A stretch of 42,797 nucleotides of DNA from Gemmatimonadota bacterium (GCA_039586365.1 JBDHKN010000038.1:1-42797); one strand, 5' to 3'. Positions 1 to 42,797 are shown, numbered from the stretch's first letter. The notes: generated by a model from the letters alone, not told the origin. Program-made: numbers and translations.

Positions 1-420
1 GCCGCAACGTTCTGCGGCCTGAGGGCGTCCAACGAAATGAGGGGGAGGACGGACGGAACCGCCCAGTTTCTCCTGTTGCTGGCCCAATGGTTCCCAACCG
101 TTTTCCCCCTTGTTCAGGCCGGACAACGAAGGTAGGCTATCGGACAGTAAAACGTCGACCTAGAAGGAGTGGTGCGCCGTGCCGATGGTCACTCTGACGG
201 CCCCACCGAAGAGCATGGGATCGCTTCTCCTGCTCATGGAGCACATTCTCGCGATCCCGATCAGCGATCCGGCTCCGCCGCACCATGGATCGCGGCGATC
301 CAGCTAACGTCACCGCAGGAACCGGGGGTCCGCCCGCTCCTCTTGTCACTCTCCGCCGGTGACCACACTATGTGCGGGTCTCGAAGCATCTGGCCATAAG
401 CGCTGCAATGGGAGGAATCC

Positions 421-1695
421 ATGAGTGAGCCAGTTGGATCGAAGCGAGTCGTGCTGGCGTACAGTGGCGGCCTGGATACGTCGGTGATTCTCAGATGGCT
501 CATCGAGCAGGGGTACCAGGTGATCTGTTTCGTGGGCGACGTGGGGCAGCGGGACGATTTCGCAGCAGTCAGGTCGATTGCGCTCGAGGTGGGGGCGAGC
601 CGGGTCTACGTGGAGGACCTCAAGCGTAGGTTCGTCACGGACTATGTGTTCCCTGCCATCCAGGCCAACGCGATCTACGAGGGCCGCTACCTACTGGGGA
701 CCTCTTTGGCGCGGCCGCTGCTCGCCCAGGCCCAAATCGAAATCGCCCTCAAGGAGGGAGCCCGCTGGGTCGCCCACGGGGCGACAGGGAAGGGCAATGA
801 TCAGGTTCGCTTCGAGCTCTCCTACTACGCCCTCGACCCGGAGATTCAGGTCATCTCACCGTGGAAAGACCCGGCGTTCCTGACCAAGTTCAAGGGGCGC
901 GGCGACCTACTGGCCTATGCTCACGAGCAGGGGATTCCCGTCAAGGCGAGCTCAGAGCGGCCCTTCTCGGAAGACGCCAACCTGATGCACATTTCGCACG
1001 AGGCGGGCATCCTGGAAGATCCGAGCTTCTCCTGCCCCGAAGACGTCTACAGCTACACTGTGTCACCCAAGGATGCCCCCGACCAAGAGACGATCTTGGA
1101 GATCCATTTCCGAGACGGCATCCCCTCCAGAGCGCGTAACATCACCGACCCCGCCAACGTGGTGGAAAAGAGCGATCCCCTCGAGCTGTTCACATACCTG
1201 TGCGAGTTGGGTACCGCCAACGCAATCGGTCGCGTCGACATGGTGGAGAACAGGTTCGTGGGGATCAAGTCGCGGGGTGTCTACGAGACCCCGGGTGGAA
1301 CCATCCTGCGGGCAGCCCATATGGACCTGGAGGCTATCGCGATGGACCGCGAGGTGATGCGGCTCCGGGACATGCTGAGTCCAAAGGTGGCGGAGCTGAT
1401 GTACAACGGCTTCTGGTTCAGTCCCGAAATGGATTTCTTGATGGCGGCTGTGGCGAAGAGTCAGGAGTTCATCGACGGAGCGGTGACGTTGTCTCTGTAT
1501 AAGGGCAACGTGACGATCCTGTCCCGCACCAGCCCCACCTCGCTGTACAACCAGGAGTTGTCCAGCATGGACATCGAAGGCGGCTTCGACCAGCAGGACT
1601 CATTCGGATTTATCAGGGTCAACGCGATCCGCCTCAAGGCCCACGCCGCGATCGTGAACCAGCGCATGCGTGCTGAGACGCTGCACGAGCGTTAG
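421..1695 (+). CDS. argG: Argininosuccinate synthase
   Basis: [26 protein letters not shown] and [18 protein letters not shown] motifs; GGAGG RBS just upstream. Confidence 0.97.
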
Positions 1696-1900
1696 GCCTA
1701 GTCCTTTGTGCAGAGGAGCTAATGGCGTAGAGTGAGTTGCGCGTTATTCAAGGACGTTCGGCCGAGCGCGCCCTAGTTGGGGCGCGGCCCGTGAGCCCCC
1801 AACCCCAGGCGGTAGCCTGTGGTCCCACGCGGCAGCCTGGGGCAGCGCAAACCAGGCAAACTGCGCGGCCTCATCTCGTAGTGCATCCCGGCCAACTGCC

Positions 1901-4402
1901 CTACTCGTACCGCAACGCCCGCATCGGATCGACCCTCGATGCTCTGAGGGCGGGCAAGTAGCCGGCAGCCAGGGACACACCGGTGAGCAGGACACCGACG
2001 GTAGCGACGACCAGTGGGTCGTTGCCCTCGAGCCCGAACAGAATCGACTTGGCCGCGCGGCCGAGCAGCAATCCCGCTACGATACCGAGTGCACCGCCGA
2101 TGATGGTCATCTTGCCCACTTGCCACAGCACCATTCTGCGCACGCGTTGGCTGTCGGCGCCGAGCGCCATGCGGAGTCCGATCTCCCGGGTCCGCTGCGC
2201 CACGGTGTAGGCGAGCACGCCATAGAGTCCGATCGCTGCCAGTACCGTTGCCAGCACCGCGAATGCCGCAGATAACGTGCTGATGAGTCGGTCGAGCACG
2301 ATGTTCTCACTCACCTGCTGTTCGAGCGTCTTCAGCTCCTCCACCGGTAGATTCCCGTCGAGCCGTTTGACCACTTCGGGGATTGCCCGGATTACCGAGC
2401 TGGGCTGGACTGATGTCCGCAGGTAGAACGTGATGTTGCCGATGTTCTCGCGTTGGCGGTAGGGTGTGAAGAACAGCGGTTGTGTCTCCTGTTTCACGTC
2501 GCTGTACTTGGTTTCCCCGATCAGGCCCACGATCTGCATGTCGAGGTCGGTGGTCCGACTGGTAGTGGACATCCACTTGCCAACGGCGTCGCGGACGTTG
2601 AGGCCGAACTTGCGCGTGAAGGCTTCGTTCACGACGGCGACCTTCGGTGCGCCTAGGGCGTCGGATGGCGAGAATTCGCGGCCGGCTAGCAGCGGGATGC
2701 CGAGCGTGTTGAAATAGCCTGCACCGAGCACGTTGAAGCGCGCGTTGGAATCGATGTCGGGGCCCGACTCGAATCCCTCCACCGACACGTCCGTACCCCA
2801 GTTGCTCCCGCTCAGGATCGGGATCATCGCTGCGGAAACGCCGGTCACGCCGGGGATCGCTGCGAGTTCCTCTTCCATCCGCCCGAAGAGATTCCTCGTG
2901 TCCTCGGTCTCGTAGCCGTTCAACACCGGAGACACGCCGAATGTGACGACGTTCTCTGTATTGATGCCGAGGTCGATGCGGCTCACGTTGCTGAGGCTCT
3001 TGATGAAGAAACCCGCGGCGACGAGCAGAGCCATCGAGAGAGCGATTTGGGCGGTGACGAGTGAGCTGCGAAACCGAGCGGCCGCGCGTGCCCCCGAGGG
3101 CTGACCCGAGCCGGCCCGGACCAGGGTCATGAGATCGGGACGGGTGCTGTGCAGCGCCGGATACATGCCGAACAGGAAGCCGGTCGCGATGGCTACCGCC
3201 CCAGCAAACAGCACCACCGATGGACGCAGGTCGAGCGCCAGCATCTCTGAGGCTTCAGCGGGGAGGATCGACGCGATGATCTGGAGCGTCCAGCGGGCGA
3301 CCAGGAGACTCGTGACACCCCCGAGCACGGCAAGCACGAGTGAATCTATGAGGAGCTGTGACACGAGCCGGTGCCTGCTGGCGCCGAGCGATCCCCGAAT
3401 CGCCATCTCCTGACTGCGGTTGGCACCTTGTGCTAACAGCAGGTTGGCAATGTTGGCGCACGCTATGAGGAGAACGACTGCGGTGATTGCGAACAGCAGT
3501 ATGAGAGGTGTGCTGACTTCGCTGTGCAGCGAACTCTGGCCGCGCCTCCCAGCTTCCAGGGTTATCTCCTTGGCGCGGAACCGCTCCATCGTCGGTTCGC
3601 TCATTCCACTCTGGAGCGGAGCCTCGACGTCATTGACGATGCCCCGATAGACCGTGTTGATCGCTGCCCCGGCCTGCTCGATGGACATGCCCGGCTGCAA
3701 GCGGCCGAACAGGTACACCCAATAGTTGCGCCGGTTCTCGAAGCCGTCGAAACCACGGTGCATCTGACCCCGCATCGAGATGGGTACGTACACGTCGGGC
3801 CGGCCCCCCAATGTCGTGCCCTCGAAGCCGCGAGCGGCGACACCGACGATGGTCATGGTGTGACCGTTTACGATGAGCGTCTGATTCAACACTGCTGGAT
3901 CGGCGCCGAGTCGGTTTGCCCAGTAGTGGTAGTTGAGCACCGCCACGAAGTGCTCACCGATTATCTGGTCGTCGGCGGGGCCAAGTAGTCGCCCCAGTGC
4001 CGGACGGACACCGAGCAGCGGGAAGTAAGAACCGGACACGAGCATGCCCTGACCGTTCACGGTCTGGGTGGCGTGGGCCAGGTTGGTGCCAAACAACCGG
4101 TGAGCCGCGATACCCGAGAAGCCGGTCTCTGCCTGCTCCAGGTCGCGGAACATCGGGTAGCTGAACACCTCATCACAGTCACCGGCCTGATTACATGACT
4201 GCGAGCCCGGTTTCGGTCCCGGAGCGCTCAGGTTGACCAGCCGCTCTGGTTCCTGGACCGGCAGGGCTCGGATCAGCATCTGGTCAAACAGCGAGTAGAT
4301 CGCAGCATTGGCGCCAATGCCGAGGGCCAACGAGAGAACCGCTACCGCCGCGACGAACGGCGACTTGGCGAGCGTTCGGACTGCGAGTTTCAGGCTGATC
4401 AT
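1901..4402 (-). CDS. ADOP-type duplicated ABC permease (MacB_PCD/FtsX x2)
   Basis: SLALGIGANAAIYS, LLIACANIANLLL, QRTREIGLRMALGA, and C-terminal RASRVDPMRALRYE; no ATPase gene adjacent. Confidence 0.92.
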   Translation of the reverse strand: MISLKLAVRTLAKSPFVAAVAVLSLALGIGANAAIYSLFDQMLIRALPVQEPERLVNLSAPGPKPGSQSCNQAGDCDEVFSYPMFRDLEQAETGFSGIAAHRLFGTNLAHATQTVNGQGMLVSGSYFPLLGVRPALGRLLGPADDQIIGEHFVAVLNYHYWANRLGADPAVLNQTLIVNGHTMTIVGVAARGFEGTTLGGRPDVYVPISMRGQMHRGFDGFENRRNYWVYLFGRLQPGMSIEQAGAAINTVYRGIVNDVEAPLQSGMSEPTMERFRAKEITLEAGRRGQSSLHSEVSTPLILLFAITAVVLLIACANIANLLLAQGANRSQEMAIRGSLGASRHRLVSQLLIDSLVLAVLGGVTSLLVARWTLQIIASILPAEASEMLALDLRPSVVLFAGAVAIATGFLFGMYPALHSTRPDLMTLVRAGSGQPSGARAAARFRSSLVTAQIALSMALLVAAGFFIKSLSNVSRIDLGINTENVVTFGVSPVLNGYETEDTRNLFGRMEEELAAIPGVTGVSAAMIPILSGSNWGTDVSVEGFESGPDIDSNARFNVLGAGYFNTLGIPLLAGREFSPSDALGAPKVAVVNEAFTRKFGLNVRDAVGKWMSTTSRTTDLDMQIVGLIGETKYSDVKQETQPLFFTPYRQRENIGNITFYLRTSVQPSSVIRAIPEVVKRLDGNLPVEELKTLEQQVSENIVLDRLISTLSAAFAVLATVLAAIGLYGVLAYTVAQRTREIGLRMALGADSQRVRRMVLWQVGKMTIIGGALGIVAGLLLGRAAKSILFGLEGNDPLVVATVGVLLTGVSLAAGYLPALRASRVDPMRALRYE

Positions 4403-4500
4403 CCGTGTTGTCCTAGGAGTAACGGTGGCTTACGGGCTCTGCCGGGTTTACGGTCGTCGTGTGGCTGCCCTAGTTTTCGGGAGTTCGGGTCTATCAGGTT

Positions 4501-4529
4501 TAGACGTCACAAAGGTGATCGGGGTTTCA
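4501..4529 (-). promoter_or_regulatory. Putative ECF-sigma promoter TGAAAC-N17-CGTCTA
   Basis: Read on the minus strand about 100 nt upstream of the permease; the same pattern precedes the other two ADOP loci. Confidence 0.6.
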
Positions 4530-4658
4530 ATTTGACTAGGCCGTGCGGTAGCCCGACCTTGATACGGGCAGGCCGCTCTGGCATCGCAGATCTCGCGGCG
4601 AATTCGATGAACAATATGTTGTACGTTTCGACATTGTCAGAGGATCAGATTGAGCCAT

Positions 4659-5147
4659 ATGCCAGGAGAACTTGCCGACCAGGTGCTGGCTACCTGGCGG
4701 CGCCACAACGAGATCCTGCTGTATCTACTCGACGCCATACCGTCGCAAGGTCTCAGCGCAGTGCCGACCGGATCGCGGGGCAGGGATGTCGCGCGGCAGT
4801 TTTCCCATCTCGCCAGAGCCAGGATCGGATGGGTGCACTATCACTTGACGGGCCGCAAACCGAAGCTGCCTCGTCTTGAAAAGGGCAAGCGACCCACCAA
4901 GGCTCAGCTCAAGAAACTGCTGCGCGAGTCGGGTGCTGGTGTGGACAAGTTCCTGCAGCAGGGATTGCGCGGGGAGGTGCGACCGAGGTTGTTCGGGAAA
5001 CAGGTAGTCCGCTGGATGGGCTATCTGGCAGCTCACGAATCACATCACCGCGGTCAGATTCTGGTGGCTTTGAAGCAGGCAGGAATGCGCCTTCCCGACG
5101 AGGTCTCGGTCCAGGGTGTGTGGGGCAAATGGATCTACGGCCGGTGA
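4659..5147 (+). CDS. DinB/YfiT family protein
   Basis: QFSHL and HESHHRGQI metal-binding His pattern; about 160 aa; alternative TTG start at 4650. Confidence 0.85.
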   Translation: MPGELADQVLATWRRHNEILLYLLDAIPSQGLSAVPTGSRGRDVARQFSHLARARIGWVHYHLTGRKPKLPRLEKGKRPTKAQLKKLLRESGAGVDKFLQQGLRGEVRPRLFGKQVVRWMGYLAAHESHHRGQILVALKQAGMRLPDEVSVQGVWGKWIYGR

Positions 5148-5456
5148 GCCGCCGGCCCGGTGCGCCTCGGCTCATTCCCTCCTGAGCGCAACCATCGGAT
5201 CAATCTGCGTCGCGCGGCGAGCCGGCAGGAAGCCAGCAGCTCGTGGTGCGGTACGGATTCAGGAAACTCGGGCTCCATCCATCGAGGCCAATGTACGCCA
5301 GGCAATGCACGTTCCATCGGATTGCTCGAGCGCTGTGGTTTCCGGCGGGAAGGTCTCTCTCCCAAGTAACTGAGGATCGCCGGTCGGTGGCGGGACCACG
5401 AGCGGTGGGCTCTGCTTGCGGAGGATTGGCGCAGGCAAACCGTTGCGGGACGATAA
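5144..5456 (+). pseudogene. Degraded RimJ/RimL-type GNAT N-acetyltransferase
   Basis: Pieces in three frames: VVRYGFRKLGLH / IEANV / [43 protein letters not shown]; two frameshifts, in-frame TAA at 5367-5369, central region missing. Confidence 0.85.
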
Positions 5457-5544
5457 AGCGCACTGCCTTCTCCAGCGGAGAGGATCGCTGGAGGTCGCGC
5501 GATCGACTATCACAGGGCACATGACTCCGGAACGACAGGGCAAC

Positions 5545-5967
5545 ATGTCAGCAGCGACACTTCGAATCCTGATTGTAGTAGTGCTCCTAGCACACGGTGT
5601 TGGACACGTGCTCGGTATCCTACCCGCATTCGGCCGGAGGCTCAGCGGGACACACTCAGCGGAATCTTGGTTGTTGACCGGTGTCATGGGAGATACCCTG
5701 GCGAGTGGGGCTGGCATAGTGCTCTGGTCCGCCGGACTGGTATGGTTCGTGGCGGCGGCCATGGGGCTTGCAGGCTGGTTGCTGCCGTACCAGTGGTGGG
5801 AACGGTTCGCGGTCACGGGAGCACTGGTTTCCCTGCTCACGCTGTTCCTGTATTGGAACGGGTTGCCGTTTCTTGTCCCGAACAAGGTCGGTGCGATTGT
5901 GGTGAATGTCACCGTTCTCTCGAGCTTGCTGTGGCTGCGTTGGCCGGCAGGGGTGCTGAGCGGCTGA
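5545..5967 (+). CDS. Hypothetical membrane protein (about 4 TM helices, HGxGH motif)
   Basis: Hydrophobic segments and LLAHGVGHVLG; start could instead be 5521. Confidence 0.7.
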   Translation: MSAATLRILIVVVLLAHGVGHVLGILPAFGRRLSGTHSAESWLLTGVMGDTLASGAGIVLWSAGLVWFVAAAMGLAGWLLPYQWWERFAVTGALVSLLTLFLYWNGLPFLVPNKVGAIVVNVTVLSSLLWLRWPAGVLSG

Positions 5968-5977
5968 GGTACTTCGT

Positions 5978-6457
5978 TTGAGGGCGGCAATAAGGCGGCG
6001 CTATGCCGACTGGGTATCGGATTATCGGGCATACGCCAAGTTCCGCGGGTTCGTGACTCGCATCAACGATTGGCCTTATGTGCGCCGCAGCTTCCTGGAA
6101 TGCTGGGCAGCGGCGGGGTTTCATCGCTTCTGGCAGATGTGGAATCCGGGTATCAGCTACTTCGTGTACGGCTGGTACCGTCGGCTGGGAGGAAACCGCT
6201 CCCGCACGACAGCCACAGTTGCGGCGTTCCTGCTGAGCGGTTTCGTGCACAACGTGGTTGCGCTGCCGATTGTCTGGCGCTGGAGCTGGACGTTGCCAAT
6301 CACGTTCCTTTGTTTTGGGTTGCTGACGGTGGCCAGCAGGTACCTCAGTCCGTTGCTGCGGCAGGATCGGTGGCCCTGGCCGCTGAACGTGGCTGTCAAC
6401 GTGGGCTTGGTCTTGCTGTGTTTCGATGTCGGTTTTCGTGTCGATCGACTGATTTGA
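5978..6457 (+). CDS. Short MBOAT-like membrane acyltransferase
   Basis: FHRFWQMWNPGISY and AFLLSGFVHN match the MBOAT FWxxWN and catalytic His segments. Confidence 0.7.
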   Translation: MRAAIRRRYADWVSDYRAYAKFRGFVTRINDWPYVRRSFLECWAAAGFHRFWQMWNPGISYFVYGWYRRLGGNRSRTTATVAAFLLSGFVHNVVALPIVWRWSWTLPITFLCFGLLTVASRYLSPLLRQDRWPWPLNVAVNVGLVLLCFDVGFRVDRLI

Positions 6458-6571
6458 ACCTCGGGGTGGTCTTGGAGGCCCTTGAAACCCGCCATGAGAT
6501 GGAACAGCCGTGGGCCCTCGGTGAAGGTAAGGAGGCGCGGCATCTGCTTCGGCCTTAATTGAGGTATCTCG

Positions 6572-9500
6572 ATGTACGATAATCTTGACTCGGACGCGGT
6601 CTCGCAACCCGAACGGTCCGCACCCTGCGCACCGGGCTGCTGCGACCAGACCATGGACCGCCGAACATTTGTGCGGCTCGCCGGAGCGGGCGCAGTGGCG
6701 GTTTCAGGCATCAGTTCCCTGACCACCTGTGCTGGTCCGTTCGGCCGGCGCGACACATTCGATCATTTCATCCCCGTGGACAAGAAGCTGAGTGCGGAGT
6801 GGGTGAGCAGTCTGTTCGAGCAAGGCGAGCCGATCTGGTTCCAGGGTGCCGAACTGGCGGCCGTCGGCATGCCGGTGGGCGGCATTTGCACGGGACAGGT
6901 CTATCTGACCGGCGACGGCCGGCTCTGCTTCAGCGACATCTTCAATCAGTACGCCAACTCCGGCTATGGGAGCGTGAACTACCGGGAGGGACGTACGGCG
7001 GTCGAGATGGTGATCAACACGGGGGAGACGGTCCCTGCGCCGGCTATCGATCAGGGGTTCGCACTCAAGGTCGAAACGAGTGGTGGAACCATGGTGCGGA
7101 GACTCGATGCTGAGGGGTTTCCGGGGGCACGCTTCTGCGGGGAATACCCGATCGGCTTGGTGGAATTCATTGACCCGGACTTGCCGGTGGAAGTGAGGCT
7201 TGAGGCTTTCTCACCCTTCATTCCCCTGAACGCGGCCGACTCCGCACTTCCCGCGACGTTGCTCACTTATTCGCTCAGGAACAATTCAGCCGGTTGGATG
7301 AGGGTCACCCTGGCCGGCTGGCTGGAGAACGCGGTGGGCTACCACACGGCCCGGGAGGCAGGAGTCAACGCGCTGCGACACAACCGGGAGATTCGGGACC
7401 ACGGCATGACCGCGGTGCAGGCGAGCGCACGACTCGAGGAGCAACTGCGCCCGGATTATCGCGGTCCAGTCGTATTCGCCGATTTCGAAGGGGCCGGGTA
7501 CGGAGACTGGCAGGTGGAAGGCGATACATTCGGTGCGGCGCCGGCCGCAGGGACGCTGCCCGATCAGCAGATCGTGAGCGGGTTTCAGGGGAGAGGTTTG
7601 GTCAACACATTCCTCGAGGGTGACGCAACCACCGGTAGACTCACTTCCGCCGAATTCACCATTGAGCGACCCTGGATCGGTTTTCTGATCGGAGGGGGTG
7701 CTCACGCTGATGGTACCTGCATCAACCTCGTAGTCGACGGATCTGTAGTCCGTACCGCGACAGGTAACAACAGCGAGCGGCTCGAGCCACACAACTGGAA
7801 TGTCGCGGAACTTAGCGGTCGCAGAGCACACATCGAGATCGTCGATGCCGTGAGCGGTGGCTGGGGCCATGTCAACGTCGATCAGATCGAGTTCCGTGAC
7901 GATCCGATGCGGCGCGATCTCGGCGATCTCGCACTCAGGCCCGACCTCGGCACGATGGCCCTGGCTATCCTGGGTGACGCTAGGTGGCACGCGAGAACTG
8001 CACTTCCCGCGGGCGAGCTTCCCGGGGCTCTCTTCGCACCGGAAGGGTTGCAGGCGGTAGAAGCGCGTGGTGCGGCGGCGGGGGAACCGCTCCGCGGCGC
8101 GGTGGGCCGTACCTTCCATCTCGCCCCCGGGCAAACGGTGGAAACCACGTTTGCGGTCAGTTGGCACATGCCCAACCTGTACTTCCGTGATTCCCGCGTG
8201 GGAAACCACTACGGGGGTCGGTTCCGCGACGCGGCGAGTGTGCTCCGATACATCGCGAACAATCGGGATCGCCTCACGCAGGATACGCGGCTCTGGCGCG
8301 ATACCTGGTACGACTCAACGCTTCCCCGGTGGCTCCTGTTCCGGATTCACTCCACAGTCTCGAATCTCGCCACTAACACCTGTCAGTGGTGGCAGAACGG
8401 ACGGTTCTGGGCATACGAGGGATGCGGTTGTTGCCACGGTACCTGCGGGCACGTGTGGGACTACGCGCACGCCTTGGCGCGGCTGTTCCCGGAACTGGAA
8501 CGCTCCGTGCGCGAGATGCAGGACTTCGCACCCGGAGTGGGTTTCATCCCCGCAACAGGGGAGATCAGGTTCCGCGGAGAGGGTTGGAGTATCTGGGCAG
8601 GTGACGCGCAAGGCGGCTACGTCCTCAAGGCCTGGCGCGAACACCTCTGCTCTGCAAATGATGGGTTCCTGCGTCGCAACTGGCCCCACATCAAGCAGGC
8701 GTTGGAATTCCTCATCCAACGGGATGGCGATGCCGATGGCCTCATCGAAGGCAAGCAGCACCAGACCTACGACGAGGACTACTACGGTGCCAACACCATG
8801 GTCGGTTCGCTCTATCTCGGCGCCCTGCGCGCAGGCGAGGAAATGGCCCAGGAGATGGGTGATTCCGAGTTTGCCCACATGTGTCGCAGGATCTTCGAGT
8901 TGGGCAGTCGCAACTCGGTGGAGCGTCTCTTCAACGGCGAGTACTTCATTCAGGACGTTGATCTCGAGCAGCACCCAGAATGGCAGTACGGGAGCGGCTG
9001 CCTAGCGGACCAGATGTTCGGTCAGGGTTGGGCACACCAGGTTGGGTTGGGATACCTCTATCCGCCTGATGTCGTGCACCAGACGTTGGATTCGATCTGG
9101 AAGTACTGCTGGGCCCCGGACGTCGCACTCCAGAACCAGCATCACGAGCCGGAACGGTGGTTTGCCTACCCGGGTGAGGCGGGCCTGTTCACCTGTACTT
9201 GGCCCAAGAGCCAGCACATGGGCCCGACGTCGACGCGTTACCGCAACGAGATCTGGACCGGTATCGAGTACCAGGTGGCCAACCACATGGCAAGCGAAGG
9301 AATGCTAACCGAGGCGCTTGCCATCTGCCGAGCGATCCACGACCGGTATCATCCCGCGAAGCGCAATCCCTTCAACGAGGTCGAATGCGGCGACCACTAC
9401 GCCCGTGCCCTGGCCAGTTGGGGGGTGTTGATAGGGCTGGCGGGATTCCAGTACCATGGACCGGTAGGCCGCATCGGTTTCGCTCCGCGCATCACGCCCG

Positions 9501-9784
9501 GTAATTTCTCATGTGCATTCACCGGCGCGGAGGGTTGGGGTTCGATTTCCCAGCTGCAGGAGGAAAACCGGCAGACCAATACGATCTCCGTCGCCTGGGG
9601 CCGGCTCAGGGTCCGAGAAATCAACCTCGCACTGCCGCCGGGGCGGCATGCTCGGCGGGTCACCCTGAACGGGTACTCTGTGCAGCGCGAGTCCGTGCAG
9701 GAGGGCGAGGCAATCTCCATCCGTCTGCCGGAGGACCTCGTGGTTACAGCCGGGGAGACCCTACGCGTGGAGATAGAGACGTAG
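6572..9784 (+). CDS. Tat-exported GH116-family glycoside hydrolase (glucosylceramidase/beta-glucosidase-like) with inserted beta-sandwich module
   Basis: DRRTFV Tat motif; GMPVGGICTG, EAFSPFIPLN, YEGCGCCHGTCGHVW, NEIWTGIEY, NPFNEVECGDHYARALASW. Confidence 0.85.
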   Translation: MYDNLDSDAVSQPERSAPCAPGCCDQTMDRRTFVRLAGAGAVAVSGISSLTTCAGPFGRRDTFDHFIPVDKKLSAEWVSSLFEQGEPIWFQGAELAAVGMPVGGICTGQVYLTGDGRLCFSDIFNQYANSGYGSVNYREGRTAVEMVINTGETVPAPAIDQGFALKVETSGGTMVRRLDAEGFPGARFCGEYPIGLVEFIDPDLPVEVRLEAFSPFIPLNAADSALPATLLTYSLRNNSAGWMRVTLAGWLENAVGYHTAREAGVNALRHNREIRDHGMTAVQASARLEEQLRPDYRGPVVFADFEGAGYGDWQVEGDTFGAAPAAGTLPDQQIVSGFQGRGLVNTFLEGDATTGRLTSAEFTIERPWIGFLIGGGAHADGTCINLVVDGSVVRTATGNNSERLEPHNWNVAELSGRRAHIEIVDAVSGGWGHVNVDQIEFRDDPMRRDLGDLALRPDLGTMALAILGDARWHARTALPAGELPGALFAPEGLQAVEARGAAAGEPLRGAVGRTFHLAPGQTVETTFAVSWHMPNLYFRDSRVGNHYGGRFRDAASVLRYIANNRDRLTQDTRLWRDTWYDSTLPRWLLFRIHSTVSNLATNTCQWWQNGRFWAYEGCGCCHGTCGHVWDYAHALARLFPELERSVREMQDFAPGVGFIPATGEIRFRGEGWSIWAGDAQGGYVLKAWREHLCSANDGFLRRNWPHIKQALEFLIQRDGDADGLIEGKQHQTYDEDYYGANTMVGSLYLGALRAGEEMAQEMGDSEFAHMCRRIFELGSRNSVERLFNGEYFIQDVDLEQHPEWQYGSGCLADQMFGQGWAHQVGLGYLYPPDVVHQTLDSIWKYCWAPDVALQNQHHEPERWFAYPGEAGLFTCTWPKSQHMGPTSTRYRNEIWTGIEYQVANHMASEGMLTEALAICRAIHDRYHPAKRNPFNEVECGDHYARALASWGVLIGLAGFQYHGPVGRIGFAPRITPGNFSCAFTGAEGWGSISQLQEENRQTNTISVAWGRLRVREINLALPPGRHARRVTLNGYSVQRESVQEGEAISIRLPEDLVVTAGETLRVEIET

Positions 9785-10113
9785 CCGCATGACCCCGCGC
9801 AGCCCGGGTTGAGTTGGTCGATCGCGCAGCAGCTCGACGGGTGACAAGCCTCTACCGCACACTGTCCGGTCTCGTCTCCTGTTCCCAAAGCTTCGAATCG
9901 CTGCCCACGCTCTTGCGCCATCCGTCCCGCCAGCGATGAATGTCGACGACGCCGATGAACGCATTGGGCAGCGAGAAGTACGAGTTGGGCAATGGACTGG
10001 ACCGTTATCGGAACTTGCCGGGCCGGTGCAGCTCAAGGAGCCCCCAACTGGTTTGGCTGACTCCAGCGGCTGACAATGTCGGCGGACACCGTCGTCCCTC
10101 GGCCGTCTGCGGT

Positions 10114-11316
10114 CTAGAAGCGTGCGTCCACCATCACGAAGCTCCACGCGGCATTCTCGGTAAGCCGCCCTATGTTGCCCCACCCGTCGGCTGCGAGGAC
10201 GTACGCGAATCCGCCCGAGAGTCCCAGGTTGGGGCTGTAGCCATAGGATGCAGTCAGGTCTATCTCCTCACCGAAGTGTCCCGTGCTCAGGCCTGCGTTC
10301 CGTGCCGCATGAAAGGAGTGGACCTCGGCACGGAACGTGACATCCGAGGCCGCCACGAAGGAGCCCTTTACGGCGATGTCTTGCAGTCCACGACCGGCCG
10401 TGTGCAGTGGGATGTTCGTGAAGTGGTCGGCCAGGCCGTAGAACTTGTGGTTGGTGGCAAAGAGCGTGTCGAAGACTTTGATCTTGTCATCCGTGGCATC
10501 GTCGTCGCCCGATAGGTAGTCGTACCAGAGTGTCACATCCGCCGTCCCTCGGGCAAGTGCGGTGCCGACACGGGCACCAAACATGAACGCACTCACGTCG
10601 ACCGCTTCCCTCTCTCCCGTTTGGTAGGAGGCCTCCAGACGGAACTGGATCGAGTTCTTGGTTCCCCACCAGCGGGCACCGACGGTGACCTGGTCGGTAT
10701 TCGCTATGTCGGAAACCCGATTGTAGAGCCCGTAGAAGTCGAGAGTGCCAGGACCGGCCTGGTGTAGTTGACCGTATGCAGCGAGGACGTACTGGTCGTT
10801 GTCGTGGGTTGCAGCAATGTCGTCGGCCAACACCGCTCCGAGCACATCGAGCCTGAACGTGCTTCCCTCCGCAATCAACTTCAGCGCGTCGAACGAACGC
10901 CCCTGTTGGCTCCAGTTCACGGCTCCAACCAGACGCTGGCCGCCGAAGCTCACCTCCTGGCGTCCGGCGCGAGCTGCCAGCTCCGTGGGACCATCGCTCC
11001 GAACGTCGACATAGGCCTGGTGCAGGTCGAGGTTGTCGGCACTGAAGTCGCCCAGAGTGTTCGCTTCCTCACCCCATATTCGTACGTCCTGAAATTGAAT
11101 GAACACGCTCACATTGCGCTCGAGTCCGGCGGTGAGATGTCCCCTCGTCCGCATCGAGATCCAGGATTGGTGCTCACCGCCACTCACCAATATCGGGTTG
11201 CGGTATTCGAAGCGGGGTCGCACCTGCCCACCGAAGGTCAACTCCTGACCGGCAGCCGGCGAGTGAATCAGCAGCAGGCCAGCCAACGCGAGTGAAAGAC
11301 GGCGAACGGTCCTCAT
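10114..11316 (-). CDS. Alginate-export-family outer-membrane beta-barrel porin
   Basis: Signal peptide from MRTVRR with AGGAG RBS; GGQVRPRFE, LHQAYV, GRQEVSFGGQRLVG, RSFDA, FDTLFATNHKFYG; terminal Phe. Confidence 0.85.
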   Translation of the reverse strand: MRTVRRLSLALAGLLLIHSPAAGQELTFGGQVRPRFEYRNPILVSGGEHQSWISMRTRGHLTAGLERNVSVFIQFQDVRIWGEEANTLGDFSADNLDLHQAYVDVRSDGPTELAARAGRQEVSFGGQRLVGAVNWSQQGRSFDALKLIAEGSTFRLDVLGAVLADDIAATHDNDQYVLAAYGQLHQAGPGTLDFYGLYNRVSDIANTDQVTVGARWWGTKNSIQFRLEASYQTGEREAVDVSAFMFGARVGTALARGTADVTLWYDYLSGDDDATDDKIKVFDTLFATNHKFYGLADHFTNIPLHTAGRGLQDIAVKGSFVAASDVTFRAEVHSFHAARNAGLSTGHFGEEIDLTASYGYSPNLGLSGGFAYVLAADGWGNIGRLTENAAWSFVMVDARF

Positions 11317-11336
11317 GACACACTCCTGTTTCATGC

Positions 11337-12398
11337 CTAGATCCGCGCGACGCCGAGGAACACGGCGTGGAGCGAGACCACCATTACCAAGAATACCGTC
11401 CGGGCCACGCGCGGCGACAGCCCGAGCAACCTGTACTCGATGGATTTGCCGCGGCACGCAGATATGCAGTCGCCACATAAGGTGCAGCTCAAACCGGGTC
11501 GGCGTGCCTCGATGTGTTCGGGTCGCAGAGCTCCGTACCGGCACTTGATCGTGCAGGCCCCGCAATCCGTGCACGTATCCTGACTGATCCGCAAGCGAAA
11601 TGGTGCGAGCTTGCCCAGTAGGTTTGCCACCAACCCGATAGGGCAATACATGGCGCAATGGACCATCGTCCCCATGCGGCGCGAGACGAGAACCATGATG
11701 CCCACGCCAATCAGGCCGACAGTGAGACCGGCGGCAGTCGCCGCTGTGCTCGCCACGCCCAGTAACCGCAGTCCCAAGGCTGCGGCCACGATCGCGCCCA
11801 GGATGCCGAGCCGGAACCAATTGCGCCAGCCTGGTAACTGTGTAGGGCGTTTGCGGTCGACAGCAGCGTTCAAATCCCACGAACCTATGTAGCAGAGGTA
11901 GCTGCACCACGCGGGTCCGACCAGGAGCACGGTGACAGTGAACAGGATGGGCATGAACAATCCCTCACCCCGGTACAGTGGCCCTGCCACGATCATGGCG
12001 GGAATGGGCAAATGCAACTTGCCGCTCATCAGGAACCGCTCGACGCCCGTCAAGCCGAGCGCGAGCTGCGCGAAGAACACCAAGGAGAACAGCGTCCACA
12101 GGCGGCGGCGCCACAGGGCCGTGTTGCGGGGATCGTACAGCATGCCGACCAGCCAAGCTGCGTAGGCGGCGAGCAGAATCAACTCGATCCAGCCGGCACC
12201 TGGCACATACCGCTCGGCCATCAGCATTGGACGAGCGACCAAAGTCTGTACCAGCGCGAGCAAAGCGAAGCTCAGAGCGAACGCCGCGACCCGCGGAGCT
12301 ACGCCGGACGGTTCCTGTTTCCGCACACGGATTGGTGGCTTAGCTCTATGAGTGCTCCGCTCAGATGCGACCTGCTCCAGGAGTTGCTGCCCCATCAT
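11337..12398 (-). CDS. Membrane 4Fe-4S polyferredoxin (NapH/YccM-like)
   Basis: Several TM helices; WCSYLCYIG, HCAMYCPIG, CTDCGACTIKC, CTLCGDCISAC. Confidence 0.85.
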   Translation of the reverse strand: MMGQQLLEQVASERSTHRAKPPIRVRKQEPSGVAPRVAAFALSFALLALVQTLVARPMLMAERYVPGAGWIELILLAAYAAWLVGMLYDPRNTALWRRRLWTLFSLVFFAQLALGLTGVERFLMSGKLHLPIPAMIVAGPLYRGEGLFMPILFTVTVLLVGPAWCSYLCYIGSWDLNAAVDRKRPTQLPGWRNWFRLGILGAIVAAALGLRLLGVASTAATAAGLTVGLIGVGIMVLVSRRMGTMVHCAMYCPIGLVANLLGKLAPFRLRISQDTCTDCGACTIKCRYGALRPEHIEARRPGLSCTLCGDCISACRGKSIEYRLLGLSPRVARTVFLVMVVSLHAVFLGVARI

Positions 12399-12408
12399 GT
12401 CCCCGCGC

Positions 12409-12936
12409 CTATGGATGTGAACGGTGGCGGAAGTAAGTGCGGAACTCGCCTGGTCCAACGGTCACGCAATGAGCTTCGCAACCCTGCTTCTGAATGAGAT
12501 CGATGAGGGGTGTCGGGACGAAAGGCGTGATGAGTTCGTAGACTTCGCCAGGAGCCAGCTCAGCGACACCTTGCAGCACTCGGTCGAGCGGGTGACCGCC
12601 ACTCTCAATGATCTGGCGTGCGTCCAAGGTGCGATCCGCGGCTCCGGCATCAGCCCAGTCAGGTCGGCCGCCCGTTGCGTCAGCGACGTCCGTCGCATCG
12701 AAACCGGCCGCATCCCTCAGCCTGGCGATCACCGTCCCGAGCGACAGTTTGTCGGCCCGAGCGAGCTGGGCGAGCGTCATGTTCCGAGCTGCCGCCTGCC
12801 TCAGCTGCGGTGTCTGCAGCGCTCCAAAGGACGGAGAGAGCTCCGCCAGCACGGTCTCCAGATCCGGATAGTTCGCGACCAGCACTCCGACCTTTGTGTC
12901 GGGCGTGATCTGTGTGGTGTCCTTTTCAGTGCACAT
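12409..12936 (-). CDS. DUF1858 + DUF2249 domain protein
   Basis: ITPDTKVGVLVANYPDL N-terminal domain; LDAR...HPL...ITPFVPTPLI C-terminal domain; overlaps the stop of the upstream gene. Confidence 0.75.
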   Translation of the reverse strand: MCTEKDTTQITPDTKVGVLVANYPDLETVLAELSPSFGALQTPQLRQAAARNMTLAQLARADKLSLGTVIARLRDAAGFDATDVADATGGRPDWADAGAADRTLDARQIIESGGHPLDRVLQGVAELAPGEVYELITPFVPTPLIDLIQKQGCEAHCVTVGPGEFRTYFRHRSHP

Positions 12937-14182
12937 CGTTCTGACTCCCCGTGACATACGAGAGCAGACGATGCTCACCCTCGAGCGCCCGTTTCTCAGT
13001 TAGGTCTTGACTCACCTCGAGACATCCCAGGTACCGACCGTCTGTGTCCCGTAGAGCGAAGTACTCGATGCTGATGAATCGTCCCCGTAACGTGATCCAG
13101 AACTGTGCGTGGTTCTGGCGGGCGGCACGAAAGTCGTCGAGGATCCGCTGCACTACGTCGACGCTCTTGGGTGGATGGCAATACTGGACCTTACGACCGA
13201 GTATCGCGCGACTGCGGGAAAAGATCCGCTCGCGTCCCTGGGTGAAGTAGCGAACGGTGTCGTCGTCATCGACGAATGTGAGGTCGAACGGGATCGTATT
13301 GAGTACGGTCTGCAGTTCCACCGGTGTGAAGCTCCCCGATGGTAAGTGGATTCTCTCTGCGCCGCCCTGCGAGTCCGCTAGTTCGGTTGGCAGCACCTCC
13401 GGCTGCCAGGTATCGGTAGGGTCGTACAGGCAGTAGCCGTACTCCCCGCTCTGCCGTCCTATCTCGAACCACTCGGCATCGCTCAGTGTGTCGAGGCACA
13501 TGGGCAAGAGAATCTGCTCTTCCTTTTCGATCATCTCGGCAACTGCCGTCGTGGCCGGCCGTAGAACCAGCTGAATAAGGCCTCTGGCTTCGCGTGCGGT
13601 GACAGTTGGAGTGCTGTGGAGAGTCTCTTGTGCCGCTAGCAGCAGCGACCGGGTCTCGTCATGTTTGCCCCACATGACCTTTGGTGGACCGGTGATGTCG
13701 TGTCGCTCGAGGTAGGGGAACAGGAGGTGCTCCTTGCGCAGGTAGTGTTTCTCAACGTCCATCAAGTTGTTGAAGCGGACCTGCATGTCGCTCAGCTGCG
13801 TCGTCACGTCCGCCTCATCGGGGCGGGCGCGAACTTCGGCAAACAGTTTGTCGAGCGCCTCAGTTTCCCACGCGAGAGCGTTGTTCTCCTTGTGGAAAGT
13901 GTGGGCTGGATGGCCTGGTGGTGGTGTCTTCGCGCCGGCCTGGTCGATGGCACCGCGCAGAGCAGCGGTGTGCAGGTCGCACAGCTTCATCACCTCCTCC
14001 GCCGGCAATCCCTCGTCGATCAGTCGCTGCTCTACCTCCACTACTTCGTTGTACGGTACTTGGCCGAGCAAGCCCACTAGCTGTGTGCGCACCTGTTCGG
14101 GTGCCTCACCCCGGTGCAGCTGCATTATCATGTGCTTGAGGAGCTCCTTGCGGCGCTCCGCGTTTCCTATGAGTTCACTCAT
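12926..14182 (-). CDS. DUF438 / hemerythrin / PAS domain protein
   Basis: VEQRLIDEG..EVMKLCDLH, GHPAHTFHKEN, HYLRKEHLLFP, VMWGKHDE, DLTFVDDDD, GRKVQYCHPPKS. Confidence 0.88.
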   Translation of the reverse strand: MSELIGNAERRKELLKHMIMQLHRGEAPEQVRTQLVGLLGQVPYNEVVEVEQRLIDEGLPAEEVMKLCDLHTAALRGAIDQAGAKTPPPGHPAHTFHKENNALAWETEALDKLFAEVRARPDEADVTTQLSDMQVRFNNLMDVEKHYLRKEHLLFPYLERHDITGPPKVMWGKHDETRSLLLAAQETLHSTPTVTAREARGLIQLVLRPATTAVAEMIEKEEQILLPMCLDTLSDAEWFEIGRQSGEYGYCLYDPTDTWQPEVLPTELADSQGGAERIHLPSGSFTPVELQTVLNTIPFDLTFVDDDDTVRYFTQGRERIFSRSRAILGRKVQYCHPPKSVDVVQRILDDFRAARQNHAQFWITLRGRFISIEYFALRDTDGRYLGCLEVSQDLTEKRALEGEHRLLSYVTGSQNDVH

Positions 14183-14206
14183 GGCGTTTGTCTCGAGTTG
14201 TTGAGT

Positions 14207-14605
14207 TCAACGTGCCTTCACGTCGGCCACAGTAGTGTTGCGGAAGAACTCGTCGATTCGTTCCGCTACCTGCCCCCACCGTTCGTGAGTGGCACAGGGA
14301 TCGTGGTCGCTGCACTTGGCGCGCCCCATGAGGCACTTGCGTTCCTCGCCGAGTTTGTCGAACTGCGCAACAACTGAGAGGAGCGGCAGTTGGTCTGCCG
14401 CCGCTGCGAGTTGGAACCCACCCCGTTTGCCTCTGGCTGACTTGAGAATCCCGGCCCGCGCCAACTCGTGCAGGATCTTTCCCATGTAGTTGGCTGGAAC
14501 GTCCACCGCCCGTGCCAACTCGACGGCACGGACTGGCGTTTCGGCCCCGCAACCAGCGAGGTACACGACTGCTCGGAGCGCGTACTCTGCAGTGCCGGAT
14601 AGCAT
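14207..14605 (-). CDS. Rrf2-family Fe-S transcriptional regulator
   Basis: AEYALRAVVYLA, SARGKRGGFQL, C-x5-C-x5-C-x2-H cluster ligands; GGGGAG RBS. Confidence 0.92.
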   Translation of the reverse strand: MLSGTAEYALRAVVYLAGCGAETPVRAVELARAVDVPANYMGKILHELARAGILKSARGKRGGFQLAAAADQLPLLSVVAQFDKLGEERKCLMGRAKCSDHDPCATHERWGQVAERIDEFFRNTTVADVKAR

Positions 14606-14648
14606 CGGATCAATCTCCCCAGGCTGCCCCTTGCACAAAGTGAGGCTG

Positions 14649-14687
14649 TCAATATATTGATGATAAACGCATGGTAATATGATGTTA
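14649..14687. promoter_or_regulatory. AT-rich divergent control region with palindrome TCAATATATTGA
   Basis: Perfect 12-bp palindrome at 14649-14660 and imperfect TAATATGATGTTA at 14675-14687, between the rrf2 operon and the Rieske operon. Confidence 0.5.
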
Positions 14688-14859
14688 TGTCGGTCGCAAG
14701 TGAGACGAGGAGGGCGCGAGCGAGGAAGATCGTAACGCTGGCGGGCGGTGTGATGGTGAGGTGGCTTGGTTCCAGATGCCCAGGTGACATGGGTAACGAC
14801 CGCGCCGGACGCTTTGGCGTCCTTGCATCAAACGGAACAGTGAGTAGGATATCCGCATT

Positions 14860-15483
14860 ATGACCGGCACGCTCAGACCTGACGATCAGCAGGGTAGTGA
14901 CCGTCGCAAGTTCCTTGGCAACGCCTCTCGCTTTGCGATGGTAGCTGGCTTGGCAGGCGGTTACGGGGGATTCACGGCGATTGCCCTGCGGTATCTCTAC
15001 CCGTCGAGTACCGACGACCGCGTGTGGCAGTTCGTGACTGCGGTCGCTCAGGTCAAGGTCGGAGAAGCAATCAGCTACCGCGGGCCGTCGGGCGAGACAA
15101 TCAACATCACCCGGCAGAACCGCAACGGTGATTCGGACGATTTCATTGCACTATCCAGCACCTGCCCCCACTTGGGCTGCCAGGTGCGTTGGGAGACACA
15201 GAACAATCGCTTCTTCTGCCCCTGTCACAATGGGGTGTTCGATCCCTCCGGTGTGGCGACGGGGGGACCTCCGGGAGAAGCAGGACAGTCGTTGTCTCGC
15301 TACCCGCTCAAGGTGGAAGGTGGGCTGCTCCATATAGCTGTGCCGCCACCTCGTTTCGCGGTGGCGGATGATCAGGGTGACAGCGTTACTGCTGAGGACG
15401 AGATCAGTGGCCCGGGCCACGATCCCTGTCTCCAGTGCGGACCACGGCGACATCGCGGAGACGCCGGGGTGCGGGAAGTCTGA
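14860..15483 (+). CDS. Rieske 2Fe-2S subunit of a Rieske/cytochrome b complex
   Basis: DRRKFL Tat anchor; CPHLGC and CPCHNGVFD boxes; GGPP. Confidence 0.93.
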   Translation: MTGTLRPDDQQGSDRRKFLGNASRFAMVAGLAGGYGGFTAIALRYLYPSSTDDRVWQFVTAVAQVKVGEAISYRGPSGETINITRQNRNGDSDDFIALSSTCPHLGCQVRWETQNNRFFCPCHNGVFDPSGVATGGPPGEAGQSLSRYPLKVEGGLLHIAVPPPRFAVADDQGDSVTAEDEISGPGHDPCLQCGPRRHRGDAGVREV

Positions 15484-15484
15484 G

Positions 15485-16534
15485 TTGGATCTCGTGCGGA
15501 ACTGGGTGGGTGAACGCCTGCCGGTCTCGGGAAGGCAGTTCAAGGAACTCACCAACGAACCGGTCCCGTATCATCTCAAACGCTGGTGGTTCGCGCTCGG
15601 TGGCACGCCCGCCTACCTGTTCATAGTCCAGATCTTCACCGGTATCCTACTGGCGTTCTACTACGAGCCTTCACCGGCAACGGCCTATCAGTCGGTGGAG
15701 TTCATTACACGAGAAGTTGCCTTCGGCTGGTTCATTCGCAGCGTCCATAAGTGGGCGGCGACCCTCATGATCGCGGCAGTAATCCTGCACCAGATTCGGG
15801 TCTTCTTCACCGGCGCGTACCGCAGGCCCCGCGAGATCAACTGGTTTGTGGGCATGTGCCTCCTGCTCACCACGCTGCTCACCGGGTTCACGGGCTACAG
15901 CCTCGTGTTCGAGCAACTGAGCTTCTGGGGTGCAACAGTTGGTGCGAACATCGCGGACACGACGCCGCTGGTCGGTGGCTTCCTGAAGAACATGATGCTG
16001 GCCGGCCCCAGCTACAATCAGGCCACACTCTCCAGGTTCTTCATACTGCATGCGGCGGTGCTGCCAGTCACGATCGTCCTTTTGATAGCGGCACACATAA
16101 CGATCATCCGGCTACAGGGTGTGACCGAGTTCCAGTTCAAGTCCGAAGAGGGTGGAGCGCCCAAGACATTCAACTTCTTCCCGGACCATTTGTATACCGA
16201 GCTGATCATCGGCCTGCTCTTGATGATTCTGCTGAGCGCATTGGCGACGATCTTCCCGGCCACGATGGGTCCGCAGGCCGACCCGCTCCAGACGCCAGAG
16301 GTTATCAAGCCGGAATGGTTCTTCTACGTGGCATTTCGCTGGCTCAAGCTGTTCGGCGGCACGGTGGCTGTGCTGAGCATGGGCTTCATCATCTTCACGA
16401 TGTTTGCCTGGCCCCTGATAGATGGTTGGATTCGTAGGCACACGAAGTTCCAGGAAGCCAGTGTATGGGTGGGGGTGTTTGGTGCCCTCGCGGTCATCAG
16501 CCTGACCGTGTGGGAGGCAGTGGCAAGGCACTAG
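15485..16534 (+). CDS. Cytochrome b (b6 and subunit IV regions in one chain)
   Basis: RSVHKW..ILHQIRVF, AYRRPRE, GFTGYSL, FFILHAA..AAHI, IKPEWFFY; TTG start inferred just after the Rieske stop. Confidence 0.93.
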   Translation: MDLVRNWVGERLPVSGRQFKELTNEPVPYHLKRWWFALGGTPAYLFIVQIFTGILLAFYYEPSPATAYQSVEFITREVAFGWFIRSVHKWAATLMIAAVILHQIRVFFTGAYRRPREINWFVGMCLLLTTLLTGFTGYSLVFEQLSFWGATVGANIADTTPLVGGFLKNMMLAGPSYNQATLSRFFILHAAVLPVTIVLLIAAHITIIRLQGVTEFQFKSEEGGAPKTFNFFPDHLYTELIIGLLLMILLSALATIFPATMGPQADPLQTPEVIKPEWFFYVAFRWLKLFGGTVAVLSMGFIIFTMFAWPLIDGWIRRHTKFQEASVWVGVFGALAVISLTVWEAVARH

Positions 16535-16543
16535 GGGATACAC

Positions 16544-18184
16544 ATGACTCTCGAGACAAAACGCATCGTGATAGCCGCCCTCGGCGGCCTGTTCCTTATC
16601 TCACTCGTCTTCGTGCAGTGGATGGAGACTGCGCGCAAGGCGGAGGAGGCCGGACTGCGGGAACCGCACATCTCGGTTCCTGCCGCGTCACGCGAGTGCT
16701 TCGACTGCCACGCGGAAGAGAACCCAGGGATCATCGCCCACTGGACCGGTAGTACCCATGCGGAGAGAGGTGTCGGTTGTTACGACTGCCACGAGGCGGA
16801 ACGGGAAGAAGCCGACTCGTACCTGCACCACGGTGTTGTGATCGCGACTATCGTGACGCCGCGAGACTGCGCGCGCTGTCATCCGGCGGAAGCGGAGGAG
16901 TTTGCTCAGAGCCACCATGCCGCGGGCGGCAACATTCTTGCGTCGCTGGACAACTTCTTGGCCGAGACAGTCGAGGGGGCGCGGATGGAGTTCGACCCCC
17001 ATTCGCCGACGCCAGGCAAAACTGTACAGTTGGTCAATGGATTTGCCAGTGCCAACTCCGGCTGCCAGCAGTGCCACGGTGCCAAGGTGGCGCTCGCAGC
17101 CACGGGCGGTGGCGTGATAACGGTCGACGATCTGGAACCGGACGAGACCGGCCGCCCCACGAACCTGGATGCGGTCGGCAGGATCGCTCGCGACGAAAAT
17201 GGCCGGCCACTCATCAACGCTCGTACCTGGCCGAACACCGGCATTGGTCGTCTCAATCTGGATGGCTCGCGCGGATCGTGCACCGCATGCCACAGCCGCC
17301 ATGACTTCTCTCCGCGACGTGCGCGGCAACCGGAAAACTGCGGCAAGTGTCATCTAGGTCCCGATCACCCGCAGAAAGAGATCTACGAGGAATCAAAGCA
17401 TGGCATCGCCTATCGTGATCTCAAGGATGACATGAACCTGGATGCCGCAGACTGGATTCTCGGCGAGGACTATGCCGCTGCGCCCACCTGCGCAACGTGT
17501 CACATGTCGGGCAACTTGAGGAACGGTGGACGCATCACGCACGACCCCGGTGTGCGTATCTCGTGGACCAATCGACCGGCGGTGAGCCTGGTAATGGACA
17601 CCGACATCAACCATGGCATAGTGACTGAGTCTGACCCGGAACAACGCCGCATGCTGATTCACGACACGGCTGAGCAAAAGCGGGATCGAATGAAGGACGT
17701 CTGCTCTCACTGCCACACCGTGGACTACGTCAATTCGTTCTATGAGCAGTACGATGCGCTCGTTGTCCTGTACAACGAGAAGTTCGCCAAGCCCGGGCTC
17801 GAAATCATGGCCGCGGTCCAAGATGCGGGTCTCCGGACCCCGACGCAGTTTGATGAGGAGATCGAGTGGTCCTGGTTCTATCTCTGGCATCACGAGGGGC
17901 GCCGGGCCCGGCATGGGGCTTCGATGATGGCGCCGGATTACACCCACTGGCACGGCATGTATGAGGTCGCCGAGCGTTTCTACATGGAGCTGATTCCGCA
18001 GGCAAGGGAACTCGCCGACCGCGCCGCGCAGGCGGGTAGAGTATCAGCGGCCCGTGCCGTGAACCGAGCGATCGATGAAGTCCTCTCACGGCCTGAGCAC
18101 ATCTGGTTCGAGGAGGGGGCTGAAGCCCAGGCGGAAGCGATCCGGCGAGAGATGGAACGCAGGTACGGACCGCCGTCTCGCTGA
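16544..18184 (+). CDS. HAO-family octaheme cytochrome c with N-terminal membrane anchor
   Basis: Eight CxxCH motifs (CFDCH, CYDCH, CARCH, CQQCH, CTACH, CGKCH, CATCH, CSHCH); GPDHPQKEIYEESKHG; APTCATCHM; MMAPDYTHWHG. Confidence 0.92.
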   Translation: MTLETKRIVIAALGGLFLISLVFVQWMETARKAEEAGLREPHISVPAASRECFDCHAEENPGIIAHWTGSTHAERGVGCYDCHEAEREEADSYLHHGVVIATIVTPRDCARCHPAEAEEFAQSHHAAGGNILASLDNFLAETVEGARMEFDPHSPTPGKTVQLVNGFASANSGCQQCHGAKVALAATGGGVITVDDLEPDETGRPTNLDAVGRIARDENGRPLINARTWPNTGIGRLNLDGSRGSCTACHSRHDFSPRRARQPENCGKCHLGPDHPQKEIYEESKHGIAYRDLKDDMNLDAADWILGEDYAAAPTCATCHMSGNLRNGGRITHDPGVRISWTNRPAVSLVMDTDINHGIVTESDPEQRRMLIHDTAEQKRDRMKDVCSHCHTVDYVNSFYEQYDALVVLYNEKFAKPGLEIMAAVQDAGLRTPTQFDEEIEWSWFYLWHHEGRRARHGASMMAPDYTHWHGMYEVAERFYMELIPQARELADRAAQAGRVSAARAVNRAIDEVLSRPEHIWFEEGAEAQAEAIRREMERRYGPPSR

Positions 18185-18256
18185 GAATGCTCTTGGGCGA
18201 GATGGTGGTGAAGTTCGGGGCAAAGACATGCAAAGAATGGTGAAGAGCGAGTCGTC

Positions 18257-20638
18257 ATGAGACGTAGAGACTTCTTGCAGGTTCTGGGAACTGGATCGGC
18301 TGGCGTTGCGGCGTTTTCCTGTGCCGACCGGGAGGCAGCGCGCCGGATCGGAGCGGAGCAGGGCACTCTGGCGGACGCCGATCTGTCCTGGTCGAAGGCG
18401 CCTTGCCGCTACTGTGGCACTGGTTGCGGCGTCGAGGTGGGCGTGAAGGATGGGCGGGTGATGGCGGTCCGAGGGGATGTGGCGAATCCAGTGAACCGCG
18501 GCTTGCTGTGCGTGAAGGGATACCATCTGCCGGCCATGCTCTACGGCGAGGACCGTCTCCGGTATCCGATGAGACGCGATGTCAACGGGCGTGGTTGGAC
18601 CCGCATCTCCTGGGACGAGGCCCTGGATCTCATCGCATCTAAGTATCGCGAGGCCCTCGACGAGAGCGGTCCCGAAGCGGTGGCGTTCTACGGTTCGGGA
18701 CAGTGGGGTGTGCATGACGGTTACGCGGTGTCGAAGTGGTTCCGCGGCGGCTTGCGGAGCAACAACGTAGAGCCCAATGCGCGGCTCTGCATGGCCTCGG
18801 CCGTAATGGGCTTCATGACCCAATTTCAGAGCGACGAGCCGATGGGCTGTTATGAGGATTTCGAGTCCGGTGACGACTTCGTTCTCTGGGGCAACAACAT
18901 GGCCGAGATGCACCCGGTTCTGTTCTCGCGGATCTTGGCCAACAAGCGCGCGAATCCTGGAGTGCGGATAGTCGACATTGGTACGCGACGTACGCCAACG
19001 ACCGACTACGCCGACATGTACGTCGAGTTCAAGCCCAACAGCGACTTGGCGTTGGCCAACGGGATCCTGCATTTGCTGATCGCGCAAGGGAAGGTGGACA
19101 ACGCGTTCATTCGCGAGAACGTGGTGTTCCGACGCGGTATCGAGGATCTAGATCGAATCGGCTACGGGTGTTTCGGGGCAGACGGAACGGCTACCAAGCA
19201 TTCGGCCGGTCCGGCAGAGCGGTACGGCTTCCGCGACGAGGCGCGAGAGTCCTCGTTCTCCGAACTCGCGACGTTTCTGCAAGACTACGCACCGGCGCGC
19301 GTCAGCGAGATTACTGGCGTGCCCGAGCCGCAGATCCGTGCGTTGGCAGACATCTACGGTGACTCAGGGCGGGGCACGGTGAGCCTGTGGTGCATGGGCG
19401 TGAACCAGCATGTTCGCGGTACATGGATGAACAACCTGATCACCGACCTGCACCTCATCACCGGCAAGATCAGCCGCCCTGGTGCCAACCCCTTCAGCCT
19501 CACCGGGCAGCCGTCAGCGTGTGGCACCGCACGGGAGGTAGGCACGTTGGCGAACCGTCTGCCGGCCGACATGGTCGTGACCAACCCGGAACATCGCGCC
19601 AAGGCCGAAGAGATCTGGGGTCTACCGACGGGCACCATCCCAGAGCGGCCCGGCTACCATACGATGGACATGTTTCGGGCGTTCATGCGGGGTGACGTCA
19701 AGGTGATGTGGGTACAGACCACGAATCCTTGGATGAGCATCCCCAATCTGGGTCGCATTGAGCGCAGTCCTGACGATGGCACGTTCCTCATCGTGAGCGA
19801 CATCTATCCAACACCCACCACCGAGGCGGCTGATCTCGTGTTACCATCGGCGGCTTGGGTAGAGCGCGAGGGTGTGTTCGGGAATTCCGAGCGCCGCACG
19901 CAGCATTGGGACAAAGCGGTCGATCCGCCAGGCGAGGCCATGGAAGATGCATGGCAAGTCATTCAAGTGGCCAAACGGATGGGTATGGAGCACCTGTTCC
20001 CCTGGCCCGACGATGACTGGCACGAGCCGATGTTCGAGGAATACCGCCGATTCGGACTTGGTATTGGGAAAGACCTCGCCTCGTACCAGCAGCTCAAGGA
20101 AACGAGAGGGATGCTGTGGCCCGTGGTCGATGGCAAGGAGACGCGCTACCGCTACAGCGCGGAGCACGATCCCTACGTGGAGAAAGCCCGCGGAGTCCAC
20201 TTCTACAAAGCCAAAGGGTACGGTGAAAAAGCCGCATTCTGGCTCCGCCCCTGGCATCCGGCGGCGGAGTCGCCGGACGGTGAGTACCCGTTCTGGCTGT
20301 GCACGGGCCGTGTACTGGAACACTGGCATACAGGCTCGATGACGCGGCGAGTGAAACAACTGCACCAGGCGGTTCCTGAATCGTATGTCGAGATCAATAG
20401 AGCGGATGCTGTGGAACTGAGTATCAAGTCGGGTGATTGGGTTCGCGTAGTGAGTCGCCGTGGCTCCCTCGAGTTGCGAGCGATGGTGGATGGTCGCGGG
20501 AAGCCTGCCAGGGGATCGCTGTTCATGCCCTTCTTCGATGAGGCGAAACTAGCCAATGTGCTCACGCTTGATGCGATGGACAACATCAGTAAAGAACCCG
20601 ATTTCAAGAAATGTGCAGTCCGGATAGAACGAGCCTGA
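18257..20638 (+). CDS. napA: Periplasmic nitrate reductase catalytic subunit
   Basis: RRRDFL Tat motif; CRYCGTGC..CVKG 4Fe-4S site; NARLCMASA Mo-ligand Cys; SLTGQPSACGTARE; TGRVLEHWHTGSMTRR; EPDFKKCAV. Confidence 0.96.
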   Translation: MRRRDFLQVLGTGSAGVAAFSCADREAARRIGAEQGTLADADLSWSKAPCRYCGTGCGVEVGVKDGRVMAVRGDVANPVNRGLLCVKGYHLPAMLYGEDRLRYPMRRDVNGRGWTRISWDEALDLIASKYREALDESGPEAVAFYGSGQWGVHDGYAVSKWFRGGLRSNNVEPNARLCMASAVMGFMTQFQSDEPMGCYEDFESGDDFVLWGNNMAEMHPVLFSRILANKRANPGVRIVDIGTRRTPTTDYADMYVEFKPNSDLALANGILHLLIAQGKVDNAFIRENVVFRRGIEDLDRIGYGCFGADGTATKHSAGPAERYGFRDEARESSFSELATFLQDYAPARVSEITGVPEPQIRALADIYGDSGRGTVSLWCMGVNQHVRGTWMNNLITDLHLITGKISRPGANPFSLTGQPSACGTAREVGTLANRLPADMVVTNPEHRAKAEEIWGLPTGTIPERPGYHTMDMFRAFMRGDVKVMWVQTTNPWMSIPNLGRIERSPDDGTFLIVSDIYPTPTTEAADLVLPSAAWVEREGVFGNSERRTQHWDKAVDPPGEAMEDAWQVIQVAKRMGMEHLFPWPDDDWHEPMFEEYRRFGLGIGKDLASYQQLKETRGMLWPVVDGKETRYRYSAEHDPYVEKARGVHFYKAKGYGEKAAFWLRPWHPAAESPDGEYPFWLCTGRVLEHWHTGSMTRRVKQLHQAVPESYVEINRADAVELSIKSGDWVRVVSRRGSLELRAMVDGRGKPARGSLFMPFFDEAKLANVLTLDAMDNISKEPDFKKCAVRIERA

Positions 20639-21228
20639 TCGGGCTGGCAACGCTCGCAATCACTTCGTTCGGGATCGCGTGCGGTGGTCGGTGGGTCGAG
20701 GTTCCGGGAACCGAGGGGACCCTGAAGTCGGCTGCGGCGGTGCGCGCAGAGCGCCGCTTGTACGACGGCGCACCGCCGGTGATACCGCATACCGACTTTG
20801 GAGCGGATTGCAGTGCCTGTCACGATTCAAGGGGGATCTCGCTGGAAGGTGTCGGTTATGCACCGGCATCGCCTCACGACGCCACGAGCTCGTCGAGTGG
20901 CACTGTGCGCTGCCGTCAGTGTCACGTGTTCCGCACCACCGCCGATCTGTTCGTAGCCAGTGAATTCGTGGGCCTTAAGCAGAATCTGCGCGTCGGCGGC
21001 CGTCTCAATCCGATCTCACCACCCACGATTCCACACCAGATCTTCATGCGTGAGAACTGCCTGGCTTGTCACTCGGGGCCGGCAGCCCGAGAGGAGATCC
21101 GGACGGCGCACCCCGATCGCGTCCGCTGCAGGCAGTGTCACCTAGCAGTGACTATTCGGAGCGAATTCAAGAGTGAACTGGGGGCCGGTCTGACCGGCAG
21201 CGATTCGACTCAAACCGAGCCAGATTAG
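20611..21228 (+). CDS. napB: NapB-like tetraheme cytochrome c lipoprotein (duplicated diheme unit)
   Basis: Two repeats of PPxIPH..CxxCH..H..RCRQCH; FGIAC lipobox-like signal; overlaps the napA stop. Confidence 0.85.
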   Translation: MCSPDRTSLIGLATLAITSFGIACGGRWVEVPGTEGTLKSAAAVRAERRLYDGAPPVIPHTDFGADCSACHDSRGISLEGVGYAPASPHDATSSSSGTVRCRQCHVFRTTADLFVASEFVGLKQNLRVGGRLNPISPPTIPHQIFMRENCLACHSGPAAREEIRTAHPDRVRCRQCHLAVTIRSEFKSELGAGLTGSDSTQTEPD

Positions 21229-21242
21229 AGCTGGGAACTGCA

Positions 21243-21809
21243 ATGAGTCACTTACCTGAAGTGATCGAGCTGGGGCCAGAGGAGGAATTCCAGCGGCTCT
21301 GGACTGGCGCGCTGGAGGCGCAGAGATCGGCGCCTACGAGTCTGGTCTCGTTGTGTGAGTCATTGGACCTGGGTCTCCACGCCGCGGAGATTCTTGTCAT
21401 TCAGCGTTTGCAGCTCATCAAGGATCAGTTCCCGGCCACGATTGCGATCCAGCTCGAGACTCCAGCGCCTGAGGTGGATGCGTATCGCGACGCCATCTCG
21501 GTTCCCAAGTCACTGCAGTTCACCGACGTCGTCGATCTACTAAGTGCTCCAGCGCTCGACTGCGTGAGCCCCGGGATGCACCGGGGGTGGGAGGATCGGC
21601 GGTTCTCGTGCCGGCGGTCCAGAGCCACCGCACAGGGAGCCATAGGTGTGACCCTGGATGCCACAGCCCGGGACCAGCTACTGCTACTTGCGGCCTACCG
21701 TAACCGACTCTTTCGCTATCCACCGCCCATTCGTCTAGTCACCCGAGAGATTGCCGGCGCGTTCGAAAGCCTCGTGGTCCTCGTAACCGGAATTCGCGCC
21801 GCCGGGTAG
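21243..21809 (+). CDS. Hypothetical soluble protein, 188 aa
   Basis: ATG ORF 14 nt after napB; no family recognised. Confidence 0.6.
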   Translation: MSHLPEVIELGPEEEFQRLWTGALEAQRSAPTSLVSLCESLDLGLHAAEILVIQRLQLIKDQFPATIAIQLETPAPEVDAYRDAISVPKSLQFTDVVDLLSAPALDCVSPGMHRGWEDRRFSCRRSRATAQGAIGVTLDATARDQLLLLAAYRNRLFRYPPPIRLVTREIAGAFESLVVLVTGIRAAG

Positions 21810-21980
21810 ATCAGCTCGGTCGAGCCGCATGCCGCGACCCTGCCGGCTCTTCCCGACGACACCCCATTTCCGACGCGGCCGTAGCACAGCCGTCCCCACG
21901 CGCAGGTTGCGCCGAGGCAGATAGATGCGAAGAGGGCCGCAACTGGTTGCGACCCTGGATGTCTCTGCCGATCCCGCCAG

Positions 21981-22421
21981 TCAGCCTGCCCTGGTGTCGT
22001 TGTCGCGAGCTGGCCTGGTGGCGGGCCACTGCGACTGGTAGTCACCTTCTCCGGCGAGCCACTGTTCAGCTTCCGCCATGGCTCTGAACACCATGAGTTC
22101 TATCCCCAAATCCTCCAGGTATACTTGCGCAACCCTCACGGTGCCGTAGTCCACGTCGCGATTCGTTACTACCGCGCTCCTGCCCCTCCATCCCGCGCCC
22201 AGGCGCTCCGAGACCGTGGAGATGATGCTCGGGATTTGTTTGGGCAGCACCGAGATCCGCGCGTTCCGTAGATCCCACAACACGTGCACGCCGGCACTCA
22301 AGTGAGACTCGTCGAAGAGCATCTCCATCGTGACTGAAATGTCCTGAGGAGAGACCTCGCCACGCATGGTGACAACCACCCGCTTCGGCTGACTGTCAAT
22401 CCGAATGGAAATCGTCGGCAT
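21981..22421 (-). CDS. SpoIIAA-like (STAS/SEC14) hypothetical protein
   Basis: VLWDLRNA, RSAVV, VFRAMAEAEQWL pattern. Confidence 0.65.
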   Translation of the reverse strand: MPTISIRIDSQPKRVVVTMRGEVSPQDISVTMEMLFDESHLSAGVHVLWDLRNARISVLPKQIPSIISTVSERLGAGWRGRSAVVTNRDVDYGTVRVAQVYLEDLGIELMVFRAMAEAEQWLAGEGDYQSQWPATRPARDNDTRAG

Positions 22422-22424
22422 CGT

Positions 22425-22453
22425 GATACTCTTTGCTTCGTTTCACCGTTTCA
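22425..22453 (-). promoter_or_regulatory. Putative ECF promoter TGAAAC-N17-AGTATC (possibly leaderless)
   Basis: Ends 3 nt before the ATG at 22421; one mismatch to CGTATC. Confidence 0.4.
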
Positions 22454-22616
22454 TTGCCCGTGATTACCGGCAACCAACTCCGCGTGGCATGCTGTGAGCT
22501 GAATGTATCTAGTGCTTTGCTCGGCGCCAGTGCGGTGTTGAATGGATGCACTGTGACGCGGGGGAAGGGACTGACGCTCGGTCATCTCCCCGCTCGCGGC
22601 ACAGCGCGGACGGGAT

Positions 22617-22646
22617 TGAAACCAATGCGGTGCGTCAACCGTCATA
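22617..22646 (+). promoter_or_regulatory. Putative ECF promoter TGAAAC-N17-CGTCATA
   Basis: Upstream of the padR-permease unit. Confidence 0.6.
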
Positions 22647-22673
22647 TATGTGTAAATGGAAGCTAGCTACCTA

Positions 22674-22685
22674 ACCTATATAGGT
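22674..22685. promoter_or_regulatory. Palindrome ACCTATATAGGT, candidate PadR operator
   Basis: Perfect 12-bp palindrome 7 nt before the padR ATG. Confidence 0.5.
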
Positions 22686-22692
22686 GTGAACC

Positions 22693-23022
22693 ATGAGCTC
22701 ACGTAGCCTCGGTTTGGCGACCCTCACTGTCCTCCACGCAGTGGCTCAGGGGTGTCGCCACGGATTCGATATCATCGACGCCACTGGGCTGCAGAGTGGA
22801 ACGGTGTACCGGGCTCTCAGTCGCTTAGAAGCACGCGGGTTGCTGCGGTCCAAATGGGAGGCCGCAAGAGTCGCACTGCACGAGAAACGTCCGAGAAGGA
22901 AGTACTATGAGGTCACATCGCGCGCTGAGCAAGAACTGGCAGCGGCCCGCAGACGCCTTCTCGCTCTAACCCGGGTCCCCAGCCTCCGCGGACAGCACGA
23001 GGCTGACCACAAGAGGAGCTGA
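22693..23022 (+). CDS. PadR-family transcriptional regulator
   Basis: HGFDII, SGTVYRALSRLEARGLL, RPRRKYYEVT. Confidence 0.9.
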   Translation: MSSRSLGLATLTVLHAVAQGCRHGFDIIDATGLQSGTVYRALSRLEARGLLRSKWEAARVALHEKRPRRKYYEVTSRAEQELAAARRRLLALTRVPSLRGQHEADHKRS

Positions 23023-23025
23023 GGT

Positions 23026-25683
23026 CTGCGGCAGAAAGCGACGTTCACCCTTCGCGTCTGTGAAACACTGCTCGACGCGGCCGCAGTTGTCATCCCGGTC
23101 GCGGAGCGGCCGGAGTGGGTCGAAGAATGGCGCGGCGAGTTGTGGCACCGGTGGCACTGTCTCCAGTCGGGTGGGAGGATGTCGCTGGGAGCCCAGCTCG
23201 ATCTCATCTGGAAGAGCTTCGGTGCAGTCACCCACGCCCTGTGGCTGGCCGGTCGAGAATGGAGATCTCAAATCGTGTTGTACGATCTGCGATTCACAAT
23301 CCGCAATCTGCTCAAGAAGCCCGGTTTCACCCTCATCGTCTTGGGCTCGCTCATGCTCGGCATCGGTGCGAACACCCTGGTGTTCAGTGTCGTCGATGCC
23401 TTGATCCTCCATCCGTTCCCCTATCCCGATGGCAAACACCTGGTGGCTATCGGTGTCACCTTCCCACGGCTGGGAGGCGAACGGGAATTCATCGAGGCCA
23501 TCTCGGCTCCAGAATACGGTGATATCAGGACGCACAGTGTGACCTTAGAGCGGATTGTCGCCTTCGATCTGGGAAACAGGGATCTCGGCGGGGTCGCCGA
23601 ACCGCAGCGGCTGTTCACCGCGTTCTTCTGGGGTGACGCCTTTCAGACGCTGGGCATGCGGCCGGCTTTGGGCCGTGGATTCCTGCCCAGCGAGATCGAA
23701 CAGGGGCAGCCGGTCGCCGTCATCAGTCACCGGACATGGCAGTCGCAGTTCGGTGGCGATTCCGGCATCGTGGGCCAGAGCATAACTGTGAATGGGAAAC
23801 CCATGACTCTGGTCGGCGTGATGCCGCCGCGGCTGCTGTTGTTGGATTCAGATCTGTGGCTACCGATGTGGGTATCGCCCGAGGTGCTGCCTCGCAATCG
23901 CAGACAGTTCAACGTGCTGGCGCGAGTCAGCGAAGGATACTCACTCCAGGACGTGAACAGTGAGCTTGCGGCAGTTGCCGGCCGCTTGGAGCAGACATAC
24001 TTGGGTGAGTACCCCGAGTACGAGGGTTGGCGGATATCGGCGGAAGAGTTCACTGCGGTCTGGTCAGGGTTGCTGGGGCCAGCTGGCTTCGTTTTGCTGG
24101 GTGCGGTTGGCTTCGTGCTACTACTTGCCTGTGCCAACATTGCCAATCTGCTGTTGGCACGCTGGGCGGTCAGGCACCGTGAGATCGCGGTGCGGGCAGC
24201 CCTGGGAGCAGGCAGACTCCGGCTTGCCCAGCAGCTGCTGACGGAGAGTATGGTGCTGGCTCTGCTGGGTGGTGCCTTGGGATTGGTGCTCGCCGTCGCC
24301 GGCAGGGGAGCTGCGGTTGCCCTGGTGCCGGCTGACCTAATCCCGGGAAGCGCCGAGTTCGAGCTGAACTACAGAGTGCTCCTTTTCACGGTAGTCCTAT
24401 CGGTTGCTTCCGGCTTTGTATTTGGACTGCTGCCGGCACTGCAGGGCTCCAAGACAGACCTGCAACAGATACTCAGTAGCGAAGGCGGTCGCACTACCGC
24501 TGCAGGGACTGCGTTGCGAGTCCGGCAGGCGTTCATCATTGCGCAGGCAGCTATAGCAATCGTGCTGCTCACGGGAGCTGGTCTGCTACTCAAGAGCTTT
24601 GGCAACCTGAGGGGCATCGATCCGGGGTTCGATCCTGCCAACGTGTTGACCTTGCGGATCACGCTGCCGCGCGAACGGTACCAGGGAGAAGATGTCGCGG
24701 TGTTCTTTGAGCGCTTGGTGGACCAAGTGGTTGCCCTCCCCGGAGTGAGCAGCGCTGCCGTCACGTCGCAGTTCCCTCCTTCCCAGCCGTTCGATGGGCA
24801 ATTCCGCGTGGAGGGGCAGGATCAAGGTGCTGAAGAGACTCTGCCGGTCACACTGATAACGATAGTGAGTCCGAGATATTTCGATGTGCTTGGCCTACGT
24901 CTGGTGCAGGGGCGCACACTCACGAAGGATGACAACGCTGCAGCACCGCTCACGGTGATCATCAATCAGACTTTTGCCCGGCGCTATTTCCCAAACGAAG
25001 ATCCGGTGGGCAAGCGCATTGCTGGTAGCGCGGGAGGGTGGAGGACTGTCGTTGGAGTGGTCTCGGATGCACGAAATCGCGGCGTGGAATCCGATGTGAT
25101 GCCGGAGCTGTTCGTTCCGGTAAGACAGAACGACGGAGTGATGAATCAACTCCACTTGCTCACGCGGACCCGGGGAGGCGCGCTGGCAATGTTGCCCACG
25201 GTTCGCGCCACGGTGCAGGGATTGGATCCGGACCTTCCAGTATACGCGGTGCACACGCTGGAGGGTCGGCTGGCGTCGGCTGTCGCTCCACAGCGGATCG
25301 CGACGGCTGTGTTGACGGTGCTCGGAGCAGTGGCTCTGGGCCTGGCCTCAATGGGGATCTATGGCGTCATCTCGTATTGGGTTGCGGACCGCACCAGAGA
25401 ACTGGGAGTGCGTTTGGCCCTTGGTGCGGCAGGCCGCGAGATCGTAGCCATTGTCATGAGCCAGGTCATCAAGCTCGTCACTGTCGGAGTTGTTCTTGGG
25501 CTCGTGACTGCCGTCGCGCTCTCGCGCACGTTGCGGAGCCTGCTCTTCAATGTTGGCGGCATTGATATGGTCGCCTTTGCGGTTGCGGTCGGTGTCCTCG
25601 CCGTCGTTGCACTCATCGCCGGATACGTACCGGCGGTCAGGGCGGCGCGCCTCGATCCGGTCACCGCTCTGCGCCACGAATGA
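23026..25683 (+). CDS. ADOP-type duplicated ABC permease
   Basis: DLRFTIRNLLKKPGF, LGIGANT, LACANIANLLLAR, RTRELGVRLALGA, DPVTALRHE; N-terminal EWVEEWRGELW extension lies upstream of the first TTG (23140), so a CTG start at 23026 is inferred. Confidence 0.9.
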   Translation: MRQKATFTLRVCETLLDAAAVVIPVAERPEWVEEWRGELWHRWHCLQSGGRMSLGAQLDLIWKSFGAVTHALWLAGREWRSQIVLYDLRFTIRNLLKKPGFTLIVLGSLMLGIGANTLVFSVVDALILHPFPYPDGKHLVAIGVTFPRLGGEREFIEAISAPEYGDIRTHSVTLERIVAFDLGNRDLGGVAEPQRLFTAFFWGDAFQTLGMRPALGRGFLPSEIEQGQPVAVISHRTWQSQFGGDSGIVGQSITVNGKPMTLVGVMPPRLLLLDSDLWLPMWVSPEVLPRNRRQFNVLARVSEGYSLQDVNSELAAVAGRLEQTYLGEYPEYEGWRISAEEFTAVWSGLLGPAGFVLLGAVGFVLLLACANIANLLLARWAVRHREIAVRAALGAGRLRLAQQLLTESMVLALLGGALGLVLAVAGRGAAVALVPADLIPGSAEFELNYRVLLFTVVLSVASGFVFGLLPALQGSKTDLQQILSSEGGRTTAAGTALRVRQAFIIAQAAIAIVLLTGAGLLLKSFGNLRGIDPGFDPANVLTLRITLPRERYQGEDVAVFFERLVDQVVALPGVSSAAVTSQFPPSQPFDGQFRVEGQDQGAEETLPVTLITIVSPRYFDVLGLRLVQGRTLTKDDNAAAPLTVIINQTFARRYFPNEDPVGKRIAGSAGGWRTVVGVVSDARNRGVESDVMPELFVPVRQNDGVMNQLHLLTRTRGGALAMLPTVRATVQGLDPDLPVYAVHTLEGRLASAVAPQRIATAVLTVLGAVALGLASMGIYGVISYWVADRTRELGVRLALGAAGREIVAIVMSQVIKLVTVGVVLGLVTAVALSRTLRSLLFNVGGIDMVAFAVAVGVLAVVALIAGYVPAVRAARLDPVTALRHE

Positions 25684-25745
25684 AATGAGGTGCTCAGAGG
25701 TGCACATCGGCGGGGTCGCCCTGGCAGGCTGATGCTCAGCTGAGT

Positions 25746-25776
25746 GACAGGCCCGACCTACGGGGCCGGGCCTGTC
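25746..25776. terminator. GC-rich hairpin between convergent genes
   Basis: GACAGGCCCG...CGGGCCTGTC 10-bp stem; no U-tract. Confidence 0.45.
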
Positions 25777-25819
25777 GGCCTGCGGCAACGATCCTGTGTT
25801 GCAGTGGACCCGGCCGGGC

Positions 25820-26263
25820 TCAGTGCGAGAACATCCCCCCTAGGCGATTCAGGCAACTGGTCCAACCCTGCTCGTGGTTGGCCGTCAGCTCAGCATTGGG
25901 AAATCGCTCGTGCGTGAGCACGATCTCGGTGGAGCCACCGAGGTCGTTGAACTCGACTGTCACCAGTGTTTCGCCAACATCGTGATCCTCTTCCTCCCAG
26001 GTCCACGTGTAGACCAGCCGTGTGTTTGGTTCGATCGTCCGGTATACGCCGAATGCGGTGTGCGGCTCGCCCTGCTCGTTCCTCATGTGAATCTTGTACC
26101 GGCCACCCACCGACAGGTCCACTTCGGCCGCGGTGACAGTTGCACCTTCGGGCGCAGACCACAGCTGGAGCTGCCCCGGTTCCGTCCACGCCCGAAACAC
26201 GGTCTCGGTATCGGCTTTGACTACGCGGGATACTGTTAGTGACGTGCTGGTCTTGGTGCTCAT
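25820..26263 (-). CDS. SRPBCC/AHSA1 domain protein
   Basis: VFRAWTEP, DLSVGGRY, LVYTWTWE, HEQGWTSCLNRL. Confidence 0.9.
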   Translation of the reverse strand: MSTKTSTSLTVSRVVKADTETVFRAWTEPGQLQLWSAPEGATVTAAEVDLSVGGRYKIHMRNEQGEPHTAFGVYRTIEPNTRLVYTWTWEEEDHDVGETLVTVEFNDLGGSTEIVLTHERFPNAELTANHEQGWTSCLNRLGGMFSH

Positions 26264-26604
26264 CGGTGTGGTCCCTCCTTCTCACTGTTCCGTTCCAGGT
26301 AGCGTGACAGGGAGTCAAGGTGGTCCTCCCAGAACTTCCGGTATCGCTCGACCCATTCGGCAGCGTCACGCAGCGGGGCCGCGGCGAGGCCACAGCGACT
26401 TACGCGGCCGTCCCGGGCGGTGCGCACGAGCCCAGCACGTTCCAGCACTCTGAGATGCTTCGAGATGGCCGGTCTGGACACAGCGAATGGCCTCGCCAAC
26501 TCTCCAACAGTTGCCTGGCCTTCTGCGAGTCGGGCCAGGATGCCACGGCGGATGGGGTCAGCCAGCGCGCCGAATGTCAGGTCGAGAGTCCGATTGGTAA
26601 CCAT
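26260..26604 (-). CDS. ArsR/SmtB-family regulator (SRPBCC-associated)
   Basis: FGALADPIRRGIL, SRPAISKHLRVLERAGLV, FWEDHLDSL; 4-nt overlap with the SRPBCC gene. Confidence 0.92.
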   Translation of the reverse strand: MVTNRTLDLTFGALADPIRRGILARLAEGQATVGELARPFAVSRPAISKHLRVLERAGLVRTARDGRVSRCGLAAAPLRDAAEWVERYRKFWEDHLDSLSRYLERNSEKEGPHR

Positions 26605-26616
26605 AAGGTTACCAAT
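26593..26616. promoter_or_regulatory. Operator inverted repeat ATTGGTAACC-ATAA-GGTTACCAAT over the arsR start codon
   Basis: Perfect 10-4-10 inverted repeat; TTGACT on the minus strand at 26637-26642. Confidence 0.8.
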
Positions 26617-26954
26617 TAACCAACACCGCTCCTATCAGTCAAGTACTCTCGTGGGCATCGCACTTTGGCTTTGATCAGAGTACCCCGGGGTCCCTGAGAT
26701 GCGTGTGCGATGATCATATGCGCACGACATGACAGATTCCCGAGTGAACTGACCGATTGCGTATCAGGAACAGGCCGGCGAGCCGGGTACAAACTCGGAG
26801 CGGCACTGGCATCCAGTAGTGGTGGGCGATCCGCCCACGACGACGTATTTGCAGCCTTGTTGAATCGTCATGATGAATCGAGGTGGGACCCGTGATCGGC
26901 GCAGGCAGATTGGCCACCAGCTAGAACTTCTTAGAACACTTCCTCAGCGGATTC

Positions 26955-26983
26955 CGCAACTTCTTCTTCATCAGTGACGTATC
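26955..26983 (+). promoter_or_regulatory. Putative ECF promoter CGCAAC-N17-CGTATC
   Basis: 28 nt upstream of the HTH-kinase-permease ATG. Confidence 0.55.
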
Positions 26984-27011
26984 TTGGGGCAAGACTTCTC
27001 GGGCCGATCAC

Positions 27012-30000
27012 ATGCGCATTCGCCTCAACCATAAGCGGCTAGTCGAGCTCCTCGCCGAGAGCAAGTTGAGCCAGAACCACTGGGCTATCCGGCTGGGTCT
27101 GTCCAAGGGGCATTGGTCGCAGATCGTGAATGGGAAGCACCCGTATCCATCCCAGAAGACGCGAGACCTCCTGTTGGAAGCGCTAGGGGTCTCGTTCGAG
27201 GAGTTGTTCGCACATGAGTCGCAGCCGGGGGTGGATGCCGATTTCCAGGCCGCGATTGCCGATCGCTATCTCTTGGAGAAGGAACTCGGTCACGGCGGGA
27301 TGGGGACCGTGTACTTGGCCCGTGACGTGAAACACGGGCGACTGGTGGCGGTCAAGGTCGTGTCACCAGAAGCTGTGAGCGGAATCGGCGCGGAGCAGTT
27401 CCTGAAGGAGATCCGTTACACTGCGAGACTCGAGCACCATCACGTCCTTCCCCTGTACGACTCGGGCCGGGCCGCAGGCCACCCCTACTACGTGATGCCG
27501 TACGTGCGCGGTGGTTCCTTACGCGACCGCCTGCACCGTGACGGCCGGCTCACCGTGGAAGAAGTCCTGACGATAGTGAGTGGCATTGCTGCGGCGCTCA
27601 AATACGCGCACGACCGGCAAGTACTGCACTGCGACGTGAAACCGGAGAACGTCCTGCTTTCGGAGGACCATCCCTACGTGGCCGACTTCGGCATCTCGCG
27701 AGCCATACACGCCGAGGTGTTCGAGTGGGGCAGGCGGCGGGAGATAGACTCTTCGGCGGGAACACCAGCTTACGTGAGTCCCGAACAAGCCACGGGCGAG
27801 CAGAATCTGGATGCCCGGTCGGATGTCTACAGCTTGGCCTGCCTTACGTTCGAGATGCTCTCCGGGGAAAAACCGTTCGCTGGTACGAAGACGATGGAAG
27901 TGGTGGCGAAGCGGTTCCGCGAAACCGTTCCCGATCTGAGATTTCGTGCCCCACACATCCCGGCCACACTCGCAGCGGCCGTACAGCGAGCCATGGCCCT
28001 GGATCCGAATGCGCGTACACCAACGGCGGCGGTGTTTCTGGCCGATCTAGAGCGCGCTGATAAGCGTAGGAGTTTGCCGGGGCTAGATGCCGCGGGTCGC
28101 GCTGCAACAGCCCTATGGTCGCTGGGGAGAAGAGCGCTCGGGGTCGGTAAGAGAACGAGACGAGGAACGTTGTTGGAGAACGTCTGGCAGGATGTGCGCT
28201 ACGCCGGCCGGTCACTGTTGCGGAGGCCGGCGTTCACGGCGGCGGCGGTCGGAACGCTCGCACTCGGCATCGGAGCGGTAACCGCGATCTTCAGCGTGGT
28301 GAACGCGGTGCTGGTCCGCCCGCTTGATTACCCTGACCCGGACCGTTTGGTCGTGATGGACTTCGTACCAGCCAACGCGGAGGCGCAGTCTGCTTGGGCA
28401 TCGTTCGAAGAGTACATGGCGCGCCACGCGAGGCGCAGCGTCACCTACCCGAACTTTGAGCGCTGGCGCGATGCCGCCGGCGACATCTTCGCGGAACTGG
28501 GGATCTACGATGATGCCTGGACTTACGACATCAACTTCGGTGGCGGAACGGAGCGGCTGCCGGGAACGATTGTCTCCGCCGGCGTCTTCCGGGCCCTCGG
28601 CGTACCTCCCGCGGTGGGTCGCTGGTTCAGTGACGAGGAGGACGTACCGGGCAGCGCCCGCGCCGTTGTCCTGAGCTACGGTCTGTGGCAACGCCGCTTG
28701 GGTGGTAGAACCGATGCCGTGGGTCGGACCGTGCAGATCCGCGAGGAACCCTACACAGTGGTGGGGATCATGCCCCGGGGCTTCGGGTTTCCGTCACCGG
28801 CTGTGCAGTTCTGGATTCCCATGGCCGCTGGCGAGCGCGGGCCTGGCGCGTGGAATTACGAGGTGGTCGGCCGAGTCCTACGCAAGGCTACGCCGGATCA
28901 GGCCACGGTGCAGCTCGAGGCTCGCACGATCCTGGAATTGGCGCGGGACGGGAGTGAGCGGGAGTTCGGCGCTACTCTGTCCACGCTGCAAGAACGTCTG
29001 GTCGGCGACGTCCGGCCGCTGCTACTCATCTTCATGGCAGCCGTCACTGCGGTCTTGCTCATTGCTTGTGTTAACGTAGTGAATCTCATGCTCACACGCG
29101 CCACCAGCCAGGAGCACGAGCACACCATACGCACCGCGTTGGGTGCTGGGCCGCGACGCCTCGCGCAGCAGTTGCTTACCGAGAGCACGGTAGTGAGCCT
29201 GCTGGGAGCGGGGTTGGGGTACCTGCTGGCGTTTGCCTTGACCGACGTTCTGGTAGCTCTGGCGCCCGGCTCCATTCCCAGGCGGGAAGAGATCGGAATG
29301 GACTGGGTCGTGTTCAGCTTCACCTTGGGTGTCGCGCTGTTGGTAGGCGTCGGCATCTGCCTGGTCCCAGCTCTCAGAGCGGTCAAGATCGATCTGGTGA
29401 GCCGGCTCAACGAGGGGCCGCGCGGCTCTTCCGGTGGAGGACGGCAGGGTAGGATTCGCGACGGGCTGGTGGTGGTTCAGCTGGGCTTGGCGTTGGTTCT
29501 CTTGGTGTCTGCGGGTCTGCTGGTCAAGAGCTTCACCGGTGTGCTGGCTGAGGAGACCGGTTTCGTCGCTCGGAACGTGTTAACCTTTGAAACGTCGTTA
29601 CCTGCGTCCCGTTACCCCAGTTTCGAGTCACGGCGTCTGTTCTATGCTGAGTTGCTAGACAAATCGCGCGCCTTGCCGGGAGTGCAGGCAGCAGCCCTCG
29701 TCGTGTACCTGCCGGCTAGTGGGTGGTTTCACTCCACGGATTACGAGGTCGAGGGATATACCGCGGGCCCCGGCGAGGAACTCACCGCCGAGATCAAGCA
29801 GATCAGTGTAGACTACTTCGCTACCATGGGCATTTCCCTCTTGGAGGGTCGGGCGTTCGACAACCGCGACGATCAATCTGCGCCCAGCGTCGTGATAGTG
29901 AACGAGTCGATGGCACGGCGCTACTGGGGTCAGGGTGGGGCGATCGGGGAGCGGATCAAGTTGGACGAGGAGTGGAGCACCGTGGTAGGGGTCGTGCACG

Positions 30001-30611
30001 ATGTGCGGTACCGCGGGGCGGAACGCGAAGCACCCAAGATCTACCTGCCCTACGCCGCGGGCACTAGGCTCGGTAGCATGGATGCGGTGCTGCGCGTTGA
30101 GGGCCGCCCCGAGGACCTGGTACCGACCATCAGACAGCTGCTCGCGTCGCTGGATCTGCAGGTCACACTTTATGGCATCCAGCCTCTGGAGGATATCCTG
30201 TGGAGCGCGGTTGCAGCTCCGCGCTTCCGTACTCTCTTACTCGTCAGTTTCGCCGTTCTCTCGTTGCTGCTCTCCGTGGTCGGAGTTTATGGCGTGATGG
30301 CATATTCTGTGGAGCAGCGCACCCGTGAACTTGGCATCCGAATGGCGCTCGGAGCTGAGCACAGCCACGTGGTGTGGACTGTAGCAGCACGCGGCATGGC
30401 GCTCACCCTGGCCGGCATTTCGCTCGGAGCACTAGGTGCCTACGGGGCGGCGGGAGTCCTCAGGAGCTACTTGTACAACCTGCAACCACAGGACCCGGCG
30501 ACCTTCGTCGCTGCAGCTGCCGCGTTGGCCCTGGCGTCGCTGCTAGCCTGCTGCATTCCGGCGTTTCGGGCGACGCAGGTCGATCCGCTGATTGCGCTCC
30601 GAGCCGAGTGA
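27012..30611 (+). CDS. XRE-HTH / Ser-Thr protein kinase / ADOP ABC-permease fusion
   Basis: N-terminal LSQNHWAIRLGLSKGHWSQIVNG HTH; LGHGGMGTVY, VAVK, HCDVKPEN, DFG, GTPAYVSPE; then QDVRYAGRSLLRRPAF...DPLIALRAE, all in one frame. Confidence 0.92.
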   Translation: MRIRLNHKRLVELLAESKLSQNHWAIRLGLSKGHWSQIVNGKHPYPSQKTRDLLLEALGVSFEELFAHESQPGVDADFQAAIADRYLLEKELGHGGMGTVYLARDVKHGRLVAVKVVSPEAVSGIGAEQFLKEIRYTARLEHHHVLPLYDSGRAAGHPYYVMPYVRGGSLRDRLHRDGRLTVEEVLTIVSGIAAALKYAHDRQVLHCDVKPENVLLSEDHPYVADFGISRAIHAEVFEWGRRREIDSSAGTPAYVSPEQATGEQNLDARSDVYSLACLTFEMLSGEKPFAGTKTMEVVAKRFRETVPDLRFRAPHIPATLAAAVQRAMALDPNARTPTAAVFLADLERADKRRSLPGLDAAGRAATALWSLGRRALGVGKRTRRGTLLENVWQDVRYAGRSLLRRPAFTAAAVGTLALGIGAVTAIFSVVNAVLVRPLDYPDPDRLVVMDFVPANAEAQSAWASFEEYMARHARRSVTYPNFERWRDAAGDIFAELGIYDDAWTYDINFGGGTERLPGTIVSAGVFRALGVPPAVGRWFSDEEDVPGSARAVVLSYGLWQRRLGGRTDAVGRTVQIREEPYTVVGIMPRGFGFPSPAVQFWIPMAAGERGPGAWNYEVVGRVLRKATPDQATVQLEARTILELARDGSEREFGATLSTLQERLVGDVRPLLLIFMAAVTAVLLIACVNVVNLMLTRATSQEHEHTIRTALGAGPRRLAQQLLTESTVVSLLGAGLGYLLAFALTDVLVALAPGSIPRREEIGMDWVVFSFTLGVALLVGVGICLVPALRAVKIDLVSRLNEGPRGSSGGGRQGRIRDGLVVVQLGLALVLLVSAGLLVKSFTGVLAEETGFVARNVLTFETSLPASRYPSFESRRLFYAELLDKSRALPGVQAAALVVYLPASGWFHSTDYEVEGYTAGPGEELTAEIKQISVDYFATMGISLLEGRAFDNRDDQSAPSVVIVNESMARRYWGQGGAIGERIKLDEEWSTVVGVVHDVRYRGAEREAPKIYLPYAAGTRLGSMDAVLRVEGRPEDLVPTIRQLLASLDLQVTLYGIQPLEDILWSAVAAPRFRTLLLVSFAVLSLLLSVVGVYGVMAYSVEQRTRELGIRMALGAEHSHVVWTVAARGMALTLAGISLGALGAYGAAGVLRSYLYNLQPQDPATFVAAAAALALASLLACCIPAFRATQVDPLIALRAE

Positions 30612-30710
30612 AGGAGTGAATCTGCGCGAGTGAGGCGGGGTGGGAGTGCGTGGAATGTGCGTCTGTCCATAGCTTCCATGCCTGGGCCACTCGGCGCTCC
30701 GCAGAATAGG

Positions 30711-30872
30711 TCATCTCGGTTGTGCGAAGTTCATCAAGAACCAATAGAGTGCATGACCGCTCTTCCACCAGAGCATAGAAAGCCAACCCAAGGCTAAGCC
30801 CAGCAGTGCCAGGATTGTCAGATCCTCGAGGATGACGACGCAGTTGTAGAGTACTCTATGGATCGATCTCAT
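30711..30872 (-). CDS. Small hypothetical membrane protein (53 aa)
   Basis: AAGGA RBS 6 nt before the ATG; one hydrophobic helix; divergent from marR. Confidence 0.4.
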   Translation of the reverse strand: MRSIHRVLYNCVVILEDLTILALLGLALGWLSMLWWKSGHALYWFLMNFAQPR

Positions 30873-30986
30873 TCCCAATCCTTGAAGCCGGTCCGGGTGA
30901 ACCACTGCTGAAGTCCCGCGATTTTCGGTCCGCGGCACAGAGCCGAGATAGCCAGACCATAAGGCAACACGGATCTGTCGAACATC

Positions 30987-31046
30987 TAACTTGATGTCAG
31001 GATACTTTATATCAAGCTTTCTGTCAAGTATCTTGACGTTGACTAA
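30987..31046. promoter_or_regulatory. Three PecS/TamR-like operator sites
   Basis: TAACTTGATGTCAGGATA, ATACTTTATATCAAGCTT and TATCTTGACGTTGACTAA resemble TATCTT-N6-AAGATA; AT-rich patch upstream of marR. Confidence 0.65.
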
Positions 31047-31076
31047 CTTGTTGTGTAGCGATAACTTTCTCGTTCC

Positions 31077-31577
31077 ATGCTAGACCAAGTCGACATGATC
31101 TTGTTTCAGTGGGAGGAAGAACGGCCGGATCTCGACCCGTCGCCGCTCGCCATCCTGACACGGGTCGCCCGTCTCGCCAAGCACATCACAAACAGCCTGA
31201 AGGAGACGCTTGCTCCGTTTGGACTGGACTCCTGGAGCTTCGATGTGCTCAGCGCGCTGCGACGCCAGGGAGAGCCGTTTGCCATGACGCCCACGGAGCT
31301 GCGACGGGCAACGATTCTGACCTCCGGCGCGATGACCAACCGGATCGATCGACTGGAGGTGCGTGGTTTGGTCGAGCGCGGCGCGGATCCGAGCGACCGT
31401 AGGGGGATCCAAGTGTACCTCACGGCTCAAGGCCTCGAGCTGATCGATGAAGCTGTCGTAGCCCGCTTGGACAGTGCGGAGCAGCTGGTGTCGCGCCTGA
31501 ACACACACGAGCGAGATCAGCTGGCTGGCCTGTTGCGGAAGCTGTTGCTGGCAACGCCATTTGAAGCTGTGCACTAG
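31077..31577 (+). CDS. MarR regulator, UrtR (TamR/PecS/HucR) subfamily
   Basis: DQVD..QW..ERPDLD N-terminal helix; FDVLSALRR; SGAMTNRIDRLE; DPSDRRG. Confidence 0.9.
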   Translation: MLDQVDMILFQWEEERPDLDPSPLAILTRVARLAKHITNSLKETLAPFGLDSWSFDVLSALRRQGEPFAMTPTELRRATILTSGAMTNRIDRLEVRGLVERGADPSDRRGIQVYLTAQGLELIDEAVVARLDSAEQLVSRLNTHERDQLAGLLRKLLLATPFEAVH

Positions 31578-31673
31578 CCGACGGCTGTTGCGCGGAACGG
31601 TAGCACATCTGATGAATCACGCCGCGACCGCGGTATATTGCTCTACTCCATACTCCGCAGCTGAGGGACCACC

Positions 31674-32669
31674 ATGCGCACCTGGAACCGACGGCAGTTC
31701 GTTGAGACGTCCGCCATGAGCCTCGCAGTGCTGGCAACGGGTAGACTCGGCTGGCCTGCGCCTCCGAGCGCACGGGTCAGTCTGGTTACAGTTGGCCAGG
31801 GAGGGCGCGACGCCGCAATCCGGCAGGCAGTTGAGCTCGTGGGGGCGCCCGAGTTGGCCGGCAAGTGGGTGGCTTTGAAACCCAACTTCAACAGCGCTCA
31901 TCCGTTTCCGGGGTCTACTCACCCGGATACCCTCACATCGTTGGTGCGTCTCACCAAGGAGCTCGGTGCCGACCGAGTGACTGTTCCTGACCGGAGTGGC
32001 ATGGGGAACACACGCAAAGTCATGGAAGACCTAGGCGTGCTCGAGAGGTCAGCCAAGTGGGACTTCGAGGCTCTGCCGCTCGACGATCTCCCAGCCAGGG
32101 ATTGGGTCCACGTGGAGCACCCGGAACTCCACTGGAGCCAGGGATTCCACTTGGCCCGGATTTATCGCGAGGCCGATGCCATCGTTCAGACCTGCTGTCT
32201 GAAGACGCATCGGTTTGGCGGGCACTTCACCTTCTCGCTCAAGAACAGCGTCGGTATGGTGGCTAAGCGGGTACCGGGCATCGAGCACGACTTCATGCGT
32301 GAACTGCATGGCTCGGAGCATCAGCGCCGCATGATCGCCGAGATCAATCTGTCATATCAGCCCGCCATCGTGGTGATGGACGCGGTCGAGTGCTTCACCG
32401 ATCGCGGGCCCGAGGCCGGTACCGTTGCACGACCCAACGTTGTTCTCGCATCCACCGATAGGGTCGCGATCGATGCCGTGGGCGTTGCCATCCTCAGGGG
32501 GCAGGGCACCACCCCAGAAGTCACGGCAGGCCGCGTATTCGAGTTGGAGCAGATCGCGCGGGCCGGCGAGCTGGGGATCGGAGTAGACAGCTCCGACCGG
32601 ATCGAGATCGTCACCGCCGGCCCCGAAAGCGAGCGTTACGCTGGCCAGCTGAAAACCCTATTGAGCTGA
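31674..32669 (+). CDS. Tat-signal DUF362 domain protein
   Basis: NRRQFV; VALKPNFN, STHP, LKTHRFGG.FTFSLKNSVG, DRVAIDAVG. Confidence 0.85.
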   Translation: MRTWNRRQFVETSAMSLAVLATGRLGWPAPPSARVSLVTVGQGGRDAAIRQAVELVGAPELAGKWVALKPNFNSAHPFPGSTHPDTLTSLVRLTKELGADRVTVPDRSGMGNTRKVMEDLGVLERSAKWDFEALPLDDLPARDWVHVEHPELHWSQGFHLARIYREADAIVQTCCLKTHRFGGHFTFSLKNSVGMVAKRVPGIEHDFMRELHGSEHQRRMIAEINLSYQPAIVVMDAVECFTDRGPEAGTVARPNVVLASTDRVAIDAVGVAILRGQGTTPEVTAGRVFELEQIARAGELGIGVDSSDRIEIVTAGPESERYAGQLKTLLS

Positions 32670-32834
32670 CGCGGTGTCCGTCCAATCTGCCAGCATCAAG
32701 CTAGTTCCGGCGCAACTCAGGGCTACGCGACAGTGTGGATTACGGGCGTTCCAGCACTCTTGTTGCTTGCAACTGAGGCGTCTCCAATTGAAGTTAGATC
32801 CCAACACGTGATTGGTCACTCCTTACCTGATCGG

Positions 32835-34253
32835 ATGAGAAGCTCGGTTCTGCAAATACTGTTTGGTCTGGGCTCACTGCTCTGCCTCAGTGCAGTCTGC
32901 TTGGCACAAGACTTTCCTTCCGCCGAGCAGCTACTGAACGATCTCGCCTGTGGCAACTGCCACAGCGGCATTGCAGTCGAGAGCGGCGTTCTGGAAAAGA
33001 CTCCGGATCTCACCGATGCCGGACTCAGGTATAGCCCAGATTATCTCTTCAGTTTCCTGCAGTATCCCGTGAGAATCCGCCAGCACATCGGCTTCTCTCG
33101 CATGCCGAATTTCTACTTGGACCAGAGGGAAAGTTTGGCCCTGACTCTCTTCCTAGGGGAACAGATATCTACAGGAAGCGAAAGGCCCGATTTTCCGCCT
33201 CAGGAGAGCTTTGAAGCGGTCAGGTCGAGCAACCCAGACGTCACGGCTAGCATGGGCAGAGAGCTGTTCTCATCCCTGAACTGCCTCGGCTGTCACAAAC
33301 ACGCTTCTCTTGATCCATGGGAAGAGAAGATCGCCCCCAACCTGGGGTTTGAGGGTGCCAGGGTGACAGCGGAGTGGTTGACGGCGTATCTCAAAAAACC
33401 ACAAGCGCTGCGACCTTTCGGTTACTACCCCGGAGCTGGCAGCCGCCATCCTGACTTCCTGCTCACCGAGAACGAAGTTGATACTCTCGCCAGCTTCTTG
33501 ATGAGGCAGCGGGGTGGCTTCGAGTATCAGGCACAGTACTATGACCCGAAGGCGTTGGTGCCGGGCACGATTGTCGGGGAAGAGACCCTGGTACAGTTCC
33601 TCGAGCCTACCGAGCTGGTGCGCTTCTCGATGACAAAGGCAGAAGGACTGTTGCGCGAGAAACTACCCTGTCTGGGATGTCATCGCTTGGGTGACGACGG
33701 AGGAAGGCTTGGTCCTGATCTGTCGTCGCTCACAACCAGGTTGCAGTCTGACTTCGCACGGCAGATCATCCGGAATCCACAGGGCGTCGTCGCGGAAAAC
33801 GTCATGCCACAGGTCGTTCTCCCGCCCAAGACAGCGGATCTGATCGAGAACTATCTCATCCAACAGAAGATCCCGCGAGACAGCTCACTGTATCTCTCCC
33901 TGGTTGAGAATCGCCCGCTCTTGCATGAGGACCTGGAGGGAGGCGAGAGGCTATATGTGAAGCATTGTGCCGCGTGTCATGGCATCAGTGGCGACGGCGA
34001 TGGCTACAACGCCGAGTATCTACCGGTGGCTCCCATCAAACACTCCGACTCTACCTACATGTCCGGCCGACCGGATGATGTTTTGTTTGACGGTATCTAT
34101 GCCGGCGGCTACATCCTCAACAAGAGTCAGAGAATGCCCCCCTGGGGGTTCACCTTGGAGCGCAACGAAATCTGGCAGCTCGTTGCCTATTTGAGGCAGC
34201 TGTGTCGCTGCGAGGGTCCGGCCTGGTCGCGGGACAACAAGAGGCTTCGCTGA
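32835..34253 (+). CDS. Tetraheme cytochrome c (four class-I-like domains)
   Basis: CGNCH, CLGCH, CLGCH, CAACH; downstream RMP/VMP/RMP Met ligands (SRHP in domain 2); signal peptide; start uncertain (32733-32835). Confidence 0.85.
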   Translation: MRSSVLQILFGLGSLLCLSAVCLAQDFPSAEQLLNDLACGNCHSGIAVESGVLEKTPDLTDAGLRYSPDYLFSFLQYPVRIRQHIGFSRMPNFYLDQRESLALTLFLGEQISTGSERPDFPPQESFEAVRSSNPDVTASMGRELFSSLNCLGCHKHASLDPWEEKIAPNLGFEGARVTAEWLTAYLKKPQALRPFGYYPGAGSRHPDFLLTENEVDTLASFLMRQRGGFEYQAQYYDPKALVPGTIVGEETLVQFLEPTELVRFSMTKAEGLLREKLPCLGCHRLGDDGGRLGPDLSSLTTRLQSDFARQIIRNPQGVVAENVMPQVVLPPKTADLIENYLIQQKIPRDSSLYLSLVENRPLLHEDLEGGERLYVKHCAACHGISGDGDGYNAEYLPVAPIKHSDSTYMSGRPDDVLFDGIYAGGYILNKSQRMPPWGFTLERNEIWQLVAYLRQLCRCEGPAWSRDNKRLR

Positions 34254-34254
34254 G

Positions 34255-34638
34255 CTACCGTACAATCAGCTTGCCCCTCATGTGCATGTGGAAGTCACTG
34301 CACCATACTGAGCAATAGAAGCCGTACTCTCCTGCGACCTGCGGAGTGAACGTTATTTCCTTCACGTCACCAGCCTTGATCTCTCCAGCGGTGAGGTCCA
34401 ACCCGGGCAGATAGAAACCGTGGGTGACTGCGTCCACGTTTCGTATGACCAATGTGACTTTCTGACCCTGCTCGACCTCAATAGTCTGAGGAGACCAGTT
34501 ACCCTTTTCGGGTGCCCGTGCAAGCAGCTCCACGGTGGCCGGTTGGCTCGCAGATGCTGAACAGCCGATGGTTGCCAGCACGGCAGCCATGGCAATGAGC
34601 ACGACCAAGGACGGATTGAGGGCTGTCTGCCTACGCAC
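34255..34638 (-). CDS. CuA-type cupredoxin lipoprotein (COX2-like domain)
   Basis: DAVTHGF...CSVWCSDFHMHM; ATIGC lipobox-like; GTG start inferred. Confidence 0.8.
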   Translation of the reverse strand: MRRQTALNPSLVVLIAMAAVLATIGCSASASQPATVELLARAPEKGNWSPQTIEVEQGQKVTLVIRNVDAVTHGFYLPGLDLTAGEIKAGDVKEITFTPQVAGEYGFYCSVWCSDFHMHMRGKLIVR

Positions 34639-34643
34639 CAGAG

Positions 34644-36536
34644 CTAGCCCTCGAACAGCCATACAAAGAATACGCCCAGCGCGATTATGAACAGCAACAT
34701 AGGAATCCAACCTCGGGTCGCCTCCCGCTCGGTCGTGAAGATCCGGTTCGCAAACCTGTATCCGTACTCCAGCGAGAAAGCCAATCCGACGAACAGAAGC
34801 GACAGCTGCAGGTAAGGTAGCGCCCCCGTTAGAAACGGAGTCCACTGATAGCCCGCCGTTCCAAACAGGTCCCACCCCCTGGAGAACGGATCAGAGAAGA
34901 CGCGAGGTAGATAGCTGCCATTGGGAAGGAGAATACCCAGGCTGAAGGCTGCCCACCTAGCTACGCCCAAGGGGACGAGACAGTAGGAGAAATCCACGAA
35001 GATCTTCTTGAGCGGGACCTCCCTGTTGCCACTCGCCTTCTTTGAGAGGTAAGAGACAACCAGAAACAAGACCGGGATCAGCCCGAGATTGAGTAACAGG
35101 TAGCCCCCGAGAAACAACCCGTAGCCGCCCAAGCTCGCTGCCATCACCATGTCCTTGAGCCACCCGTACGGTCCCTGCATCGTGAGGAAGAAGGCGAACA
35201 GGATGCCGATCATGGTCAGGCTCTTGAAGGCCTCGTCCAACCCTCGGCGGTTCTGCAGCTCATCGGTGCGCCTGCGTTCGGCGAGCAGATCGGTCCCGAA
35301 CGGTCTGACATTGAAGGCCATGTTGTCGTGTGGGCAGGTCTTGAAGCACTCCATACACAGGCCGCAGTACGTGTTGCGGTTCATGTCGAAGGGCAGTTCC
35401 ATCCAGGGACAACCATAGCCATGCTCATTCCCCAGGTAGCATGTCTTTGGTGTGTGAGTCTTGCAGATATCCGGGTCTTTGACTCTCACCTCACATGCCG
35501 CGAAGTTCGAATACAGGCCCTGAAAGCCGCTCACAGGGCAGAGGTAGAGACAAAAAGTGCGCTTCTCGTAGATGAGGGAGATGACAATCGCCCCGATCAC
35601 TATCAAAGCCAACAGGACGAAGGTCGCAAAAGGCTGGACCGTGAAGAATCCGACAAACAGGGTCGAAAGAAGGAAGCAAGCCGTCACGGGCCAGAGGTTG
35701 CGAAACCGCTTGGGCCATTTCTTGTTGAGGCCCCAGGATTTCTGTCTGCCGCCACTGCCGAGCGTACCCCGCTGCAACCAATCTCCAACCAGAGGGAACG
35801 GGCAGGCCATGCACCAGAAACGGCCAACGACGGGAACGAAGATCGTCATCAACAACACCCACCAGAGAATCCATACGACCATGACACCGAAGTTGACGTT
35901 CCCGGCGGAAAAACCTCCGGCGAAACCCGCAACCAGAATTACGACGAAGACAAAGAAGTTCAGGAGAATGAACACGAGTGGGAACCAGCGGCTCTTGAAT
36001 AGCGCTCTGATGGGCCTGTACTTGGTTAGCTCGAACCTCCAGTCAAGAGGAATCACACCGAACAGGTGAGTCCGGTGCTTCTCTCTTCTCCTACGACCGT
36101 ATGCCAATGACCCAATCCCGAGCAGCACCACGAGAGACACGCCCGCGTAGTACTTTCGGTTCGGCAGGACCCTGAGATGCCCGATCATATAGGGATGGAA
36201 GTGGCCGCAAGTCTCGGAACAGCGAAAAGCGAATCGACCGGTCTTGTTTGCTGTGAACCCGACTAGCTTGATGTCGCCAGGGGGAATGGTGGTCTGTTCA
36301 CCGTAGCCGTCCAAGTAGAACCCGTGAGTGACATCCTCACTGGCTAGTTTGATTACAACGGTCTCTCCTTCCTTGACTGTTATGACACTGGGTTTGTACT
36401 CGAACTTCCGTGCGGTTACTTCCACTGTTCTCTGGGTACCGACGAGATCGCCCGAGAACTCGCCTGAGCTGCCGCAGGCAGAGAGTGTGAGGCACGAAGC
36501 CACGAGGACGTATGTCGGAAGGAGCCGGTGGTCCAT
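34644..36536 (-). CDS. CuA cupredoxin fused to a NapH-like membrane 4Fe-4S polyferredoxin
   Basis: LSAC lipobox; DVTHGF...CSETCGHFHPYM; GRFWCMACP, FCLYLCP, CGLCMECFKTCP; many TM helices. Confidence 0.85.
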   Translation of the reverse strand: MDHRLLPTYVLVASCLTLSACGSSGEFSGDLVGTQRTVEVTARKFEYKPSVITVKEGETVVIKLASEDVTHGFYLDGYGEQTTIPPGDIKLVGFTANKTGRFAFRCSETCGHFHPYMIGHLRVLPNRKYYAGVSLVVLLGIGSLAYGRRRREKHRTHLFGVIPLDWRFELTKYRPIRALFKSRWFPLVFILLNFFVFVVILVAGFAGGFSAGNVNFGVMVVWILWWVLLMTIFVPVVGRFWCMACPFPLVGDWLQRGTLGSGGRQKSWGLNKKWPKRFRNLWPVTACFLLSTLFVGFFTVQPFATFVLLALIVIGAIVISLIYEKRTFCLYLCPVSGFQGLYSNFAACEVRVKDPDICKTHTPKTCYLGNEHGYGCPWMELPFDMNRNTYCGLCMECFKTCPHDNMAFNVRPFGTDLLAERRRTDELQNRRGLDEAFKSLTMIGILFAFFLTMQGPYGWLKDMVMAASLGGYGLFLGGYLLLNLGLIPVLFLVVSYLSKKASGNREVPLKKIFVDFSYCLVPLGVARWAAFSLGILLPNGSYLPRVFSDPFSRGWDLFGTAGYQWTPFLTGALPYLQLSLLFVGLAFSLEYGYRFANRIFTTEREATRGWIPMLLFIIALGVFFVWLFEG

Positions 36537-36760
36537 TACCAACTGTAAACTCAGAATGGCGACGTGGGAACCCGGGTACTAGCGTATCCCTGCGAACTGA
36601 ACGACAAATCTGTAACCCGGTTATGGAAGCGCGGGTGCGCATAAGGGAGTATTTTTGTGTTTGCAGACCGAGTGCCTTGGCCAAGACACAGTCCTGCACC
36701 TCCACTAGTTGAGCAGCCCAGAGATACCAGCCCGCTGCAGAGAACCGGGGCACATGACGG

Positions 36761-39229
36761 ATGGGACGTAAGCAGAAACCGAAGAAGCGACGGAGTCGGG
36801 CCCGCAGCCGCCCCTCTGCGGATGGCGCGGGACTCAAGGCCCCACCTCAGGTGTCAGCCGCTCAGGGCAGGGCCAGCAAGGTTTCCCCACCGGCGCCGGA
36901 CCAACCGAGCAGGAACCGGTGGCGGCAGGCGCTGGTGCGCTCTGTCCTGCCAGCCGCGGCAGCGGTTGTGTTGAGTGCGGCTCTTGGATGGTGGCTACTC
37001 CGCGAACGTGACGTGGGCTTCCCCCGGCCGCGAGGTGTTGCGGCAGCGCTGGCGGGACCCGCTTTCGAGGATTTTGCCGGTGCCGAGAGCTGCAAGGAAT
37101 GCCATCAGCAGCAGTACGACGACTGGGTTGAATCCACTCACGGCAACGCCGGTGGCGAGCCGGACGGAGAAACGGTCATCGCACCGTTTGACGGTACCCC
37201 GATCAGATTCGCCGACGCGCTCGTGACCCCCACCGTGAATGACGCAGGCGAGTTTCAGTTCGTGGTCCAACAGCCCGAGAAGGAGACGCAGGCGTTCACG
37301 GTGGCGGGCGTGATAGGAGGCGGATGGATGGAAGGCGGGGGTACTCAGGGATTCGTGTCGGCATTTCCTGACGGTACGGTTCGGTTCCTCCCGTTCGACT
37401 TCATCAAGGAGGAGGGGGTTTGGTTCTGCAACACAAACTCTCGTACTGACAAAGGTTGGATCCCGATAGCTCGGAGCGTCTCACTCGACGAATGCGCGGA
37501 TTGGCCGCCTGTTAGGATTCTGGGCACGGAGACAACCTACGCCAACTGTCAGGAATGCCACGTTGCGCAGATCGATGTCATGTATGACAGCAGGGCGAAC
37601 ATGTATTCCACCCGCGTCACGACCTTGGCAATCGATTGCGAATCGTGTCACGGTCCGATGGCGGACCATGTGGAACGGTCACAGCCGGACAGGATAGCGG
37701 CTGAAGACGACATCGCGGTCGATGCTTTGGCCACGTTGTCCAAGGATGAATCGCTGCGGGTCTGTTTCCGCTGCCATGCTCTGAAGGACGTGTTGAAGCC
37801 GGGCTACTTCCCTGGGAAGCCGTTGTTGGAACACTACTCCATAGGCTTCCCCGTGCTCGGTGGAGGGCCGCTCCATCCTGATGGCAGGATCCGAACGTTT
37901 GCCTACCAAGGGAACCACCGCTACAGTGACTGCTACCTGAACGGATCGATGACCTGCGTCGACTGTCACGATCCACACACACAACAGTACCGCGACATCT
38001 GGGGCCGCGTGCTAGAGGGCAGGTTCAGCGACGAACAGTGTACCGACTGTCATCCTAGCAAGGCGGATCGGCCAGAGGAACACACGTATCATGAGCCGGG
38101 GACCGACGGGAGCAGGTGTGTGGATTGCCACATGCCGTACTTGCAGCACCCCGAACTGGGATACGAACTGCGCTTTTCCCGGTCAGATCACACCATCCCG
38201 ATTCCGCGTCCAGGATCCGACGATCGCATGGGAGTGGTGAATGCCTGCGCGTTGTCTGGCTGCCATCCCGACAGTTCACTGGCCTCACTCCAAACGATTA
38301 CGAAGGAGTGGTACGGGGAGCTAAAACCGCGCAAACCGATCGTGAATGCGTTGCTCGACCCCGAGCAACTTGATGAAGCACGCTCCACGCGAGTGTTGCT
38401 CGACTCAGCAGCCAGTTTCCCCGCAGCGCAGGTGGGTGCAGTCGGCGCCTTCGTTACTCGTTTCCTCGAGCCCGATATGTCCCGGCACAATCCAGAGATC
38501 GACCAGGCATTGCGGCACCTGTCTCGGAGTGACGATTGGGATGTGAGGGCCACAGCTCTTGCCGCGCTGCATTTGGCGTGGGGCGAAGATGAGCGCACCA
38601 AGGAGTTTCTGGTGCAGGCTCTCAAGGAATCGGCCGCAATGGAAGGCGCGCTGCGGGCCAGATGGGCCACGGCTCTGGGTACCTTCGGCGACACCTACTT
38701 CGGCTTGGGTGAGTGGGATCCGGCGATCGAGTCGTATCGGAAGGCGCTGGAGATTCGTCCGGACAACGCAGCAATCCTGATGAACCTGGGGCTGGCGCAG
38801 GCCTATGCTGGCGACCATGAGGACGCAGCAAGTTCGCTGCGCGGTTCAATCGCGGCTGAGCCTCGACAACCACTTGCCTGGGTCAACCTCGGATTCTCAC
38901 TGGAGAACTTAGGCGACACTGCGGGTGCGGAAGATGCTTACCGTACAGCGATGACAATCAAGGATGACGAGGCCCTGGCGCACTTCAATCTCGCGAACCT
39001 GCTGGTGAGGCAGGGGGAGTTGACCCAGGCCATCGAGCACTACGAACGCACGTTGGAACTCCAGCCTACACTAGCTCAAGCACACCTGTATCTAGTGCGC
39101 GCGTATGTGGCAGCCGACGACGTTCGCGGGGCGGTCATAGCCGCCCGCCGCTGGCTGCGCTACGCACCGGAGGATCCACGGCCGCGAGAACTTCTCGAAG
39201 AGGTGGCAGGGGCCCTGCGACCGCGGTAA
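36761..39229 (+). CDS. Membrane-anchored multiheme cytochrome c with HEAT-like and TPR repeats
   Basis: Seven CxxCH motifs plus CALSGCH; N-terminal TM helix; C-terminal TPRs (AIESYRKALEIRPDN, AHFNLANLL). Confidence 0.88.
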   Translation: MGRKQKPKKRRSRARSRPSADGAGLKAPPQVSAAQGRASKVSPPAPDQPSRNRWRQALVRSVLPAAAAVVLSAALGWWLLRERDVGFPRPRGVAAALAGPAFEDFAGAESCKECHQQQYDDWVESTHGNAGGEPDGETVIAPFDGTPIRFADALVTPTVNDAGEFQFVVQQPEKETQAFTVAGVIGGGWMEGGGTQGFVSAFPDGTVRFLPFDFIKEEGVWFCNTNSRTDKGWIPIARSVSLDECADWPPVRILGTETTYANCQECHVAQIDVMYDSRANMYSTRVTTLAIDCESCHGPMADHVERSQPDRIAAEDDIAVDALATLSKDESLRVCFRCHALKDVLKPGYFPGKPLLEHYSIGFPVLGGGPLHPDGRIRTFAYQGNHRYSDCYLNGSMTCVDCHDPHTQQYRDIWGRVLEGRFSDEQCTDCHPSKADRPEEHTYHEPGTDGSRCVDCHMPYLQHPELGYELRFSRSDHTIPIPRPGSDDRMGVVNACALSGCHPDSSLASLQTITKEWYGELKPRKPIVNALLDPEQLDEARSTRVLLDSAASFPAAQVGAVGAFVTRFLEPDMSRHNPEIDQALRHLSRSDDWDVRATALAALHLAWGEDERTKEFLVQALKESAAMEGALRARWATALGTFGDTYFGLGEWDPAIESYRKALEIRPDNAAILMNLGLAQAYAGDHEDAASSLRGSIAAEPRQPLAWVNLGFSLENLGDTAGAEDAYRTAMTIKDDEALAHFNLANLLVRQGELTQAIEHYERTLELQPTLAQAHLYLVRAYVAADDVRGAVIAARRWLRYAPEDPRPRELLEEVAGALRPR

Positions 39230-39312
39230 TCGGGACCCATCCGAATCATCTGGCGGGTTCCTGAGGATTTGTTTGGAAACTCGAGCAAGCGGCACCCGGA
39301 GATCTGTCGAAG

Positions 39313-40272
39313 TCAAGGTACGTATCGAGCCGCGCCCGGTGCAGGCGCCCACGGGTGGTCAGGCTCGAAATGTTTCCACAGTGCAGCTGATACATTCCTC
39401 AGTACTACGTAGCCTTCGTTGTCGGCCGCCCAACGCTCGTCAGCCTGGTTCTTGGTGATAACGCAGAACATGTAGTCACCCGAAGGGGCGTTTACCAGCA
39501 CGACCTCCGAACGCGATCGACTGACGGCACCTTGTTTGGAGGCGGCCTGTACCCAAGGCGGGATCTGTGACAGCGCTTCGCCGTTCCAGTAGATCCGGGT
39601 GAGGTACCGGTACATTGCTTCGCTAGAGGCTCGGCTTACCACTTTCCCCTCCCGGATCATCACCAAGAGCTCTGCCATCTCGCGAGGCGTGGTTTGTCCC
39701 CATCCGTGATCCTCCCAATCACCGTGTCGCCCCGGAGTTCGGGAGTTGACTCGTGTATGCTCGAAGCCGTGTTGCTCCAACCACAGGTTGATCCGAATTC
39801 CTGTACCCGCCAGGTGTTGTGGCCAGAGCGCTGCCGTGTTGTCGCTTGTTGTGATCATGAGCGTTGGCACCTGTGCAAGCGGAATCTTCGCGCCCTCGGC
39901 GTATGAGCCAAGTATGTCTTCGCCCGGATAGAGCAAAGAGTCGGTGTACACCAGTTCCTCTTCAAATTCGAGATCGCCACGCTCCATGGCGGCGAATGCG
40001 CCGATCAAGATGGGTACCTTGATCATACTGGCGGTGGAGAAGATCTCGTCAGCGTTGATCTGTACTGTTCGATTGCTCGACAGGGGATGCACGTACACGC
40101 CGACGTGTCCGCGAAAAGAGTCCACCAGCGGGACCAGTTTTACTAGGAGGGTTGAATCAATGGACAGGACGTCGTGTTGCTGTGCGAGGGACTGGGCTTG
40201 GCATATGCCAGGTGTGCCCAGCAGCAGTGCAATTGCGTGATAGAGCCATCCGCGATACCATCTCACAGGCAC
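39313..40272 (-). CDS. Class A beta-lactamase-like serine hydrolase
   Basis: TASMIK (SxxK), SDN, TTPREM, KQG; signal peptide. Confidence 0.85.
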   Translation of the reverse strand: MPVRWYRGWLYHAIALLLGTPGICQAQSLAQQHDVLSIDSTLLVKLVPLVDSFRGHVGVYVHPLSSNRTVQINADEIFSTASMIKVPILIGAFAAMERGDLEFEEELVYTDSLLYPGEDILGSYAEGAKIPLAQVPTLMITTSDNTAALWPQHLAGTGIRINLWLEQHGFEHTRVNSRTPGRHGDWEDHGWGQTTPREMAELLVMIREGKVVSRASSEAMYRYLTRIYWNGEALSQIPPWVQAASKQGAVSRSRSEVVLVNAPSGDYMFCVITKNQADERWAADNEGYVVLRNVSAALWKHFEPDHPWAPAPGAARYVP

Positions 40273-40497
40273 CTCCGCGCCGCGTTGAGTCAGCCGACTA
40301 GAGATCTAATCCAAATGGAACGATTCCACACCGCACCACGGCGGGGATCGGTTGAGAGTACAGTGGCGAGCGGTCAAGGCTGAAAAATAAAGCGGAGTTG
40401 CCACTCGCACCGGCGCCACGGGTGCGACTCGCCCCTGGGTACCAGGACGAACTGAATGAGGCGCACGTTACACCACTCACGACTCGGGAGATGATGC

Positions 40498-40968
40498 ATG
40501 AGGAGATTCCTTGTCATGCCACTGACACTGGTGTTGGCAGCGTGTGACACCGGTAACACGATTACCACCAGTGGGCCACTCACCAACGATGACTTTGCAC
40601 CAGCGCTCAATGTCGACCTGAACGCAATGGTGCAGACAGCATCGGGACTGTACTACCAGGACCTCGAAGTGGGACAGGGCGACGAGGCAGCAGTGGGAGC
40701 CACCGTAACGGTGCACTACGAAGGATGGCTAGCCAACGGAACGAAGTTCGACAGCAGTCGTGACCGGGGGCAGCCGTTCACTTTTGCGCTCGGCGCCGAA
40801 ACCGTGATCCCGGGTTGGGATGAAGGAGTCGCCGGCATGCGTGTAGGAGGCCTCCGCAAATTGGTCATTCCACCAAACCTGGCGTACGGGGCGGCAGGCG
40901 TGCCCCCGACAATTCCCGGCAATTCCACTTTGGTGTTCGACATCGAGTTGCTGGAGGTCGTGCAATAG
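40498..40968 (+). CDS. FKBP-type peptidyl-prolyl isomerase lipoprotein
   Basis: LAAC lipobox; VTVHYEG, FDSSRDRGQPF, VIPGWDEG, IPPNLAYG, LVFDIELL. Confidence 0.95.
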   Translation: MRRFLVMPLTLVLAACDTGNTITTSGPLTNDDFAPALNVDLNAMVQTASGLYYQDLEVGQGDEAAVGATVTVHYEGWLANGTKFDSSRDRGQPFTFALGAETVIPGWDEGVAGMRVGGLRKLVIPPNLAYGAAGVPPTIPGNSTLVFDIELLEVVQ

Positions 40969-41136
40969 GCCGAGACTCGTATCGGTGTCGAGCGACGGGT
41001 GTTGAGGTTTGGTGGCTTGATGTGAACCGGGTGGTGGTTCGCTGGTTCGAAGCGTGGTCACGCCTCGCTGGGTGGCACAGTGTCGGACGTATATAATCTG
41101 CTAGCTTACGGTCGCGGGGGTCGGTCGGCCCCGTAG

Positions 41137-41340
41137 TTATGGGGCTTCCTCCGTGACATTGGCGGTGTTGTTCGGTGCCGCGGAGCCGCGCCGTTCTGTG
41201 CCGCCGCGGCGATCCTTGCCGCTGCGGCGCTCTTCCTTGCCGTAGACCGCAGGCGGGATGTCCACCACTCGGCGCTGCTTCTTGCGGCGTTCCTGACCTG
41301 AGCGTCGTTCGAGACCTTTCGATGGAGGCGTGTGCTGCAT
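41137..41340 (-). CDS. Small protein with (D/E)RRxxx repeats
   Basis: ERRSGQERRKKQRR and ERRSGKDRRGGTERR in 67 aa. Confidence 0.6.
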   Translation of the reverse strand: MQHTPPSKGLERRSGQERRKKQRRVVDIPPAVYGKEERRSGKDRRGGTERRGSAAPNNTANVTEEAP

Positions 41341-41430
41341 GGGTGGACGCTCCGCGTGCCGGTTGAGGCTGCCCTTATGCCAAGGTACGACAGGTGGTGG
41401 TTGAGCACAAACGAGGTTTTGGTCTGTCGC

Positions 41431-41730
41431 TCACACACGACCCTCGTCCCGAGCCTTGGTGAGCATCCTCTCCGCAAATTCGATCCTGCCCGAAAGTTCT
41501 CGCACATCGCCCAACTGTTCCCGCATTTCGTCCCGCATGTCGTCCATCGTCTGATGCAGGAGTTCCAGAGACTCAGACATCCTCTCCAGGTCGGCTGGAT
41601 GCGGACCTCTCCTCAAGCGAAGCCAGGTGTTGGTTCCAATCCACAGCGCCAAGACCCCCCCTGCTGTCAGTATTAGTGTGGGCAGAACCTCACTCATGAA
41701 GATCAAGCCGTAGGGCACGCCTGGTGGCAT
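41431..41730 (-). CDS. Small single-TM coiled-coil protein
   Basis: GGAG RBS; one TM helix followed by heptads ending ELSGRIEFAERML. Confidence 0.7.
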   Translation of the reverse strand: MPPGVPYGLIFMSEVLPTLILTAGGVLALWIGTNTWLRLRRGPHPADLERMSESLELLHQTMDDMRDEMREQLGDVRELSGRIEFAERMLTKARDEGRV

Positions 41731-41869
41731 GGTCTGCTCCCGAAGTGGTTGTTGGATGGTAACACCAATCATAAGAATCCCAGACCAGGGACACCAGAGT
41801 TCGCTGGCGCTCGATGGGTCGACAAGTGAGGCCTGTCAATCGACCGACTGTCGATGTACGTTGGGATGC

Positions 41870-42235
41870 ATGGGAACGATATGTGGCTGTATTCTCGTGG
41901 CACTGGTCGGTGTGGGTGGCGACCCAGGAGATTCAGTGGGCCCGGTTCGTGAGCTAATGCCGCACGGGATCGGAATGGAGCTGGTCGAGCAGACAGAGCC
42001 TAGCCACTTGAAGAGCACGAGTAGCGAAATCGATAACATTGCGAGTCTCCTGATGGCTCCTGGTGCGGTTCATGCAGTGTGGGTCGATTCCGATTTGGAG
42101 GGAGACCCGTTCTGGCCCGGTCCCCCAGCCCCGCCTAGTGGTGGCCGCACCTTCTCCTGGCTTTTCGCTGGCGCCATCGGTGTGGCGTTCGTGACGTTCG
42201 CGATCATAGCCGCCACGGCTTCGAGCGGTGACTGA
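41870..42235 (+). CDS. Hypothetical protein with N-terminal signal and C-terminal TM helix
   Basis: Hydrophobic termini and a Pro-rich linker. Confidence 0.5.
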   Translation: MGTICGCILVALVGVGGDPGDSVGPVRELMPHGIGMELVEQTEPSHLKSTSSEIDNIASLLMAPGAVHAVWVDSDLEGDPFWPGPPAPPSGGRTFSWLFAGAIGVAFVTFAIIAATASSGD

Positions 42236-42283
42236 AGAGACAGCATCTTCCTTAGAAGCAGTCAGTTCTGTAGTTTCAGGACT

Positions 42284-42616
42284 ATGAGAGGGGATTTGGT
42301 GATTGAGCGTCGAGGGGGCAGTGAGCGTCGCAGCGAGCTAGACAGACGGACTGGCCGCGATCGCAGAAGGGACTGCGAGAGAGAGATCGCCCGGCAGCTC
42401 CCCGACGAGTTCGCGCAAGCCGGGGGTGATCCGGTGCATCGTATTGCCGGACTGGTCAACCGTCACTGGCCCCACGAGGAACTACCAGCCCGCTCCGAGC
42501 TGACGCAGCAGTTGCTCCCGATACTCGAAGATCTCCTTGCACCCGGTACTCCGGTTACCGATGAGCACAGAGAACAGTGCGAATCCGCTGTCCTCGATTG
42601 GGTCGACCAGCAGTAG
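42284..42616 (+). CDS. Hypothetical protein with N-terminal (D/E)RRxxx repeats
   Basis: ERRGGSERRSELDRRTGRDRRRD followed by a helical domain; AGGA RBS. Confidence 0.65.
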   Translation: MRGDLVIERRGGSERRSELDRRTGRDRRRDCEREIARQLPDEFAQAGGDPVHRIAGLVNRHWPHEELPARSELTQQLLPILEDLLAPGTPVTDEHREQCESAVLDWVDQQ

Positions 42617-42710
42617 ACGCTTCCGCCTGCAATCCCGTAGCTGCAACTATCAGGTGCCATCCGTTTAGGTTGCGGACCAGCCACCAAACAATGCCTCGAA
42701 CCTGCAGAAG

Positions 42711-42797
42711 ATGACTTCGGATGGTTCGCTGTCCCATAGGGTGGCGATCGTAACCGGTGCCTCGAGCGGGATCGGTGCTGCCACTGGTGAGCTGCTC
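42711..42797 (+). CDS. SDR-family oxidoreductase, 5' end (cut by the window edge)
   Basis: MTSDGSLSHRVAIVTGASSGIGAATGELL; TGxxxGIG Rossmann motif. Confidence 0.85.
   Translation, partial: MTSDGSLSHRVAIVTGASSGIGAATGELL

Follow-up and report, generated by a model that had tools for sequence, protein, structure and literature searches.

Five co-directional genes, encoding a Rieske protein, a cytochrome b, an octahaem cytochrome c, the nitrate reductase NapA and a NapB-like cytochrome, lie at positions 14860-21228 of the window, that is, of the whole stretch of DNA analysed (42,797 nucleotides from a Gemmatimonadota bacterium), and are separated by 1, 9, 72 and -28 nt (Table 1). Open reading frames were found where the original prediction had placed five closely spaced co-directional genes, and its gene identities and gene order were upheld by family profile matches, motifs and solved relatives. 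The widest intergenic gap in the operon, the 72 nt preceding napA, could leave room for a separate promoter. Within the divergent intergenic region upstream, promoter-like sites were no commoner than expected from shuffled sequence, and a search for an inverted repeat found none. The co-directional 188-aa ORF downstream matched no Pfam or NCBIfam family, and a protein atlas search with its product returned only weak HEPN-like leads. A homologue of this ORF follows the tandem NapB in only 5/80 related loci, all of them in Gemmatimonadota, and its membership of the operon is uncertain.

Table 1. Features of the operon and its surroundings, with positions counted from the first nucleotide of the window.
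Feature	Position	Strand	Evidence or remark
NapH-like ferredoxin gene, weak	11337-12458	-	TIGR02163 46.5 bits, cut-off 213; in divergent operon
Rrf2-family transcriptional regulator	14207..14638	-	PF02082 E 1.5e-28; divergent from operon
Divergent intergenic region, presumed operon promoter region	14639..14859	.	Position only
Rieske [2Fe-2S] subunit, Tat signal	14860..15483	+	PF00355 E 6.8e-10, 39.2 bits, cut-off 20.3
Cytochrome b, b6 + subunit IV fusion	15485..16534	+	PF00033 E 1e-51 (175.9 bits); PF00032 E 2.1e-8
Membrane-anchored HAO-family octahaem cytochrome c, IhOCC-like	16544..18184	+	PF13447 E 2.2e-22, 80 bits, cut-off 21.9
NapA, periplasmic nitrate reductase catalytic subunit	18257..20638	+	NF010055 949.1 bits, cut-off 904
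Tandem four-haem NapB-like cytochrome c	20611..21228	+	Start overlaps napA stop by 28 nt
ORF, 188 aa, co-directional	21243..21809	+	Starts 14 nt after NapB-like gene

The Rrf2 protein bears a C-x6-C-x5-C motif and scores 112.6 bits against the TIGR00738 superfamily, with the NCBIfam equivalogs for NsrR and IscR both below their cut-offs. Few of the best 80 related loci have an Rrf2 gene close to the module, and any regulatory link from this protein to the operon can therefore only be supposed. Genes for DUF438/hemerythrin/PAS and DUF1858/DUF2249 proteins are also located upstream of the operon. The window had originally been described as free of napC, napD and napG, and none of napC, napD or a true napGH adjoins the operon, although the weak NapH-like gene of Table 1 is present.

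The Rieske translation contains a twin-arginine motif (DRRKFLG) and the cluster ligand boxes CPHLGC...CPCH. The long cytochrome b reading frame opens at 15368, but the TTG at 15485, one base past the Rieske stop, is the likely start, because it fits homologues of 347-350 aa. The cytochrome b haem ligands H88, H102, H189 and H204 and the Qo-site residues P276-E277-W278 are invariant in 24 sequences. Scores fell below the cut-off for every NCBIfam cytochrome b equivalog (b6, ExtP and QcrB), and this cytochrome b therefore represents a separate subfamily. No cytochrome c1 or cytochrome f gene was found in the operon, and the octahaem gene occupies that slot.

An octahaem cytochrome in the cytochrome c1 position

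Both gene order and the PF13447 match bear out the earlier description of an HAO-family octahaem in the position of cytochrome c1, followed by napA. The protein has eight CxxCH motifs (at residues 52, 79, 109, 174, 246, 266, 316 and 387), a number kept in 78 of the 79 complete homologues, and a single N-terminal hydrophobic helix. Its nearest solved relative is IhOCC of Ignicoccus hospitalis (4QO5; E 1e-44 with the single sequence, 1.5e-52 with a profile), which is archaeal and has no Rieske/cytochrome b context mentioned in the account cited below. The second-best is Kuenenia 6H5L (E 7.3e-30, profile), which we take to be the reductive HAOr Kustc0458, and every one of the eight PDB matches that the profile retrieved belongs to the HAO family. 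When aligned with 4FAS/1FGJ, GPDH at 272-275 matches GVDH at 265-268, with D274-H275 opposite D267-H268 of Nitrosomonas HAO (NeHAO), presumably the catalytic pair of that enzyme. D274, H275 and the haem-4 motif CQQCH are invariant in 28 octahaem sequences, as are Y466 and Y480, which lie in a C-terminal region that did not align to NeHAO. In the relevant passages of published work, IhOCC is termed a nitrite reductase, without the P460 cross-link, of HAO clade 1 (PMC9250108), and Kuenenia HAOr Kustc0458 is described as reducing nitrite, as being without the Tyr cross-link, and as forming NO, not ammonium, with donors in the physiological range (PMC8042395).

Judged from its sequence, the octahaem looks catalytic, not a mere wire, and we presume it to be both the c-type subunit of the Rieske/cytochrome b complex and a reductase. 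We consider it quite improbable that the protein only conducts electrons, with no catalysis of its own, as a long stand-in for cytochrome c1 that would lead from the Rieske protein to the tandem NapB and NapA, or to other periplasmic acceptors in genomes without Nap. The gene does sit in the position of the c-type subunit of bc complexes, its product has a membrane anchor, and all 4/4 Rieske/cytochrome b pairs in the genome adjoin a gene encoding a c-type cytochrome of at least seven haems, most of these proteins being unlikely to be enzymes. The pattern fits one multihaem outlet per complex and also favours our preferred reading below. Against this, neither the Asp-His pair of the HAO pocket nor the haem-4 motif varies between phyla, the core is 90% conserved per column, the nearest solved relatives (IhOCC, and Kustc0458, which we equate with 6H5L) are described as enzymes in the passages cited, and no recurrent partner or acceptor enzyme lies beside the Rieske/cytochrome b/octahaem trio in the 36 related loci that carry it without Nap.

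NapA, the tandem NapB and conservation of the module

NapA scores just under the cut-off of TIGR01706 (923.5, compared with 930.55), and its translation contains the Tat motif RRRDFL and an N-terminal 4Fe-4S motif, CxxCxxxC...C. Its best solved relatives are the NapA chains 2NYA (E 3.9e-241), 3ML1 and 1OGY. The genome has no second NapA: other molybdoenzymes are no more than 37% identical to it (across 169 aa), and 28% is the maximum for alignments of 240 aa or longer. Directly after napA there is a NapB-like gene, as predicted, but it encodes a tandem four-haem protein, not the usual dihaem NapB. The halves share 36% identity (E 3e-9), and each keeps the layout PPxIPH...CxxCH...CxQCH. A canonical dihaem NapB is ruled out by the four haems, and the Pfam PF03892 score is 20.8 bits, below the cut-off of 25.1. 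When a profile of 32 tandem NapB sequences was used, the top three matches were the solved NapB chains 1OGY_B, 1JNI_A and 3ML1_B, with E about 1e-4. Four CxxCH motifs are present in 33/33 homologues; conservation of the lipobox Cys is 90% or higher, and the protein is probably a lipoprotein.

A search for Rieske-cytb-hao-napA-napB synteny, set beforehand as a test of the original prediction, was made on the 80 top-ranking related loci in species-representative genomes, 75 of which had enough flanking sequence to judge NapA. Synteny is strongly conserved. The octahaem gene is immediately preceded by cytochrome b in 79/80 loci, and cytochrome b by a Rieske homologue in 74/80, four of the six misses being at contig ends. 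NapA was found directly downstream of the octahaem in 39 of the 75 assessable loci, and the tandem NapB follows in 33/33 loci with a complete NapA. The trio occurs without Nap in the other 36, and the core unit is therefore Rieske/cytochrome b/octahaem with NapA-NapB as an add-on. The predicted five-gene module thus recurs as a gene order, but its core has three genes, not five. The same order is seen in at least six named phyla, the carriers belonging to Gemmatimonadota, Acidobacteriota, Planctomycetota, Myxococcota, Eiseniibacteriota and Krumholzibacteriota, with octahaems 64-85% identical. Median spacing in these relatives is -0.5 nt from Rieske to cytochrome b (n=74), 11 nt from octahaem to NapA, often with overlap (n=39), and -4 nt from NapA to the tandem NapB (n=33). 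On a quick octahaem tree, the linkage of NapAB with the trio changed at least four times, by gain or loss, and it is looser than the linkage within the trio.

The genome itself is 86% complete, and in this assembled part we found no NapC/NrfH-type quinol dehydrogenase, NapD, NrfA equivalog, NirS, NirK, NarG, NosZ or Hcp, and no other known Nap donor or nitrite reductase. The expected absence of NrfA, NirS and NirK was borne out to this extent; that of napC and napD was as well, whereas for napGH there are NapH/NapG-like proteins that score below the cut-offs. The best score in a genome-wide NapH search was 40 bits, compared with 213, and a protein of contig C6 that resembles a fusion of NapH and NapG reaches 109 bits for NapG (cut-off 269) and 75.7 for NapH (cut-off 213). 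The only PF03264 (NapC/NrfH) match sits inside a 21-haem protein, and the only NIR_SIR matches are DsrAB. Two QrcA/ActA-like pentahaem genes are also present. At the end of contig C120 there is a truncated protein with at least seven haems, which scores 47.9 bits, above the Pfam NrfA-family cut-off, and matches no NrfA equivalog; it could be another nitrite reductase, and the missing 14% of the genome could hold napC, nrfA or nirK.

The trio could be a self-contained quinol:nitrite (or NO/hydroxylamine) reductase, with NapA and the tandem NapB merely co-located and co-regulated. Nap would then draw its electrons from elsewhere, for example from the NapH/NapG-like fusion, the upstream NapH-like protein, or an ACIII/Qrc-type complex acting through a soluble carrier. 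The frequency of the Nap-less trio, the repeated switching of the Nap label on the octahaem tree, the position of the operon's widest gap, and the presence of NapH/NapG-like and QrcA-like genes in the genome all speak for this arrangement. However, the NapH/NapG-like proteins are far under their family cut-offs and their genes lie in the divergent operon or on other contigs, only 1/80 related loci has a NapH-like neighbour, and no recurrent napC or napGH was seen across the 39 Nap-bearing loci. In the relatives, moreover, napA follows the octahaem gene closely, and the tandem NapB always accompanies a complete NapA. On balance, we regard a separate donor for Nap as unlikely.

Proposed electron transfer and relation to known systems

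Our preferred reading, which we hold to be somewhat probable from sequence and gene order, is that the operon products make up a single respiratory module, where cytochrome c1 would be replaced by the membrane-anchored octahaem. Menaquinol would be oxidised at the Qo site of Rieske/cytochrome b; the PEW motif and the four haem-b histidines are conserved. One electron would pass via the Rieske cluster to the haem chain of the octahaem, and from there either to the octahaem's own five-coordinate catalytic haem for nitrite reduction, or to the lipid-anchored tandem NapB and on to NapA, which would reduce periplasmic nitrate to nitrite. Both reductions would be proton-motive, since the quinol would be oxidised via a Q-cycle-type complex, not via NapC or NapGH. 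Gene identities, motifs, gene order and, within the assembled sequence, the absence of other known donors and nitrite reductases are observed; that the proteins associate physically, which way electrons flow and branch, what is formed and that energy is coupled we infer. For the product of nitrite reduction by the octahaem, we lean only weakly towards ammonium over NO, because Kuenenia HAOr makes NO and because genes for the Rrf2 regulator and for hemerythrin/DUF438 proteins lie next door.

The same neighbouring genes, together with those for DUF1858/DUF2249, would suit a module devoted more to detoxification or assimilation than to respiration, one that clears Nap-made nitrite, NO or hydroxylamine under microoxic conditions, is controlled by Rrf2 and contributes little to growth. 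With two haem-copper oxidases encoded in its genome, the organism is probably aerobic or microaerobic, as this explanation would have it, and a homologous-looking module of Nitrospira is read as assimilatory in the passages bearing on it (PMC12342949). A Q-cycle complex would be a costly way to detoxify, however, relatives do not generally keep an Rrf2 gene beside the module, and NCBIfam gives no NsrR assignment for the Rrf2 protein; we think such a role very unlikely.

The concept of the wiring in our preferred reading is already in print for Caldithrix abyssi, Nitrospira, the R/b-3 complex of Kuenenia and the transfer from Qcr to Nap in Campylobacter jejuni. R/b-3 is an anammox complex with extra subunits. 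Its cluster in Kuenenia stuttgartiensis resembles the operon in joining a bc-type complex to an HAO-family octahaem, kuste4574 (as cited in PMC9325076), and differs in that it works in the anammoxosome and has no Nap attached. As described in the relevant part of Kublanov et al. (2017; PMC5317091), the nap cluster Cabys_2564-2556 of C. abyssi contains Rieske/cytochrome b and an adjacent eHao, and Rieske/cytochrome b is proposed to be a quinol oxidase that feeds a tetrahaem carrier and/or the octahaem and generates proton-motive force. Compared by gene content, the two loci share NapA, Rieske/cytochrome b and an HAO-type octahaem (without the cross-link in Caldithrix) in one cluster, and have no NapC. 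The Caldithrix cluster, as presented there, differs in having napM (a different tetrahaem), napG, napH and napF and no napB, and in its order, with the nap genes first and the octahaem last, whereas here the order is Rieske-cytochrome b-octahaem-NapA-tandem NapB, without NapGH, NapM or NapF.

The Nitrospira octahaem OCC/ONR adjoins Rieske/cytochrome b petBC, and in the passages concerned the unit is read, with the backing of expression data, as a quinol-dependent, ammonium-forming nitrite reductase (PMC6311188, PMC12342949, PMC5767232). By gene content it is likewise a three-gene unit of Rieske/cytochrome b and a periplasmic octahaem but, as portrayed there, it is surrounded by nitrogen-assimilation genes and carries no NapAB. 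In C. jejuni, as reported by Garg, Taylor and Kelly (2018; PMC6195509), a proton-motive Qcr complex was shown experimentally to feed Nap, with an H+/2e- of 2; that QcrABC/NapAB system differs in having qcr and nap at separate loci, a dihaem cytochrome c in Qcr, an ordinary dihaem NapB and no octahaem. The original prediction named partial precedents but knew of no characterisation of the complete arrangement; these accounts of Caldithrix, Nitrospira and C. jejuni provide further precedents (PMC5317091, PMC6311188, PMC12342949, PMC6195509), and in this respect it was overstated.

Judged by gene content and conserved residues, the operon likely couples the reduction of both nitrate and nitrite to energy conservation. 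A bolder view, which is possible but which we hold only tentatively, is that all five proteins are joined in a single membrane supercomplex, which would take nitrate all the way to ammonium in an eight-electron reduction and conserve energy through a Q-cycle, as an NrfA-free route spread by gene transfer among sediment Gemmatimonadota, Acidobacteriota, Planctomycetota and others. If that were true, a major DNRA pathway would be invisible to surveys based on nrfA, nirS and nirK.

Gene content of the operon

The prediction of five closely spaced, co-directional genes at 14860-21228 was borne out by the ORFs, their family matches and intergenic gaps of 1, 9, 72 and -28 nt. The 42,797-nt window is a whole contig (C64) of a 5.44 Mb draft genome that comprises 132 contigs and is 86% complete. 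The long ORF for cytochrome b opens at 15368, within the Rieske gene, and use of the TTG one base past the Rieske stop gives a protein of 349 aa, compared with 347-350 aa in homologues. The four haem-ligand histidines and the P-E-W of the Qo site were invariant in 24 cytochrome b sequences. The solved structures nearest to NapA were those of the E. coli, C. necator and R. sphaeroides enzymes, with E-values down to 3.9e-241. When 14100-22600 was scanned for promoters and terminators, site counts were not above those of shuffled sequence, no terminator-like site was seen in the 72-nt gap before napA, and no inverted repeat was found in the Rrf2/Rieske intergenic region. The sixth ORF was kept at its position in only 5 of the best 80 of at least 594 related octahaem loci, all from Gemmatimonadota and 52-69% identical. 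Its assignment as a NapD-like chaperone was unsupported, with no family match and with protein-atlas leads that were weak and HEPN-like (score 0.90-0.91).

Positions of the operon genes, their neighbours and related genes (window coordinates unless another contig, C, or relative locus, L, is named)
Feature	Position	Strand	Details
Rieske protein	14860-15483	+	PF00355, E 6.8e-10; CPHLGC and CPCH cluster boxes; DRRKFLG twin-arginine motif
Cytochrome b, b6 and subunit IV fused	15485 (likely TTG start)	+	PF00033, E 1e-51; PF00032, E 2.1e-8
Octahaem cytochrome c, 546 aa	16544-18184	+	8 CxxCH; single N-terminal hydrophobic helix; PF13447, E 2.2e-22
NapA	18257-20638	+	NF010055, 949.1 bits (cut-off 904); TIGR01706, 923.5 bits, slightly below cut-off 930.55
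Tandem NapB, cytochrome c, 205 aa	20611-21228	+	28-nt overlap with napA stop; 4 CxxCH
Sixth ORF, 188 aa, without family	21243-21809	+	14 nt past tandem NapB
Divergent gene string	10114-14638	-	In order: Rrf2; DUF438/hemerythrin/PAS_10; DUF1858+DUF2249; NapH-like membrane ferredoxin; AlgE-type (Alginate_exp) porin
Rrf2 regulator	14207-14638	-	In divergent operon
Weak NapH-like ferredoxin	11337-12458	-	TIGR02163, 46.5 bits (cut-off 213); in divergent operon
Four-haem cytochrome c, 506 aa	32733-34253	+	Adjoins the 632-aa protein
632-aa protein	34644-36542	-	CuA-type cupredoxin domain and NapH-like Fer4_5 membrane ferredoxin
ADOP/MacB-type duplicated permease	1901-4402	-	
ADOP/MacB-type duplicated permease	23140-25683	+	
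ADOP/MacB-type duplicated permease	27012-30611	+	
Further Rieske/cytochrome b pair	C55:36749-38018		Adjoins cytochrome c gene (7-21 haems across the three pairs)
Further Rieske/cytochrome b pair	C55:51836-53016		As above
Further Rieske/cytochrome b pair	C92:17715-19490		As above
DsrP, DsrA, DsrB	C97:51554-54940 (locus L112)		DsrA 573 bits; DsrB 494 bits
Globin	L075:9538-10062		Directly 3' of octahaem; planctomycete, without Nap
Globin	L076:9634-10056		Directly 3' of octahaem; planctomycete, without Nap

The best solved relative of the octahaem was IhOCC of Ignicoccus hospitalis (4QO5; E 1e-44 with the single sequence and 1.5e-52 with a profile), followed in the sequence ranking by Kuenenia 6H5L, presumably Kustc0458, and then by oxidative HAOs and hydrazine dehydrogenase. 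The stretch CxxCHxRHxFS...CxxCHxGxDH aligned with Nitrosomonas HAO and placed Asp274-His275 on Asp267-His268, which we take to be the distal catalytic pair of that enzyme. Both residues, together with the haem-4 motif, were invariant in 28 octahaem sequences from many phyla, and the C-terminus, the region for the cross-link Tyr, gave no alignment to NeHAO. The AlphaFold2 model of the octahaem (mean pLDDT 61.7) was too poor for use. A published phylogeny groups IhOCC with HAO/HDH in one clade and calls it a nitrite reductase without P460 (PMC9250108). Another paper describes HAOr Kustc0458/7, which is without the cross-link, as converting nitrite to NO and also reducing NO and hydroxylamine, and the eHAOs of Epsilonproteobacteria as reducing nitrite and hydroxylamine (PMC8042395).

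The last gene had been read as napB, and this held for its resemblance to NapB but not for its being an ordinary one, since the protein has four CxxCH and scored 20.8 bits with Pfam NapB, under the cut-off of 25.1. Identity between its two halves is 36% (E 3e-9), and the layout PPxIPH...CxxCH...PH...CxQCH occurs in both of them. In a search with a profile of 32 family members, the first three places went to the three solved NapB chains, with E-values of only about 1e-4. The lipobox Cys is conserved in at least 90%, and the database holds 1952 relatives. From these sequence features, lipid-anchored tandem NapB is the most fitting name for the product. A Foldseek search of the PDB with an AlphaFold2 model of poor quality (mean pLDDT 61.0) gave no match at E <= 0.001, with a NapB chain at rank 5 (E 6).

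Conservation of the trio and its association with Nap

Counting one genome per species, the octahaem had at least 594 relatives, from which the best 80 loci were kept. Identity to the window octahaem in these 80 ranged from 64 to 85% across phyla, and the family is large and strongly conserved. A same-strand cytochrome b gene lay immediately 5' of the octahaem in 79 of these best 80 loci and a Rieske homologue was present in 74, the six misses being four contig ends, one partial match and one locus with the pair on the opposite strand. Eight CxxCH were present in 78 of the 79 complete octahaems of the set. Downstream DNA was too short for assessment in five loci; among the remaining 75, NapA lay immediately 3' of the octahaem in 39, and 36 had no NapA. 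Wherever NapA was complete it was followed by a four-haem NapB (33 of 33 loci), and all 33 of these homologues carried four CxxCH. In the same relatives the octahaem gene and napA were separated by a median of 11 nt, and napA and the tandem napB by a median of -4 nt, which is operon-like spacing. Because of these counts, the Rieske/cytochrome b/octahaem trio is the conserved unit, to which NapA and tandem NapB are a frequent add-on; the synteny predicted for all five genes thus stands for the trio, whereas linkage to NapA holds in part of the loci only.

At the 36 Nap-less loci of the best 80, the next gene was often on the opposite strand and no recurring enzyme was found beside the trio. Among the best 80, the most frequent neighbour was the AlgE-type (Alginate_exp) porin (12 loci), which may serve as an anion porin that passes nitrate or nitrite; a sigma-54 activator and haem-copper oxidase subunit I came next, at 9 loci each. 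The globin gene that follows the octahaem in two planctomycete loci may point to a connection with the handling of NO or O2.

A quick maximum-likelihood tree was built from 78 octahaems, with two rows of odd length left out. The window octahaem grouped with Gemmatimonadota-type rows in a clade (SH-aLRT 100) whose 9 members all carry Nap. Mapping the Nap label on this tree required 12 changes, at least 4 of which were forced by well-supported branches. Distribution in its own phylum was patchy, with an octahaem match at E <= 1e-50 in 19 of 301 sampled genomes, 8 of which, the window's own genome among them, reached at least 80% identity. Such patchiness would be consistent with horizontal spread.

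Other redox genes in the window and genome

The absence of napC, napD and napG from the window, as originally predicted, needs a correction for the weak NapH-like gene in the divergent string. The domain set of this string resembles, we assume, NO or nitrosative-stress gene sets. Elsewhere in the window, the cupredoxin domain of the 632-aa protein gave weak matches to the NosZ C-terminus and CoxB, and a similar cupredoxin protein is encoded on contig C51; the NosZ catalytic domain was not found in the 86%-complete genome. One of the three ADOP/MacB-type permeases (1199 aa) carries a Ser/Thr protein kinase domain fused at its N-terminus.

NapA is single-copy in the 86%-complete genome, in which searches returned no NapD, NapC/NrfH, true NapH, NirS, NirK, NarG, NosZ, Hcp, NO reductase, NirA/B, NrfA, siroheme nitrite reductase or second HAO-family gene. 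The sole PF03264 match fell within a 21-haem protein encoded in a large multihaem cluster, the top NapH match reached 40 bits where the cut-off is 213, and the NIR_SIR matches were DsrA and DsrB only, beside DsrP. The absence of napC, napD, nrfA, nirS and nirK is supported in what is assembled, while that of napGH is qualified by a fused NapH-NapG-like protein on contig C6, with scores under the cut-offs. This fusion counts against a clean picture, as do two QrcA/ActA-like pentahaems and a truncated protein, encoded where contig C120 ends and carrying at least 7 haems, which scored 47.9 bits, above the Pfam NrfA-family cut-off, and had no NrfA equivalog match.

Genes for DsrP, DsrA and DsrB lie together on one contig, and therefore a dissimilatory-type sulfite reductase system is present beside Nap and the octahaem in this organism. 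The COX1-family genes were two haem-copper oxidases only. Next to each of the four Rieske/cytochrome b pairs of the genome is a cytochrome c gene whose product has at least 7 haems, a pattern that fits each pair having its own multihaem outlet. On contig C55, proteins with 8, 9, 9, 9, 11, 11, 19 and 21 haems are encoded in one large cluster that is reminiscent of extracellular electron transfer systems.

Precedents and a proposed electron path

The complete arrangement had been considered to be without known characterization, a claim of novelty that was overstated. The idea is not new. The Caldithrix abyssi genome paper describes a nap cluster that has Rieske/cytochrome b with an adjacent eHao, and proposes exactly the same wiring and a proton-motive role (PMC5317091). 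In other reports, the Nitrospira octahaem 'OCC/ONR' adjoins petBC (PMC6311188, PMC12342949) and the HAO-like kuste4574 forms part of Kuenenia R/b-3 (PMC9325076). The Caldithrix paper was the sole relevant match to the five-gene arrangement in searches of the open full-text literature; within that scope we found no compact operon of the order Rieske-cytochrome b-octahaem-NapA-tandem-NapB that lacks NapC, G, H, M, D and F, and no description of a four-haem tandem NapB or of how widely the module is spread over phyla. One paper lists napAB and hao for several MAGs of our locus set (OFTM genomes), without mention of Rieske (PMC10732223). The 'novel DNRA module' of Trichlorobacter ammonificans was rejected as closest relative, because its enzyme is, according to citing papers, a CxxCK-type ONR, which is a different family.

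In the proposed path, quinol would be oxidized at the Qo site of cytochrome b, and the Rieske cluster would pass electrons to the membrane-anchored octahaem, acting in the place of cytochrome c1 or f. Nitrite would be reduced at the octahaem's own catalytic haem, and a second branch would carry electrons from the octahaem through the tandem NapB to NapA. The Q-cycle would give energy coupling, by analogy with the Qcr-dependent Nap of C. jejuni, for which an H+/2e- of 2 was measured (PMC6195509). We consider this wiring plausible and well supported by comparative genomics. Ammonium is predicted to be the octahaem's product with a modest preference over NO, because NO reductase, NirA/B and NrfA were not found and because of the Nitrospira and eHAO precedents; NO is given a somewhat smaller, still substantial probability because of what was found for Kuenenia HAOr and because Rrf2/hemerythrin genes lie nearby.

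If the wiring is true, periplasmic nitrate and nitrite reduction would be energy-conserving here, unlike the textbook Nap fed by NapC or NapGH, and the enzyme acting on nitrite would be a member of the HAO family that marker-gene surveys class under nitrification or overlook altogether. The module offers no new principle; its value is that a simple five-gene unit allows an idea already proposed to be tested, and its interest is that it is widespread, simple and directly testable. Since the family is large and conserved, assigning the module a function would alter how the nitrogen cycle is annotated in many MAGs from sediment and soil.
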